Source: Auanema rhodensis (lineage: Eukaryota > Animalia > Nematoda). From it: a stretch of 64,000 nt of DNA. Each line of letters opens with the position of its first letter. The first letter of the stretch is position 1. A program made the translations under genes and the position numbers. The stretch spans positions 11,036,001-11,100,000 of the forward strand of contig OZ059899.1 of NCBI GenBank assembly GCA_964057225.1. The letters run 5' to 3'. Below, piece after piece: positions 1-64,000 of this stretch. A model generated the notes under the pieces. That model made no database searches and was not told the origin of the DNA. It was given only the letters and a program-made list of their open reading frames with translations.

Positions 1-48
1 ACCTTGGGCTTATTAGACCCACGCTCTAACCGACTGAGCTATGGCGGC
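1..48 (-). tRNA. tRNA-Ile(AAT), partial (3' part outside window)
   Basis: 5' 48 nt of the array tRNA. Confidence 0.9.
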
Positions 49-631
49 TACGAAAGTACGAAATAACAAAGCGCTAATTATAGGAAACGTGAATGAATGC
101 AGATATTCTCAATTCCGATTCATTAACTAGATCGTGGTCAGCATTTTACAACATTGATAAAATAGAAACTGAGAAAAAAACATCAACAAATGACACTATT
201 AACTTGGTTTTTTGAACAGCTTTTTTATATTTCTTTTTTCACTATGAGAGAACTTATATTTATTGCTTTTTCAAAATTTTCCATTTTTAACATTATACAT
301 CTTGACTATCACACATTGAGAACAACAGTTGGCAATGTTGGTTGTCACGTCATATTTCATGCAGTTAGATTTTCAGACACATTAATACCTTTGACCGTTC
401 TTCTTATGAGTTTTGTAACGATAATTCGTAATAGGAAATGAATTGGTATAATATGAAAAAATACAAGACATAGTCAACATTGATTTCCCCAAATAGTATC
501 ATGTTTGCTTGTTATTCAATTAGAACACTTATTTTTTGATTGTTTTCTTGAAATATTCTTTTTTTTTCTTTAACAAAGTTATGACTGAGATCAAAATTTG
601 AACTTACTTTTGAACAATTAAACAGAAATAT

Positions 632-637
632 AAAAAA
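632..637 (-). terminator. Pol III terminator (T6), representative; present in nearly every unit
   Basis: TTTTTT on the minus strand 4 nt after the discriminator base. Confidence 0.8.
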
Positions 638-641
638 TATT

Positions 642-715
642 TGCCGCCAGCAGGGGTCGAACCTGCGACCTTGGGCTTATTAGACCCACGCTCTAACCGA
701 CTGAGCTATGGCGGC
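642..715 (-). tRNA. tRNA-Ile(AAT)
   Basis: Reverse complement GCCGCCATAGCTCAGTCGGTTAGAGCGTGGGTCTAATAAGCCCAAGGTCGCAGGTTCGACCCCTGCTGGCGGCA: 7-bp acceptor stem, A box, anticodon arm TGGGT-CT-AAT-AA-GCCCA, B box GGTTCGACCC; no intron, no encoded CCA. Confidence 0.97.
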
Positions 716-743
716 TACGAAAGTACGAAATAACAAAGCGCTG

Positions 744-749
744 ATTATA
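744..749 (-). promoter_or_regulatory. TATA-like element about -30 of the tRNA gene, representative
   Basis: TATAAT on the minus strand 29-34 nt upstream of tRNA G1, the usual TFIIIB position. Confidence 0.45.
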
Positions 750-1308
750 GGAAACGTGAATGAATGCAGATATTCTCAATTCCGATTTATTAACTAGATC
801 GTGGTCAGCATTTTACAACATTGATAAAATAGAAACTGAGAAAAAAACATCAACAAATGACACTATTAACTTGGTTTTTTGAACAGCATTTTTATATTTC
901 TTTTTTCACTATGAGAGAACTTATATTTATTGCTTTTTCAAAATTTTCCATTTTTAACATTATACATCTTGACTATCACACATTGAGAACAACAGTTGGC
1001 AATATTGGTTGTCACGTCATATTTCATGCAGTTAGATTTTCAGACACATTAATACCTTTGACCATTCTTCTTATGAGTTTTGTAACGATAGATCGTAATA
1101 GGAAATGAATTGGTATAATATGAAAAAATACAAGACATAGTCAAGATTGATTTCCCCAAATAGTATCATGTTTGCTTGTTATTCAATTAGAACACTTATT
1201 TTTTGATTGTTTTCTTGAAATATTCTTTTTTTTTCTTTAACAAAGTTATGACTGAGATCAAAATTTGAACTTACTTTTGAACAATTAAACAGAAATTTAA
1301 AAAATATT

Positions 1309-1382
1309 TGCCGCCAGCAGGGGTCGAACCTGCGACCTTGGGCTTATTAGACCCACGCTCTAACCGACTGAGCTATGGCGGC
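1309..1382 (-). tRNA. tRNA-Ile(AAT)
   Basis: Same as 642-715. Confidence 0.95.
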
Positions 1383-1975
1383 TACGAAAGTACGAAATAA
1401 CAAAGCGCTGATTATAGGAAACGTGAATGAATGCAGATATTCTCAATTCCGATTCATTAACTAGATCGTGGTCAGCATTTTACAACATTGATAAAATAGA
1501 AACTGAGAAAAAAACATCAACAAATGACACTATTAACTTGGTTTTTTGAACAGCTTTTTTATATTTCTTTTTTCACTCTGAGAGAACTTATATTCATTGA
1601 TTTTTCAAAATTTTCCATTTTTAACATTATACATCTTGACTATCACACATTGAGAACAACAGTTGGCAATATTGGTTGTCACGTCATATTTCATGCAGTT
1701 AGATTTTCAGACACATTAATACCTTTGACCATTCTTCTTATGAGTTTTGTAACGATAGATCGTAATAGGAAATGAATTGCTATAATATGAAAAAATACAA
1801 GACATAGTCAACATTGATTTCCGAAAATAGTATCATGTTTGCTTGTTATTTAATTAGAACACTTATTTTTTGATTGTTTTCTTGAAATATTCTTTTTTTT
1901 TCTTTAACAAAGTTATGACTGAGATCAAAATTTGAACTTACTTTTGAACAATTAAACAGAAATTTAAAAAATATT

Positions 1976-2049
1976 TGCCGCCAGCAGGGGTCGAACCTGC
2001 GACCTTGGGCTTATTAGACCCACGCTCTAACCGACTGAGCTATGGCGGC
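1976..2049 (-). tRNA. tRNA-Ile(AAT)
   Basis: Same as 642-715. Confidence 0.95.
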
Positions 2050-2642
2050 TACGAAAGTACGAAATAACAAAGCGCTGATTATAGGAAACGTGAATGAATG
2101 CAGATATTCTCAATTCCGATTCATTAACTAGATCGTGGTCAGCATTTTACAACATTGATAAAATAGAAACTGAGAAAAAAACATCAACAAATGACACTAT
2201 TAACTTGGTTTTTTGAACAGCTTTTTTTTATTTCTTTTTTCACTATGAGAGAACTTATATTTATTGCTTTTTCAAAATTTTCCATTTTTAACATTATACA
2301 TCTTGACTATCACACATTGAGAACAACAGTTGGCAATGTTGGTTGTCACGTCATATTTCATGCAGTTAGATTTTCAGACACATTAATACCTTTGACCGTT
2401 CTTCTTATGAGTTTTGTAACGATAATTCGTAATAGGAAATGAATTGGTATAATATGAAAAAATACAAGACATAGTCAACATTGATTTCCCCAAATAGTAT
2501 CATGTTTGCTTGTTATTCAATTAGAACACTTATTTTTTGATTGTTTTCTTGAAATATTCTTTTTTTTTCTTTAACAAAGTTATGACTGAGATCAAAATTT
2601 GAACTTACTTTTGAACAATTAAACAGAAATATAAAAAATATT

Positions 2643-2716
2643 TGCCGCCAGCAGGGGTCGAACCTGCGACCTTGGGCTTATTAGACCCACGCTCTAACCG
2701 ACTGAGCTATGGCGGC
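2643..2716 (-). tRNA. tRNA-Ile(AAT)
   Basis: Same as 642-715. Confidence 0.95.
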
Positions 2717-3309
2717 TACGAAAGTACGAAATAACAAAGCGCTGATTATAGGAAACGTGAATGAATGCAGATATTCTCAATTCCGATTCATTAACTAGAT
2801 CGTGGTCAGCATTTTACAACATTGATAAAATAGAAACTGAGAAAAAAACATCAACAAATGACACTATTAACTTGGTTTTTTGAACAGCTTTTTTATATTT
2901 CTTTTTTCACTATGAGAGAACTTATATTTATTGCTTTTTCAAAATTTTCCATTTTTAACATTATACATCTTGACTATCACACATTGAGAACAACAGTTGG
3001 CAATATTGGTTGTCACGTCATATTTCATGCAGTTAGATTTTCAGACACATTAATACCTTTGACCATTCTTCTTATGAGTTTTGTAACGATAGATCGTAAT
3101 AGGAAATGAATTGCTATCATATGAAAAAATACAAGACATAGTCAACATTGATTTCCGAAAATAGTATCATGTTTGCTTGTTATTTAATTAGAACACTTAT
3201 TTTTTCATTGTTTTCTTGAAATATTCTTTTTTTTTCTTTAACAAAGTTATGACTGAGATCAAAATTTGAACTTACTTTTGAACAATTAAACAGAAATATA
3301 AAAAATATT

Positions 3310-3383
3310 TGCCGCCAGCAGGGGTCGAACCTGCGACCTTGGGCTTATTAGACCCACGCTCTAACCGACTGAGCTATGGCGGC
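3310..3383 (-). tRNA. tRNA-Ile(AAT)
   Basis: Same as 642-715. Confidence 0.95.
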
Positions 3384-3975
3384 TACGAAAGTACGAAATA
3401 ACAAAGCGCTGATTATAGGAAACGTGAATGAATGCAGATATTCTCAATTCCGATTCATTAACTAGATCGTGGTCAGCATTTTACAACATTGATAAAATAG
3501 AAACTGAGAAAAAAACATCAACAAATGACACTATTAACTTGGTTTTTTGAACAGCTTTTTATATTTCTTTTTTCGCTATGAGAGAACTTATATTTATTGC
3601 TTTTTCAAAATTTTCCATTTTTAACATTATACATCTTGACTATCACACATTGAGAACAACAGTTCGCAATGTTGGTTGTCACGTCATATTTCATGCAGTT
3701 AGATTTTCAGACACATTAATACCTTTGACCATTCTTCTTATGAGTTTTGTAACGATAGATCGTAATAGGAAATGAATTGGTATAATATGAAAAAATACAA
3801 GACATAGTCAACATTGATTTCCCCAAATAGTATCATGTTTGCTTGTTATTCAATTAGAACACTTATTTTTTGATTGTTTTCTTGAAATATTCTTTTTTTT
3901 TCTTTAACAAAGTTATGACTGAGATCAAAATTTGAACTTACTTTTGAACAATTAAACAGAAATTTAAAAAATATT

Positions 3976-4049
3976 TGCCGCCAGCAGGGGTCGAACCTGC
4001 GACCTTGGGCTTATTAGACCCACGCTCTAACCGACTGAGCTATGGCGGC
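3976..4049 (-). tRNA. tRNA-Ile(AAT)
   Basis: Same as 642-715. Confidence 0.95.
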
Positions 4050-4642
4050 TACGAAAGTACGAAATAACAAAGCGCTGATTATAGGAAACGTGAATGAATG
4101 CAGATATTCTCAATTCCGATTCATTAACTAGATCGTGGTCAGCATTTTACAACATTGATAAAATAGAAACTGAGAAAAAAACATCAACAAATGACACTAT
4201 TAACTTGGTTTTTTGAACAGCTTTTTTATATTTCTTTTTTCACTCTGAGAGAACTTATATTCATTGATTTTTCAAAATTTTCCATTTTTAACATTATACA
4301 TCTTGACTATCACACATTGAGAACAACAGTTGGCAATATTGGTTGTCACGTCATATTTCATGCAGTTAGATTTTCAGACACATTAATACCTTTGACCATT
4401 CTTCTTATGAGTTTTGTAACGATAGATCGTAATAGGAAATGAATTGCTATCATATGAAAAAATACAAGACATAGTCAACATTGATTTCCGAAAATAGTAT
4501 CATGTTTGCTTGTTATTTAATTAGAACACTTATTTTTTGATTGTTTTCTTGAAATATTCTTTTTTTTTCTTTAACAAAGTTATGACTGAGATCAAAATTT
4601 GAACTTACTTTTGAACAATTAAACAGAAATTTAAAAATTATT

Positions 4643-4716
4643 TGCCGCCAGCAGGGGTCGAAACTGCGACCTTGGGCTTATTAGACCCACGCTCTAACCG
4701 ACTGAGCTATGGCGGC
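4643..4716 (-). tRNA. tRNA-Ile(AAT), G53T B-box variant (possibly inactive)
   Basis: GGTTCGA changed to GTTTCGA. Confidence 0.85.
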
Positions 4717-5309
4717 TACGAAAGTACGAAATAACAAAGCGCTGATTATAGGAAACGTGAATGAATGCAGATAATCTCAATTCCGATTCATTAACTAGAT
4801 CGTGGTCAGCATTTTACGACATTGATAAAATAGAAACTGAGAAAAAAACATCAACAAATGACACTATTAACTTGGTTTTTTGAACAGCATTTTTATATTT
4901 CTTTTTTCACTATGAGAGAACTTATATTTATTGCTTTTTCAAATTTTTCCATTTTTAACATTATACATCTTGACTATCACACATTGAGAACAACAGTTGG
5001 CAATATTGGTTGTCACGTCATATTTCATGCAGTTAGATTTTCAGACACATTAATACCTTTGACCATTCTTCTTATGAGTTTTGTAACGATAGATCGTAAT
5101 AGGAAATGAATTGCTATCATATGAAAAAATACAAGACATAGTCAACATTGATTTCCGAAAATAGTATCATGTTTGCTTGTTATTTAATTAGAACACTTAT
5201 TTTTTGATTGTTTTCTTGAAATATTCTTTTTTTTTCTTTAACAAAGTTATGACTGAGATCAAAATTTGAACTTACTTTTGAACAATTAAACAGAAATTTA
5301 AAAATTATT

Positions 5310-5383
5310 TGCCGCCAGCAGGGGTCGAAACTGCGACCTTGGGCTTATTAGACCCACGCTCTAACCGACTGAGCTATGGCGGC
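5310..5383 (-). tRNA. tRNA-Ile(AAT), G53T B-box variant (possibly inactive)
   Basis: GGTTCGA changed to GTTTCGA. Confidence 0.85.
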
Positions 5384-5976
5384 TACGAAAGTACGAAATA
5401 ACAAAGCGCTGATTATAGGAAACGTGAATGAATGCAGATAATCTCAATTCCGATTCATTAACTAGATCGTGGTCAGCATTTTACGACATTGATAAAATAG
5501 AAACTGAGAAAAAAACATCAACAAATGACACTATTAACTTGGTTTTTTGAACAGCATTTTTATATTTCTTTTTTCACTATGAGAGAACTTATATTTATTG
5601 CTTTTTCAAAATTTTCCATTTTTAACATTATACATCTTGACTATCACACATTGAGAACAACAGTTGGCAATATTGGTTGTCACGTCATATTTCATGCAGT
5701 TAGATTTTCAGACACATTAATACCTTTGACCATTCTTCTTATGAGTTTTGTAACGATAGATCGTAATAGGAAATGAATTGCTATAATATGAAAAAATACA
5801 AGACATAGTCAACATTGATTTCCGAAAATAGTATCATGTTTGCTTGTTATTTAATTAGAACACTTATTTTTTGATTGTTTTCTTGAAATATTCTTTTTTT
5901 TTCTTTAACAAAGTTATGACTGAGATCAAAATTTGAACTTACTTTTGAACAATTAAACAGAAATTTAAAAAATATT

Positions 5977-6050
5977 TGCCGCCAGCAGGGGTCGAACCTG
6001 CGACCTTGGGCTTATTAGACCCACGCTCTAACCGACTGAGCTATGGCGGC
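5977..6050 (-). tRNA. tRNA-Ile(AAT)
   Basis: Same as 642-715. Confidence 0.95.
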
Positions 6051-6643
6051 TACGAAAGTACGAAATAACAAAGCGCTGATTATAGGAAACGTGAATGAAT
6101 GCAGATATTCTCAATTCCGATTTATTAACTAGATCGTGGTCAGCATTTTACAACATTGATAAAATAGAAACTGAGAAAAAAACATCAACAAATGACACTA
6201 TTAACTTGGTTTTTTGAACAGCATTTTTATATTTCTTTTTTCACTATGAGAGAACTTATATTTATTGCTTTTTCAAAATTTTCCATTTTTAACATTATAC
6301 ATCTTGACTATCACACATTGAGAACAACAGTTCGCAATGTTGGTTGTCACGTCATATTTCATGCAGTTAGATTTTCAGACACATTAATACCTTTGACCAT
6401 TCTTCTTATGAGTTTTGTAACGATAGATCGTAATAGGAAATGAATTGGTATAATATGAAAAAATACAAGACATAGTCAAGATTGATTTCCCCAAATAGTA
6501 TCATGTTTGCTTGTTATTCAATTAGAACACTTATTTTTTGATTGTTTTCTTGAAATATTCTTTTTTTTTCTTTAACAAAGTTATGACTGAGATCAAAATT
6601 TGAACTTACTTTTGAACAATTAAACAGAAATTTAAAAATTATT

Positions 6644-6717
6644 TGCCGCCAGCAGGGGTCGAACCTGCGACCTTGGGCTTATTAGACCCACGCTCTAACC
6701 GACTGAGCTATGGCGGC
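6644..6717 (-). tRNA. tRNA-Ile(AAT)
   Basis: Same as 642-715. Confidence 0.95.
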
Positions 6718-7309
6718 TACGAAAGTACGAAATAACAAAGCGCTGATTATAGGAAACGTGAATGAATGCAGATATTCTCAATTCCGATTCATTAACTAGA
6801 TCGTGGTCAGCATTTTACAACATTGATAAAATAGAAACTGAGAAAAAAACATCAACAAATGACACTATTAACTTGGTTTTTGAACAGCTTTTTTATATTT
6901 CTTTTTTCACTATGAGAGAACTTATATTTATTGCTTTTTCAAAATTTTCCATTTTTAACATTATACATCTTGACTATCACACATTGAGAACAACAGTTCG
7001 CAATGTTGGTTGTCACGTCATATTTCATGCAGTTAGATTTTCAGACACATTAATACCTTTGACCATTCTTCTTATGAGTTTTGTAACGATAGATCGTAAT
7101 AGGAAATGAATTGCTATCATATGAAAAAATACAAGACATAGTCAACATTGATTTCCGAAAATAGTATCATGTTTGCTTGTTATTTAATTAGAACACTTAT
7201 TTTTTGATTGTTTTCTTGAAATATTCTTTTTTTTTCTTTAACAAAGTTATGACTGAGATCAAAATTTGAACTTACTTTTGAACAATTAAACAGAAATTTA
7301 AAAAATATT

Positions 7310-7383
7310 TGCCGCCAGCAGGGGTCGAACCTGCGACCTTGGGCTTATTAGACCCACGCTCTAACCGACTGAGCTATGGCGGC
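7310..7383 (-). tRNA. tRNA-Ile(AAT)
   Basis: Same as 642-715. Confidence 0.95.
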
Positions 7384-7976
7384 TACGAAAGTACGAAATA
7401 ACAAAGCGCTGATTATAGGAAACGTGAATGAATGCAGATATTCTCAATTCCGATTTATTAACTAGATCGTGGTCAGCATTTTACAACATTGATAAAATAG
7501 AAACTGAGAAAAAAACATCAACAAATGACACTATTAACTTGGTTTTTTGAACAGCATTTTTATATTTCTTTTTTCACTATGAGAGAACTTATATTTATTG
7601 CTTTTTCAAAATTTTCCATTTTTAACATTATACATCTTGACTATCACACATTGAGAACAACAGTTCGCAATGTTGGTTGTCACGTCATATTTCATGCAGT
7701 TAGATTTTCAGACACATTAATACCTTTGACCATTCTTCTTATGAGTTTTGTAACGATAGATCGTATAAGGAAATGAATTGGTATAATATGAAAAAATACA
7801 AGACATAGTCAAGATTGATTTCCCCAAATAGTATCATGTTTGCTTGTTATTCAATTAGAACACTTATTTTTTGATTGTTTTCTTGAAATATTCTTTTTTT
7901 TTCTTTAACAAAGTTATGACTGAGATCAAAATTTGAACTTACTTTTGAACAATTAAACAGAAATTTAAAAATTATT

Positions 7977-8050
7977 TGCCGCCAGCAGGGGTCGAACCTG
8001 CGACCTTGGGCTTATTAGACCCACGCTCTAACCGACTGAGCTATGGCGGC
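7977..8050 (-). tRNA. tRNA-Ile(AAT)
   Basis: Same as 642-715. Confidence 0.95.
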
Positions 8051-8643
8051 TACGAAAGTACGAAATAACAAAGCGCTGATTATAGGAAACGTGAATGAAT
8101 GCAGATAATCTCAATTCCGATTCATTAACTAGATCGTGGTCAGCATTTTACGACATTGATAAAATAGAAACTGAGAAAAAAACATCAACAAATGACACTA
8201 TTAACTTGATTTTTTGAACAGCATTTTTATATTTCTTTTTTCACTATGAGAGAACTTATATTTATTGCTTTTTCAAAATTTTCCATTTTTAACATTATAC
8301 ATCTTGACTATCACACATTGAGAACACCAGTTGGCAATGTTGGTTGTCACGTCATATTTCATGCAGTTAGATTTTCAGACACATTAATACCTTTGACCGT
8401 TCTTCTTATGAGTTTTGTAACGATAATTCGTAATAGGAAATGAATTGGTATAATATGAAAAAATACAAGACATAGTCAACATTGATTTCCCCAAATAGTA
8501 TCATGTTTGCTTGTTATTCAATTAGAACACCTATTTTTTGATTGTTTTCTTGAAATATTCTTTTTTTTTCTTTAACAAAGTTATGACTGAGATCAAAATT
8601 TGAACTTACTTTTGAACAATTAAACAGAAATATAAAAAATATT

Positions 8644-8717
8644 TGCCGCCAGCAGGGGTCGAACCTGCGACCTTGGGCTTATTAGACCCACGCTCTAACC
8701 GACTGAGCTATGGCGGC
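8644..8717 (-). tRNA. tRNA-Ile(AAT)
   Basis: Same as 642-715. Confidence 0.95.
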
Positions 8718-9310
8718 TACGAAAGTACGAAATAACAAAGCGCTGATTATAGGAAACGTGAATGAATGCAGATATTCTCAATTCCGATTCATTAACTAGA
8801 TCGTGGTCAGCATTTTACAACATTGATAAAATAGAAACTGAGAAAAAAACATCAACAAATGACACTATTAACTTGGTTTTTTGAACAGCTTTTTTATATT
8901 TCTTTTTTCACTATGAGAGAACTTATATTTATTGCTTTTTCAAAATTTTCCATTTTTAACATTATACATCTTGACTATCACACATTGAGAACAACAGTTG
9001 GCAATATTGGTTGTCACGTCATATTTCATGCAGTTAGATTTTCAGACACATTAATACCTTTGACCATTCTTCTTATGAGTTTTGTAACGATAGATCGTAA
9101 TAGGAAATGAATTGCTATCATATGAAAAAATACAAGACATAGTCAACATTGATTTCCGAAAATAGTATCATGTTTGCTTGTTATTTAATTAGAACACTTA
9201 TTTTTTCATTGTTTTCTTGAAATATTCTTTTTTTTTCTTTAACAAAGTTATGACTGAGATCAAAATTTGAACTTACTTTTGAACAATTAAACAGAAATTT
9301 AAAAAATATT

Positions 9311-9384
9311 TGCCGCCAGCAGGGGTCGAACCTGCGACCTTGGGCTTATTAGACCCACGCTCTAACCGACTGAGCTATGGCGGC
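9311..9384 (-). tRNA. tRNA-Ile(AAT)
   Basis: Same as 642-715. Confidence 0.95.
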
Positions 9385-9977
9385 TACGAAAGTACGAAAT
9401 AACAAAGCGCTGATTATAGGAAACGTGAATGAATGCAGATATTCTCAATTCCGATTCATTAACTAGATCGTGGTCAGCATTTTACAACATTGATAAAATA
9501 GAAACTGAGAAAAAAACATCAACAAATGACACTATTAACTTGGTTTTTTGAACAGCTTTTTTATATTTCTTTTTTCACTATGAGAGAACTTATATTTATT
9601 GCTTTTTCAAAATTTTCCATTTTTAACATTATACATCTTGACTATCACACATTGAGAACAACAGTTCGCAATGTTGGTTGTCACGTCATATTTCATGCAG
9701 TTAGATTTTCAGACACATTAATACCTTTGACCATTCTTCTTATGAGTTTTGTAACGATAGATCGTAATAGGAAATGAATTGGTATAATATGAAAAAATAC
9801 AAGACATAGTCAACATTGATTTCCCCAAATAGTATCATGTTTGCTTGTTATTCAATTAGAACACTTATTTTTTGATTGTTTTCTTGAAATATTCTTTTTT
9901 TTTCTTTAACAAAGTTATGACTGAGATCAAAATTTGAACTTACTTTTGAACAATTAAACAGAAATTTAAAAAATATT

Positions 9978-10051
9978 TGCCGCCAGCAGGGGTCGAACCT
10001 GCGACCTTGGGCTTATTAGACCCACGCTCTAACCGACTGAGCTATGGCGGC
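9978..10051 (-). tRNA. tRNA-Ile(AAT)
   Basis: Same as 642-715. Confidence 0.95.
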
Positions 10052-10643
10052 TACGAAAGTACGAAATAACAAAGCGCTGATTATAGGAAACGTGAATGAA
10101 TGCAGATATTCTCAATTCCGATTCATTAACTAGATCGTGGTCAGCATTTTACAACATTGATAAAATAGAAACTGAGAAAAAAACATCAACAAATGACACT
10201 ATTAACTTGGTTTTTTGAACAGCATTTTTATATTTCTTTTTTCACTATGAGAGAACTTATATTTATTGCTTTTTCAAAATTTTCCATTTTTAACATTATA
10301 CATCTTGACTATCACACATTGAGAACAACAGTTGGCAATATTGGTTGTCACGTCATATTTCATGCAGTTAGATTTTCAGACACATTAATACCTTTGACCA
10401 TTCTTCTTATGAGTTTTGTAACGATAGATCGTAATAGGAAATGAATTGGTATAATATGAAAAAATACAAGACATAGTCAACATTGATTTCCCCAAATAGT
10501 ATCATGTTTGCTTGTTATTCAATTAGAACACTTATTTTTTGATTGTTTTCTTGAAATATTCTTTTTTTTCTTTAACAAAGTTATGACTGAGATCAAAATT
10601 TGAACTTACTTTCGAACAATTAAACAGAAATTTAAAAAATATT

Positions 10644-10717
10644 TGCCGCCAGCAGGGGTCGAACCTGCGACCTTGGGCTTATTAGACCCACGCTCTAACC
10701 GACTGAGCTATGGCGGC
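10644..10717 (-). tRNA. tRNA-Ile(AAT)
   Basis: Same as 642-715. Confidence 0.95.
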
Positions 10718-11310
10718 TACGAAAGTACGAAATAACAAAGCGCTGATTATAGGAAACGTGAATGAATGCAGGTATTCTCAATTCCGATTCATTAACTAGA
10801 TCGTGGTCAGCATTTTACAACATTGATAAAATAGAAACTGAGAAAAAAACATCAACAAATGACACTATTAACTTGGTTTTTTGAACAGCTTTTTTATATT
10901 TCTTTTTTCAATATGAGAGAACTTATATTTATTGCTTTTTCAAAATTTTCCATTTTTAACATTATACATCTTGACTATCACACATTGAGAACAACAGTTG
11001 GCAATGTTGGTTGTCACGTCATATTTCATGCAGTTAGATTTTCAGACACATTAATACCTTTGACCATTCTTCTTATGAGTTTTGTAACGATAGATCGTAA
11101 TAGGAAATGAATTGCTATCATATGAAAAAATACAAGACATAGTCAACATTGATTTCCGAAAATAGTATCATGTTTGCTTGTTATTTAATTAGAACACTTA
11201 TTTTTTCATTGTTTTCTTGAAATATTCTTTTTTTTTCTTTAACAAAGTTATGACTGAGATCAAAATTTGAACTTACTTTTGAACAATTAAACAGAAATTT
11301 AAAAAATATT

Positions 11311-11384
11311 TGCCGCCAGCAGGGGTCGAACCTGCGACCTTGGGCTTATTAGACCCACGCTCTAACCGACTGAGCTATGGCGGC
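11311..11384 (-). tRNA. tRNA-Ile(AAT)
   Basis: Same as 642-715. Confidence 0.95.
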
Positions 11385-11977
11385 TACGAAAGTACGAAAT
11401 AACAAAGCGCTGATTATAGGAAACGTGAATGAATGCAGATATTCTCAATTCCGATTCATTAACTAGATCGTGGTCAGCATTTTACAACATTGATAAAATA
11501 GAAACTGAGAAAAAAACATCAACAAATGACACTATTAACTTGGTTTTTTGAACAGCATTTTTATATTTCTTTTTTCACTATGAGAGAACTTATATTTATT
11601 GCTTTTTCAAAATTTTCCATTTTTAACATTATACATCTTGACTATCACACATTGAGAACAACAGTTGGCAATATTGGTTGTCACGTCATATTTCATGCAG
11701 TTAGATTTTCAGACACATTAATACCTTTGACCATTCTTCTTATGAGTTTTGTAACGATAGATCGTAATAGGAAATGAATTGGTATAATATGAAAAAATAC
11801 AAGACATAGTCAAGATTGATTTCCCCAAATAGTATCATGTTTGCTTGTTATTCAATTAGAACACTTATTTTTTGATTGTTTTCTTGAAATATTCTTTTTT
11901 TTTCTTTAACAAAGTTATGACTGAGATCAAAATTTGAACTTACTTTTGAACAATTAAACAGAAATTTAAAAAATATT

Positions 11978-12051
11978 TGCCGCCAGCAGGGGTCGAACCT
12001 GCGACCTTGGGCTTATTAGACCCACGCTCTAACCGACTGAGCTATGGCGGC
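11978..12051 (-). tRNA. tRNA-Ile(AAT)
   Basis: Same as 642-715. Confidence 0.95.
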
Positions 12052-12644
12052 TACGAAAGTACGAAATAACAAAGCGCTGATTATAGGAAACGTGAATGAA
12101 TGCAGATATTCTCAATTCCGATTTATTAACTAGATCGTGGTCAGCATTTTACAACATTGATAAAATAGAAACTGAGAAAAAAACATCAACAAATGACACT
12201 ATTAACTTGGTTTTTTGAACAGCATTTTTATATTTCTTTTTTCACTATGAGAGAACTTATATTTATTGCTTTTTCAAAATTTTCCATTTTTAACATTATA
12301 CATCTTGACTATCACACATTGAGAACAACAGTTGGCAATATTGGTTGTCACGTCATATTTCATGCAGTTAGATTTTCAGACACATTAATACCTTTGACCA
12401 TTCTTCTTATGAGTTTTGTAACGATAGATCGTAATAGGAAATGAATTGGTATAATATGAAAAAATACAAGACATAGTCAAGATTGATTTCCCCAAATAGT
12501 ATCATGTTTGCTTGTTATTCAATTAGAACACTTATTTTTTGATTGTTTTCTTGAAATATTCTTTTTTTTTCTTTAACAAAGTTATGACTGAGATCAAAAT
12601 TTGAACTTACTTTCGAACAATTAAACAGAAATATAAAAAATATT

Positions 12645-12718
12645 TGCCGCCAGCAGGGGTCGAACCTGCGACCTTGGGCTTATTAGACCCACGCTCTAAC
12701 CGACTGAGCTATGGCGGC
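12645..12718 (-). tRNA. tRNA-Ile(AAT)
   Basis: Same as 642-715. Confidence 0.95.
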
Positions 12719-13311
12719 TACGAAAGTACGAAATAACAAAGCGCTGATTATAGGAAACGTGAATGAATGCAGATATTCTCAATTCCGATTCATTAACTAG
12801 ATCGTGGTCAGCATTTTACAACATTGATAAAATAGAAACTGAGAAAAAAACATCAACAAATGACACTATTAACTTGGTTTTTTTAACAGCTTATTTATAT
12901 TTCTTTTTTCACTATGAGAGAACTTATATTTCTTGCTTTTTCAAAATTTTCCATTTTTAACATTATACATCTTGACTATCACACATTGAGAACAACAGTT
13001 GGCAATGTTGGTTGTCACGTCATATTTCATGCAGTTAGATTTTCAGACACATTAATACCTTTGACCATTCTTCTTATGAGTTTTGTAACGATAGATCGTA
13101 ATAGGAAATGAATTGCTATAATATGAAAAAATACAAGACATAGTCAACATTGATTTCCCCAAATAGTATCATGTTTGCTTGTTATTCAATTAGAACACTT
13201 ATTTTTTGATTGTTTTCTTCAAATATTCTTTTTTTTTCTTTAACAAAGTTATGACTGAGATCAAAATTTGAACTTACTTTTGAACAATTAAACAGAAATT
13301 TAAAAAATATT

Positions 13312-13385
13312 TGCCGCCAGCAGGGGTCGAACCTGCGACCTTGGGCTTATTAGACCCACGCTCTAACCGACTGAGCTATGGCGGC
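13312..13385 (-). tRNA. tRNA-Ile(AAT)
   Basis: Same as 642-715. Confidence 0.95.
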
Positions 13386-13978
13386 TACGAAAGTACGAAA
13401 TAACAAAGCGCTGATTATAGGAAACGTGAATGAATGCAGATATTCTCAATTCCGATTCATTAACTAGATCGTGGTCAGCATTTTACAACATTGATAAAAT
13501 AGAAACTGAGAAAAAAACATCAACAAATGACACTATTAACTTGGTTTTTTGAACAGCATTTTTATATTTCTTTTTTCACTATGAGAGAACTTATATTTAT
13601 TGCTTTTTCAAAATTTTCCATTTTTAACATTATACATCTTGACTATCACACATTGAGAACAACAGTTGGCAATATTGGTTGTCACGTCATATTTCATGCA
13701 GTTAGATTTTCAGACACATTAATACCTTTGACCATTCTTCTTATGAGTTTTGTAACGATAGATCGTAATAGGAAATGAATTGGTATAATATGAAAAAATA
13801 CAAGACATAGTCAAGATTGATTTCCCCAAATAGTATCATGTTTGCTTGTTATTCAATTAGAACACTTATTTTTTGATTGTTTTCTTGAAATATTCTTTTT
13901 TTTTCTTTAACAAAGTTATGACTGAGATCAAAATTTGAACTTACTTTCGAACAATTAAACAGAAATATAAAAAATATT

Positions 13979-14052
13979 TGCCGCCAGCAGGGGTCGAACC
14001 TGCGACCTTGGGCTTATTAGACCCACGCTCTAACCGACTGAGCTATGGCGGC
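13979..14052 (-). tRNA. tRNA-Ile(AAT)
   Basis: Same as 642-715. Confidence 0.95.
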
Positions 14053-14645
14053 TACGAAAGTACGAAATAACAAAGCGCTGATTATAGGAAACGTGAATGA
14101 ATGCAGATATTCTCAATTCCGATTCATTAACTAGATCGTGGTCAGCATTTTACAACATTGATAAAATAGAAACTGAGAAAAAAACATCAACAAATGACAC
14201 TATTAACTTGGTTTTTTTAACAGCTTATTTATATTTCTTTTTTCACTATGAGAGAACTTATATTTCTTGCTTTTTCAAAATTTTCCATTTTTAACATTAT
14301 ACATCTTGACTATCACACATTGAGAACAACAGTTGGCAATGTTGGTTGTCACGTCATATTTCATGCAGTTAGATTTTCAGACACATTAATACCTTTGACC
14401 ATTCTTCTTATGAGTTTTGTAACGATAGATCGTAATAGGAAATGAATTGCTATAATATGAAAAAATACAAGACATAGTCAACATTGATTTCCCCAAATAG
14501 TATCATGTTTGCTTGTTATTCAATTAGAACACTTATTTTTTGATTGTTTTCTTCAAATATTCTTTTTTTTTCTTTAACAAAGTTATGACTGAGATCAAAA
14601 TTTGAACTTACTTTTGAACAATTAAACAGAAATTTAAAAAATATT

Positions 14646-14719
14646 TGCCGCCAGCAGGGGTCGAACCTGCGACCTTGGGCTTATTAGACCCACGCTCTAA
14701 CCGACTGAGCTATGGCGGC
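14646..14719 (-). tRNA. tRNA-Ile(AAT)
   Basis: Same as 642-715. Confidence 0.95.
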
Positions 14720-15182
14720 TACGAAAGTACGAAATAACAAAGCGCTGATTATAGGAAACGTGAATGAATGCAGATATTCTCAATTCCGATTCATTAACTA
14801 GATCGTGGTCAGCATTTTACAACATTGATAAAATAGAAACTGAGAAAAATACATCAACAAATGACACTATCAACTTGGTTTTTTGAACAGCTTTTTTATA
14901 TTTCTTTTTTCACTATGAGAGAACTTATATTTATTGCTTTTTCAAAATTTTCCATTTTTAACATTATACATCTTGACTATCACACATTGAGAACAACAGT
15001 TGGCAATGTTGGTTGTCACGTCATATTTCATGCAGTTAGATTTTCAGACACATTAATACCTTTGACCATTCTTCTTATGAGTTTTGTAACGATAGATCGT
15101 AATAGGAAATGAATTGCTATAATATGAAAAAATACAAGACATAGTCAACATTGATTTCTTCAAATAGTATCATGTTTGCTTG

Positions 15183-15563
15183 TGTCACATCTGCAAGCAC
15201 ATGGTAAACATGTGCGCGCTATTCAAATAGCGGGAGCCTGAACAATCCCCGCCCACAACATGGGACACACATGGCACTCTTGCTTCTGGCCTAACCCAGA
15301 TAGGTTGTCTTATAGCCATGTGAGTCTCATCTCTATATCATCTATATATATACTCTATTTAATACTTTATCATATCTCTTTATATTCTTTCTTAATGTAA
15401 TTCTTATATTGTATTTTCTTGTTATCTGATAATGAATCCTTTTCTCTTTGAGTATTTGTCTTAATAAGGAAATCGGAGCGTTCGGGTCTGCCTACCTAAG
15501 GAACAAGGTAGAAGTACATATATCTTCCGACCATGAAAAGACGGGAAGAAACAATATGTAACG
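15183..15563 (+). repeat. 5' LTR (381 bp)
   Basis: TGTCACAT...ATGTAACG; direct repeat of 17499-17879. Confidence 0.95.
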
Positions 15564-15576
15564 TGGAGGTTCCACC
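15564..15576 (+). promoter_or_regulatory. Primer binding site, tRNA-Gln
   Basis: TGGAGGTTCCACC is complementary to GGTGGAACCT-CCA, the 3' end of metazoan tRNA-Gln. Confidence 0.8.
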
Positions 15577-17498
15577 TTGCTTACTCTACTGTTAATTTAT
15601 TGACAGCAAGTTTACGAGACTTTTGGACTTAATTACCCAACAGTGAGGAGTAACCGAGCCGTGCACCATGATTTCCCCAAAAATTATTTTGGCTACCACT
15701 TCTCCTCCGCTCAACGAAAACTGGGAGGTGTCTGAGACGTTTGGGGAAACTATCAGACAATAGTTTTGACGAGCGTTACCTTTTTGTTATGCACGCGCGT
15801 GCTATTTTGATTCATTACTTTATGATGTGAATGTCCAGTGTGGCAACAGAGCTCACTTTTTAGCTGAGTTGTTTGGAAGCTGGAGGCTGTTGGGATAATT
15901 TTATTTACGATTTTTTGATTTTGATTCACATCCAAGGGTTCATCAGGGTTCTACTCCTGTTAACTCTTTTCTTATTAGTTCAGAGATAATAAGAATATTT
16001 AAATTCCTACCCACCCAAGTCCACTCTACGTCTGCCAACGTTTCCTTTTTCCTATATTATTGACAGATTACTGAATTTGAATTCCTATATCAATCTTAAA
16101 TTACCTTCTAAATCTTTTGAAATTAAATTAAAAATTATCTTATTTAAGATTTATTTTGAAATTCTTTCTACAAATCTTAATAAACTTTATAAAATTGAAC
16201 TTAATATACGAGATGAGACATTTTTGTTTACTTTAAGCTTACTCACATTCAAATAGTTGGCCCACGCGTACCAGCTGTTCGGCATGTGTAGTCAATAACA
16301 GCTGTTAAAATTCAAAAGTTTTCAAACAGGCTTAAGGCACCATCTGTGATTCCTAATTTGTCTCTAAGCTGACATTAGTGATTATAATATTCAAATATCA
16401 CGACAGACGGTCAATGGTTGTTTACCATAAGCGCTAACATCTGGTGTCGTGACACATGGCTGGAGGCGGAGCTTGAAGCTTCAACGATCCTCCTTCATCA
16501 GACGCCATTGTCACAAACGTTTTTACTGGAGTCTAGTTGCTTCCAGTACGCGCTCTTATATTCATCTAACTGTATTCACCAGCCACCATGTCGGACTCGG
16601 ACATCAGCGAGGACAACAAAGATTAGGAACAAGGATCACCAGAGCCATACCTTTTGTATGTCACACAACAACAAAGAAGAATGAACAACGGTTAATGACT
16701 TAGTTATGATAAAAGTGAATTCTACACGAAACAAACTAACACCTTCATTCGAAGGGCCTTATTTAGTTACAGCAGTTCAAAGATCTTTCGTCGTGGTTCA
16801 AACAGATAAAGGAAAAAGCAGAAGAGTACACAAGGACTTCGTCAAACCTTACCAACGGACAACATCTATTCCGGTTATCACAATTTCTTGAAGGTAGTTT
16901 TTTTTTAACAAAATCAAATTGTTGAAATTTTTCTTATTTTATTTTGTGCCATTTCTAATTGTAACACTTCTTTGTTGTTGATTGATTTTCTCTGAGAAGT
17001 CTGCTATTGTTTTACAAGGTTTTGTTTTATTACTCCAACTCTCATTGAGTAGATTTTTTTTTCAACATTCTCTTGTGAATCATGCTATTTTTTATGCTTA
17101 ATCATTACTTGTATTCACCTTATGGACATTAGTCATACGGGTTAAACGAGTTTTCATTTTTTTGTACAAAACGAGCTCGACCTATTCTCAGGGTAACACC
17201 GTACCTGTACAACTCAAGAAAATGAACGACTATATCACAGTCGAATGGTTTAGAAGCAAAGCTCTCGTTTGCAAGCATTTCACTACTCAAGTGAATGAAA
17301 TAGAATCTACTCGATACTACATTTCGAATTCAACAAACTTGAAGAGACAATAGCTAAACTTTCAAATCGTATTGTATACATTTTTTTTTTTTATCCACTA
17401 CACCATGATTTTTTTTTTCCAACATCCAACTATCTTAAAAAGTGAATTAATTTATTTTGTTTTTGAACGAGGACGTTCAACTTTTTAAGGTGGGGGGA

Positions 17499-17879
17499 TG
17501 TCACATCTGCAAGCACATGGTAAACATGTGCGCGCTATTCAAATAGCGGGAGCCTGAACAATCCCCGCCCACAACATGGGACACACATGGCACTCTTGCT
17601 TCTGGCCTAACCCAGATAGGTTGTCTTATAGCCATGTGAGTCTCATCTCTATATCATCTATATATATACTCTATTTAATACTTTATCATATCTCTTTATA
17701 TTCTTTCTTAATGTAATTCTTATATTGTATTTTCTTGTTATCTGATAATGAATCCTTTTCTCTTTGAGTATTTGTCTTAATAAGGAAATCGGAGCGTTCG
17801 GGTCTGCCTACCTAAGGAACAAGGTAGAAGTACATATATCTTCCGACCATGAAAAGACGGGAAGAAACAATATGTAACG
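17499..17879 (+). repeat. 3' LTR (381 bp)
   Basis: Preceded by polypurine tract AAGGTGGGGGGA. Confidence 0.95.
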
Positions 17880-18013
17880 CTTGTTATTCAATTAGAACAC
17901 TTATTTTTTGATTGTTTTCTTGAAATATTCTTTTTTTTTCTTTAACAAAGTTATGACTGAGATCAAAATTTGAACTTACTTTTGAACAATTAAACAGAAA
18001 TTTTAAAAATATT

Positions 18014-18087
18014 TGCCGCCAGCAGGGGTCGAACCTGCGACCTTGGGCTTATTAGACCCACGCTCTAACCGACTGAGCTATGGCGGC
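18014..18087 (-). tRNA. tRNA-Ile(AAT)
   Basis: Same as 642-715. Confidence 0.95.
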
Positions 18088-18423
18088 TACGAAAGTACGA
18101 AATAACAAAGCGCTGATTATAGGAAACGTGAATGAATGCAGATATTCTCAATTCCGATTCATTAACTAGATCGTGGTCAGCATTTTACAACATTGATAAA
18201 ATAGAAACTGAGAAAAAAACATCAACAAATGACACTATTAACTTGGTTTTTTTAACAGCTTTTTTATATTTCTTTTTTCACTATGAGAGAACTTATATTT
18301 ATTGCTTTTTCAAAATTTTCCATTTTCAACATTATACATCTTGACTATCACACATTGAGAACAAAGTTGGCAATGTTGGTTGTCACGTCATATTTCATGA
18401 AAAACAGAAATTTAAAAAATATT

Positions 18424-18497
18424 TGCCGCCAGCAGGGGTCGAACCTGCGACCTTGGGCTTATTAGACCCACGCTCTAACCGACTGAGCTATGGCGAC
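18424..18497 (-). tRNA. tRNA-Ile(AAT), C2T variant
   Basis: 5' end GTCGCCA, giving a U2-G71 wobble. Confidence 0.9.
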
Positions 18498-19090
18498 TAC
18501 GAAAGTACGAAATAACAAAGCGTTGATTATAGGAAACGTGAATGAATGCAGATATTCTCAATTCCGATTCATTAACTAGATCGTGGTCAGCATTTTACAA
18601 CATTGATAAAATAGAGACTGAGAAAAAAACATCAACAAATGACACTATTAACTTGGTTTTTTTAACAGCTTTTTTATATTTCTTTTTTCACTATGAGAGA
18701 ACTAATATTTATTGCTTTTTCAAAATTTTCCATTTTTAACATTATACATCTTGACTATCACACATTGAGAACAACAGTTGGCAATGTTGGTTGTCACGTC
18801 ATATTTCATGCAGTTAGATTTTCAGACACATTAATACCTTTGACCATTCTTCTTATGAGTTTTGTAACGATAGATCGTGATAGGAAATGAATTGCTATAA
18901 TATGAAAAAATACAAGACATAGTCAACATTGATTTCCCCAAATAGTATCATGTTTGCTTGTTATTCAATTAGAACACTTATTTTTTGATTGTTTTCTTGA
19001 AGTATTCTTTTTTTTTCTTTAACAAAGTTATGACTGAGATCAAAATTTGAACTTACTTTTGAACAATTAAACAGAAATTTAAAAAATATT

Positions 19091-19164
19091 TGCCGCCAGC
19101 AGGGGTCGAACCTGCGACCTTGGGCTTATTAGACCCACGCTCTAACCGACTGAGCTATGGCGGC
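19091..19164 (-). tRNA. tRNA-Ile(AAT)
   Basis: Same as 642-715. Confidence 0.95.
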
Positions 19165-19500
19165 TACGAAAGTACGAAATAACAAAGCGCTGATTATAGG
19201 AAACGTGAATGAATGCAGATATTCTCAATTCCGATTCATTAACTAGATCGTGGTCAGCATTTTACAACATTGATAAAATAGAAACTGAGAAAAAAACATC
19301 AACAAATGACACTATTAACTTGGTTTTTTTAACAGCTTTTTTATATTTCTTTTTTCACTATGAGAGAACTTATATTTATTGCTTTTTCAAAATTTTCCAT
19401 TTTCAACATTATACATCTTGACTATCACACATTGAGAACAAAGTTGGCAATGTTGGTTGTCACGTCATATTTCATGAAAAACAGAAATTTAAAAAATATT

Positions 19501-19574
19501 TGCCGCCAGCAGGGGTCGAACCTGCGACCTTGGGCTTATTAGACCCACGCTCTAACCGACTGAGCTATGGCGGC
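19501..19574 (-). tRNA. tRNA-Ile(AAT)
   Basis: Same as 642-715. Confidence 0.95.
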
Positions 19575-19644
19575 TACGAAAGTACGAAATAACAAAGCGC
19601 TGATTATAGGAAACGTGAATGAATGCAGATATTCTCAATTCCGA

Positions 19645-19976
19645 TGTGGCGTTATACCGCAAGTGTATAGTATGGTTGGAAGTAAAACACAAAGCGAATA
19701 TGTAGAAAAAGGTTTATTGATGAATTAACAAGACAAGCACGGAATAGAATCACTGACTGCGAACGTGGAAAAATGTAAGACTGTCCTCCGTTGTTGGGCG
19801 GTCTTCTGAAATAAACTGTTACTTATGCCACATGTTAACACATATGTTATGCATATGTGTTTTGATCTAGTTACAAAGGAAGGAGATAAAGAGAGAGAGA
19901 GAGAGAGAGAGAGAGGTATATATATATAGAGAGAGATAGAGATAACAAAAACAAAACCTACTCGCTTATCGCGACA
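19645..19976 (-). mobile_element. Solo LTR of a second LTR family (copy 1 of 5)
   Basis: TGT...ACA termini with imperfect inverted repeat (TGTGGCG/CGCGACA), 5-bp TSD TCCGA; TATA run then AATAAA on the minus strand; (GA)n tract. Confidence 0.85.
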
Positions 19977-20504
19977 TCCGATTCATTAACTAGATCGTGG
20001 TCAGCATTTTACAACATTGATAAAATAGAAACTGAGAAAAAAACATCAACAAATGACACTATTAACTTGGTTTTTTGAACAGCTTTTTTATATTTCTTTT
20101 TTCACTATGAGAGAACTTATATTAATTGCTTTTTCAAAATTTTCCATTTTTAACATTATACATCTTGACTATCACACATTGAGAACAACAGTTGGCAATG
20201 TTGGTTGTCACGTCATATTTCATGCAGTTAGATTTTCAGACACATTAATACCTTTGACCATTCTTCTTATGAGTTTTGTAACGATAGATCGTAATAGGAA
20301 ATGAATTGCTATAATATGAAAAAATACAAGACATAGTCAACATTGATTTCCGAAAATAGTATCATGTTTGCTTGTTATTCAATTAGAACACTTATTTTTT
20401 GATTGTTTTCTTGAAATATTCTTTTTTTTTCTTTAACAAAGTTATGACTGAGATCAAAATTTGAACTTACTTTTGAACAATTAAACAGAAATATAAAAAA
20501 TATT

Positions 20505-20578
20505 TGCCGCCAGCAGGGGTCGAACCTGCGACCTTGGGCTTATTAGACCCACGCTCTAACCGACTGAGCTATGGCGGC
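20505..20578 (-). tRNA. tRNA-Ile(AAT)
   Basis: Same as 642-715. Confidence 0.95.
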
Positions 20579-21171
20579 TACGAAAGTACGAAATAACAAA
20601 GCGCTGATTATAGGAAACGTGAATGAATGCAGATATTCTCAATTCCGATTCATTAACTAGATCGTGGTCAGCATTTTACAACATTGATAAAATAGAAACT
20701 GAGAAAAAAACATCAACAAATGACACTATTAACTTGGTTTTTTGAACAGCTTTTTTATATTTCTTTTTTCACTATGAGAGAACTTATATTTATTGCTTTT
20801 TCAAAATTTTCCATTTTTAACATAATACATCTTGACTATCACACATTGAGAACAACAGTTGGCAATGTTGGTTGTCACGTCATATTTCATGCAGTTAGAT
20901 TTTCAGACACATTAATACCTTTGACCATTCTTCTTATGAGTTTTGTAACGATAGATCGTAATAGGAAATGAATTGGTATAATATGAAAAAATACAAGACA
21001 TAGTCAACATTGATTTCCCCAAATAGTATCATGTTTGCTTGTTATTCAATTAGAACACTTATTTTTTGATTGTTTTCTTGAAATATTCTTTTTTTTTCTT
21101 TAACAAAGTTATGACTGAGATCAAAATTTGAACTTACTTTTGAACAATTAAACAGAAATTTAAAAAATATT

Positions 21172-21245
21172 TGCCGCCAGCAGGGGTCGAACCTGCGACC
21201 TTGGGCTTATTAGACCCACGCTCTAACCGACTGAGCTATGGCGGC
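21172..21245 (-). tRNA. tRNA-Ile(AAT)
   Basis: Same as 642-715. Confidence 0.95.
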
Positions 21246-21838
21246 TACGAAAGTACGAAATAACAAAGCGTTGATTATAGGAAACGTGAATGAATGCAGA
21301 TATTCTCAATTCCGATTCATTAACTAGATCGCGGTCAGCATTTTACAACATTGATAAAATAGAAACTGAGAAAAAAACATCAACAAATGACACTATTAAC
21401 TTGGTTTTTTGAACAGCTTTTTTATATTTCTTTTTTCACTATGAGAGAACTTATATTTATTGCTTTTTCAAAATTTTCCATTTTTAACATAATACATCTT
21501 GACTATCACACATTGAGAACAACAGTTGGCAATGTTGGTTGTCACGTCATATTTCATGCAGTTAGATTTTCAGACACATTAATACCTTTGACCATTCTTC
21601 TTATGAGTTTTGTAACGATAGATCGTAATAGGAAATGAATTGCTATAATATGAAAAAATACAAGACATAGTCAACATTGATTTCCCCAAATAGTATCATG
21701 TTTGCTTGTTATTCAACTAGAACACTTTTTTTTTGATTGTTTTCTTCAAATATTCTTTTTTTTTCTTTAACAAAGTTATGACTGAGATCAAAATTTGAAC
21801 TTACTTTTGAACAATTAAACAGAAATTTAAAAAATATT

Positions 21839-21912
21839 TGCGGCCAGCAGGGGTCGAACCTGCGACCTTGGGCTTATTAGACCCACGCTCTAACCGACTG
21901 AGCTATGGCGGC
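21839..21912 (-). tRNA. tRNA-Ile(AAT), G70C variant
   Basis: C3-C70 mismatch in acceptor stem. Confidence 0.9.
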
Positions 21913-22505
21913 TACGAAAGTACGAAATAACAAAGCGCTGATTATAGGAAACGTGGATGAATGCAGATATTCTCAATTCCGATTCATTAACTAGATCGTG
22001 GTCAGCATTTTACAACATTGATAAAATAGAAACTGAGAAAAAAACATCAACAAATGACACTATTAACTTGGTTTTTTGAACAGCTTTTTTATATTTCTTT
22101 TTTCACTATGAGAGAACTTATATTTATTGCTTTTTCAAAATTTTCCATTTTTAACATAATACATCTTGACTATCACACATTGAGAACAACAGTTGGCAAT
22201 GTTGGTTGTCACGTCATATTTCATGCAGTTAGATTTTCAGACACATTAATACCTTTGACCATTCTTCTTATGAGTTTTGTAACGATAGATCGTAATAGGA
22301 AATGAATTGGTATAATATGAAAAAATACAAGACATAGTCAACATTGATTTCCCCAAATAGTATCATGTTTGCTTGTTATTCAATTAGAACACTTATTTTT
22401 TGATTGTTTTCTTGAAATATTCTTTTTTTTTCTTTAACAAAGTTATGACTGAGATCAAAATTTGAACTTACTTTTGAACAATTAAACAGAAATTTAAAAA
22501 ATATT

Positions 22506-22579
22506 TGCCGCCAGCAGGGGTCGAACCTGCGACCTTGGGCTTATTAGACCCACGCTCTAACCGACTGAGCTATGGCGGC
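22506..22579 (-). tRNA. tRNA-Ile(AAT)
   Basis: Same as 642-715. Confidence 0.95.
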
Positions 22580-23173
22580 TACGAAAGTACGAAATAACAA
22601 AGCGTTGATTATAGGAAACGTGAATGAATGCAGATATTCTCAATTCCGATTCATTAACTAGATCGCGGTCAGCATTTTACAACATTGATAAAATAGAAAC
22701 TGAGAAAAAAACATCAACAAATGACACTATTAACTTGGTTTTTTGAACAGCTTTTTTATATTTCTTTTTTTCACTATGAGAGAACTTATATTTATTGCTT
22801 TTTCAAAATTTTCCATTTTTAACATAATACATCTTGACTATCACACATTGAGAACAACAGTTGGCAATGTTGGTTGTCACGTCATATTTCATGCAGTTAG
22901 ATTTTCAGACACATTAATACCTTTGACCATTCTTCTTATGAGTTTTGTAACGATAGATCGTAATAGGAAATGAATTGCTATAATATGAAAAAATACAAGA
23001 CATAGTCAACATTGATTTCCCCAAATAGTATCATGTTTGCTTGTTATTCAATTAGAACACTTATTTTTTGATTGTTTTCTTGAAATATTCTTTTTTTTTC
23101 TTTAACAAAGTTATGACTGAGATCAAAATTTGAACTTACTTTTGAACAATTAAACAGAAATATAAAAAATATT

Positions 23174-23247
23174 TGCGGCCAGCAGGGGTCGAACCTGCGA
23201 CCTTGGGCTTATTAGACCCACGCTCTAACCGACTGAGCTATGGCGGC
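23174..23247 (-). tRNA. tRNA-Ile(AAT), G70C variant
   Basis: C3-C70 mismatch. Confidence 0.9.
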
Positions 23248-23840
23248 TACGAAAGTACGAAATAACAAAGCGCTGATTATAGGAAACGTGAATGAATGCA
23301 GATATTCTCAATTCCGATTCATTAACTAGATCGTGGTCAGCATTTTACAACATTGATAAAATAGAAACTGAGAAAAAAACATCAACAAATGACACTATTA
23401 ACTTGGTTTTTTGAACAGCTTTTTTATATTTCTTTTTTCACTATGAGAGAACTTATATTTATTGCTTTTTCAAAATTTTCCATTTTTAACATAATACATC
23501 TTGACTATCACACATTGAGAACAACAGTTGGCAATGTTGGTTGTCACGTCATATTTCATGCAGTTAGATTTTCAGACACATTAATACCTTTGACCATTCT
23601 TCTTATGAGTTTTGTAACGATAGATCGTAATAGGAAATGAATTGCTATAATATGAAAAAATACAAGACATAGTCAACATTGATTTCCCCAAATAGTATCA
23701 TGTTTGCTTGTTATTCAATTAGAACACTTATTTTTTGATTGTTTTCTTGAAATATTCTTTTTTTTTCTTTAACAAAGTTATGACTGAGATCAAAATTTGA
23801 ACTTACTTTTGAACAATTAAACAGAAATTTAAAAAATATT

Positions 23841-23914
23841 TGCCGCCAGCAGGGGTCGAACCTGCGACCTTGGGCTTATTAGACCCACGCTCTAACCGAC
23901 TGAGCTATGGCGGC
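23841..23914 (-). tRNA. tRNA-Ile(AAT)
   Basis: Same as 642-715. Confidence 0.95.
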
Positions 23915-24508
23915 TACGAAAGTACGAAATAACAAAGCGTTGATTATAGGAAACGTGAATGAATGCAGATATTCTCAATTCCGATTCATTAACTAGATCG
24001 CGGTCAGCATTTTACAACATTGATAAAATAGAAACTGAGAAAAAAACATCAACAAATGACACTATTAACTTGGTTTTTTGAACAGCTTTTTTATATTTCT
24101 TTTTTTCACTATGAGAGAACTTATATTTATTGCTTTTTCAAAATTTTCCATTTTTAACATAATACATCTTGACTATCACACATTGAGAACAACAGTTGGC
24201 AATGTTGGTTGTCACGTCATATTTCATGCAGTTAGATTTTCAGACACATTAATACCTTTGACCATTCTTCTTATGAGTTTTGTAACGATAGATCGTAATA
24301 GGAAATGAATTGCTATAATATGAAAAAATACAAGACATAGTCAACATTGATTTCCCCAAATAGTATCATGTTTGCTTGTTATTCAATTAGAACACTTATT
24401 TTTTGATTGTTTTCTTGAAATATTCTTTTTTTTTCTTTAACAAAGTTATGACTGAGATCAAAATTTGAACTTACTTTTGAACAATTAAACAGAAATTTAA
24501 AAAATATT

Positions 24509-24582
24509 TGCCGCCAGCAGGGGTCGAACCTGCGACCTTGGGCTTATTAGACCCACGCTCTAACCGACTGAGCTATGGCGGC
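24509..24582 (-). tRNA. tRNA-Ile(AAT)
   Basis: Same as 642-715. Confidence 0.95.
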
Positions 24583-25175
24583 TACGAAAGTACGAAATAA
24601 CAAAGCGCTGATTATAGGAAACGTGAATGAATGCAGATATTCTCAATTCCGATTCATTAACTAGATCGTGGTCAGCATTTTACAACATTGATAAAATAGA
24701 AACTGAGAAAAATACATCAACAAATGACACTATTAACTTGGTTTTTTGAACAGCTTTTTTATATTTCTTTTTTCACTATGAGAGAACTTATATTTATTGC
24801 TTTTTCAAAATTTTCCATTTTTAACATTATACATCTTGACTATCACACATTGAGAACAACAGTTGGCAATGTTGGTTGTCACGTCATATTTCATGCAGTT
24901 AGATTTTCAGACACATTAATACCTTTGACCATTCTTCTTATGAGTTTTGTAACGATAGATCGTAATAGGAAATGAATTGCTATAATATGAAAAAATACAA
25001 GACATAGTCAACATTGATTTCCCCAAATAGTATCATGTTTGCTTGTTATTCAATTAGAACACTTATTTTTTGATTGTTTTCTTGAAATATTCTTTTTTTT
25101 TCTTTAACAAAGTTATGACTGAGATCAAAATTTGAACTTACTTTTGAACAATTAAACAGAAATTTAAAAAATATT

Positions 25176-25249
25176 TGCCGCCAGCAGGGGTCGAACCTGC
25201 GACCTTGGGCTTATTAGACCCACGCTCTAACCGACTGAGCTATGGCGGC
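25176..25249 (-). tRNA. tRNA-Ile(AAT)
   Basis: Same as 642-715. Confidence 0.95.
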
Positions 25250-25585
25250 TACGAAAGTACGAAATAACAAAGCGCTGATTATAGGAAACGTGAATGAATG
25301 CAGATATTCTCAATTCCGATTCATTAACTAGATCGTGGTCAGCATTTTACAACATTGATAAAATAGAAACTGAGAAAAAAACATCAACAAATGACACTAT
25401 TAACTTGGTTTTTTTAACAGCTTTTTTATATTTCTTTTTTCACTATGAGAGAACTTATATTTATTGCTTTTTCAAAATTTTCCATTTTCAACATTATACA
25501 TCTTGACTATCACACATTGAGAACAAAGTTGGCAATGTTGGTTGTCACGTCATATTTCATGAAAAACAGAAATTTAAAAAATATT

Positions 25586-25659
25586 TGCCGCCAGCAGGGG
25601 TCGAACCTGCGACCTTGGGCTTATTAGACCCACGCTCTAACCGACTGAGCTATGGCGGC
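25586..25659 (-). tRNA. tRNA-Ile(AAT)
   Basis: Same as 642-715. Confidence 0.95.
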
Positions 25660-25729
25660 TACGAAAGTACGAAATAACAAAGCGCTGATTATAGGAAACG
25701 TGAATGAATGCAGATATTCTCAATTCCGA

Positions 25730-25972
25730 TGTGGCGTTATACCGCAAGTGTATAGTATGGTTGGAAGTAAAACACAAAGCGAATATGTAGAAAAAGGTTT
25801 ATTGATGAATTAACAAGACAAGCACGGAATAGAATCACTGACTGCGAACGTGGAAAAATGTAAGACTGTCCTCCGTTGTTGGGCGGTCTTCTGAAATAAA
25901 CTGTTACTTATGCCACATGTTAACACATATGTTATGCATATGTGTTTTGATCTAGTTACAAAGGAAGGAGAT

Positions 25973-26024
<52 letters not shown>

Positions 26025-26085
26025 GTATATATATATAGAGAGAGATAGAGATAACAAAAACAAAACCTACTCGCTTATCGCGACA
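25730..26085 (-). mobile_element. Solo LTR, second family (copy 2 of 5, expanded GA tract)
   Basis: Same sequence, site and TCCGA TSD as 19645-19976. Confidence 0.85.
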
Positions 26086-26613
26086 TCCGATTCATTAACT
26101 AGATCGTGGTCAGCATTTTACAACATTGATAAAATAGAAACTGAGAAAAAAACATCAACAAATGACACTATTAACTTGGTTTTTTGAACAGCTTTTTTAT
26201 ATTTCTTTTTTCACTATGAGAGAACTTATATTAATTGCTTTTTCAAAATTTTCCATTTTTAACATTATACATCTTGACTATCACACATTGAGAACAACAG
26301 TTGGCAATGTTGGTTGTCACGTCATATTTCATGCAGTTAGATTTTCAGACACATTAATACCTTTGACCATTCTTCTTATGAGTTTTGTAACGATAGATCG
26401 TAATAGGAAATGAATTGCTATAATATGAAAAAATACAAGACATAGTCAACATTGATTTCCGAAAATAGTATCATGTTTGCTTGTTATTCAATTAGAACAC
26501 TTATTTTTTGATTGTTTTCTTGAAATATTCTTTTTTTTTCTTTAACAAAGTTATGACTGAGATCAAAATTTGAACTTACTTTTGAACAATTAAACAGAAA
26601 TATAAAAAATATT

Positions 26614-26687
26614 TGCGGCCAGCAGGGGTCGAACCTGCGACCTTGGGCTTATTAGACCCACGCTCTAACCGACTGAGCTATGGCGGC
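26614..26687 (-). tRNA. tRNA-Ile(AAT), G70C variant
   Basis: C3-C70 mismatch. Confidence 0.9.
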
Positions 26688-27280
26688 TACGAAAGTACGA
26701 AATAACAAAGCGCTGATTATAGGAAACGTGAATGAATGCAGATATTCTCAATTCCGATTCATTAACTAGATCGTGGTCAGCATTTTACAACATTGATAAA
26801 ATAGAAACTGAGAAAAAAACATCAACAAATGACACTATTAACTTGGTTTTTTGAACAGCTTTTTTATATTTCTTTTTTCACTATGAGAGAACTTATATTT
26901 ATTGCTTTTTCAAAATTTTCCATTTTTAACATAATACATCTTGACTATCACACATTGAGAACAACAGTTGGCAATGTTGGTTGTCACGTCATATTTCATG
27001 CAGTTAGATTTTCAGACACATTAATACCTTTGACCATTCTTCTTATGAGTTTTGTAACGATAGATCGTAATAGGAAATGAATTGCTATAATATGAAAAAA
27101 TACAAGACATAGTCAACATTGATTTCCCCAAATAGTATCATGTTTGCTTGTTATTCAATTAGAACACTTATTTTTTGATTGTTTTCTTGAAATATTCTTT
27201 TTTTTTCTTTAACAAAGTTATGACTGAGATCAAAATTTGAACTTACTTTTGAACAATTAAACAGAAATTTAAAAAATATT

Positions 27281-27354
27281 TGCCGCCAGCAGGGGTCGAA
27301 CCTGCGACCTTGGGCTTATTAGACCCACGCTCTAACCGACTGAGCTATGGCGGC
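27281..27354 (-). tRNA. tRNA-Ile(AAT)
   Basis: Same as 642-715. Confidence 0.95.
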
Positions 27355-27947
27355 TACGAAAGTACGAAATAACAAAGCGCTGATTATAGGAAACGTGAAT
27401 GAATGCAGATATTCTCAATTCCGATTCATTAACTAGATCGTGGTCAGCATTTTACAACATTGATAAAATAGAAACTGAGAAAAATACATCAACAAATGAC
27501 ACTATTAACTTGGTTTTTTGAACAGCTTTTTTATATTTCTTTTTTCACTATGAGAGAACTTATATTTATTGCTTTTTCAAAATTTTCCATTTTTAACATT
27601 ATACATCTTGACTATCACACATTGAGAACAACAGTTGGCAATGTTGGTTGTCACGTCATATTTCATGCAGTTAGATTTTCAGACACATTAATACCTTTGA
27701 CCATTCTTCTTATGAGTTTTGTAACGATAGATCGTAATAGGAAATGAATTGCTATAATATGAAAAAATACAAGACATAGTCAACATTGATTTCCCCAAAT
27801 AGTATCATGTTTGCTTGTTATTCAATTAGAACACTTATTTTTTGATTGTTTTCTTGAAATATTCTTTTTTTTTCTTTAACAAAGTTATGACTGAGATCAA
27901 AATTTGAACTTACTTTTGAACAATTAAACAGAAATTTAAAAAATACT

Positions 27948-28021
27948 TGCCGCCAGCAGGGGTCGAACCTGCGACCTTGGGCTTATTAGACCCACGCTCT
28001 AACCGACTGAGCTATGGCGGC
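27948..28021 (-). tRNA. tRNA-Ile(AAT)
   Basis: Same as 642-715. Confidence 0.95.
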
Positions 28022-28357
28022 TACGAAAGTACGAAATAACAAAGCGCTGATTATAGGAAACGTGAATGAATGCAGATATTCTCAATTCCGATTCATTAAC
28101 TAGATCGTGGTCAGCATTTTACAACATTGATAAAATAGAAACTGAGAAAAAAACATCAACAAATGACACTATTAACTTGGTTTTTTTAACAGCTTTTTTA
28201 TATTTCTTTTTTCACTATGAGAGAACTTATATTTATTGCTTTTTTAAAATTTTCCATTTTCAACATTATACATCTTGACTATCACACATTGAGAACAAAG
28301 TTGGCAATGTTGGTTGTCACGTCATATTTCATGAAAAACAGAAATTTAAAAAATATT

Positions 28358-28431
28358 TGCCGCCAGCAGGGGTCGAACCTACGACCTTGGGCTTATTAGA
28401 CCCACGCTCTAACCGACTGAGCTATGGCGGC
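28358..28431 (-). tRNA. tRNA-Ile(AAT), T-stem C>T variant
   Basis: GCAGG changed to GTAGG, giving a U-G wobble in the T stem. Confidence 0.9.
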
Positions 28432-28501
28432 TACGAAAGTACGAAATAACAAAGCGCTGATTATAGGAAACGTGAATGAATGCAGATATTCTCAATTCCG
28501 A

Positions 28502-28744
28502 TGTGGCGTTATACCGCAAGTGTATAGTATGGTTGGAAGTAAAACACAAAGCGAATATGTAGAAAAAGGTTTATTGATGAATTAACAAGACAAGCACGGA
28601 ATAGAATCACTGACTGCGAACGTGGAAAAATGTAAGACTGTCCTCCGTTGTTGGGCGGTCTTCTGAAATAAACTGTTACTTATGCCACATGTTAACACAT
28701 ATGTTATGCATATGTGTTTTGATCTAGTTACAAAGGAAGGAGAT

Positions 28745-28796
<52 letters not shown>

Positions 28797-28853
28797 ATAT
28801 ATATAGAGAGAGATAGAGATAACAAAAACAAAACCTACTCGCTTATCGCGACA
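28502..28853 (-). mobile_element. Solo LTR, second family (copy 3 of 5, expanded GA tract)
   Basis: Same sequence, site and TCCGA TSD. Confidence 0.85.
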
Positions 28854-29381
28854 TCCGATTCATTAACTAGATCGTGGTCAGCATTTTACAACATTGATAA
28901 AATAGAAACTGAGAAAAAAACATCAACAAATGACACTATTAACTTGGTTTTTTGAACAGCTTTTTTATATTTCTTTTTTCACTATGAGAGAACTTATATT
29001 AATTGCTTTTTCAAAATTTTCCATTTTTAACATTATACATCTTGACTATCACACATTGAGAACAACAGTTGGCAATGTTGGTTGTCACGTCATATTTCAT
29101 GCAGTTAGATTTTCAGACACATTAATACCTTTGACCATTCTTCTTATGAGTTTTGTAACGATAGATCGTAATAGGAAATGAATTGCTATAATATGAAAAA
29201 ATACAAGACATAGTCAACATTGATTTCCGAAAATAGTATCATGTTTGCTTGTTATTCAATTAGAACACTTATTTTTTGATTGTTTTCTTGAAATATTCTT
29301 TTTTTTTCTTTAACAAAGTTATGACTGAGATCAAAATTTGAACTTACTTTTGAACAATTAAACAGAAATATAAAAAATATT

Positions 29382-29455
29382 TGCGGCCAGCAGGGGTCGA
29401 ACCTGCGACCTTGGGCTTATTAGACCCACGCTCTAACCGACTGAGCTATGGCGGC
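29382..29455 (-). tRNA. tRNA-Ile(AAT), G70C variant
   Basis: C3-C70 mismatch. Confidence 0.9.
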
Positions 29456-30048
29456 TACGAAAGTACGAAATAACAAAGCGTTGATTATAGGAAACGTGAA
29501 TGAATGCAGATATTCTCAATTCCGATTCATTAACTAGATCGCGGTCAGCATTTTACAACATTGATAAAATAGAAACTGAGAAAAAAACATCAACAAATGA
29601 CACTATTAACTTGGTTTTTTGAACAGCTTTTTTATATTTCTTTTTTCACTATGAGAGAACTTATATTTATTGCTTTTTCAAAATTTTCCATTTTTAACAT
29701 AATACATCTTGACTATCACACATTGAGAACAACAGTTGGCAATGTTGGTTGTCACGTCATATTTCATGCAGTTAGATTTTCAGACACATTAATACCTTTG
29801 ACCATTCTTCTTATGAGTTTTGTAACGATAGATCGTAATAGGAAATGAATTGGTATAATATGAAAAAATACAAGACATAGTCAACATTGATTTCCCCAAA
29901 TAGTATCATGTTTGCTTGTTATTCAATTAGAACACTTATTTTTTGATTGTTTTCTTGAAATATTCTTTTTTTTTCTTTAACAAAGTTATGACTGAGATCA
30001 AAATTTGAACTTACTTTTGAACAATTAAACAGAAATTTAAAAAATATT

Positions 30049-30095
30049 TGCCGCCAGCAGGGGCGAACCTGCGACCTTGGGCTTATTAGACCCAC
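30049..30095 (-). pseudogene. 3' part of a tRNA-Ile gene split by the LTR element
   Basis: tRNA sequence stops at CCAC|TGTCAC; also has a 1-nt deletion in the T loop/B box (ggggcgaacc vs ggggtcgaacc). Confidence 0.9.
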
Positions 30096-30476
30096 TGTCA
30101 CATCTGCAAGCACATGGTAAACATGTGCGCGCTATTCAAATAGCGGGAGCCTGAACAAGCCCCGCCTACAACATGGGACACACATGGCACTCTTGCTTCT
30201 GGCCTAACCCAGATAGGTTGTCTTATAGTCATGTGAGTCTCATCTCTATATCATCTATATATATACTCTATTTAATACTTTATCATATCTCTTTATATTC
30301 TTTCTTAATGTAATTCTTATATTGTATTTTCTTGTTATCTGATAATGAATCCTTTTCTCTTTGAGTATTTGTCTTAATAAGGAAATCGGAGCGTTCGGGT
30401 CTGCCTACCTAAGGAACAAGGTAGAAGTACATATATCTTCCGACCATGAAAAGACGGGAAGAAACAATATGTAACG
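30096..30476 (+). repeat. 5' LTR (381 bp)
   Basis: Direct repeat of 39636-40016 with 7 mismatches. Confidence 0.95.
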
Positions 30477-30489
30477 TGGAGGTTCCACC
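30477..30489 (+). promoter_or_regulatory. Primer binding site, tRNA-Gln
   Basis: TGGAGGTTCCACC immediately after the LTR. Confidence 0.8.
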
Positions 30490-31500
30490 TTGCTTACTCT
30501 ACTGTTAATTTATTGACAGCAAGTTTACGAGACTTTTGGACTTAATTACCCAACAGTGAGGAGTAACCGAGCCGTGCACCATGATTTCCCCAAAAATTAT
30601 TTTGGCTACCACTTCTCCTCCGCTCAACGAAAACTGGGAGGTGTCTGAGACGTTTGGGGAAACTATCAGACAATAGTTTTGACGAGCGTTACCTTTTTTT
30701 TATGCACGCGCGTGCTATTTTGATTCATTACTTTATGATGTGAATGTCCAGTGTGGCAACAGAGCTCACTTTTTAGCTGAGTTGTTTGGAAGCTGGAGGC
30801 TGTTGGGATAATTTTATTTACGATTTTTTGATTTTGATTCACATCCAAGGGTTCATCAGGGTTCTACTCCTGTTAACTCTTTTCTTATTAGTTCAGAGAT
30901 AATAAGAATATTTAAATTCCTACCCACCCAAGTCCACTCTACGTCTGCCAACGTTTCCTTTTTCCTATATTATTGACAGATTACTGAATTTAAATTCCTA
31001 TATCAATCTTAAATTACCTTCTAAATCTTTTGAAATTAAATTAAAAATTATCTTAATTAAGATTTATTTTGAAATTCTTTCTACAAATCTTAATAAACTT
31101 TATAAAATTGAACTTAATATACGAGATGAGACATTTTTGTTTACTTTAAGCTTACTCACATTCAAATAGTTGGCTCACGCGTACCAGCTGTTCGGCATGT
31201 GTAGTCAATAACAGCTGTTAAAATTCAAAAGTTTTCAAACAGGCTTAAGGCACCATCTGTGATTCCTTATTTGTCTCTAAGCTGACATAAGTGATTATAA
31301 TATTCAAATATCACGACAGACGGTCAATGGTTGTTTACCATAAGCGCTAACATCTGGTGTCGTGACACATGGCTGGAGGCGGAGCTTGAAGCTTCAACGA
31401 TCCTCCTTCATCAGACGCCATTGTCACAAACGTTTTTACTGGAGTCTAGTTGCTTCCAGTACGCGCTCTTATATTCATCTAACTGTATTCACCAGCCACC

Positions 31501-32520
31501 CTGTCGGACTCGGACATCAGCGAGGAAAACAAAGATCAGGAACAAGGATCACCAGAGGTACGCCAAGTTTTTGAATTTAATTCTAAAAACTTAAATACTC
31601 CATCCACCTACCTCTCTCCTTTTGAATTTTTGAGAGAAGAAGGTGATTCCTCTTCTTCTTCTCATTCTTCTTCTCTAACAATTAGAACGAGAAGTAAAAG
31701 CAGAAAGGCCATCACTGAGGAAACACCTCGGGCACCTACTACAGTACGAAATAGATCACCAAGTCGGTGGGCCGCTGCTATAACTAAAGCTTTTGAAAGA
31801 AAAATGACTCCTACCTCTCCATCTCCTAATTCTAATGTTGCTCCACCCTCTAGAAATATGGCAACTATTTTAAATTGCCATCTCTGTCCCAGGTATGACG
31901 GCTCTCGTAGCTTTCGTTCTTTTGTTGAATCTTTAAATAGATTTTTTAATGTTATGAATCTAAGCTTACCTGAGAGACTATTAATTTTGCCTCTTCTTTT
32001 GGAATCAAATGAAACAGCTCTCTCCTTGTATAATAGTATTCCTAGTGGCATAAGAACTAATGGCCCATGGATTGTTTTGATGGATCAGCTCACTGAGCTT
32101 TTAGCGCCTAAAACAGATAAAAATTTCACCATAGCGCTTATTCATCGAGTACAACAAGGAGATAAATCTGTTCTTGATTTTAGTATGGAATTAGAGAGAA
32201 TGGCAAGCACCATAATGTCACCAATGGATCCCGAGCGGGAACCAATGTTGAAAACGGCATTTTTAAATGGTTTAAAAGAGGAACTGGGTATTGCGGTTTT
32301 AACTAAAAACCCCGCCACTTATGAACAAGCTAAGAAATTAGCTAGGTTTGAAGAAGGCGTTCGGAATAGCTTCATGAAAAGAAATGAAGACACCAGCACC
32401 TTGAAGGAGCTCATAAATGCTTTACAACATAAATTAAGCTTTAGTGAAGAAAGAGAAAGAAGTAGGAATAATAATAATAATAAAAATTATAAAAATAATA
32501 AAAATAATAAAAAAAAATAA
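31501..32520 (+). CDS. gag: Gag (capsid domain); continues after a +1 shift into the N/R-rich region 32520-32776
   Basis: Retrotransposon CA motifs PRYDGS..F..F, W..LMDQL, MHR-like QQGDKSVLDF; frame is open from 31501, where this copy has GCCACC-CTG and the sister copy GCCACC-ATG (16588). Confidence 0.85.
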   Translation: MSDSDISEENKDQEQGSPEVRQVFEFNSKNLNTPSTYLSPFEFLREEGDSSSSSHSSSLTIRTRSKSRKAITEETPRAPTTVRNRSPSRWAAAITKAFERKMTPTSPSPNSNVAPPSRNMATILNCHLCPRYDGSRSFRSFVESLNRFFNVMNLSLPERLLILPLLLESNETALSLYNSIPSGIRTNGPWIVLMDQLTELLAPKTDKNFTIALIHRVQQGDKSVLDFSMELERMASTIMSPMDPEREPMLKTAFLNGLKEELGIAVLTKNPATYEQAKKLARFEEGVRNSFMKRNEDTSTLKELINALQHKLSFSEERERSRNNNNNKNYKNNKNNKKK

Positions 32521-33445
32521 TAACTGGACTCAGCACAATAATGGCTCTAATGATTATGAGCGAGAGAGAGAGCGACCTTCTGCCGTACGTTATAAGAATA
32601 ATAACTCGCAGAACGGGAATATGAATAGGCGTCCTAACCCGGGAAACCGCCCATTTGCCAATGGCAGAAATGCCAATAGCTCGTCTTGGAACCCTAGGCC
32701 TAGTTCCCCAAGAAGACAAAGACCATCAGCCAATGGGAATGGTAACTCAAGGGTATACAGCGTAGCGACCCCATTCATGCCACCGGTCACGTTGTGCCTG
32801 ACTTTATTGGCACTCTCATGCCTTCCCTTTGGGTCGGCAAAATATCAGATTTGCGCTCAATCTGAAGGGGGTATATTAGTAACACCTCCTGTGGTCACAG
32901 GCTGCCATAAGGCAGAAATTGAAAAGGCTCACAGTGTTGAGGTAGAAATATATCTACCAAAGGCTGAGATAGAGTCATGGGAAGCATGGAAATGCTATGT
33001 GAAAAAGTATAAAAGCTGTGTGAGAGATTTCATGTTTTTGAGAGATCGTAACACCACATTCTCTCATATTGAAACAGTAGATAAGAAAGATTGTGTTCGA
33101 GCACATAGAAATCGTATGTGGAATGATAAAATCATGAATGCCCAACAGCATTCAGTTTTTGAAACACCATTAAACGAGCATAATCCAACTCGCTCTTGGT
33201 CCACTGAAGAATGTGTAGAAATTGAACAATTTGTATTGAAGCGAGGGATAATAACTAGATTGAAAGAAGATCACATTGTATCAGACTTATTTATAAATAC
33301 TGATAATTGTAAAGGAAATGAAGGGTTTTGTGCAACTGGTGAAGGTGCAGTTATCTGGCAACCACCTATCCCATCAGTTGTCTGTCACTATCAAAAACTT
33401 GGCCCCTTCTCCGCCATTACCTCAAAAACATCGCTCTTTCAGTGA
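32444..33445 (+). CDS. Gag C-terminal Asn/Arg-rich region + internal signal sequence + N-terminal part of envelope glycoprotein (frameshifted segment)
   Basis: NRRPNPGNRP basic low-complexity tract, hydrophobic TLCLTLLALSCLPFGSA, then a Cys-rich ectodomain with N-glycosylation sequon. Confidence 0.8.
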   Translation: MKKEKEVGIIIIIKIIKIIKIIKKNNNWTQHNNGSNDYERERERPSAVRYKNNNSQNGNMNRRPNPGNRPFANGRNANSSSWNPRPSSPRRQRPSANGNGNSRVYSVATPFMPPVTLCLTLLALSCLPFGSAKYQICAQSEGGILVTPPVVTGCHKAEIEKAHSVEVEIYLPKAEIESWEAWKCYVKKYKSCVRDFMFLRDRNTTFSHIETVDKKDCVRAHRNRMWNDKIMNAQQHSVFETPLNEHNPTRSWSTEECVEIEQFVLKRGIITRLKEDHIVSDLFINTDNCKGNEGFCATGEGAVIWQPPIPSVVCHYQKLGPFSAITSKTSLFQ

Positions 33446-35439
33446 TGATTATCTTTTTGTTAATGCGAAATCCCAACCATATGCGTTTCCATTTCTAAGA
33501 CCTACTTTCATTTTTGGATCTGCATCTATCACTAAGTTTTACGCAAAATATATGAGATATGCAGCTACATCATCTTATGAGAGTTTGCTCCAATTCGCGA
33601 TAGATAATCCACTGTTCATTGACACAATTGTTAGTTTAGGATTGACAAAAGATCACATAACTAACTGGGCAAAGTCTAATAATTTCAAAGATCCCAATCT
33701 TTTGATTTTACAATGTATGGGTATAGAGGAAATTAAACTGGCTACTAGACAGGTGATTAATAGCATGAAATTGGATGATCTTATCACTCAAGTAGCTCGT
33801 CGTATAGAAGTTCCTCGGTTAAAAAGATCGTTGATGAAATCTACAACATCCATAGAAGACTTCTTTCGAGGAATGGCTCACGCAGTAGTATATCAAGCCA
33901 CAATTCTTGATGGTACACAAACAGTTCCATCAATCGAACAGTTGGCCAGAGCCTTATATCCATCTATATTAGCACGCAGTGGAAATATGAATCAATCTGA
34001 AATTATTGCAACTGCTCAAGGCATGTTATTCATGATCCAACAACAATCGGGAAAAGAACAAATATCTCGTGACATGCAAGTCAGTCGACAACAAAAAGCT
34101 GATGCTACTGTTAGAAACAACCAAGAGCAAGATTTAGCAATTATATCCAAGCTGCCTGACTATCACAACCTTTATACAAAGAATAGTACAGCATATTATG
34201 GATTTCCTCCACAGTCCATCGAATACCCACAGGAAAATCCTAAATTCAATAAAACAGAAGTTTTAGAATTCATAAGTTGGGTTAAAACTCAAATCACAAC
34301 TGATAAAAATATGGTACAGCATACTACTGTAACCCCAATAACTGCCACCAAAACTACAATTCGTAGTTTAACAACTCCTACCCCTAATGCGTACGAGAGA
34401 GGTCGAGAGTTGTATGTAGCAGAAGTATATGACAATGTTCTCCACAAATCAGAGCATAAAACTAAAACGATAATAGATAATAAGTTGAATTATGGGTTTG
34501 AGAAAGCGCGTCTCTCCATAATTGACGAATTTCATCAACAGTTTCATACCATCTGTAAATCTCAAATGGAAACTGTAAAAAGCTGGCAAGCTATATTACG
34601 TATACATCCTACAATAGGAGTAAGAGCTATGCTTCAGCGGGATGATATCGTTGCCCGATTTGTTGGAAGAAATGTTTTAAAAATAACAACTTGTCAGGAA
34701 ATAGAACCACATTTCATTTATCGTAATCATTCTTACAATGATAAATGTTATGCAGAGACCCCTGTTTTAACACACGATAAACAATTATTCTTTGCTCCTA
34801 TCGATAGCTACGATTTGAGCACTGAAGGACATGAGATCAATTGTGAACACAAAGAGACAGAGATTTGGTATGAAAATGGAACATGGAGAGATTATAAAGG
34901 TGACACACATAAAGTAGATAGTATTCATTCAGAAAAACATGATCATTATGCTGAATTGAGTAAACTTCGATTCACAGGGCGGAATTTGTTTGAAAATTCG
35001 ACTGAAAAATCCTTAGCCCTATCTATTGGATTAACTTATGGTTATAGTTTATCTACTTCACCTCACCATGATCTTCTCCGCGTAATTTCTCGTTCACGTG
35101 ATTGGCCTCAAATTTCCTCTTTCATCTTGAAAGGAAGTAAACTTATAAGAGATGCCAGGAAAATTGTTTTCTCCAATTGGGATCTGTTCATTGACTTTTG
35201 TATAGGTTCAATTGAACGAACACTCATTACCATCGGTTGTATAACTCTGATATTATGTCTAATGATAGCATTATATTTCACTATAAAATGTTATCTCTCC
35301 CCTACTTCTATGTTAAAAATAAACCATATCATGTTGAGCCCAACAGCTCCACCACTTGAGGGAGATGAGATTCATGAAACAGTTAGTGATGAATTGATGC
35401 GGAGCTATTTTCCCACCATCATAACTTACATTCCTTTAG
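32777..35439 (+). CDS. env: Envelope glycoprotein, class III / herpesvirus gB-like (one frameshift near 33440)
   Basis: Signal-like peptide; RLKR furin site (33816-33827); Thr-rich tract; gB-like block IC..Q......ILRIHPTIGVRAMLQRDDIVARFVG..LKITTC...KCYAETPV; TM segment about 35220-35290; short tail with PTAP. Confidence 0.75.
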
Positions 35440-38400
35440 CCATACCTTTTGTATGTCACACAACAACAAAGAAAAATGGACACTTGTTACCGTTTGTTCA
35501 TATTGACATTGAAGGTAGAGGACTGTTAGCATTATGGGATTCTGGAGCTACTGTCTCATATATTCCGTTCTCCACATTGGCATATATTGGAAGACAATAT
35601 TTTACAAAATATTCTAAATCTGCATCCACTGCAAATGGATCAGAGTTTCGCTTTGTGGGAAAATGCAAGTTAGATGTGGGTATAGCAGGTTACCAAGTGG
35701 AACACGAATTTTTAATATCTGAAGACAATGACTGTCCAGGACAAATGTTACTTGGTACTGATTTTATGCGTACGTTGGAAGAAAGAGAGATATTTACTAC
35801 ATTAAAACTATGTAAAGGAAAGTTGATTGTTGGTAATATGGAAACACCCTTAGTAAAACCTGGTTGTTTTGCATATAAAACCACAACTAAAACAGTAAAT
35901 ATCATAAGTTTGTCCACAGTAACAGTTCCACCACATAGTACCTCCCACATATCTTTGCAAACAGGACCAGAATTAGATTTTGATCAATATGCTCTTTTAA
36001 AATCTAGCACAGGTCCTATCTCAATTCCAGATGCCGCCATAGGACCTTTTCCTATTACTATGGTAGTATCAAACAATTCTTCAAAGCCAATTAAAATTAA
36101 TAAAAATGACCACATTGGTTCAGGACTTATAGCATCTAAAGAAATTATGAACGATTATGTTCCACCTGAAGCTGATTGGGAAGATAAGTTACCAACTTTT
36201 CCTCAGCATCTTTTGGATGATTTGAACTTCAATTCTTGCACTCTGTCTCATAAAATGAAGAAAAATCTGATCACAATCATTAAGGAAAACCAAACGGCAT
36301 TTTTCAACCATGATCATAATATTGGTCTCTTTTGCGGACCAGTTGAACATGCCATTCCTATAAGATCTGATATGGATTTTCCAAAAAGTAGATCTTACAG
36401 AGTACCATTGGGTAAGCAAGAAGAAGTAGAACGGCAAGTGAAAGAAATGTTGTCGCAAGGTATAATCGAAAATTCGACGGCTACTTTCACTAGTCCGGTT
36501 GTTCTTGTGAAAAAGAAAGATAATTCTTTCCGGTTCGTTACTGACTTTAGAGCATTGAATAGTGTTACTAAGAAACAAACATACAGCATCCCACACATTC
36601 CTGATATCATAGACTTAGCGGCTGGAGCTCAGTTCTTTTCGAATTTTGATCTCATTTCTGGTTTCTTCCAAATACCGTTGAAACGCTCAGATAGATACTT
36701 AACTGCTTTTACCACTCCATCAGGTACCTATCAGTATTGCCGAATGCCTATGGGATTGTGTGGAGCGCCACACACTTTTCAATCCGCAGTACGATATTTG
36801 CAATCTCTTGTTAGATGCAAACTGTTTGTATATCTAGATGATTTGCTAATAATTTCGAACTCAGCTGAAGAACATTTAAGAGATATACAAGAAGTGCTGA
36901 AAAAGGTCACTGAACTAGGGTTAAAAATTAAGTTATCTAAATGTTGCTTTGCAGCCACTGAAGTAAAGTTTTTGGGTTTTGTAATAGGTAGAAATGGTGT
37001 TAAACCAGATCCTGCTAAGATAGAGGCTGTTTCCGAATTTCCAAATCCAAGTACAGTTACGGCTGTTAGATCCTTTCTAGGTATGACTAACTATTTTCGA
37101 CGGTTTATTCAAAATTATGCCGAAATAGCGGAGCCATTGTATAAGTTAACACATAAGGATACTCCTTTTGAGTGGAAATCGGAACATGCAGACGCATTTA
37201 AAACTTTAAAAACATTACTGTGTACTGCCCCTGTACTGAAACCTCCTAAAGCAGACCAACCTTTTGTTATAGAAAGTGATGGCAGTATGATCGCTGTGGG
37301 AGCAGTTTTATTGCAATCAGCAGAGAAAAATTCTCCATTACACCCGATTGCGTTCGCTAGTAGAAAGTTGACTCCAGCGGAACGGAAATATCCTCCTATT
37401 GAAGTTGAAGCACTCGGTTTAGTCTTTGCTCTTCAACAATTCCGTACCTATGTATTAGGAGTACCTACCACAGTTATCACAGATCACCGACCATTAACCA
37501 GTTTAATGTCGCGTAAAGATCTCATAGGTAGATTAGCCAAGTATCAACTAATGATACAAGATTTCAACATAAAGATTGAATATCGTCCTGGCAAATTAAA
37601 CAGTGTCTGTGATGCTCTCTCCAGGTATATAGGAAACGAAGCAAATGACAGTCGTCCTACTAAACCAAAGGACAAAGTAAAACCTGTTGATGCTTTTATT
37701 GCTCATATTACAACTATTTCTTCTATTGACCAACTAAATTGTGAAGAAATACGGAAAGTTCAAGCTGGAGTTCCCTGGATTCGCGAAGCACTTTCTCAAA
37801 TTAATAATGATAACTGTCCGGCTAATATATCAGACCGGTATGAAGAACGAGAAGGCATATTACATGCAAAACAAGCGAAAAATTATTTAAAACCATCTAT
37901 TATTTTGCCTCGAAACGACAAAATAACTGATGTTGTCATCAAATTTTTTCACGAAGATTCCAAAATTGGTGCACACCTAGGTATAAATAAAACTACTGAT
38001 GCGATTCGACGACGATTCTTTTGGACTAATATGGTTCCACAAATAACTGAATTTATTAATCGTTGTACAAAATGTGCAAGTAGGAAATCTAACCCACACC
38101 AATCGTATATTCAACCTATGGGAAGATTTGTTATACCCGAAAAGCCATTTGATCGTATTCATGTAGATATACTAGGTCCTTTACCTCGCACTAATGATGG
38201 ACATCGATACATCTTGAGTATTCAAGATGCTTTTAGTAAATGGGGAACAACTTGCCCATTAATAACACAAACGGCTACTGAAATCACAAAAGCGTTTGTA
38301 ATTAGATTTGTTTTCATATATGGACCACCAATGAGTATGATAACCGATAATGGTAGTAGCTTTTTGTCATCTGAATTTCAAGCTATGTGTAAACAATTTG

Positions 38401-39017
38401 GAATTAAACACACTACTACGCTACCATATCATAAAAATGCTAATGGACAAGTTGAGAGACTTCATAGAACTTTGGAAGAAGCTCTCTCTTCATTCGTGAA
38501 TGAACAACAAACTAACTGGGATATACACCTACCCAAAGTTATGTTTGCGATCAATACGTTACCAAACTCATCAACATCTATTAGTCCATATGTTGTATTA
38601 TTTGGTCGGGATGCAAGACTTCCTATTGACCATCAATTGCCTGGGAATAATCTTCAAACTGAAGAACCAGCCAATCCTACAGAAGATTTTGTCAATAGAT
38701 CGCTAATACAAAATGAAAGCACATCTAATATAGTAAAAGATAGAATTGAAACATGCACAAAGAAGAATGAACAACGGTACAATACACGAAATAGAACACA
38801 AAATAAAGAAATTCAGGTTAATGACTTAGTTATGATAAAAGTGAATTCTACTCGAAACAAACTAACACCTTCATTCGAAGGGCCTTATTTAGTTACAGCA
38901 GTTCAAAGATCTTTCGTCGTGGTTCAAACAGATAAAGGAAAAAGCAGAAGAGTACACAAGGACTTCGTCAAACCTTACCAACGAACAACATCTATTCCGG
39001 TTATCACAATTTCTTGA
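33318..39017 (+). CDS. pol: Env(C-terminal)-Pol polyprotein: gB-like ectodomain, TM, aspartic protease, RT, RNase H, integrase
   Basis: LWDSGA (35538), RFVTDFRALN, FDLISGFFQIP, MPMGL, YLDD (36831), ESDGS/EALG/TDHRPL RNase H, H-H-C-C zinc finger, D-D-E (HVDILGP, TDNGS, GQVER), FEGPY. Confidence 0.97.
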   Translation: MKGFVQLVKVQLSGNHLSHQLSVTIKNLAPSPPLPQKHRSFSDDYLFVNAKSQPYAFPFLRPTFIFGSASITKFYAKYMRYAATSSYESLLQFAIDNPLFIDTIVSLGLTKDHITNWAKSNNFKDPNLLILQCMGIEEIKLATRQVINSMKLDDLITQVARRIEVPRLKRSLMKSTTSIEDFFRGMAHAVVYQATILDGTQTVPSIEQLARALYPSILARSGNMNQSEIIATAQGMLFMIQQQSGKEQISRDMQVSRQQKADATVRNNQEQDLAIISKLPDYHNLYTKNSTAYYGFPPQSIEYPQENPKFNKTEVLEFISWVKTQITTDKNMVQHTTVTPITATKTTIRSLTTPTPNAYERGRELYVAEVYDNVLHKSEHKTKTIIDNKLNYGFEKARLSIIDEFHQQFHTICKSQMETVKSWQAILRIHPTIGVRAMLQRDDIVARFVGRNVLKITTCQEIEPHFIYRNHSYNDKCYAETPVLTHDKQLFFAPIDSYDLSTEGHEINCEHKETEIWYENGTWRDYKGDTHKVDSIHSEKHDHYAELSKLRFTGRNLFENSTEKSLALSIGLTYGYSLSTSPHHDLLRVISRSRDWPQISSFILKGSKLIRDARKIVFSNWDLFIDFCIGSIERTLITIGCITLILCLMIALYFTIKCYLSPTSMLKINHIMLSPTAPPLEGDEIHETVSDELMRSYFPTIITYIPLAIPFVCHTTTKKNGHLLPFVHIDIEGRGLLALWDSGATVSYIPFSTLAYIGRQYFTKYSKSASTANGSEFRFVGKCKLDVGIAGYQVEHEFLISEDNDCPGQMLLGTDFMRTLEEREIFTTLKLCKGKLIVGNMETPLVKPGCFAYKTTTKTVNIISLSTVTVPPHSTSHISLQTGPELDFDQYALLKSSTGPISIPDAAIGPFPITMVVSNNSSKPIKINKNDHIGSGLIASKEIMNDYVPPEADWEDKLPTFPQHLLDDLNFNSCTLSHKMKKNLITIIKENQTAFFNHDHNIGLFCGPVEHAIPIRSDMDFPKSRSYRVPLGKQEEVERQVKEMLSQGIIENSTATFTSPVVLVKKKDNSFRFVTDFRALNSVTKKQTYSIPHIPDIIDLAAGAQFFSNFDLISGFFQIPLKRSDRYLTAFTTPSGTYQYCRMPMGLCGAPHTFQSAVRYLQSLVRCKLFVYLDDLLIISNSAEEHLRDIQEVLKKVTELGLKIKLSKCCFAATEVKFLGFVIGRNGVKPDPAKIEAVSEFPNPSTVTAVRSFLGMTNYFRRFIQNYAEIAEPLYKLTHKDTPFEWKSEHADAFKTLKTLLCTAPVLKPPKADQPFVIESDGSMIAVGAVLLQSAEKNSPLHPIAFASRKLTPAERKYPPIEVEALGLVFALQQFRTYVLGVPTTVITDHRPLTSLMSRKDLIGRLAKYQLMIQDFNIKIEYRPGKLNSVCDALSRYIGNEANDSRPTKPKDKVKPVDAFIAHITTISSIDQLNCEEIRKVQAGVPWIREALSQINNDNCPANISDRYEEREGILHAKQAKNYLKPSIILPRNDKITDVVIKFFHEDSKIGAHLGINKTTDAIRRRFFWTNMVPQITEFINRCTKCASRKSNPHQSYIQPMGRFVIPEKPFDRIHVDILGPLPRTNDGHRYILSIQDAFSKWGTTCPLITQTATEITKAFVIRFVFIYGPPMSMITDNGSSFLSSEFQAMCKQFGIKHTTTLPYHKNANGQVERLHRTLEEALSSFVNEQQTNWDIHLPKVMFAINTLPNSSTSISPYVVLFGRDARLPIDHQLPGNNLQTEEPANPTEDFVNRSLIQNESTSNIVKDRIETCTKKNEQRYNTRNRTQNKEIQVNDLVMIKVNSTRNKLTPSFEGPYLVTAVQRSFVVVQTDKGKSRRVHKDFVKPYQRTTSIPVITIS

Positions 39018-39623
39018 AGGTAGTTTTTTTTTTAACAAAATCAAATTGTTGAAATTTTTTTTATTATTTTATTTTGTGCCATTTCTGATTGTACCACTTC
39101 TTTGTTGTTGATTGATTTTCTCTGAGAAGTCTGCTATTGTTTTACAAAAGTTTGTTTTATTACTCCAACTCTCATTGAGTAGATTTTTTTTTCAACATTC
39201 TCTTGTGAATTTTGCTATTTTTTTATGCTTAATCATTACTTGTATTCACCTTATGGACATTAGTCATACGGGTTAAACGAGTTTTCATTTTTTTGTACAG
39301 AACGGGCTCGACCTATTCTCAGGGTAACACCGTACCTGTACAACTCGAGAAAATGAACGACTATATCACAGTCGAATGGTTTAGAAGCAAAGCTCTCGTT
39401 TGCAAGCATTTCACTACTCAAGTGAATGGAATAGAATCTATTCGATACTACATTTTGAATTCAACAAACTTGAAGAGACAATAGCTAAACTTTCAAATCG
39501 TATTGTATACATTATTTTTTATCGACTACACCATGATTTTTTTTGTTATCTTTTTCCAACATCCAACTATCTTAAAAAGTGAATTAATTTATTTTGTTTT
39601 TGAACGAGGACGTTCAACTTTTT

Positions 39624-39635
39624 AAGGTGGGGGGA
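39624..39635 (+). promoter_or_regulatory. Polypurine tract
   Basis: AAGGTGGGGGGA directly before the 3' LTR. Confidence 0.85.
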
Positions 39636-40016
39636 TGTCACATCTGCAAGCACATGGTAAACATGTGCGCGCTATTCAAATAGCGGGAGCCTGAACAAGC
39701 CCCGCCTACAACATGGGACACACATGGCACTCTTGCTTCTGGCCTAACCCAGATAGGTTGTCTTATAGTCATGTGAGTCTCATCTCTATATCATCTATAT
39801 ATATACTCTATTTAATACTTTATTAGATCTCTTTATAATCTTTCTTAATGTAATTCTTATATTGTATTTTCTTGTTATCTGATAATGAATCCTTTTCTCT
39901 TTAAGTATTTGTCTTAATAAGGAAATCGGGGCGTTCGGGTCTGCCTACCTAAGGAACAAGGTAGAAGTACATATATCTTCCGACTATGAAAAGACGGGAA
40001 GAAACCATATGTAACG
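39636..40016 (+). repeat. 3' LTR (381 bp)
   Basis: TGTCACAT...ATGTAACG followed by TSD CCAC. Confidence 0.95.
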
Positions 40017-40046
40017 CCACGCTCTAACCGACTGAGCTATGGCGGC
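40017..40046 (-). pseudogene. 5' part of the split tRNA-Ile gene
   Basis: tRNA sequence resumes after the 3' LTR. Confidence 0.9.
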
Positions 40047-40639
40047 TACGAAAGTACGAAATAACAAAGCGCTGATTATAGGAAACGTGAATGAATGCAG
40101 ATATTCTCAATTCCGATTCATTAACTAGATCGTGGTCAGCATTTTACAACATTGATAAAATAGAAACTGAGAAAAATACATCAACAAATGACACTATTAA
40201 CTTGGTTTTTTGAACAGCTTTTTTATATTTCTTTTTTCACTATGAGAGAACTTATATTTATTGCTTTTTCAAAATTTTCCATTTTTAACATTATACATCT
40301 TGACTATCACACATTGAGAACAACAGTTGGCAATGTTGGTTGTCACGTCATATTTCATGCAGTTAGATTTTCAGACACATTAATACCTTTGACCATTCTT
40401 CTTATGAGTTTTGTAACGATAGATCGTAATAGGAAATGAATTGCTATAATATGAAAAAATACAAGACATAGTCAACATTGATTTCCCCAAATAGTATCAT
40501 GTTTGCTTGTTATTCAACTAGAACACTTTTTTTTTGATTGTTTTCTTCAAATATTCTTTTTTTTTCTTTAACAAAGTTATGACTGAGATCAAAATTTGAA
40601 CTTACTTTTGAACAATTAAACAGAAATTTAAAAAATATT

Positions 40640-40713
40640 TGCGGCCAGCAGGGGTCGAACCTGCGACCTTGGGCTTATTAGACCCACGCTCTAACCGACT
40701 GAGCTATGGCGGC
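40640..40713 (-). tRNA. tRNA-Ile(AAT), G70C variant
   Basis: C3-C70 mismatch. Confidence 0.9.
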
Positions 40714-41306
40714 TACGAAAGTACGAAATAACAAAGCGCTGATTATAGGAAACGTGGATGAATGCAGATATTCTCAATTCCGATTCATTAACTAGATCGT
40801 GGTCAGCATTTTACAACATTGATAAAATAGAAACTGAGAAAAAAACATCAACAAATGACACTATTAACTTGGTTTTTTGAACAGCTTTTTTATATTTCTT
40901 TTTTCACTATGAGAGAACTTATATTTATTGCTTTTTCAAAATTTTCCATTTTTAACATAATACATCTTGACTATCACACATTGAGAACAACAGTTGGCAA
41001 TGTTGGTTGTCACGTCATATTTCATGCAGTTAGATTTTCAGACACATTAATACCTTTGACCATTCTTCTTATGAGTTTTGTAACGATAGATCGTAATAGG
41101 AAATGAATTGGTATAATATGAAAAAATACAAGACATAGTCAACATTGATTTCCCCAAATAGTATCATGTTTGCTTGTTATTCAATTAGAACACTTATTTT
41201 TTGATTGTTTTCTTGAAATATTCTTTTTTTTTCTCTAACAAAGTTATGACTGAGATCAAAATTTGAACTTACTTTTGAACAATTAAACAGAAATTTAAAA
41301 AATATT

Positions 41307-41380
41307 TGCCGCCAGCAGGGGTCGAACCTGCGACCTTGGGCTTATTAGACCCACGCTCTAACCGACTGAGCTATGGCGGC
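41307..41380 (-). tRNA. tRNA-Ile(AAT)
   Basis: Same as 642-715. Confidence 0.95.
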
Positions 41381-41973
41381 TACGAAAGTACGAAATAACA
41401 AAGCGTTGATTATAGGAAACGTGAATGAATGCAGATATTCTCAATTCCGATTCATTAACTAGATCGCGGTCAGCATTTTACAACATTGATAAAATAGAAA
41501 CTGAGAAAAAAACATCAACAAATGACACTATTAACTTGGTTTTTTGAACAGCTTTTTTATATTTCTTTTTTCACTATGAGAGAACTTATATTTATTGCTT
41601 TTTCAAAATTTTCCATTTTTAACATAATACATCTTGACTATCACACATTGAGAACAACAGTTGGCAATGTTGGTTGTCACGTCATATTTCATGCAGTTAG
41701 ATTTTCAGACACATTAATACCTTTGACCATTCTTCTTATGAGTTTTGTAACGATAGATCGTAATAGGAAATGAATTGGTATAATATGAAAAAATACAAGA
41801 CATAGTCAACATTGATTTCCCCAAATAGTATCATGTTTGCTTGTTATTCAATTAGAACACTTATTTTTTGATTGTTTTCTTGAAATATTCTTTTTTTTTC
41901 TTTAACAAAGTTATGACTGAGATCAAAATTTGAACTTACTTTTGAACAATTAAACAGAAATTTAAAAAATATT

Positions 41974-42047
41974 TGCCGCCAGCAGGGGTCGAACCTGCGA
42001 CCTTGGGCTTATTAGACCCACGCTCTAACCGACTGAGCTATGGCGGC
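41974..42047 (-). tRNA. tRNA-Ile(AAT)
   Basis: Same as 642-715. Confidence 0.95.
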
Positions 42048-42640
42048 TACGAAAGTACGAAATAACAAAGCGCTGATTATAGGAAACGTGAATGAATGCA
42101 GATATTCTCAATTCCGATTCATTAACTAGATCGTGGTCAGCATTTTACAACATTGATAAAATAGAAACTGAGAAAAATACATCAACAAATGACACTATTA
42201 ACTTGGTTTTTTGAACAGCTTTTTTATATTTCTTTTTTCACTATGAGAGAACTTATATTTATTGCTTTTTCAAAATTTTCCATTTTTAACATTATACATC
42301 TTGACTATCACACATTGAGAACAACAGTTGGCAATGTTGGTTGTCACGTCATATTTCATGCAGTTAGATTTTCAGACACATTAATACCTTTGACCATTCT
42401 TCTTATGAGTTTTGTAACGATAGATCGTAATAGGAAATGAATTGCTATAATATGAAAAAATACAAGACATAGTCAACATTGATTTCCCCAAATAGTATCA
42501 TGTTTGCTTGTTTTTCAATTAGAACACTTATTTTTTGATTGTTTTCTTCAAATATTCTTTTTTTTTCTTTAACAAAGTTATGACTGAGATCAAAATTTGA
42601 ACTTACTTTTGAACAATTAAACAGAAATTTAAAAAATATT

Positions 42641-42714
42641 TGCCGCCAGCAGGGGTCGAACCTGCGACCTTGGGCTTATTAGACCCACGCTCTAACCGAC
42701 TGAGCTATGGCGGC
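42641..42714 (-). tRNA. tRNA-Ile(AAT)
   Basis: Same as 642-715. Confidence 0.95.
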
Positions 42715-43307
42715 TACGAAAGTACGAAATAACAAAGCGCTGATTATAGGAAACGTGAATGAATGCAGATATTCTCAATTCCGATTCATTAACTAGATCG
42801 TGGTCAGCATTTTACAACATTGATAAAATAGAAACTGAGAAAAAAACATCAACAAATGACACTATTAACTTGGTTTTTTGAACAGCTTTTTTATATTTCT
42901 TTTTTCACTATGAGAGAACTTATATTTATTGCTTTTTCAAAAGTTTCCATTTTTAACATTATACATCTTGACTATCACACATTGAGAACAACAGTTGGCA
43001 ATGTTGGTTGTCACGTCATATTTCATGCAGTTAGATTTTCAGACACATTAATACCTTTGACCATTCTTCTTATGAGTTTTGTAACGATAGATCGTAATAG
43101 GAAATGAATTGCTATAATATGAAAAAATACAAGACATAGTCAACATTGATTTCCCCAAATAGTATCATGTTTGCTTGTTATTCAATTAGAACACTTATTT
43201 TTTGATTGTTTTCTTGAAATATTCTTTTTTTTTCTTTAACAAAGTTATGACTGAGATCAAAATTTGAACTTACTTTTGAACAATTAAACAGAAATTTAAA
43301 AAATATT

Positions 43308-43381
43308 TGCCGCCAGCAGGGGTCGAACCTGCGACCTTGGGCTTATTAGACCCACGCTCTAACCGACTGAGCTATGGCGGC
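43308..43381 (-). tRNA. tRNA-Ile(AAT)
   Basis: Same as 642-715. Confidence 0.95.
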
Positions 43382-43718
43382 TACGAAAGTACGAAATAAC
43401 AAAGCGCTGATTATAGGAAACGTGAATGAATGCAGATATTCTCAATTCCGATTCATTAACTAGATCGTGGTCAGCATTTTACAACATTGATAAAATAGAA
43501 ACTGAGAAAAAAACATCAACAAATGACACTATTAACTTGGTTTTTTGAACAGCTTTTTTATATTTCTTTTTTCACTATGAGAGAACTTATATTTATTGCT
43601 TTTTCAAAATTTTCCATTTTTAACATTATACATCTTGACTATCACACATTGAGAACAACAGTTGGCAATGTTGGTTGTCACGTCATATTTCATGAAAAAC
43701 AGAAATTTAAAAAATATT

Positions 43719-43792
43719 TGCCGCCAGCAGGGGTCGAACCTGCGACCTTGGGCTTATTAGACCCACGCTCTAACCGACTGAGCTATGGCGGC
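43719..43792 (-). tRNA. tRNA-Ile(AAT)
   Basis: Same as 642-715. Confidence 0.95.
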
Positions 43793-44129
43793 TACGAAAG
43801 TACGAAATAACATAGCGCTGATTATAGGAAACGTGAATGAATGCAGATATTCTCAATTCCGATTCATTAACTAGATCGCGGTCAGCATTTTACAACATTG
43901 ATAAAATAGAAACTGAGAAAAAAACATCAACAAATGACACTATTAACTTGGTTTTTTGAACAGCTTTTTTATATTTCTTTTTTCACTATGAGAGAACTTA
44001 TATTTATTGCTTTTTCAAAATTTTCCATTTTTAACATTATACATCTTGACTATCACACATTGAGAACAACAGTTGGCAATGTTGGTTGTCACGTCATATT
44101 TCATGAAAAACAGAAATTTAAAAAATATT

Positions 44130-44203
44130 TGCCGCCAGCAGGGGTCGAACCTGCGACCTTGGGCTTATTAGACCCACGCTCTAACCGACTGAGCTATGGC
44201 GGC
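44130..44203 (-). tRNA. tRNA-Ile(AAT)
   Basis: Same as 642-715. Confidence 0.95.
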
Positions 44204-44796
44204 TACGAAAGTACGAAATAACAAAGCGTTGATTATAGGAAACGTGAATGAATGCAGATATTCTCAATTCCGATTCATTAACTAGATCGCGGTCAGCATT
44301 TTACAACATTGATAAAATAGAAACTGAGAAAAAAACATCAACAAATGACACTATTAACTTGGTTTTTTGAACAGCTTTTTTATATTTCTTTTTTCACTAT
44401 GAGAGAACTTATATTTATTGCTTTTTCAAAATTTTCCATTTTTAACATAATACATCTTGACTATCACACATTGAGAACAACAGTTGGCAATGTTGGTTGT
44501 CACGTCATATTTCATGCAGTTAGATTTTCAGACACATTAATACCTTTGACCATTCTTCTTATGAGTTTTGTAACGATAGATCGTAATAGGAAATGAATTG
44601 GTATAATATGAAAAAATACAAGACATAGTCAACATTGATTTCCCCAAATAGTATCATGTTTGCTTGTTATTCAATTAGAACACTTATTTTTTGATTGTTT
44701 TCTTGAAATATTCTTTTTTTTTCTTTAACAAAGTTATGACTGAGATCAAAATTTGAACTTACTTTTGAACAATTAAACAGAAATTTAAAAAATATT

Positions 44797-44870
44797 TGCC
44801 GCCAGCAGGGGTCGAACCTGCGACCTTGGGCTTATTAGACCCACGCTCTAACCGACTGAGCTATGGCGGC
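44797..44870 (-). tRNA. tRNA-Ile(AAT)
   Basis: Same as 642-715. Confidence 0.95.
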
Positions 44871-45463
44871 TACGAAAGTACGAAATAACAAAGCGCTGAT
44901 TATAGGAAACGTGAATGAATGCAGATATTCTCAATTCCGATTCATTAACTAGATCGTGGTCAGCATTTTACAACATTGATAAAATAGAAACTGAGAAAAA
45001 TACATCAACAAATGACACTATTAACTTGGTTTTTTGAACAGCTTTTTTATATTTCTTTTTTCACTATGAGAGAACTTATATTTATTGCTTTTTCAAAATT
45101 TTCCATTTTTAACATTATACATCTTGACTATCACACATTGAGAACAACAGTTGGCAATGTTGGTTGTCACGTCATATTTCATGCAGTTAGATTTTCAGAC
45201 ACATTAATACCTTTGACCATTCTTCTTATGAGTTTTGTAACGATAGATCGTAATAGGAAATGAATTGCTATAATATGAAAAAATACAAGACATTGTCAAC
45301 ATTGATTTCCCCAAATAGTATCATGTTTGCTTGTTATTCAACTAGAACACTTTTTTTTTGATTGTTTTCTTCAAATATTCTTTTTTTTTCTTTAACAAAG
45401 TTATGACTGAGATCAAAATTTGAACTTACTTTTGAACAATTAAACAGAAATTTAAAAAATATT

Positions 45464-45537
45464 TGCCGCCAGCAGGGGTCGAACCTGCGACCTTGGGCTT
45501 ATTAGACCCACGCTCTAACCGACTGAGCTATGGCGGC
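45464..45537 (-). tRNA. tRNA-Ile(AAT)
   Basis: Same as 642-715. Confidence 0.95.
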
Positions 45538-46130
45538 TACGAAAGTACGAAATAACAAAGCGCTGATTATAGGAAACGTGAATGAATGCAGATATTCTCA
45601 ATTCCGATTCATTAACTAGATCGTGGTCAGCATTTTACAACATTGATAAAATAGAAACTGAGAAAAAAACATCAACAAATGACACTATTAACTTGGTTTT
45701 TTGAACAGCTTTTTTATATTTCTTTTTTCACTATGAGAGAACTTATATTTATTGCTTTTTCAAAAGTTTCCATTTTTAACATTATACATCTTGACTATCA
45801 CACATTGAGAACAACAGTTGGCAATGTTGGTTGTCACGTCATATTTCATGCAGTTAGATTTTCAGACACATTAATACCTTTGACCATTCTTCTTATGAGT
45901 TTTGTAACGATAGATCGTAATAGGAAATGAATTGCTATAATATGAAAAAATACAAGACATAGTCAACATTGATTTCCCCAAATAGTATCATGTTTGCTTG
46001 TTATTCAATTAGAACACTTATTTTTTGATTGTTTTCTTGAAATATTCTTTTTTTTTCTTTAACAAAGTTATGTCTGAGATCAAAATTTGAACTTACTTTT
46101 GAACAATTAAACAGAAATTTAAAAAATATT

Positions 46131-46204
46131 TGCCGCCAGCAGGGGTCGAACCTGCGACCTTGGGCTTATTAGACCCACGCTCTAACCGACTGAGCTATGG
46201 CGGC
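46131..46204 (-). tRNA. tRNA-Ile(AAT)
   Basis: Same as 642-715. Confidence 0.95.
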
Positions 46205-46541
46205 TACGAAAGTACGAAATAACAAAGCGCTGATTATAGGAAACGTGAATGAATGCAGATATTCTCAATTCCGATTCATTAACTAGATCGTGGTCAGCAT
46301 TTTACAACATTGATAAAATAGAAACTGAGAAAAAAACATCAACAAATGACACTATTAACTTGGTTTTTTGAACAGCTTTTTTATATTTCTTTTTTCACTA
46401 TGAGAGAACTTATATTTATTGCTTTTTCAAAATTTTCCATTTTTAACATTATACATCTTGACTATCACACATTGAGAACAACAGTTGGCAATGTTGGTTG
46501 TCACGTCATATTTCATGAAAAACAGAAATTTAAAAAATATT

Positions 46542-46615
46542 TGCCGCCAGCAGGGGTCGAACCTGCGACCTTGGGCTTATTAGACCCACGCTCTAACCGA
46601 CTGAGCTATGGCGGC
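46542..46615 (-). tRNA. tRNA-Ile(AAT)
   Basis: Same as 642-715. Confidence 0.95.
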
Positions 46616-46952
46616 TACGAAAGTACGAAATAACAAAGCGCTGATTATAGGAAACGTGAATGAATGCAGATATTCTCAATTCCGATTCATTAACTAGATC
46701 GCGGTCAGCATTTTACAACATTGATAAAATAGAAACTGAGAAAAAAACATCAACAAATGACACTATTAACTTGGTTTTTTGAACAGCTTTTTTATATTTC
46801 TTTTTTCACTATGAGAGAACTTATATTTATTGCTTTTTCAAAATTTTCCATTTTTAACATTATACATCTTGACTATCACACATTGAGAACAACAGTTGGC
46901 AATGTTGGTTGTCACGTCATATTTCATGAAAAACAGAAATTTAAAAAATATT

Positions 46953-47026
46953 TGCCGCCAGCAGGGGTCGAACCTGCGACCTTGGGCTTATTAGACCCAC
47001 GCTCTAACCGACTGAGCTATGGCGGC
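46953..47026 (-). tRNA. tRNA-Ile(AAT)
   Basis: Same as 642-715. Confidence 0.95.
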
Positions 47027-47619
47027 TACGAAAGTACGAAATAACAAAGCGTTGATTATAGGAAACGTGAATGAATGCAGATATTCTCAATTCCGATTCA
47101 TTAACTAGATCGCGGTCAGCATTTTACAACATTGATAAAATAGAAACTGAGAAAAAAACATCAACAAATGACACTATTAACTTGGTTTTTTGAACAGCTT
47201 TTTTATATTTCTTTTTTCACTATGAGAGAACTTATATTTATTGCTTTTTCAAAATTTTCCATTTTTAACATAATACATCTTGACTATCACACATTGAGAA
47301 CAACAATTGGCAATGTTGGTTGTCACTTCATATTTCATGCAGTTAGATTTTCAGACACATTAATACCTTTGACCATTCTTCTTATGAGTTTTGTAACGAT
47401 AGATCGTAATAGGAAATGAATTGGTATAATATGAAAAAATACAAGACATAGTCAACATTGATTTCCCCAAATAGTATCATGTTTGCTTGTTATTCAATTA
47501 GAACACTTATTTTTTGATTGTTTTCTTGAAATATTCTTTTTTTTTCTTTAACAAAGTTATGACTGAGATCAAAATTTGAACTTACTTTTGAACAATTAAA
47601 CAGAAATTTAAAAAATATT

Positions 47620-47693
47620 TGCCGCCAGCAGGGGTCGAACCTGCGACCTTGGGCTTATTAGACCCACGCTCTAACCGACTGAGCTATGGCGGC
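47620..47693 (-). tRNA. tRNA-Ile(AAT)
   Basis: Same as 642-715. Confidence 0.95.
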
Positions 47694-48030
47694 TACGAAA
47701 GTACGAAATAACAAAGCGCTGATTATAGGAAACGTGAATGAATGCAGATATTCTCAATTCCGATTCATTAACTAGATCGTGGTCAGCATTTTACAACATT
47801 GATAAAATAGAAACTGAGAAAAAAACATCAACAAATGACACTATTAACTTGGTTTTTTGAACAGCTTTTTTATATTTCTTTTTTCACTATGAGAGAACTT
47901 ATATTTATTGCTTTTTCAAAATTTTCCATTTTTAACATTATACATCTTGACTATCACACATTGAGAACAACAGTTGGCAATGTTGGTTGTCACGTCATAT
48001 TTCATGAAAAACAGAAATTTAAAAAATATT

Positions 48031-48104
48031 TGCCGCCAGCAGGGGTCGAACCTGCGACCTTGGGCTTATTAGACCCACGCTCTAACCGACTGAGCTATGG
48101 CGGC
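48031..48104 (-). tRNA. tRNA-Ile(AAT)
   Basis: Same as 642-715. Confidence 0.95.
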
Positions 48105-48441
48105 TACGAAAGTACGAAATAACAAAGCGCTGATTATAGGAAACGTGAATGAATGCAGATATTCTCAATTCCGATTCATTAACTAGATCGCGGTCAGCAT
48201 TTTACAACATTGATAAAATAGAAACTGAGAAAAAAACATCAACAAATGACACTATTAACTTGGTTTTTTGAACAGCTTTTTTATATTTCTTTTTTCACTA
48301 TGAGAGAACTTATATTTATTGCTTTTTCAAAATTTTCCATTTTTAACATTATACATCTTGACTATCACACATTGAGAACAACAGTTGGCAATGTTGGTTG
48401 TCACGTCATATTTCATGAAAAACAGAAATTTAAAAAATATT

Positions 48442-48515
48442 TGCCGCCAGCAGGGGTCGAACCTGCGACCTTGGGCTTATTAGACCCACGCTCTAACCGA
48501 CTGAGCTATGGCGGC
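48442..48515 (-). tRNA. tRNA-Ile(AAT)
   Basis: Same as 642-715. Confidence 0.95.
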
Positions 48516-49108
48516 TACGAAGGTACGAAATAACAAAGCGTTGATTATAGGAAACGTGAATGAATGCAGATATTCTCAATTCCGATTCATTAACTAGATC
48601 GCGGTCAGCATTTTACAACATTGATAAAATAGAAACTGAGAAAAAAACATCAACAAATGACACTATTAACTTGGTTTTTTGAACAGCTTTTTTATATTTC
48701 TTTTTTCACTATGAGAGAACTTATATTTATTGCTTTTTCAAAATTTTCCATTTTTAACATAATACATCTTGACTATCACACATTGAGAACAACAATTGGC
48801 AATGTTGGTTGTCACGTCATATTTCATGCAGTTAGATTTTCAGACACATTAATACCTTTGACCATTCTTCTTATGAGTTTTGTAACGATAGATCGTAATA
48901 GGAAATGAATTGGTATAATATGAAAAAATACAAGACATAGTCAACATTGATTTCCCCAAATAGTATCATGTTTGCTTGTTATTCAATTAGAACACTTATT
49001 TTTTGATTGTTTTCTTGAAATATTCTTTTTTTTTCTTCAACAAAGTTATGACTGAGATCAAAATTTGAACTTACTTTTGAACAATTAAACAGAAATTTAA
49101 AAAATATT

Positions 49109-49182
49109 TGCCGCCAGCAGGGGTCGAACCTGCGACCTTGGGCTTATTAGACCCACGCTCTAACCGACTGAGCTATGGCGGC
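49109..49182 (-). tRNA. tRNA-Ile(AAT)
   Basis: Same as 642-715. Confidence 0.95.
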
Positions 49183-49775
49183 TACGAAAGTACGAAATAA
49201 CAAAGCGCTGATTATAGGAAACGTGAATGAATGCAGATATTCTCAATTCCGATTCATTAACTAGATCGTGGTCAGCATTTTACAACATTGATAAAATAGA
49301 AACTGAGAAAAATACATCAACAAATGACACTATTAACTTGGTTTTTTGAACAGCTTTTTTATATTTCTTTTTTCACTATGAGAGAACTTATATTTATTGC
49401 TTTTTCAAAATTTTCCATTTTTAACATTATACATCTTGACTATCACACATTGAGAACAACAGTTGGCAATGTTGGTTGTCACGTCATATTTCATGCAGTT
49501 AGATTTTCAGACACATTAATACCTTTGACCATTCTTCTTATGAGTTTTGTAACGATAGATCGTAATAGGAAATGAATTGCTATAATATGAAAAAATACAA
49601 GACATAGTCAACATTGATTTCCCCAAATAGTATCATGTTTGCTTGTTATTCAACTAGAACACTTTTTTTTTGATTGTTTTCTTCAAATATTCTTTTTTTT
49701 TCTTTAACAAAGTTATGACTGAGATCAAAATTTGAACTTACTTTTGAACAATTAAACAGAAATTTAAAAAATATT

Positions 49776-49849
49776 TGCCGCCAGCAGGGGTCGAACCTGC
49801 GACCTTGGGCTTATTAGACCCACGCTCTAACCGACTGAGCTATGGCGGC
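49776..49849 (-). tRNA. tRNA-Ile(AAT)
   Basis: Same as 642-715. Confidence 0.95.
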
Positions 49850-50442
49850 TACGAAAGTACGAAATAACAAAGCGCTGATTATAGGAAACGTGAATGAATG
49901 CAGATATTCTCAATTCCGATTCATTAACTAGATCGTGGTCAGCATTTTACAACATTGATAAAATAGAAACTGAGAAAAAAACATCAACAAATGACACTAT
50001 TAACTTGGTTTTTTGAACAGCTTTTTTATATTTCTTTTTTCACTATGAGAGAACTTATATTTATTGCTTTTTCAAAAGTTTCCATTTTTAACATTATACA
50101 TCTTGACTATCACACATTGAGAACAACAGTTGGCAATGTTGGTTGTCACGTCATATTTCATGCAGTTAGATTTTCAGACACATTAATACCTTTGACCATT
50201 CTTCTTATGAGTTTTGTAACGATAGATCGTAATAGGAAATGAATTGCTATAATATGAAAAAATACAAGACATAGTCAACATTGATTTCCCCAAATAGTAT
50301 CATGTTTGCTTGTTATTCAATTAGAACACTTATTTTTTGATTGTTTTCTTGAAATATTCTTTTTTTTTCTTCAACAAAGTTATGACTGAGATCAAAATTT
50401 GAACTTACTTTTGAACAATTAAACAGAAATTTAAAAAATATT

Positions 50443-50516
50443 TGCCGCCAGCAGGGGTCGAACCTGCGACCTTGGGCTTATTAGACCCACGCTCTAACCG
50501 ACTGAGCTATGGCGGC
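50443..50516 (-). tRNA. tRNA-Ile(AAT)
   Basis: Same as 642-715. Confidence 0.95.
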
Positions 50517-51109
50517 TACGAAAGTACGAAATAACAAAGCGCTGATTATAGGAAACGTGAATGAATGCAGATATTCTCAATTCCGATTCATTAACTAGAT
50601 CGTGGTCAGCATTTTACAACATTGATAAAATAGAAACTGAGAAAAAAACATCAACAAATGACACTATTAACTTGGTTTTTTGAACAGCTTTTTTATATTT
50701 CTTTTTTCACTATGAGAGAACTTATATTTATTGCTTTTTCAAAATTTTCCATTTTTAACATTATACATCTTGACTATCACACATTGAGAACAACAGTTGG
50801 CAATGTTGGTTGTCACGTCATATTTCATGCAGTTAGATTTTCAGACACATTAATACCTTTGACCATTCTTCTTATGAGTTTTGTAACGATAGATCGTAAT
50901 AGGAAATGAATTGGTATAATATGAAAAAATACAAGACATAGTCAACATTGATTTCCCCAAATAGTATCATGTTTGCTTGTTATTCAATTAGAACACTTAT
51001 TTTTTGATTGTTTTCTTCAAATATTCTTTTTTTTTCTTTAACAAAGTTATGACTGAGATCAAAATTTGAACTTACTTTTGAACAATTAAACAGAAATTTA
51101 AAAAATATT

Positions 51110-51183
51110 TGCCGCCAGCAGGGGTCGAACCTGCGACCTTGGGCTTATTAGACCCACGCTCTAACCGACTGAGCTATGGCGGC
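51110..51183 (-). tRNA. tRNA-Ile(AAT)
   Basis: Same as 642-715. Confidence 0.95.
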
Positions 51184-51782
51184 TACGAAAGTACGAAATA
51201 ACAAAGCGCTGATTATAGGAAACGTGAATGAATGCAGATATTCTCAATTCCGATTCATTAACTAGATCGTGGTCAGCATTTTACAACATTGATAAAATAG
51301 AAACTGAGAAAAAAACATCAACAAATGACACTATTAACTTGGTTTTTTGAACAGCATTTTTATATTTCTTTTTTCACTATGAGAGAACTTATATTTATTG
51401 CTTTTTCAAAATTTTCCATTTTTAACATTATACATCTTGACTATCACACATTGAGAACAACAGTTGGCAATATTGGTTGTCACGTCATATTTCATGCAGT
51501 TAGATTTTCAGACACATTAATACCTTTGACCATTCTTCTTATGAGTTTTGTAACGATAACGATAGATCGTAATAGGAAATGAATTGATATAATATGAAAA
51601 AATACAAGACATAGTCAACATTGATTTCCCCAAATAGTATCATGTTTGCTTGTTATTCAATTAGAACACTTATTTTTTGATTGTTTTCTTCAAATATTCT
51701 TTTTTTTTCTTTAACAAAGTTATGACTGAGATCAAAATTTGAACTTACTTTTGAACAATTAAACAGAAATTTAAAAAATATT

Positions 51783-51856
51783 TGCCGCCAGCAGGGGTCG
51801 AACCTGCGACCTTGGGCTTATTAGACCCACGCTCTAACCGACTGAGCTATGGCGGC
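51783..51856 (-). tRNA. tRNA-Ile(AAT)
   Basis: Same as 642-715. Confidence 0.95.
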
Positions 51857-52449
51857 TACGAAAGTACGAAATAACAAGGCGCTGATTATAGGAAACGTGA
51901 ATGAATGCAGATATTCTCAATTCCGATTCATTAACTAGATCGTGGTCAGCATTTTACAACATTGATAAAATAGAAACTGAGAAAAAAACATCAACAAATG
52001 ACACTATTAACTTGGTTTTTTGAACAGCATTTTTATATTTCTTTTTTCACTCTGAGAGAACTTATATTCATTGATTTTTCAAAATTTTCCTTTTTTAACA
52101 TTATACATCTTGACTATCACACATTGAGAACAACAGTTGGCAATATTGGTTGTCACGTCATATTTCATGCAGTTAGATTTTCAGACACATTAATACCTTG
52201 GACCATTCTTCTTATGAGTTTTGTAACGATAGATCGTAATAGGAAATGAATTGCTATAATATGAAAAAATACAAGACATAGTCAACATTGATTTCTTCAA
52301 ATAGTATCATGTTTGCTTGTTATTCAATTAGAACACTTATTTTTTGATTGTTTTCTTGAAATATTCTTTTTTTTTCTTTAACAAAGTTATGACTGAGATC
52401 AAAATTTGAACTTACTTTTGAACAATTAAACAGAAATTTTAAAAATATT

Positions 52450-52523
52450 TGCCGCCAGCAGGGGTCGAACCTGCGACCTTGGGCTTATTAGACCCACGCT
52501 CTAACCGACTGAGCTATGGCGGC
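52450..52523 (-). tRNA. tRNA-Ile(AAT)
   Basis: Same as 642-715. Confidence 0.95.
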
Positions 52524-52859
52524 TACGAAAGTACGAAATAACAAAGCGCTGATTATAGGAAACGTGAATGAATGCAGATATTCTCAATTCCGATTCATTA
52601 ACTAGATCGTGGTCAGCATTTTACAACATTGATAAAATAGAAACTGAGAAAAAAACATCAACAAATGACACTATTAACTTGGTTTTTTTAACAGCTTTTT
52701 TATATTTCTTTTTTCACTATGAGAGAACTTATATTTATTGCTTTTTCAAAATTTTCCATTTTCAACATTATACATCTTGACTATCACACATTGAGAACAA
52801 AGTTGGCAATGTTGGTTGTCACGTCATATTTCATGAAAAACAGAAATTTAAAAAATATT

Positions 52860-52933
52860 TGCCGCCAGCAGGGGTCGAACCTGCGACCTTGGGCTTATTA
52901 GACCCACGCTCTAACCGACTGAGCTATGGCGGC
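52860..52933 (-). tRNA. tRNA-Ile(AAT)
   Basis: Same as 642-715. Confidence 0.95.
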
Positions 52934-53526
52934 TACGAAAGTACGAAATAACAAAGCGTTGATTATAGGAAACGTGAATGAATGCAGATATTCTCAATTC
53001 CGATTCATTAACTAGATCGTGGTCAGCATTTTACAACATTGATAAAATAGAGACTGAGAAAAAAACATCAACAAATGACACTATTAACTTGGTTTTTTTA
53101 ACAGCTTTTTTATATTTCTTTTTTCACTATGAGAGAACTAATATTTATTGCTTTTTCAAAATTTTCCATTTTTAACATTATACATCTTGACTATCACACA
53201 TTGAGAACAACAGTTGGCAATGTTGGTTGTCACGTCATATTTCATGCAGATAGATTTTCAGACACATTAATACCTTTGACCATTCTTCTTATGAGTTTTG
53301 TAACGATAGATCGTAATAGGAAATGAATTGCTATAATATGAAAAAATACAAGACATAGTCAACATTGATTTCCCCAAATAGTATCATGTTTGCTTGTTAT
53401 TCAATTAGAACACTTATTTTTTGATTGTTTTCTTGAAATATTCTTTTTTTTTCTTTAACAAAGTTATGACTGAGATCAAAATTTGAACTTACTTTTGAAC
53501 AATTAAACAGAAATTTAAAAAATATT

Positions 53527-53600
53527 TGCCGCCAGCAGGGGTCGAACCTGCGACCTTGGGCTTATTAGACCCACGCTCTAACCGACTGAGCTATGGCGGC
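53527..53600 (-). tRNA. tRNA-Ile(AAT)
   Basis: Same as 642-715. Confidence 0.95.
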
Positions 53601-53936
53601 TACGAAAGTACGAAATAACAAAGCGCTGATTATAGGAAACGTGAATGAATGCAGATATTCTCAATTCCGATTCATTAACTAGATCGTGGTCAGCATTTTA
53701 CAACATTGATAAAATAGAAACTGAGAAAAAAACATCAACAAATGACACTATTAACTTGGTTTTTTTAACAGCTTTTTTATATTTCTTTTTTCACTATGAG
53801 AGAACTTATATTTATTGCTTTTTCAAAATTTTCCATTTTCAACATTATACATCTTGACTATCACACATTGAGAACAAAGTTGGCAATGTTGGTTGTCACG
53901 TCATATTTCATGAAAAACAGAAATTTAAAAAATATT

Positions 53937-54010
53937 TGCCGCCAGCAGGGGTCGAACCTGCGACCTTGGGCTTATTAGACCCACGCTCTAACCGACTGAG
54001 CTATGGCGGC
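53937..54010 (-). tRNA. tRNA-Ile(AAT)
   Basis: Same as 642-715. Confidence 0.95.
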
Positions 54011-54080
54011 TACGAAAGTACGAAATAACAAAGCGCTGATTATAGGAAACGTGAATGAATGCAGATATTCTCAATTCCGA

Positions 54081-54410
54081 TGTGGCGTTATACCGCAAGT
54101 GTATAGTATGGTTGGAAGTAAAACACAAAGCGAATATGTAGAAAAAGGTTTATTGATGAATTAACAAGACAAGCACGGAATAGAATCACTGACTGCGAAC
54201 GTGGAAAAATGTAAGACTGTCCTCCGTTGTTGGGCGGTCTTCTGAAATAAACTGTTACTTATGCCACATGTTAACACATATGTTATGCATATGTGTTTTG
54301 ATCTAGTTACAAAGGAAGGAGATAAAGAGAGAGAGAGAGAGAGAGAGAGGTATATATATATAGAGAGAGATAGAGATAACAAAAACAAAACCTACTCGCT
54401 TATCGCGACA
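54081..54410 (-). mobile_element. Solo LTR, second family (copy 4 of 5)
   Basis: Same sequence, site and TCCGA TSD. Confidence 0.85.
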
Positions 54411-54938
54411 TCCGATTCATTAACTAGATCGTGGTCAGCATTTTACAACATTGATAAAATAGAAACTGAGAAAAAAACATCAACAAATGACACTATTAAC
54501 TTGGTTTTTTGAACAGCTTTTTTATATTTCTTTTTTCACTATGAGAGAACTTATATTAATTGCTTTTTCAAAATTTTATATTTTTAACATTATACATCTT
54601 GACTATCACACATTGAGAACAACAGTTGGCAATGTTGGTTGTCACGTCATATTTCATGCAGTTAGATTTTCAGACACATTAATACCTTTGACCATTCTTC
54701 TTATGAGTTTTGTAACGATAGATCGTAATAGGAAATGAATTGCTATAATATGAAAAAATACAAGACATAGTCAACATTGATTTCCGAAAATAGTATCATG
54801 TTTGCTTGTTATTCAATTAGAACATTTATTTTTTGATTGTTTTCTTGAAATATTCTTTTTTTTTCTTTAACAAAGTTATGACTGAGATCAAAATTTGAAC
54901 TTACTTTTGAACAATTAAACAGAAATATAAAAAATATT

Positions 54939-55012
54939 TGCGGCCAGCAGGGGTCGAACCTGCGACCTTGGGCTTATTAGACCCACGCTCTAACCGACTG
55001 AGCTATGGCGGC
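54939..55012 (-). tRNA. tRNA-Ile(AAT), G70C variant
   Basis: C3-C70 mismatch. Confidence 0.9.
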
Positions 55013-55082
55013 TACGAAAGTACGAAATAACAAAGCGCTGATTATAGGAAACGTGAATGAATGCAGATATTCTCAATTCCGA

Positions 55083-55412
55083 TGTGGCGTTATACCGCAA
55101 GTGTATAGTATGGTTGGAAGTAAAACACAAAGCGAATATGTAGAAAAAGGTTTATTGATGAATTAACAAGACAAGCACGGAATAGAATCACTGACTGCGA
55201 ACGTGGAAAAATGTAAGACTGTCCTCCGTTGTTGGGCGGTCTTCTGAAATAAACTGTTACTTATGCCACATGTTAACACATATGTTATGCATATGTGTTT
55301 TGATCTAGTTACAAAGGAAGGAGATAAAGAGAGAGAGAGAGAGAGAGAGAGGTATATATATATAGAGAGAGATAGAGATAACAAAAACAAAACCTACTCG
55401 CTTATCGCGACA
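55083..55412 (-). mobile_element. Solo LTR, second family (copy 5 of 5)
   Basis: Part of a 1002-bp tandem duplication with copy 4. Confidence 0.85.
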
Positions 55413-55940
55413 TCCGATTCATTAACTAGATCGTGGTCAGCATTTTACAACATTGATAAAATAGAAACTGAGAAAAAAACATCAACAAATGACACTATTA
55501 ACTTGGTTTTTTGAACAGCTTTTTTATATTTCTTTTTTCACTATGAGAGAACTTATATTAATTGCTTTTTCAAAATTTTATATTTTTAACATTATACATC
55601 TTGACTATCACACATTGAGAACAACAGTTGGCAATGTTGGTTGTCACGTCATATTTCATGCAGTTAGATTTTCAGACACATTAATACCTTTGACCATTCT
55701 TCTTATGAGTTTTGTAACGATAGATCGTAATAGGAAATGAATTGCTATAATATGAAAAAATACAAGACATAGTCAACATTGATTTCCGAAAATAGTATCA
55801 TGTTTGCTTGTTATTCAATTAGAACATTTATTTTTTGATTGTTTTCTTGAAATATTCTTTTTTTTTCTTTAACAAAGTTATGACTGAGATCAAAATTTGA
55901 ACTTACTTTTGAACAATTAAACAGAAATATAAAAAATTTT

Positions 55941-56014
55941 TGCGGCCAGCAGGGGTCGAACCTGCGACCTTGGGCTTATTAGACCCACGCTCTAACCGAC
56001 TGAGCTATGGCGGC
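55941..56014 (-). tRNA. tRNA-Ile(AAT), G70C variant
   Basis: C3-C70 mismatch. Confidence 0.9.
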
Positions 56015-56506
56015 TACGAAAGTACGAAATAACAAAGCGCTGATTATAGGAAACGTGAATGAATGCAGATATTCTCAATTCCGATTCATTAACTAGATCG
56101 TGGTCAGCATTTTACAACATTGATAAAATAGAAACTGAGAAAAAAACATCAACAAATGACACTATTAACTTGGTTTTTTGAACAGCTTTTTTATATTTCT
56201 TTTTTCACTATGAGAGAACTTATATTTATTGCTTTTTCAAAATTTTCCATTTTTAACATAATACATCTTGACTATCACACATTGAGAACAACAGTTGGCA
56301 ATGTTGGTTGTCACGTCATATTTCATGCAGTTAGATTTTCAGACACATTAATACCTTTGACCATTCTTCTTATGAGTTTTGTAACGATAGATCGTAATAG
56401 GAAATGAATTGGTATAATATGAAAAAATACAAGACATAGTCAACATTGATTTCCCCAAATAGTATCAGTAGAGAGCCGTGCAAAATTTACTAACCACGCC
56501 CCCAAA

Positions 56507-56620
56507 CAGCTGTCAAAAACATACTTTTGGGGGGCGTCAGCTGCTAAAAACATACTTTTGGGGCGCGTCAGCTGTCAAAAACATATTTTTGAGCGTCAGC
56601 TGTTAAAATCATATTTTGGG
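56507..56620 (+). repeat. Subterminal ~30-bp repeats in the presumed TIR (about 4 copies)
   Basis: CAGCTG(T/C)(C/T)AAAAACATACTTTTGGGG(G/C)GCGT-like units. Confidence 0.8.
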
Positions 56621-57085
56621 ATCATGGTTCATGGATTCTCCTTTTTTAAATTTAAAAATCATGATTTAAAGCATGATTTTTTTTTAAATCAAATTTAAAT
56701 ATGCTTTTAAATGTATGTATATATTTTTAATTATTTTTAAATATATTAAGTAAAAATAAAAATCTTAATTTTAAATATTTAAATTATATTTAAATTTTAT
56801 ATATATAAATTATATTTAAACTTTAAATATTTAAATTATATTTAAATTTTATATATATAAATTTTATTTAAACTTTAAATTTTATATATAAATTATATTT
56901 AAATATTTAAATATTTAAATATGTAAATTTGTTTTTTAAATTTTATTTATTTATTAAATTTATTAATAATGTTTGTTTACTTGATTTGTTTATTTTTTAT
57001 TGTATTGTGTTTGTATTGTTTTTATTTTAAAGAACAGTAAAATTTTTGCATGTATATCGTTTTGTTCACCGTACTTGTTATGGGT

Positions 57086-57294
57086 AATTCAATGGAACAC
57101 ATATCGAAGGTTAATTCGATAAGAACGATATGAAATACAAAATTCAATGGAACACATATCGAAGGTTAATTCGATAAGAACGATATGAAATACAAAATTC
57201 AATGGAACACATATCGAAGGTTAATTCGATAAGAACGATATGAAATACCAAAATTTAATGGAACACATATCGAAAGTTAATTCGATAAGAACGA
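57086..57294 (+). repeat. 55-bp tandem repeat, about 3.8 copies
   Basis: AATTCAATGGAACACATATCGAAGGTTAATTCGATAAGAACGATATGAAATACAA at 57086, 57141, 57196 and about 57252. Confidence 0.9.
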
Positions 57295-57690
57295 CATTAA
57301 ATTATTAATTTTTGAAATTACAAATTGTTATTAATTATATTTATTCTAACAAGTAAAGGTTTCAAATTATAATAAAAGATTATTTTTAAACTTCATTTTA
57401 CTAATATAACAATACAATAACTAAATAGAGCACACATTGAAGGTAAATACAATAAGATTAACAAACAGTTGCGCTGACCTCAATGAAACGCATAAAGTTA
57501 ATTTAATAAGAACTAATAACAAAAATTAATCCGACGGGGACAATAAAAACAGATGTATTCAATAAGCTTATTTATTTTAAAGTTTATCGCAACTGCTAGT
57601 TTTGACAGCTGTACCCAAATCCATGTTACATAACAAATTACAATGCCAACAGCAATGTGTAGACTGATGTATTCATTATATCAAGGTACA

Positions 57691-60600
57691 ATGGCTGCTA
57701 ATAGGTTGTGTCTTTTTGATTATTTGTTTGTAAACTTTTTCTTTTTTTAGTTATAAACGTTTATGTGAAGAGCTAGGATTTGATTATGAAGAAATCAATC
57801 AGCTCAGGTAATTTAACAATATTTTGAATCTTTATATATATTTTGTTTTTTAGTAAACGTATAAAGTTTACCGAAGCTGGTGGGATCGAGCTCTGTGAGC
57901 CCACATCACCCACTTTTAACAGTGGGCCCTCATCATCAAGGGTTATTGAAGTAATAACCTTGGATGACAGTGATGAGTAAGCGATATTAAAAATTATAAC
58001 AATTAGTTTTTTCTTTTTAAGCGAATGGGATCCTGCTACCCCATCAACCAGTGGAGGACAAGTCGGATATGGAGCGGCATTCAACGATGTCTGTAAAATA
58101 GAGGTGCGATCTTTTATTTACATATCATTTCATAATATATCTTTTGAAACATGAAATTTTCTCTTGCTCCAATTGCATATTTTGAAAACATTTTGAAATT
58201 TATTTCTCTTTTTCAATTGCTCTCTCTCTCATCTTTACATTTCATCTCAATCTATATCTTTTTTCAAACAAATTGCAAGTATTTTGAAATTTACATATTC
58301 ATTCTTTTGAACAACATTCATTTTAAAATCTTTACATTTCATCTCACTATCTATCTATCTTTCCTCATCTATCTTTCTTTCAACCAATTTTGAATTCTTA
58401 CAAATTATAAATATTTCAAACATTTTGAACTAGTAAAATAATAAAACACAATCTTGACCTTTTCATTTATTTTTTAACATTAACAAATGTTTATAAAAGT
58501 TTTTTCAAAGTTGAAAAAAAAAAAAAAACTTTATATTTAAAAATCAAATGCCATTTATTTTTAAACATTAATAAAAATAATTTAAAGAAAAGTAAATTTA
58601 TAAAAAGTTATAAACAAAAATTATTTATATTTAAACTAAAAGCGTATAACCATTATAAAAAGTGTGTATTATAGTGGTCACACCGACGCATAAAACGAAC
58701 TGGTCGGTTCACCAACGTGGTCGTTAGATCGCTCACGTTCCCACATTTGGAAGCCATTGATGAGCCAATGCATGTTGTCATGCCGCGGCTATTTAATGAG
58801 TTTCTTGATCGGTGCCTTGCTGAAAGTGGTGTGCCAGATAAACAAAAAGCACTATTTTGTTTATCAATAGAGCACCCATCCTTTGAAAAGGGATCCATAT
58901 TTATGGATTTCCGTAGAAGGGAGCATTTGGATGGCGTTGCCATCATGAATGCCATCAGCAAGGTACAGCAATCAAAGCGAGAGGCTGTAATTAGCCAGGC
59001 AATGAACATTGAAATGTATGTGTTTGATGAGAGACCAGTGCAGCCAAGCCTGATGCCTGGTGAAGGTAGAGTTGGTTTCTATTTTGATGCCGAACTCAAG
59101 ATACCTGGCACAATTGAGAACACTGATACACATTGCCTGGCTAGAGCAGCAGTTGTGGGAATGTGGAGAGCCGATGAAGAGGCAGCAGAAGATGTTGTTG
59201 AGAAGCGGAGGATTCAAAATCTTCGTCGCAACTACATCTTGTTGCCAAATCAACCACATCATATCAATTTATTGAATAGGTGTGGTATTTCTGTACATTT
59301 ACCAAATTATAATTTGAACCATTTAAATATTATTGCAAGTTGTAATACAGACTATAAGTTTGTAGTATACGCTAGGCCACCTGGACAGCGTATGTACGCT
59401 ATTCAGCGTATCTTTAATGAAACGGCTAGCAAAGTGGTAACACTAGGCTACCGAAATAATCATTATGACTGTATTACAACTTGTAGTAGATCACAGATTT
59501 TTGATGGTATTATATGCCAACACTGTAAATTATCTTACAAAACAGTGTTGCATAGATGTAAAGCCAAGTGTAAGAAATGCCACACCTTAAAATGTAATTC
59601 GATGGAAAATGTGGTTGAGAGTAGCATAAGATGTGATAGTTGTAGAGTTTTGTTCAAAACTCGTCAATGCTTTGACAGGCATATTAGAAAAACATGTCGA
59701 ATGTTTAAGGTAATTTAAAAAATATATATAAAATTTTACAAGACTAAATTCAGACATGTGAAAACTGTGATCATTATCACAGAGTACGTGCTGATAGACC
59801 GCACAATTGCAATGAGAAATTTTGCAAAAAGTGTGGGCAAACAAAGCCTGAAGATCATTCTTGTTGTTGGGTACCACCTAACGACAAGAAGAAGGATCAG
59901 TTAAAAAAGAGGCAAGAAAAATACAAGGTTTGTATTTTACATCTTTACAAGTGTAATGCTTACTTGTTTAAGATTATATTCTATGACTTTGAAACGGTTG
60001 TGTTAAAAAACGGTACAAATGTTCATGAATATGCAGATGAACAATGGCCCAATATGGTTGTGTATAATAAATTTTGTGAAAGTTGTATAGATGCCAACTC
60101 ATGTGAAAAATGCACAACCAAGGAGGGCCATTTTGGGTACCAACAAGGTGATAGTGAATGGTCTGTAACAGATCGTTTCCTTGATTGGTTACTCAACTCT
60201 GTTGAGAATGATAATGCAATTTTGATTGCGCATAATGGTTCACGCTTTGACATACATTTCTTGGTGTCTAGGCTGATAAACCGTGGTATATATCCTGATC
60301 CAATTTTAAATGGGACCAAGATTATAAGCATGGTTGTCAAGCCTTTAAGAGGTCAAAAATTTAACCATTTATATTTTAAAGATAGTTATTTATTAGTGCC
60401 TTTACCCTTATCAGCGTTACCCAAGGCATTTGGTGTACCTGATATGAGTAAAGGACAGTTTCCTTACCTCTATAATCACCCAATAAATTATGGCAAAGTG
60501 TTGCCATCTTTACCACCAAAACAGTACTATTGTACTGCTAGAATGAAAGCAGAAGACCTAGCTTCATTCGATATTTGGTATGAAGAGCGTAATCAAAGAG

Positions 60601-62900
60601 CGTTTGATTTTGATGAAGAGCTTTTGGAATATTGTAGGACAGATGTCCGTATTTTAACCAACTGTATGAAAGTTTACATGAAGTTGGCAACCGCCACCAC
60701 TGGCTGGAACCCTGTCATACAATGTATGACATTTGCCAGTTTCTCTTTATTCCAGGCAAGTTTTTTAAAATACAAGCATTTTCAAAACTAGTATATTACA
60801 GTTGAAAATGAATCACATTAAAGAGAACCAAGTGGGTATTCTGCCCGAGACTGGTTATTATGCCGGTCAAAAGCAGAGTATAATAGCCATAAAGTATATA
60901 AAATGGCTAGAACAAGGATTGGGCCACCCATTAATGCATAAGCTTAATGGTGGCGAATTTGCAGTGAGAGTAGATGGCCATCGCTATCTACTCGATGCTT
61001 ATGACCCCGTTGCCAATCATGGCTATGAGGTGAGTAATTTGTAATAAATGTAAAAAATGCAAATTTTTGTAGATTAATGGTTGCATTTACCATGGTTGCC
61101 CCCAGTGCACCAACAAGAGCGCTATAGCACCAGGCAGAAATGGTGAAACAATGGAAGAGGTAATTGTGACATTTTTAATCATTTTAATTTTTAAAATTTA
61201 GGTTTATGATAAAACCATGAAAAGGCTTGAAGCAATTCAAAGCCAAGGCATTAGTGTTACCACAGTGTGGGAGCACGAAATTAATGCTCAAATTTCGGCC
61301 AATGAAGAAATGGCGAAATTTATGCGTGAAACAAATGTTGTTACACGCTTGGCACCTAGAGATGCCTTTACCGGTGGCCGCACCCAGACATATAAGCTTT
61401 TGGCACAAGCTTCGGATAGATACTCGCTCGAGTATGTGGACTTTTGTTCACTATATCCATATGTCACAGCCTTTGATGCCTATTACCCTGTAGGTAATCC
61501 CAAAGTTATTACTGAGGGTTTCAAAAGCTTTGAGACATGTTGCCCATACAAGGGGCTAGTAAAATGTGACGTGCTTGCACCCACAAATTTGCTGTACCCT
61601 GTATTAGGCACACGTATTGGCGGTAAACTTATTTTTACAAACTGCCGCACTTGTGCAGTCAAAAGTAAAAATGTAACATGTGAGCACCAGAATGATGTAA
61701 ATGCTAGAAAGCTGCATCTAACTGTGACACATGTTGAGCTCGAGTGTGCCATACAACGTGGCTATAAAGTGCTTAATGTGCATGAGGTGTGGCACTGGGA
61801 AGAATGGCAACAAGGCGGCCTGTTTAAAGAGTTTGTACAAAAGTACATAAAAATTAAACAAGAGGCGTCGGGCTGGCCAAAGCCAAACATGACAGAGGAA
61901 GAAAAGGTATGTTTTAACAAAAGTATCACATTAAATAGAATTTTACAGGTGATTTATCTCCAAGAGCACGAGGAGAACACTGGTGTTGCTCTGGAGAGCA
62001 ATAAAATTGAAAAGAATGCTGCCATGCGTAGCATTGCCAAACTGCAGCTAAATAGGTTTGTAAACTTTTTAAAACAATACATTACAAATTTGCTTATAGT
62101 GTCTGGGGTAAAATGGGTCAAAGACCAGATAAAGCCCAAACCAAGATTATTGGTGTTGAGGACCCAGAAATTGGTAGGATCATTACTGATCCTGCAAGGG
62201 AACTCACCGGGTTCAAAATTGTGGATAATGTTGCGTACTGCACAACAGTACCAGAGGATTCACATTTGGCGCCACCGCCTTTTACAAATGTAGCTATTGC
62301 GGCCTATACAACCGCTCATGCAAGGCTACTATTGTATAAGGCAATGGAGAAAATTGGAAAGAATTTGGTGTATACAGGTAATTTTATACTTGTATTCAAT
62401 TTAAACTTACATTATTTAGACACGGATTCTCTAATTTATCAAAGATGCCTAGATGAGCCAGATCCAATTGAGGATATGAAGGGTGAATGGTTAGGTAAAC
62501 TAACCTCTGAAATACCCGATGGTTGGTCAATGACCAAGTTTGTGTCACCAGCGGCAAAAGTTTATAGTTATAAACTTGTAAATGCAGCTGGTGATGTAAA
62601 ATATGTAACAAAGGCAAAGGGAGTGGTAAGTACGAGCTTTGACTTTTCAAATAATTTTATAATTTTCAGACGTTGGACCACACGGCAGCGTCAGTGGTAA
62701 ACTTTGAAAGTATGGAGCGACTGGTTCGCGGACTCGTTGTGGATGGAGAGAAATTGGTTTTAAAAACCAATACGACATTGTTAAAGAGGCAACTCGGTGC
62801 CATATCCACAATGGATATGACAAAAAGTACTAAAGTCGTAATGGATAAACTTTGTTATCTTCAAGATTATAGTACTTTACCCTACGGTTATTGTGAATAA
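57691..62900 (+). CDS. pPolB: Protein-primed family B DNA polymerase, 14 exons, about 1369 aa
   Basis: Introns 57705-57750, 57808-57853, 57977-58021, 58104-58674, 59710-59753, 59928-59972, 60756-60801 (GC-AG), 61030-61072, 61160-61201, 61907-61948, 62056-62099, 62378-62419, 62626-62669 give one open frame. Motifs: YDFET, AHNGSRFD, YCRTDV, GGRT, DFCSLYP, KLQLNSVWGK, YTDTDS, KAKG. The first four exons are less certain. Confidence 0.9.
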
Positions 62901-63035
62901 TATATTTGAATTTATAAATTTTTATCTTGTATATATTTGTATTTATAAAATTTTATCATTGTACATGTATATTTTTAAAAATAGTTGTATTAATAAATTT
63001 TATTCTTAAATCTTTTAAAGAATTTATTACATACA

Positions 63036-64000
63036 TTACAAACTGGTATCAATATATGGAGCACGATTGTTGTCAATTGAAAGAATAGAGTCATACTCTG
63101 CATAAACAATTGCATATAAGCCCTCTTGCGGCGTTTGTTGACCAAATTCCAATTTCAAGGCTACATTACCTTGTCGTATAACATCAAATAACTCTGACGA
63201 ATGCACAGTAGGAGAAATATCAAATACAAAAAATGTGAAACCAGCTTTATACATTGCTGGTGTAATACCATTGGATGAATCTGTACGACCAAGTCCCAAA
63301 CCTTCGAGCATGTCAATATATGCTGTGGCATAGGAAGATCGCCATTCTAAATTATAAGGACGGGTAGGTATTACCCTATTGTTGAGCGTCAAGTATATAT
63401 TTTTCAAATCAAACGGTTTAAAGTTGAATGGCGAATGTTTAAAAGTACCATTATAAGCGTGTGCGCCAACAAGACCTACTACGACACGTTTTGGTGTATG
63501 AGACGTGAATAATATATTATTAGGTGAATCCAAGCGGCCTCCTTCTATGAAATAAGAGCGCATTTTCACTGATGTCATGGGGTAGTGTATTCGATCCTTT
63601 GCGAGTTTATCTTCTATAGCCATAGCTAATCCAGCGTTTAGATCAAACTCTTGAATGAGCAAATGTACATCGCTGATATCTACTTTCAAATTTGGAAACT
63701 CCTCCTTTAATGTAGTATCCTTGTTTTCATTATTCCAGCCTAGAGTGTCAATTAAAAAGTTATCACGGTTTGGATATGCAGTTAGCTCCATTTTTGAATA
63801 GTTTACAAACAGTCGCTCTTGATTAAATAGGTCGATACTGACGGGAGCAGCCATCTCACACAATATGCCATTTTTTACAAGCGTTTGACGCGTTCTAAAT
63901 CCAGCACTGGATGCATTATCTATATATCTATCAGCATAATAGCCTGATATGGCAAGTTTGCTCTCTTTAACATCGTTGCTATACATTAAAATATTCTCGA
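63036..64000 (-). CDS. Polinton major capsid protein (double jelly-roll), 5'-truncated by the window edge
   Basis: PKRVVVGLV..AYNG..HSPFNFKPFDL.NIYLTLNNRVIP and GFTFFVFDISP motifs typical of Polinton MCP; frame is open to the window end. Confidence 0.85.
   Translation of the reverse strand, partial: ENILMYSNDVKESKLAISGYYADRYIDNASSAGFRTRQTLVKNGILCEMAAPVSIDLFNQERLFVNYSKMELTAYPNRDNFLIDTLGWNNENKDTTLKEEFPNLKVDISDVHLLIQEFDLNAGLAMAIEDKLAKDRIHYPMTSVKMRSYFIEGGRLDSPNNILFTSHTPKRVVVGLVGAHAYNGTFKHSPFNFKPFDLKNIYLTLNNRVIPTRPYNLEWRSSYATAYIDMLEGLGLGRTDSSNGITPAMYKAGFTFFVFDISPTVHSSELFDVIRQGNVALKLEFGQQTPQEGLYAIVYAEYDSILSIDNNRAPYIDTSL

Follow-up and report, generated by a model that had tools for sequence, protein, structure and literature searches.

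The integrated spliced retroviral genomes described in the sources used here are mammalian (MLV, HERV-H, MMTV), and such insertions are called rare. An SD' RNA of MLV was found to be packaged, reverse-transcribed and integrated, in a form termed SDARE (PMC2925334), and spliced proviruses are described for HERV-H and MMTV (PMC11998498). Nematode errantiviruses are GAG-ENV-POL elements with an ENV of the HSV/gB type; a tRNA-Gln 12-mer serves as primer binding site (PBS) in two such elements of Caenorhabditis, and Gln is given in 8 of the 13 nematode rows among about 36 in supplement 1 of the survey concerned (PMC13524379). The main text of this survey, which catalogues intact elements and not spliced derivatives, contains 0 occurrences of "splic". 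The C. elegans element Cer1 yields RNA which is spliced at sites of the host type, an attcag acceptor among them (PMC3315495); in the portions of PMC3315495 and PMC10309623 used here, no spliced copy of Cer1 is described as integrated. Searches of the literature, in which subscription papers were sparsely covered, turned up no nematode LTR element for which a spliced copy had been reported as integrated, and any claim of priority is correspondingly weak.

The window considered here (the whole stretch of DNA which was analysed, 64,000 nucleotides of contig OZ059899.1 of Auanema rhodensis) consists mostly of a 667-bp tandem array with 66 tRNA-Ile(AAT) genes, interrupted by two related LTR elements, a long and a short copy. 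Judged by its sequence, the short copy derives from a GAG-ENV-POL Ty3/gypsy element, has two LTRs and is non-coding, and it would add a nematode GAG-ENV-POL case to the spliced genomes mentioned above. By sequence features it resembles the MLV SDARE in that the donor lies within gag, the region presumed to serve packaging is kept in the spliced RNA, two LTRs are present and the element is defective; the SDARE as a defective element is then transcribed directly, which is a further likeness (PMC2925334). The SDARE stems from a vertebrate gammaretrovirus, and part of gag and pol was removed between a conserved donor and the env acceptor (PMC2925334), whereas in the short copy gag and env were removed from an invertebrate Ty3/gypsy element. 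Unlike the SDARE, the short copy resides in an assembled genome, carries a further deletion and probably a second splice, and belongs to a family which appears to outnumber its parent.

HERV-H is similar in that a deleted member gives rise to an unusual RNA via a cryptic splice site and that a spliced form occurs among the proviruses, but it is a human element with four large deletions (PMC11998498), while in the short copy one deletion lies between two apparent splices in an element of the nematode GAG-ENV-POL type. MMTV proviruses without the rem intron are likewise genomic copies with exact removal of an intron; in that case, however, the intron is part of a functional gene, its loss leaves the reading frame unchanged and the rest of the provirus is of full length (PMC11998498), whereas the short copy is non-coding. 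With Cer1 there is in common a polyprotein RNA of a nematode gypsy element with host-type splice sites, spliced from the 5' region of gag (PMC3315495), but in Cer1 no env of the gB type separates gag from pol, and its splicing, at conserved sites, leads to a needed export protein of 517 aa (PMC10309623).

Anatomy of the long and the short copy

The long copy (30096..40016, forward strand, as are all features given below; 9921 bp) is inserted in a tRNA-Ile gene and is flanked by the target site duplication (TSD) CCAC; it has two LTRs, a tRNA PBS and a polypurine tract (PPT). Its coding region is split into three separate frames, in place of the uninterrupted frames of an intact copy. The gag frame (31483..32520) matched Retrotrans_gag (E=2.6e-4) and Ty3_capsid (E=0.004), both below the cut-off. 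A second frame (32438..33445) contains the C-terminus of Gag, a stretch resembling a signal peptide and the cysteine-rich N-half of env, and corresponds in alignments to the central part of nematode polyproteins. The third (33297..39017, 1906 codons) comprises the gB-like C-half of env (Glycoprotein_B, E=3e-4, below the cut-off, upstream of the protease), a hydrophobic membrane segment, and protease, RT, RNase H and integrase in this order (Pfam matches at 735-825, 1071-1230, 1293-1423 and 1543-1712, respectively). The long copy is thus read as a damaged member of its family, the damage being at the start of gag and at two frame breaks. In gene order, gB-like env, tRNA-Gln PBS and two LTRs it agrees with the nematode GAG-ENV-POL errantiviruses (PMC13524379).

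The three frames match successive parts of nematode polyproteins of 2212-2536 aa, each a single protein in which domains of gag, gB-like env and pol are combined. In the relatives which were scanned, Glycoprotein_B was found between gag and protease in 5 of 5 and Monjiviricetes_fusion in 4 of 5. The best protein matches came from Caenorhabditis, Auanema and Diploscapter, with 49-53% identity over protease-RT-RNase H, the closest proteins having 52-53%. The long copy, a GAG-ENV-POL Ty3/gypsy element, has its nearest neighbours by score in rhabditid nematodes. These matches, together with candidate introns of 42-46 nt in the window, would make a rhabditid nematode the likely host. The env part alone, searched in a set of 5.8 billion sequences, gave 0 matches among 3027 candidates. 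A HMMER search of representative sequences returned 172 matches, without names or DNA, and a metagenome scan returned 2 related loci with 32-33% identity; these were too distant for a comparison of splice sites, and conservation was therefore tested through protein residues only. Since the long and the short copy differ by 12 mismatches over the 5' 1459 nt and by 28 mismatches and 5 gaps over the 3' 1205 nt, the long copy is a relative of the parent of the short copy and not the direct parent itself.

The short copy (15183..17879, 2697 bp) is a non-autonomous LTR element in a spacer of the tRNA-Ile array, flanked by the 4-bp TSD CTTG (15179-15182 and 17880-17883). Its 5' LTR (15183..15563, 381 bp, termini TG...CG) is adjoined by the PBS (15564..15575), the reverse complement of which is the tRNA-Gln 12-mer. 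A leader of about 1 kb (15576..16587), colinear with the long copy and likely to contain the packaging signal, is followed by the first 19 codons of gag (16588..16644), which end at the donor of the first internal junction; the ATG stands in the context GCCACCATG, and a premature stop occurs at codon 13. Farther downstream are a remnant of the SH3-like C-terminal region of integrase (16691..16891; SH3_Tf2-1 of Pfam, E=0.006, below the cut-off, on the corresponding stretch of the long copy), the PPT (17487..17498) and the 3' LTR (17499..17879, 381 bp). Within 15183-17879 there was no reading frame of at least 120 aa.

Two whole LTRs, a short TSD and no poly(A) tail are what integration by the LTR route leaves; a processed copy made by a LINE is ruled out by the two whole LTRs and the 4-bp TSD. 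The two LTRs are identical (381 of 381 positions; 0 differences, which by the rule of three bounds their divergence to less than about 0.8%). The empty site of the insertion is present 41 times in the tandem array of the window and only one array unit is occupied; on account of this and of the identical LTRs the short copy is young. It encodes no usable Gag or Pol, and the proteins would therefore have to be supplied in trans. An earlier note on this DNA, in which identical LTRs, intact PBS, PPT and TSD, recent integration and proteins in trans had been proposed, is supported in these respects. TRIMs are shorter than about 1 kb, whereas LARDs exceed about 4 kb and their interior has no relation to gag-pol; with 2.7 kb and complete colinearity with the parent element the short copy falls into neither class.

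Three internal junctions

Alignment of the two copies showed three internal junctions. Junction 1 (16644..16645) is an exact GT-AG removal of 31558..35439 of the long copy, i.e., 3882 nt with the body of gag and all of env; one of its 3 equivalent placements has GT..AG ends, the microhomology is only 2 nt, and there are no inserted letters. Junction 2 (16671..16678) is a deletion of 3291 nt with 8 nt of microhomology, which took away the protease-RT-RNase H-integrase core (35466..38756 of the long copy, sliding by 8 nt to 35474-38764). Splicing was rejected for it, since GT..AG ends occur in 0 of its 9 placements; comparable microhomology was seen in 0.024% of random deletions. Junction 3 (16690..16691) is again an exact GT-AG removal, of the 40 nt at 38777..38816, with one GT..AG among 4 placements and a 3-nt repeat at the breakpoints. 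The 46-nt piece between junctions 1 and 3 is made up of the 26-34 nt after 35440 and the 12-20 nt before 38776.

The exact boundaries of the two GT-AG removals, as put forward in the earlier note, were reproduced by pairwise alignment. These two removals were the only ones named in that note, but about 7.2 kb of the long copy are lacking in the short copy; the two amount to 3922 nt, or 3.9 of the 7.2 kb, and junction 2 had been overlooked. Thus, breakpoints which can be placed at GT..AG exist at junctions 1 and 3 and not at junction 2, and a pure spliced retrocopy, every gap of which would be an intron, is not what is present. What holds of the retrotransposed spliced RNA then suggested is a very likely spliceosomal origin of junction 1 and integration by the LTR route; most of pol was lost in another way.

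By chance, GT..AG ends should be infrequent. Of random internal deletions, 1503 of 397,556 (0.38%) could be placed at GT..AG, which gives P=4e-5 for at least 2 of 3 junctions, and 3e-4 for 2 of 7 when four other deletions of the family (see below) are included. Splice sites were ranked with a matrix from a small sample of curated, unverified candidate introns of neighbouring genes (10, then 9, the second set having been curated after the first result); with this matrix the donor of junction 1 ranked 4-5 of 420 GT sites (top 1.2%) and its acceptor was middling (50-83 of 538), while junction 3 has a strong acceptor (9-22 of 538) and a weak donor (259-342 of 420). The 40-nt segment is close in size to the candidate host introns of the window (42-46 nt), and its last 8 nt are the last 8 nt of the intron ending at 59753; an attcag acceptor is also in use in Cer1 (PMC3315495). 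As in a SDARE, an exact donor and acceptor of the parent thus meet at internal junctions, strongly so at junction 1 and more weakly at junction 3.

Occurrence of the junctions in other sequencing runs

Sequencing runs: matching runs numbered 15, from 4 studies, and the contigs of 4 of these (X1, X12, X13 and X14) were aligned to the long copy. Contigs of this kind can attest presence and not absence, as rare variants are dropped, and their depth is not a copy number. X1 was guessed to be DNA, maybe from the source sample of the window itself, and X12-X15 were guessed to be RNA.

Junction 1 was present in 3 of the 4 runs (X1, X12 and X13, from 2 studies) and was not seen in the contigs of X14. 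In X1 it had a depth of 225.4, in addition to a one-letter variant with 189.4 (two contigs summed); the variant indicates that copies with junction 1 have diversified. If the depth of the variant is halved, the total for junction 1 becomes 320, compared with 319.8 for the contig of the 3' region. Contigs of gag and env had depths of 127.3 and 112.3, respectively, so that junction 1 was about 2.5-3.3 times as deep as the unspliced interior. Four other deletions in pol were found in X1 (depth 31-46); none of the four had GT..AG ends, and inserted letters were present in three.

In X13, junctions 1 and 2 share a contig, which extends gap-free over 38757-39032, the 40-nt segment included; loose contig ends in X1 and X12 likewise continue across the donor of junction 3. 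Junction 3 itself was found in 0 of the 4 runs (by contigs, from which rare variants may drop out), and only in the window. Since copies with junctions 1 and 2 which keep the 40-nt segment exist, the two GT-AG removals were not simultaneous, and the former view that both stem from one spliced RNA is not supported as it stands. The common short form would appear to be that with junctions 1 and 2 and the 40-nt segment retained, the copy in the window being one step further. The contigs of X12 and X13 which cross junction 1 run into junction 2 and are therefore from the short family; reads in which junction 1 was freshly made from a full-length template were not encountered among the 4 runs.

X12-X14 had little or no contig cover of the gag/env interior and a depth of about 1-7 in pol. 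This pattern could reflect a spliced RNA for Pol only; a 3' bias fits it equally well, the depth is near the assembly floor and the runs are from one study. A contig joining junction 1 to the protease was not found in X12-X14, and the pattern is given no weight here.

The reading that all three junctions are deletions, made at the level of DNA or by reverse transcriptase, with GT-AG ends by coincidence, seems very improbable. It can draw on the 5 of the 7 internal junctions of the family which are not GT-AG, but it has to accept the P value of 3e-4 given above and, at junction 1, a donor of such high rank where microhomology is limited to 2 nt and inserted letters are absent. A narrower version would leave junction 1 as the only splice and ascribe the removal of 40 nt to slippage of reverse transcriptase or DNA at the 3-nt repeat, or to a local assembly error. 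Its weak donor, the microhomology of 3 nt, the 0 of 4 runs with this removal and the microhomology deletions which the element demonstrably undergoes (junction 2) all speak for it; we regard it as rather unlikely nevertheless, because among deletions of 30-60 nt whose microhomology is 3 nt or longer just 121 of 18,940 (0.64%) land on GT..AG, and size and acceptor fit host introns. Thus, a spliceosomal origin is very likely for junction 1 and probable for junction 3, which is the weaker case on account of its weak donor.

Possible function of the splice sites and proposed origin

If junction 1 is a splice, it could be programmed or cryptic. Its donor lies 57 nt past the gag ATG, in phase 0 of gag, and its acceptor is in phase 1 of pol, about 20 codons before the protease domain, between the latter and the membrane segment of Env. 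The product would therefore be in the wrong frame for Pol, with a stop 29 codons past the junction; the phases rule out a Pol mRNA which is read in frame from the ATG of gag via junction 1. The acceptor lies within a conserved protein motif, at a residue which permits the same acceptor in only 4 of 12 relatives (13 were examined, one of which lacks the motif). Given the wrong frame for Pol and an acceptor which is not conservable in 8 of the 12, junction 1 is probably cryptic; most likely it represents cryptic or default splicing without a useful protein product, and the sites of both GT-AG removals may be cryptic. The earlier designation of the short copy as a genomic record of the splice sites of the element thus appears too strong, the donor of the 40-nt removal being weak in addition.

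A programmed subgenomic splice, either for a Pol mRNA as in foamy viruses or as the first intron of an accessory mRNA as in CERV, is considered unlikely. A Pol mRNA would free Pol from the membrane-anchored Env and would need a -1 frameshift or a non-AUG start. The position of junction 1, from shortly behind the gag start to the gap between Env and protease, would be suitable, and upstream, for 71 codons and across junction 1, the pol frame is free of stops; no ATG, however, is contained in this open stretch. Exon 1 of the long copy has a slippery-like heptamer, but it is absent from the short copy, and it is not followed by a stable structure (z = +0.76). Moreover, each of the relatives is annotated as one Gag-Env-Pol polyprotein, with lengths of 2212-2536 aa. 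In the CERV-like form, 19 gag codons would be joined to an exon of 75 nt in another frame and then to an integrase C-terminal exon from 38817; junction 2 would have removed the donor of the middle exon and thereby activated the weak donor at 38777. A GT in phase 0 indeed occurs 75 nt past the acceptor, before the stop and within the deletion of junction 2, although it ranks only 132 of 420, and the strong acceptor of junction 3 is in phase 0 of the pol frame where the SH3-like region begins, although the residue before it permits an acceptor in just 8 of 18 relatives. The spliced accessory mRNA of Cer1, as far as described, is of comparable design: exons in the gag frame are combined with a single one in a different frame and with a C-terminal one (PMC10309623).

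With cryptic splicing as the preferred reading, the short copy probably goes back to a spliced parent RNA which was reverse-transcribed and integrated, with a further microhomology deletion, and which was then multiplied by Gag and Pol in trans. Very likely, the host spliceosome would have connected the strong donor, which follows the 19th codon of gag, with an acceptor in front of the protease, gag and env being removed and the leader kept. The 3.3 kb of pol were very probably lost at the 8-nt microhomology and not by a splice; a template switch of reverse transcriptase would be the simplest cause, repair at the DNA level is possible, and this loss could have come before or after the splice at junction 1. 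From contig depths it seems quite likely that the form with junctions 1 and 2 grew into a multi-copy family, which in X1 exceeds the unspliced interior in abundance. When such a copy was later transcribed, the spliceosome would probably have removed the 40 nt as a cryptic intron, and the resulting RNA would have given rise to the insertion in the window. Packaging would proceed via the retained leader, reverse transcription would start from tRNA-Gln, and intact members of the family would provide the proteins for integration. Mobilisation in trans by proteins of the parent is likely from the anatomy and the contig depth; duplication of DNA is a possible route for the amplification of the short form.

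Since the mechanism as such is already known, this should be regarded as a clean new case and not as a new principle, unless junction 1 is programmed. In that event, which we hold to be doubtful, the short family would be a fossil of a subgenomic RNA, now a defective-interfering parasite which outnumbers its parent and is still splicing, and a first handle on the expression of Pol behind a membrane-anchored Env would be gained. The RNA of GAG-ENV-POL elements likely meets the host spliceosome, and such RNA can apparently be packaged and integrated. It is suggested that an element with an envelope can become a small parasite without coding capacity in steps, by splice, deletion and second splice, each of which is visible in the sequence. 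The location of the cis signals in the LTRs, the leader and the 3' region, which had been proposed before, must hold if the short form replicates, as the run contigs suggest; the cis-acting sequences would then be bounded to about 2.7 kb. For studies of Pol expression behind Env, exact coordinates are now provided.

With respect to the genomic setting, targeting at a fixed distance from tRNA genes was rejected, one copy being located within a tRNA gene and the other 464 and 135 bp from the neighbouring tRNA genes. Beyond about 57.7 kb of the window, an intron-bearing gene for a family-B DNA polymerase was observed.

LTRs of the two copies

When the two LTRs of the long copy, a 9921-bp GAG-ENV-POL Ty3/gypsy element at 30096–40016, were compared (30096–30476 with 39636–40016), 7 differing positions were found, all of them within LTR positions 189–371, a clustering with a probability of about 0.009 if the differences were placed at random. 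Across LTR positions 189–371 the 5' LTR of the long copy is the same as that of the short copy, the 2.7-kb non-autonomous element at 15183–17879. This clustering, and the likeness of the 5' LTR to the short copy in the same segment, suggest that the long copy is a recombinant and not old, so that dating by LTRs would mislead.

All four LTRs (15183–15563, 17499–17879, 30096–30476 and 39636–40016) have the termini TG...CG, the usual termini being TG...CA; these ends are fixed by the target-site duplications of both insertions, and the PBS directly adjoins the LTR.

The region ahead of the protease and deletions in pol

The env-pol frame of the long copy carries a PTAP motif at residue 682 (about 35340–35351), after the Env membrane segment and ahead of the protease; it resembles a budding late domain. 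Among 56 relatives scanned, 7 had P(T/S)AP at a distance of 41–64 residues ahead of the protease motif. Just upstream of the protease, at about 35410–35460, is a hydrophobic motif, conserved in 12 of the 13 close relatives examined; this motif may be where the protein is cleaved, or else a second segment associated with the membrane.

Contigs of X1, a sequencing run guessed to be DNA, contained four more deletions in pol (35551–38534) at contig depths of 31–46. None of the four had GT-AG ends, and inserted letters were present in three. One joint in these contigs runs back, from 39693 to 31394.

Distribution and surroundings of the elements

At least half of the sampled words of the long element (30096–40016) were present in 11 runs of guessed DNA type, from three studies; since these matching runs bear five organism labels, the family is common to several strains or close species. 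Contigs from one of the 11 runs were aligned to the element.

Positions 1–56467 are a tandem array of a 667-bp unit with 66 tRNA-Ile(AAT) genes, one of which is broken by the long element; the units are about 98–99% alike, and shorter variants of about 410 bp also occur. Next to the array, an AT-rich stretch with short tandem repeats (56470–57300) and a family-B DNA polymerase gene (DNA_pol_B_2; 57700–62900) look like the end of an inserted Maverick/Polinton. The polymerase gene is split by several candidate introns of 42–46 nt, one of which, near 60758, is possibly of the GC-AG type.

What the first reader, a model, noticed from the sequence alone, without database searches (positions are those of the whole stretch)
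31501..39017. Ty3/gypsy element with a herpes gB-like envelope placed BETWEEN gag and pol
Seen: after Gag and an N/R-rich tract come a hydrophobic signal-like segment (about 32789-32838), roughly 800 aa of Cys-containing glycoprotein with an RLKR furin site and several NxS/T sequons, a TM helix (about 35220-35290), and then, in frame with no stop, PR-RT-RH-IN. Established: env genes of retroviruses, errantiviruses and nematode BEL/Pao elements (including the gB-like env of Ascaris Tas) normally lie 3' of pol. The block C..Q....ILRIHPT...AML.RDD..ARFVG....ITTC...CYAETPV matches the pattern of class III gB/chuvirus-type fusogens. Inference: an enveloped endogenous virus with a Gag(cytosol)-Env(lumen)-Pol(cytosol) polyprotein processed by signal peptidase, furin and PR. 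I cannot check whether this family has already been described.
Basis: partly seen in the sequence, partly recalled or inferred. Interest (0 to 1): 0.92.

Follow-up and report, generated by a model that had tools for sequence, protein, structure and literature searches.

The report
Nematode retrotransposon with internal envelope gene
This is a broken copy of a jumping gene, likely from a roundworm, that carries a gene for a predicted herpesvirus-gB-like membrane-fusion protein between its capsid and enzyme genes; the layout is real but has already been reported in nematodes, bryozoans and flatworms.

Summary
The layout is real but published. A 9.9-kb Ty3/gypsy provirus (LTRs 30096-30476 and 39636-40016, 4-bp target duplication, tRNA-Gln-type primer site) splits a tRNA-Ile gene in a tandem array. 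The order is gag, signal peptide, envelope, transmembrane helix, PR-RT-RH-IN. Both envelope pieces, folded separately, match herpesvirus gB best. 17 of 170 relatives hold all domains in one chain, 70 have env before pol, and 1 (BEL/Pao) has it after. The nearest named relatives are from rhabditid nematodes. Chary & Hayashi (eLife, PMC13524379) report GAG-ENV-POL elements in nematodes, bryozoans and flatworms and cite Sacco 2022; this scan also found the layout on two other genomes.

Corrections: this copy is defective. It has two frame breaks, and the second lacks about 70 codons that hold the family's usual furin loop, so the cited RLKR is probably not that site.

Additions: a protease-site-like motif is enriched beside the signal peptide and transmembrane helix in relatives. 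A 2.7-kb sister copy with identical LTRs has two GT..AG deletions, likely a retro-copy of spliced RNA. Env-skipping splicing as a regulated programme is poorly supported.

Verdict: new member of a known kind; low interest.

The parts
30049..30095 (-). 3' part of the tRNA-Ile(AAT) gene split by the insertion
   Evidence: matches intact array tRNAs; insertion lies at about tRNA positions 27-30
30092..30095 (+). left copy of the 4-bp target-site duplication (right copy 40017-40020)
30096..30476 (+). 5' LTR, 381 bp, ends TG...CG
   Evidence: 374 of 381 identical to the 3' LTR
30477..30488 (+). primer-binding site, tRNA-Gln type
   Evidence: its reverse complement equals the 12-mer listed as Gln_UUG_CUG for C. 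latens errantivirus_4 and C. tropicalis errantivirus_1
31483..32520 (+). gag ORF (Ser-rich N-terminus, CA-like domain at about 31890-32400); ends in an A-run at the first frame break
31558..35439 (+). GT..AG-bounded 3882-nt stretch missing from the short sister copy and from contigs of runs X12 and X13
32460..32776 (+). N/R/G-rich basic tract, likely nucleocapsid equivalent (no CCHC knuckle); spans the first frame break
   Evidence: similar tracts in relatives
32786..32839 (+). internal signal-peptide-like segment
   Evidence: hydropathy; 37 of 42 Gag+Env relatives have one here
32840..33427 (+). envelope N-terminal piece, predicted class III domain I and part of II; hydrophobic hairpin tip at 33029-33040 is a likely fusion loop
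   Evidence: AF2 pLDDT 87.3; HSV gB Foldseek E 1.3e-6; VIA Z 11.1, rmsd 5.3, 167 aligned
33428..33482 (+). second break: frame change plus loss of about 70 codons found in relatives (rest of domain II and the usual furin loop)
33483..34466 (+). lineage-variable helical and Thr-rich insert in the envelope; holds RLKR at 33816
   Evidence: mostly pLDDT under 60
34467..35216 (+). envelope C-terminal piece, predicted gB domain III long helix, domain IV and V
   Evidence: PF24664 E 7.7e-8; Foldseek KSHV gB E 4.1e-4, PRV gB domain IV E 4.6e-4; phmmer KSHV gB E 0.039
35217..35291 (+). transmembrane helix
   Evidence: 67 of 67 Env+PR relatives have one here
35292..35498 (+). cytosolic tail/linker with a likely protease-site motif (35319-35330) and a hydrophobic motif conserved in close relatives
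35499..35771 (+). aspartic protease (DSG at 35538)
36507..37565 (+). reverse transcriptase and RNase H
   Evidence: E 4.4e-35 and 6.6e-32
37923..39017 (+). integrase (H2C2, core, C-terminus) to the stop; no chromodomain hit
39624..39635 (+). polypurine tract
39636..40016 (+). 3' LTR
40017..40046 (-). 5' part of the split tRNA-Ile gene
15183..17879 (+). short non-autonomous sister copy: identical LTRs (381 of 381), own 4-bp duplication, three internal deletions, two bounded by GT..AG

Best explanation
This is a defective proviral copy of a Ty3/gypsy LTR retrotransposon, likely from a rhabditid nematode, whose relatives encode Gag, a predicted gB-like class III fusion protein and Pol in one chain that is likely threaded through the ER membrane. 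Shown: gene order, LTRs, target duplication, primer site, single-chain relatives, and two breaks in this copy. Predicted: the gB-like fold, an internal signal peptide and a stop-transfer TM helix. Inferred: Gag is made in the cytosol; the signal sequence sends Env into the lumen and is cut by signal peptidase; the TM helix returns Pol to the cytosol; furin cuts the loop between domains II and III in many relatives; and the element's own protease likely frees Gag from the signal anchor and Pol from the Env tail at [VI]N-x-hydrophobic sites. This would give about 1:1:1 Gag:Env:Pol, pre-tethered to one membrane for budding. This copy is dead for Gag-Env-Pol. The short sister copy likely arose by reverse transcription of opportunistically spliced RNA and was mobilised in trans.
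For: Order and domains. Of 170 relatives examined, 17 are GAG-ENV-PR-RT-IN in one chain, 70 have env before a pol domain, 42 have gag before env, and 1 has RT before env, which is BEL/Pao. A signal-like helix is present in 37 of 42 and a TM in 67 of 67. The N-piece's top 11 VIA hits are all class III fusogens (gB Z 11.1-8.4, Chandipura G 8.1, rabies G, thogotovirus GP, GP64), the next is Z 3.4. Every Foldseek row listed for either piece is a herpesvirus gB. The RT-RH tree puts the window sister to an Auanema element (0.95) in a 0.999 clade of Caenorhabditis, Heterorhabditis and Diploscapter elements. The primer site matches published Caenorhabditis entries. The motif [VI]N-x-[VILM] lies within 30 aa before the signal helix in 18 of 42 and within 35 aa after the TM in 26 of 67, against 32 of 1316 and 32 of 1118 ectodomain windows. 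Its rate is 0.8-1.3 per 100 aa at the CA/NC, NC/SP and tail junctions, against 0.09-0.14 in domain cores. Random deletions are GT..AG-compatible in about 0.4-0.7% of cases, while 2 of 3 deletions in the short copy are.
Against: Relatives are predicted proteins, and eukaryotic gene models can bridge stops with invented introns, so 'one chain' was not checked on their DNA. The domain profiles included segments of the window and of some of the relatives scored. The C-piece model is weak overall (pLDDT 60.8, pTM 0.38), and in VIA gB (Z 6.2) is tied with unrelated coiled coils. Signal and TM calls rest on hydropathy, not SignalP or DeepTMHMM. The cleavage motif was picked by eye from some of the same relatives, is absent at the window's own NC/SP and RH/IN junctions, and its reading as a protease site is inference. 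Only 38 of 78 relatives have a furin motif. No data here show particles, fusion or infection.
Confidence: 0.8

Rival explanations
1. Env lies in a regulated intron: splicing to the acceptor just upstream of the protease would give an env-less Gag-Pol message for intracellular retrotransposition, and unspliced RNA would give the enveloped form.
For: A GT..AG join ends 20 codons before the protease in the short copy and in contigs of runs X12 and X13 (RNA status is a guess, one study). A GT just before the signal peptide (32742) has the same phase as that acceptor. C. elegans Cer1 uses splicing for its CERV protein (PMC10309623, abstract and passages).
Against: The donor actually used (31558) is phase 0 in gag and the acceptor is phase 1 in pol, so the observed join is out of frame. 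The contigs with this join also carry the 8-bp microhomology deletion (X13 directly, X12 by its loose end), so they look like products of the short derivative. No 32742-type join was listed. The acceptor matches TTTTCAG at only 4 of 7 places (the consensus is recalled, its last six letters appear). The aligned codons could hold an AG in only 5 of 15 close relatives (read by eye). Three of the 11 GTs in that stretch besides 32742 have the same phase.
Confidence: 0.12
2. Gag and Env-Pol are separate translation units in this family, joined by programmed frameshifting at the A-run or started from the ATG at 32777.
For: The gag frame stops in an A-run at 32520, and an ATG lies just before the signal segment.
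Against: The next frame is not the -1 frame that retroviral slippage usually reaches (the -1 rule is established knowledge). 42 relatives run gag into env in one chain, and a Met before the signal helix is not general.
Confidence: 0.07
3. The polyprotein is made as described, but the fusogen serves membrane anchoring or local soma-to-germline or cell-to-cell transfer within one animal, not infection between hosts. This can hold together with the best explanation.
For: The pol tree follows host groups here and in PMC13524379, which argues for mostly vertical descent and says the entry mechanism is unknown.
Against: Fusion-loop-like tips and cysteines are kept across divergent relatives, but that fits either use.
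Confidence: 0.4
4. The envelope is a nested insertion, chimera or assembly artefact inside an ordinary gag-pol element.
For: The copy has frame breaks and sits in a tandem array, which is hard to assemble.
Against: There are no inner LTRs or repeats, env runs in frame into pol, and 70 of 170 relatives share the order. Eleven DNA-type runs from three studies hold half or more of the stretch's words (one may be the source sample).
Confidence: 0.01

Closest known systems
Nematode GAG-ENV-POL HSV/gB-type Ty3/gypsy 'errantiviruses' (Chary & Hayashi, eLife 2026, PMC13524379; seen: abstract, section 14 whole, first parts of sections 5, 6 and 9, passages, Nematoda rows of supplement 1, some rows of supplement 6)
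   Same: Gene order; gB-type ENV flanked by signal peptide and TM; furin site not always kept; tRNA-Gln primer 12-mer identical to the C. latens_4 and C. tropicalis_1 entries. ENV-POL hits are tabulated for Auanema and Heterorhabditis genomes.
   Different: This copy is broken and would not meet the paper's intact criterion. It has a roughly 340-aa insert. The main text has no occurrence of 'splic', 'polyprotein', 'single ORF', 'fused' or 'frameshift', so processing and spliced derivatives are not treated there; figures and most supplements were not seen.
Non-canonical nematode endogenous retroviruses (Sacco et al. 2022, J Gen Virol, doi 10.1099/jgv.0.001739; text not held; title and citation seen; the rest is recalled)
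   Same: ENV and POL in flipped order in nematode metaviruses (as cited). Recalled: one continuous gag-env-pro-pol ORF, and env likened to mononegavirus glycoproteins, which fits the PF24664 match.
   Different: Could not compare sequences or check whether processing sites, splicing or short derivatives are discussed.
gB-bearing BEL/Pao elements (Ascaris Tas, recalled; mosquito BEL elements cited) and hookworm Atlas virus (search listing only)
   Same: Envelope-bearing LTR elements; a related gB-type env occurs in P0262.
   Different: BEL/Pao backbone and env after pol; the Atlas env is phlebovirus-like.
C. elegans Cer1 (PMC10309623; abstract, section 6 and passages seen)
   Same: Nematode LTR element with gag and pol in one frame, whose RNA keeps usable splice sites.
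   Different: No gB-type env between gag and pol is described in what I read; no CERV-like product was shown here.

Membership tests
Ty3/gypsy (Metaviridae) | pol order PR-RT-RH-IN | tested here: met
Ty3/gypsy (Metaviridae) | LTRs, primer site, polypurine tract, short target duplication | tested here: met
   LTR ends are TG...CG, not the usual TG...CA
Ty3/gypsy (Metaviridae) | RT affinity to gypsy-type elements, Ty3-type capsid | tested here: met
   the Pfam gag hits are below their cut-offs; GyDB profiles not available
Nematode GAG-ENV-POL gB-type elements (Chary & Hayashi; Sacco) | env between gag and pol | tested here: met
Nematode GAG-ENV-POL gB-type elements (Chary & Hayashi; Sacco) | HSV/gB-type ectodomain between signal peptide and TM | tested here: met
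Nematode GAG-ENV-POL gB-type elements (Chary & Hayashi; Sacco) | pol groups with nematode env-bearing elements | tested here: met
   clade of rhabditid elements, support 0.999; 12 of its 14 other members have env detected in the chain
Nematode GAG-ENV-POL gB-type elements (Chary & Hayashi; Sacco) | placement against the papers' own named elements | tested here: inconclusive
   their sequences were not fetched; only host names and the primer-site 12-mer could be matched
Nematode GAG-ENV-POL gB-type elements (Chary & Hayashi; Sacco) | cysteine-bridge class (C1a/d, C2a/c) | not tested
   defined in figures that are not held; part of domain II is missing in this copy
Catalogue of intact copies in PMC13524379 (a curation rule, not a family trait) | uninterrupted ORFs without large truncation | tested here: not met
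Class III viral fusogens | domain I/II with hairpin fusion loops; long domain III helix; beta domain IV | tested here: met
   (two pieces folded separately)
Class III viral fusogens | trimer and membrane-fusion activity | not testable with these tools
   no assay; trimer not modelled
BEL/Pao (Belpaoviridae) env elements | Pao peptidase/DUF1759 domains and env 3' of pol | tested here: not met

The most novel reading that the evidence does not exclude
The element keeps its envelope inside a spliceable intron and switches by splicing between an enveloped Gag-Env-Pol polyprotein and an env-less product (Gag-Pol, or a small accessory protein from a 3' exon at 39323-39484), and the short sister copy is a fossil of that splicing. 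The slot between signal peptide and TM would be a swappable cassette, since a sister clade in Strongyloides papillosus fills it with a non-gB coiled-coil protein.
Probability: 0.12. Interest if true: 0.62.

Novelty: new member of a known kind. Interest (0 to 1): 0.22.

Why it matters
As a find it is one more, broken, member of a published group, so it changes little. The residual value is mechanistic. A Gag-signal-Env-TM-Pol chain solves envelope expression without a spliced env message, in the manner of alphavirus or flavivirus polyproteins (recalled), and the motif enrichment gives testable cleavage sites that the main text of the eLife paper does not discuss. The short copy is a neat record of intron loss through retrotransposition and implies a recently active relative in the same host.

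Tried and rejected
No whole genome is held, so copy number, intact copies and preference for tRNA arrays could not be tested. The two insertions lie at different places in the repeat unit (inside the tRNA; about 130 bp past its 3' end), so Ty3-like precise targeting is not supported. A word-index search with the envelope region found nothing, whereas the full HMMER scan gave 160 hits. No RNA holder is listed on record. The four guessed-RNA runs cover pol in pieces and hardly cover env; this lack of cover is not used as evidence. Whether the two breaks are shared by other individuals or are assembly errors was not determined. A metagenome scan for relatives' DNA gave only 2 distant loci, 33-34% identical, so splice-site conservation could not be tested on DNA. 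The ESM Atlas gave no answer. VIA on the 593-aa piece was swamped by coiled coils, so the insert has no fold assignment. Rfam found only tRNAs. Small ORFs in the leader and the 3' region have no Pfam hit. Literature: 8 answered searches. Only PMC13524379 held the phrase gag-env-pol. Searches listed nothing on spliced derivatives of such elements, but they were narrow and Sacco 2022 is not held, so absence from print is not established. One search listed no usable source for a gypsy protease consensus (listing only).
Full report
1. What is there. The finding lies inside a complete LTR element at 30096-40016. The 381-bp LTRs are 374 of 381 identical. There is a 4-bp target duplication, a primer site directly after the 5' LTR and a polypurine tract before the 3' LTR. 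The element splits one tRNA-Ile(AAT) gene of a tandem array with 66 intact copies in this window. Three overlapping ORFs follow: 31483-32520, 32438-33445 and 33297-39017. Pfam finds a weak Gag domain in the first, and PR, RT, RNase H and integrase in the third, preceded by a gB-ectodomain match. Scanned alone, the envelope C-piece passes the cut-off of PF24664, a viral fusion glycoprotein family. Hydropathy shows a signal-like segment at 32786-32830 and a TM helix at 35217-35291.

2. The envelope. I folded the two natural ORF pieces separately, each with an alignment of relatives (26 and 46 sequences, subsets of the hits chosen for length). The N-piece (196 aa) gave pLDDT 87.3. Its Foldseek hits are herpesvirus gB (best E 1.3e-6, TM 0.47). 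In a Foldseek-independent search of 48,161 chains the top 11 are all class III fusogens (HSV gB Z 11.1, rmsd 5.3, 167 aligned; then HCMV and MHV68 gB, vesiculovirus and rabies G, thogotovirus GP, GP64), and the next hit is Z 3.4. A hydrophobic hairpin tip at 33029-33040 is a likely fusion loop. The C-piece (593 aa) is confident only over about residues 320-490. There it matches gB domains III-IV (E 4e-4), but the VIA search was uninformative. Between the blocks is an insert of about 340 aa; relatives range from 14 to 543 aa.

3. This copy is broken. One break is in an A-run at the end of gag. The other, near 33430-33480, also lacks about 70 codons: a profile of the segment recovered 9 of 9 held-out relatives but nothing in six frames here. 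In relatives the furin-type motif mostly lies in or just after that segment (38 of 78 have one), so RLKR at 33816 is probably not the family's cleavage site. Whether the breaks are biological or assembly errors is open.

4. Relatives. RT-RH is 55-68% identical to proteins annotated from Auanema, Heterorhabditis, Caenorhabditis and Diploscapter. The tree of 72 sequences (of 140 with a long enough RT-RH match: all env-bearing ones, a sample of the rest) puts the window in their clade with support 0.999, so the host is likely a rhabditid nematode. Of 170 proteins examined (the 150 listed envelope hits of 160, plus 20 chosen RT hits), 17 hold Gag, Env, PR, RT and IN in that order in one chain, 70 have env before a pol domain, and 1 has it after; that one is BEL/Pao. 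A nested insertion is excluded. Caveat: these are predicted proteins.

5. How it likely works. 37 of 42 Gag+Env chains have a signal-like helix before Env, and 67 of 67 Env+PR chains have a TM (chains with under 80 aa between Env block and PR were skipped). That gives the topology cytosol / lumen / cytosol. A [VI]N-x-hydrophobic motif is about tenfold enriched at the CA/NC boundary, before the signal helix and in the tail after the TM, compared with domain cores. I read it as the element's protease site, which would free Gag from the signal anchor and Pol from the Env tail. The motif was chosen by eye from part of the same set and no source for the consensus was read, so this is inference. The window has it at CA/NC, in the tail and after PR, but not before the signal helix or at RH/IN.

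6. The short sister copy. A 2.7-kb copy at 15183-17879 has identical LTRs and its own target duplication. It lacks three stretches: 3882 nt bounded by GT..AG, 3.3 kb at an 8-bp microhomology, and 40 nt bounded by GT..AG. Random deletions fit GT..AG in 0.4-0.7% of cases, so splicing followed by reverse transcription is likely. Contigs from two guessed-RNA runs of one study show the first join together with the microhomology deletion but keep the 40-nt stretch. I tested whether this reflects a programme that skips env. The observed join is out of frame, the acceptor is weak, and its codons could hold an AG in only 5 of 15 close relatives. Opportunistic splicing is more likely; Cer1 shows that nematode LTR RNAs keep usable splice sites (PMC10309623).

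7. What is known. Chary & Hayashi (PMC13524379) state that elements of Nematoda, Bryozoa and Platyhelminthes carry HSV/gB-type ENV arranged GAG-ENV-POL, and credit Sacco et al. 2022 for the nematode case. Supplement 1 lists 36 nematode elements, two with the same primer 12-mer as here. Sacco 2022 is not held; that it describes one continuous gag-env-pro-pol ORF is my recollection. Figures and most supplements were not seen and may bear on clade assignment and processing. Two earlier notes of this scan reached the same verdict on other genomes; they are not independent support.

8. Verdict. A new, defective member of a known kind; interest 0.22. The boldest reading not excluded is splice-regulated envelope skipping with a swappable passenger slot (probability 0.12, interest 0.62 if true).

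Noticed in passing
window 642-56014: Tandem array of 66 intact tRNA-Ile(AAT) genes on the minus strand, mostly 667-bp units with some 411-bp units.
   Followed up: partly
window 19646-19976, 25731-26085, 28503-28853, 54082-54410, 55084-55412: Five near-identical 330-355-bp inserts of a different sequence, TG...CA ended with a 5-bp duplication, at the same place in the array unit: likely one solo LTR of another family amplified with the array.
   Followed up: partly
window 58675-64000: ORF pieces matching protein-primed DNA polymerase B (PF03175, E 2.5e-22 and 3e-16) and a convergent 320-aa ORF with no Pfam hit: likely a Maverick/Polinton-type element (the label is my inference).
   Followed up: partly
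proteins P0030, P0034, P0035, P0038 (Strongyloides papillosus): Sister clade in the RT tree (0.96) with a signal-like helix after Gag and about 550 aa of coiled-coil-rich protein before the protease. It does not match the gB-type profiles (hhalign probability 0.5% and 1.2%). Possibly a different passenger in the same slot. Supplement 6 of the eLife paper shows no ENV-POL counts for S. ratti and S. stercoralis.
   Followed up: partly
window 39323-39484: A 53-codon frame after pol follows a strong acceptor-like site (6 of 7 match, as for only 9 of 537 AG sites in the element), in phase with the donor at 31558 and open in both copies; a possible accessory exon. No read joint seen, no Pfam hit, and the copies differ at 4 residues.
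   Followed up: partly
window 38777-38816: This 40-nt GT..AG stretch is missing in the short copy but present in X12/X13 contigs that carry the other two deletions, which suggests stepwise intron loss over successive rounds of retrotransposition.
   Followed up: partly
window 30096-30476 and 39636-40016: All four LTR copies end in CG, not CA. The full copy's 5' LTR is closer to the short copy's LTRs (378 of 381) than to its own 3' LTR (374 of 381), hinting at recombination or conversion.
   Followed up: no
proteins P0135, P0143, P0147, P0171: Relatives with two or three tandem protease domains after the envelope.
   Followed up: no
window 33483-34466 and relatives: The spacing between the two conserved envelope blocks varies from 14 to 543 aa across 85 relatives; a candidate receptor-binding or shielding insert.
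   Followed up: partly

What the first reader, a model, noticed from the sequence alone, without database searches (positions are those of the whole stretch)
32742..35439. env appears to sit inside an intron of gag-pol: predicted splice gives in-frame Gag-Pol
Seen: the acceptor TTCCTTTAG|CC at 35439, between the Env tail and the protease, was used in the spliced sister copy. Seen: a donor-like AATG|GTAACT at 32741/32742 lies at the end of Gag, just before the signal sequence, in phase 1, the same phase the acceptor needs for the pol frame. Joining them gives ...SANGN-A-IPFVCHTTTKKNGHLLPFVHIDIEG..LWDSGA and removes signal, ectodomain, TM and tail. Inference: unspliced RNA gives Gag-Env-Pol and genome, spliced RNA gives soluble Gag-Pol. 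This inverts the retroviral scheme, where env is the spliced product, and would explain how an env could be captured mid-ORF. Use of the 32742 donor is not shown by the sequence.
Basis: inference. Interest (0 to 1): 0.88.

Follow-up and report, generated by a model that had tools for sequence, protein, structure and literature searches.

The report
Splice skips gag and env together
A worm-type retrovirus-like jumping gene of a known gag-env-pol layout does have its envelope gene inside an intron, but the splice seen removes the capsid gene too, leaving an enzyme-only RNA that has been copied back into the genome; the proposed capsid-enzyme splice was not seen, and the enzymes likely come mainly from cutting one long membrane-spanning protein.

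Summary
The element (30096-40016) is a nematode-type Ty3/gypsy gag-env-pro-pol provirus, a published layout (PMC13524379) that this scan also noted before in flatworm windows. The acceptor at 35439 is really used: the exact GT-AG joint stands in the sister copy, in 4 of 4 DNA runs and in 2 of 4 probable RNA runs laid. Its partner is always a donor at 31558, in an AUG-free leader upstream of the likely gag AUG (31804), not 32742. That intron removes gag and env together. The 32742 donor exists and is in phase, but contigs cross it unbroken in 4 of 4 DNA runs, RNA gives no cover there, and 8 of 12 close relatives cannot encode the acceptor at the same codon. Relatives instead keep protease-site-like motifs on both sides of Env and a PTAP/PSAP motif behind its anchor, which points to one cleaved polyprotein. 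The splice that was seen has the layout of the foamy-virus pol mRNA, and sister copies carry an in-frame AUG at the protease start; its translation is untested and that AUG is not conserved in relatives.

The parts
30096..30476 (+). 5' LTR (381 nt); 4-nt target duplication; element inserted in a tRNA-Ile gene of a tandem array
   Evidence: 7 differences to the 3' LTR
30477..30488 (+). Primer binding site for tRNA-Gln
   Evidence: identical to the 12-nt PBS listed for two Caenorhabditis gag-env-pol elements in PMC13524379 supplement 1
31372..31803 (+). Leader stretch without AUG in any frame; holds a CUG in strong context at 31501 and the used donor
   Evidence: 0 AUG against 6.5 expected, 3 of 10000 shuffles
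31558..35439 (+). Intron that is actually removed (GT..AG, 3882 nt): nearly all of the gag frame and all of env
   Evidence: sister copy; 4 of 4 DNA runs; 2 of 4 probable RNA runs
31804..32776 (+). gag (likely AUG at 31804; frame open from 31483; capsid-like part, basic tail without zinc knuckle); frame break in 32454-32527 in this copy
   Evidence: Pfam Retrotrans_gag E 2.6e-4, below the curated cut-off; BLAST to Gag of 5 relatives
32739..32747 (+).
   Evidence: contigs cross it unbroken in 4 of 4 DNA runs
32777..32839 (+). Internal signal sequence, preceded by a protease-site-like VYSV at 32753
   Evidence: hydropathy; signal-like stretch in 28 of 35 relatives anchored on the first Env cysteine
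32840..35222 (+). gB-type (class III) Env ectodomain with furin-like RLKR at 33816; broken near 33416 in this copy
   Evidence: Pfam Glycoprotein_B E 7.6e-5, below cut-off; model of the C-terminal part matches herpes gB domain IV, E 3.4e-4
35223..35285 (+). Env transmembrane anchor
35286..35483 (+). Env-protease linker: protease-site-like INHI (35319), PTAP (35340-35351), conserved hydrophobic motif (35406-35456) that straddles the acceptor
35431..35441 (+). Used splice acceptor (intron ends 35439)
   Evidence: rank 51 of 472 AG sites with the approximate matrix
35484..35486 (+). pol-frame codon at the start of the predicted protease fold, 18 codons before the catalytic Asp; UUG here, AUG in the contigs that cover it in 4 of 4 DNA runs
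   Evidence: table 3
35484..39017 (+). pol: protease, RT, RNase H, integrase, continuous with env
   Evidence: Pfam; protease model matches Ddi1/retroviral proteases, E 8e-10
38777..38816 (+). 40-nt GT..AG segment missing from the sister; strong acceptor, weak donor
   Evidence: missing in run X5, kept in X1, X6, X9, X12, X14
39636..40016 (+). 3' LTR, preceded by a polypurine tract
15183..17879 (+). Non-autonomous sister: identical LTRs, 4-nt target duplication, joint 31557^35440, pol lost at an 8-nt microhomology (35465 to 38757, not GT-AG)

Best explanation
This is a nematode-type gag-env-pro-pol element in which a leader donor (31558) is spliced to the acceptor at 35439, removing gag and env together, while Gag, Env and Pol likely come from one unspliced, membrane-spanning polyprotein that is predicted to be cut by host and element proteases. 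In that polyprotein Gag would stay in the cytosol, the internal signal would carry Env into the ER, the anchor would bring the tail and Pol back to the cytosol, and the element's protease would cut before the signal and just behind the anchor; no env-skipping Gag-Pol mRNA is needed. The spliced RNA keeps LTR, primer site, leader and polypurine tract, so it is packaged and reverse-transcribed; after losing pol by a microhomology jump it became a non-autonomous family. Shown: the joint, the sister, the domain order. Inferred: topology, cleavage, packaging, order of events.
For: Joint 31557^35440 with exact GT..AG in the sister, 4 of 4 DNA runs from 3 studies, 2 of 4 probable RNA runs. Donor lies in a 432-nt AUG-free zone before the likely gag AUG. 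Contigs cross 32741 unbroken in 4 of 4 DNA runs. All 13 relatives with at least 41% identity over at least 60% of Pol have Env sequence or its anchor before the protease (11 by BLAST; 2 by eye), none Gag. Motif [VI][NH]x[VILM] within 50 residues before the signal in 12 of 28 relatives (shuffle mean 1.8, max 7), in the anchor-protease linker in 27 of 43 (6.8, max 16), and at the RNase H-integrase border in 12 of 29 (3.9, max 10). P[TS]AP in 9 of 43 linkers (shuffle mean 0.26, max 3; 1 of 24 env-less controls). Acceptor codon pair incompatible with a phase-1 AG in 8 of 12 close relatives.
Against: No raw RNA reads: all 8 runs are contigs, which drop rare forms, and the RNA label is a guess; one DNA run may be the window's own source. 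No RNA cover at 32329-33923, so a Gag-Pol splice was not tested in RNA. The 32742 donor is good (rank 8 of 338) and in phase, 2-4% by chance. The protease fold starts after the acceptor, so a spliced Gag-Pol would be workable. The cleavage motif was chosen after looking at the sequences, is recalled as protease-like, and the window's own pre-signal VYSV fits only a relaxed form; relatives are not independent. No DNA of relatives was obtained, so acceptors a few codons away cannot be excluded.
Confidence: 0.6

Rival explanations
1. The observed splice is a functional pol mRNA as in foamy viruses: leader donor to an acceptor 44 nt before an AUG at the protease start, giving soluble Pol without Gag or Env.
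For: Layout matches. The pol-frame codon at 35484 reads AUG in 4 of 4 DNA runs (in X1 only a minor contig covers it) and marks the start of the predicted protease fold. In X1 a contig with the leader joint seems to run on into the protease (inferred, tables 3 and 5).
Against: Two out-of-frame AUGs precede it (35453; 35476 in strong context) and its own context is weak. Nine AUGs lie in the far leader unless trans-splicing removes them. A Met between acceptor and protease occurs in 3 of 12 close and 11 of 36 relatives, as chance gives (33%). The probable RNA contigs with the joint belong to the pol-deleted family. A 1:1 polyprotein leaves no shortage of Pol.
Confidence: 0.2
2. One reading: 32741^35440 splicing gives soluble Gag-Pol, besides or instead of polyprotein cleavage.
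For: Donor good and in phase, acceptor proven, protease fold intact after the join.
Against: Joint listed in 0 of 8 runs and absent from the sister, although spliced RNA of this element is readily copied into DNA; an env-less gag-pol copy would be autonomous and should have spread; no close relative fuses Gag to protease.
Confidence: 0.13
3. The splice is the first step of a multiply spliced mRNA for a small accessory protein, like cerv of Cer1: a short exon from 35440 in another frame, closed at a donor at 35515 (75 nt), joined in frame to the integrase tail at 38817.
For: Acceptor 38816 is strong (rank 5 of 472), phase 0 and apparently used in the sister; AUG 35476 has strong context and its frame is open to 35515. 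Cer1 cerv has an exon in another frame (PMC10309623 passages).
Against: Joint 35514^38817 not listed; donor 35515 is middling (rank 42 of 338); no ORF after integrase as in Cer1 and no similarity to the Cer1 C-terminal region.
Confidence: 0.1

Closest known systems
Nematode GAG-ENV-POL Ty3/gypsy elements with HSV/gB-type ENV (Chary and Hayashi, PMC13524379; they cite Sacco et al. 2022, J Gen Virol, for nematode elements with flipped env and pol)
   Same: Gene order, gB-type Env between signal and anchor, tRNA-Gln primer site, nematode relatives at 41-54% Pol identity, one reading frame.
   Different: Main text of PMC13524379 has 0 hits for 'splic', 'polyprotein' and 'frameshift'; Sacco et al. 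could not be read, so whether it reports splicing is unknown. The gag+env-skipping splice, its retrocopied family and the PTAP linker were not found described.
Foamy virus spliced pol mRNA (PMC7828637, passages)
   Same: Pol-only subgenomic RNA made by a splice to an acceptor just before pol; suboptimal splice site.
   Different: Foamy viruses have no Gag-Pol fusion and depend on this RNA; here pol is continuous with gag and env, env lies inside the intron, and initiation at the protease is unproven.
C. elegans Cer1 and its spliced cerv mRNA (PMC3315495, PMC10309623, passages)
   Same: Nematode Ty3/gypsy element, one long ORF, consensus splice sites that must be skipped to make genomic RNA.
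   Different: Cer1 has no Env and has an ORF after integrase; no protein product is shown for the splice here.
Flavivirus and alphavirus structural polyproteins (recalled, no call)
   Same: Capsid, internal signal, lumenal glycoprotein, anchor, then cytosolic protein in one chain.
   Different: Unrelated sequences; class III fusogen and aspartic protease here. A likeness of strategy only.

Membership tests
Nematode GAG-ENV-POL gB-type Ty3/gypsy elements | Ty3/gypsy pol order PR-RT-RH-IN between LTRs | tested here: met
Nematode GAG-ENV-POL gB-type Ty3/gypsy elements | env between gag and pol | tested here: met
Nematode GAG-ENV-POL gB-type Ty3/gypsy elements | gB-type ectodomain flanked by signal and anchor | tested here: met
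   weak Pfam gB hit, Foldseek to gB domain IV from a partly confident model (pLDDT 61.6), relatives hit PF24664
Nematode GAG-ENV-POL gB-type Ty3/gypsy elements | One continuous reading frame (recalled from Sacco et al., not read) | tested here: inconclusive
   not met in this copy (two breaks); contig offsets in other copies fit one frame; relatives are single 2200-2800 aa proteins
Nematode GAG-ENV-POL gB-type Ty3/gypsy elements | Nematode host and place in a nematode pol clade | tested here: inconclusive
   closest named relatives are all nematode and the primer site matches; no tree built, host not named by any tool
Foamy-virus-type pol mRNA | Splice from a leader donor to an acceptor just before pol | tested here: met
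Foamy-virus-type pol mRNA | Pol initiated from its own AUG on that RNA | tested here: inconclusive
   in-frame AUG in other copies, weak context, two upstream AUGs, not conserved
Foamy-virus-type pol mRNA | No Gag-Pol fusion protein | tested here: not met
   pol is in frame with env and, in relatives, gag
   not listed in 4 DNA runs that cover the site; 4 probable RNA runs have no cover there
   acceptor at the same codon excluded in 8 of 12; donor not testable on proteins; no env-bearing DNA among 82 loci

The most novel reading that the evidence does not exclude
An enveloped Ty3/gypsy element has independently arrived at the foamy-virus strategy: a leader donor skips gag and env and lands just before a protease AUG, so soluble Pol comes from a spliced RNA while the unspliced RNA makes a membrane-spanning Gag-Env-Pol that buds through a PTAP late domain placed behind the Env anchor.
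Probability: 0.2. Interest if true: 0.75.

Novelty: new variant of a known kind. Interest (0 to 1): 0.48.

Why it matters
How gag-env-pol elements express and process one membrane-spanning ORF is not addressed in the main text of the survey read here. This locus gives a mapped splice that skips gag and env, a parasite family born from it, and clade-wide motifs (protease-site-like sequences on both sides of Env, PTAP/PSAP behind the anchor) that make the polyprotein model testable. If the spliced RNA makes Pol, a strategy thought peculiar to foamy viruses has arisen in a retrotransposon.

Tried and rejected
No whole genome is held, so no genome-wide count of copies. No RNA holder is listed on record; I laid 8 of the 15 runs. 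In the 4 probable RNA runs pol is covered more than gag or env; not used, since lack of cover in contigs is no evidence. Contig depths of gag, env and pol are similar in X1, X6, X9 and not in X5; depth is no copy number, not used. DNA of relatives: searches gave 82 loci, none with env. One search (env region, long proteins) found nothing. A Gag AUG at 31501: rejected, full-length copies carry CUG and AUG is seen only in part of the spliced family. The 71-codon open frame before donor 31558 that runs into pol (1.4% in shuffles): set aside because another frame is open for 85 codons there. A -1 slippery site after the acceptor: none in 35440-35530. The 35465-38757 loss as a splice: rejected, ends are not GT-AG at any offset of the 8-nt homology. 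The conserved linker motif as part of the protease fold: not supported, low confidence in the model. Paper search returned only irrelevant papers; searches found no paper on such splicing or on late domains in gypsy elements, but the library lacks most subscription journals, Sacco et al. 2022 included.

Full report
What the element is. The finding lies in an LTR element at 30096-40016 (381-nt LTRs, 7 differences, 4-nt target duplication) inserted in a tRNA-Ile array. Order: gag, internal signal (32777-32839), Env ectodomain, anchor (35223-35285), linker, protease, RT, RNase H, integrase. Env is gB-type: weak Pfam gB hit, and the confident part of a model matches herpes gB domain IV. Named relatives are nematode proteins; many are single 2200-2800 aa chains with fusion protein before protease. 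The primer site equals the tRNA-Gln site of two Caenorhabditis elements in PMC13524379 supplement 1 (I saw 30 of its 36 nematode rows). That paper (abstract, first part of one results section, word-search passages) states that nematode, bryozoan and flatworm elements are GAG-ENV-POL and cites Sacco et al. 2022, which is not held. The layout is therefore known; earlier notes of this scan report it for flatworms. The window copy has two frame breaks, records crossing 32454-32527 (X1, X6) and about 33416 (X1, X5; loose ends in X6, X9) have offsets that fit one frame, so the breaks are peculiar to this copy.

The observation. Scores come from a recalled, approximate nematode matrix: donor 32742 ranks 8 of 338, donor 31558 ranks 5, acceptor 35439 ranks 51 of 472, acceptor 38816 ranks 5.

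Which splice happens. The sister (15183-17879, identical LTRs) joins 31557 to 35440, then loses pol at an 8-nt microhomology, and lacks a 40-nt GT..AG piece at 38777-38816. The 31557^35440 joint is in 4 of 4 DNA runs (3 studies) and 2 of 4 runs guessed to be RNA (1 study); there the contigs belong to the pol-deleted family. No joint from 32741 is listed in any of the 8 runs (of 15 found). In the 4 DNA runs single contigs cross 32741; one joint row at the 32454-32527 repeat was dropped by the tool in X9. The RNA runs have no cover from 32329 to 33923, so they do not test the proposed splice. Contigs drop rare forms.

Where donor 31558 sits. Full-length copies have no AUG from 31372 to 31803 in any frame (3 of 10000 shuffles); the first is 31804, gag frame, AAAAATG. 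An AUG at 31501 occurs only in part of the spliced family. So 31558 is a leader donor upstream of gag, where retroviruses have their major donor (established knowledge), and the intron holds both gag and env. The RNA left is pol-only, the layout of the foamy-virus pol mRNA (PMC7828637 passages). The pol-frame codon at 35484, where the predicted protease fold begins, is AUG in the contigs that cover it in 4 of 4 DNA runs and UUG in this copy. Against function: two out-of-frame AUGs precede it, one strong; its context is weak; Met in that interval is found in 3 of 12 close and 11 of 36 relatives, no more than chance.

Relatives. No DNA was obtained, so tests are on proteins. At the acceptor column 4 of 12 close relatives allow a phase-1 AG and 8 do not; the site lies inside a conserved peptide, and nearby alternatives cannot be excluded. 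Of 13 relatives with at least 41% identity over at least 60% of Pol, none fuses Gag to protease; most are gene models. A protease-site-like motif is enriched before the signal (12 of 28; 35 proteins anchored, 28 with a signal), in the linker (27 of 43) and at the RNase H-integrase border (12 of 29). P[TS]AP is in 9 of 43 linkers (43 of 157 env-bearing proteins had both anchor and protease motif). These motifs were picked after inspection and the proteins are related, so the shuffle figures overstate independence.

Mechanism. Most likely (0.6): unspliced RNA is genome and template of one polyprotein whose signal and anchor put Gag and Pol in the cytosol and Env in the lumen, with cuts by signal peptidase, furin and the element's protease (inferred); the leader-to-pol splice is a side route whose RNA is mobile and founded a non-autonomous family.

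Novelty. Architecture known. I found no description of splicing or late domains in these elements: 'splic' has 0 hits in the main text of PMC13524379 and searches gave nothing relevant; Sacco et al. 2022, that paper's figures and five of its six tables were not seen and may bear on this. Verdict: new variant of a known kind; real splice, different from the one proposed; interest 0.48.

Noticed in passing
window 1-56467: Tandem array of a 667-nt unit, 66 tRNA-Ile(AAT) genes called, with shortened 410-nt units; both retroelement copies sit in it, one inside the tRNA gene, one in the spacer.
   Followed up: partly
window 35340-35351: PTAP behind the Env anchor; P[TS]AP in 9 of 43 relatives' linkers against 0.26 expected. 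Resembles the ESCRT late domain of retroviral Gag (recalled), here placed between Env and protease.
   Followed up: partly
window 35406-35456: Hydrophobic, proline-rich 17-residue motif, strongly conserved in close relatives, outside the protease fold; function unexplained (membrane anchor, ribosome pause or cleavage element).
   Followed up: partly
window 31372-31803: AUG-free leader; gag frame open 107 codons before the first AUG, with CUG in strong context at 31501: possible N-extended Gag.
   Followed up: partly
window 30470-30476, 40010-40016: LTRs begin TG but end CG, not CA, in both copies.
   Followed up: no
window 19646-19976, 25731-26085, 28503-28853, 54082-54410, 55084-55412: Five copies of a 330-355-nt TG...CA insert with a GA microsatellite at the same place in the array unit, probably a solo LTR of another element amplified with the array.
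   Followed up: no
window 56468-64000: Array ends at an element starting AGTAGAGAG with a broken protein-primed DNA polymerase B (Pfam DNA_pol_B_2 at 59748-62293): Maverick/Polinton-like.
   Followed up: no
window 35551-36275: Run X1 holds further deletion joints inside pol (35551 to 35978; 35965 to 36275), suggesting decayed pol-bearing copies.
   Followed up: no
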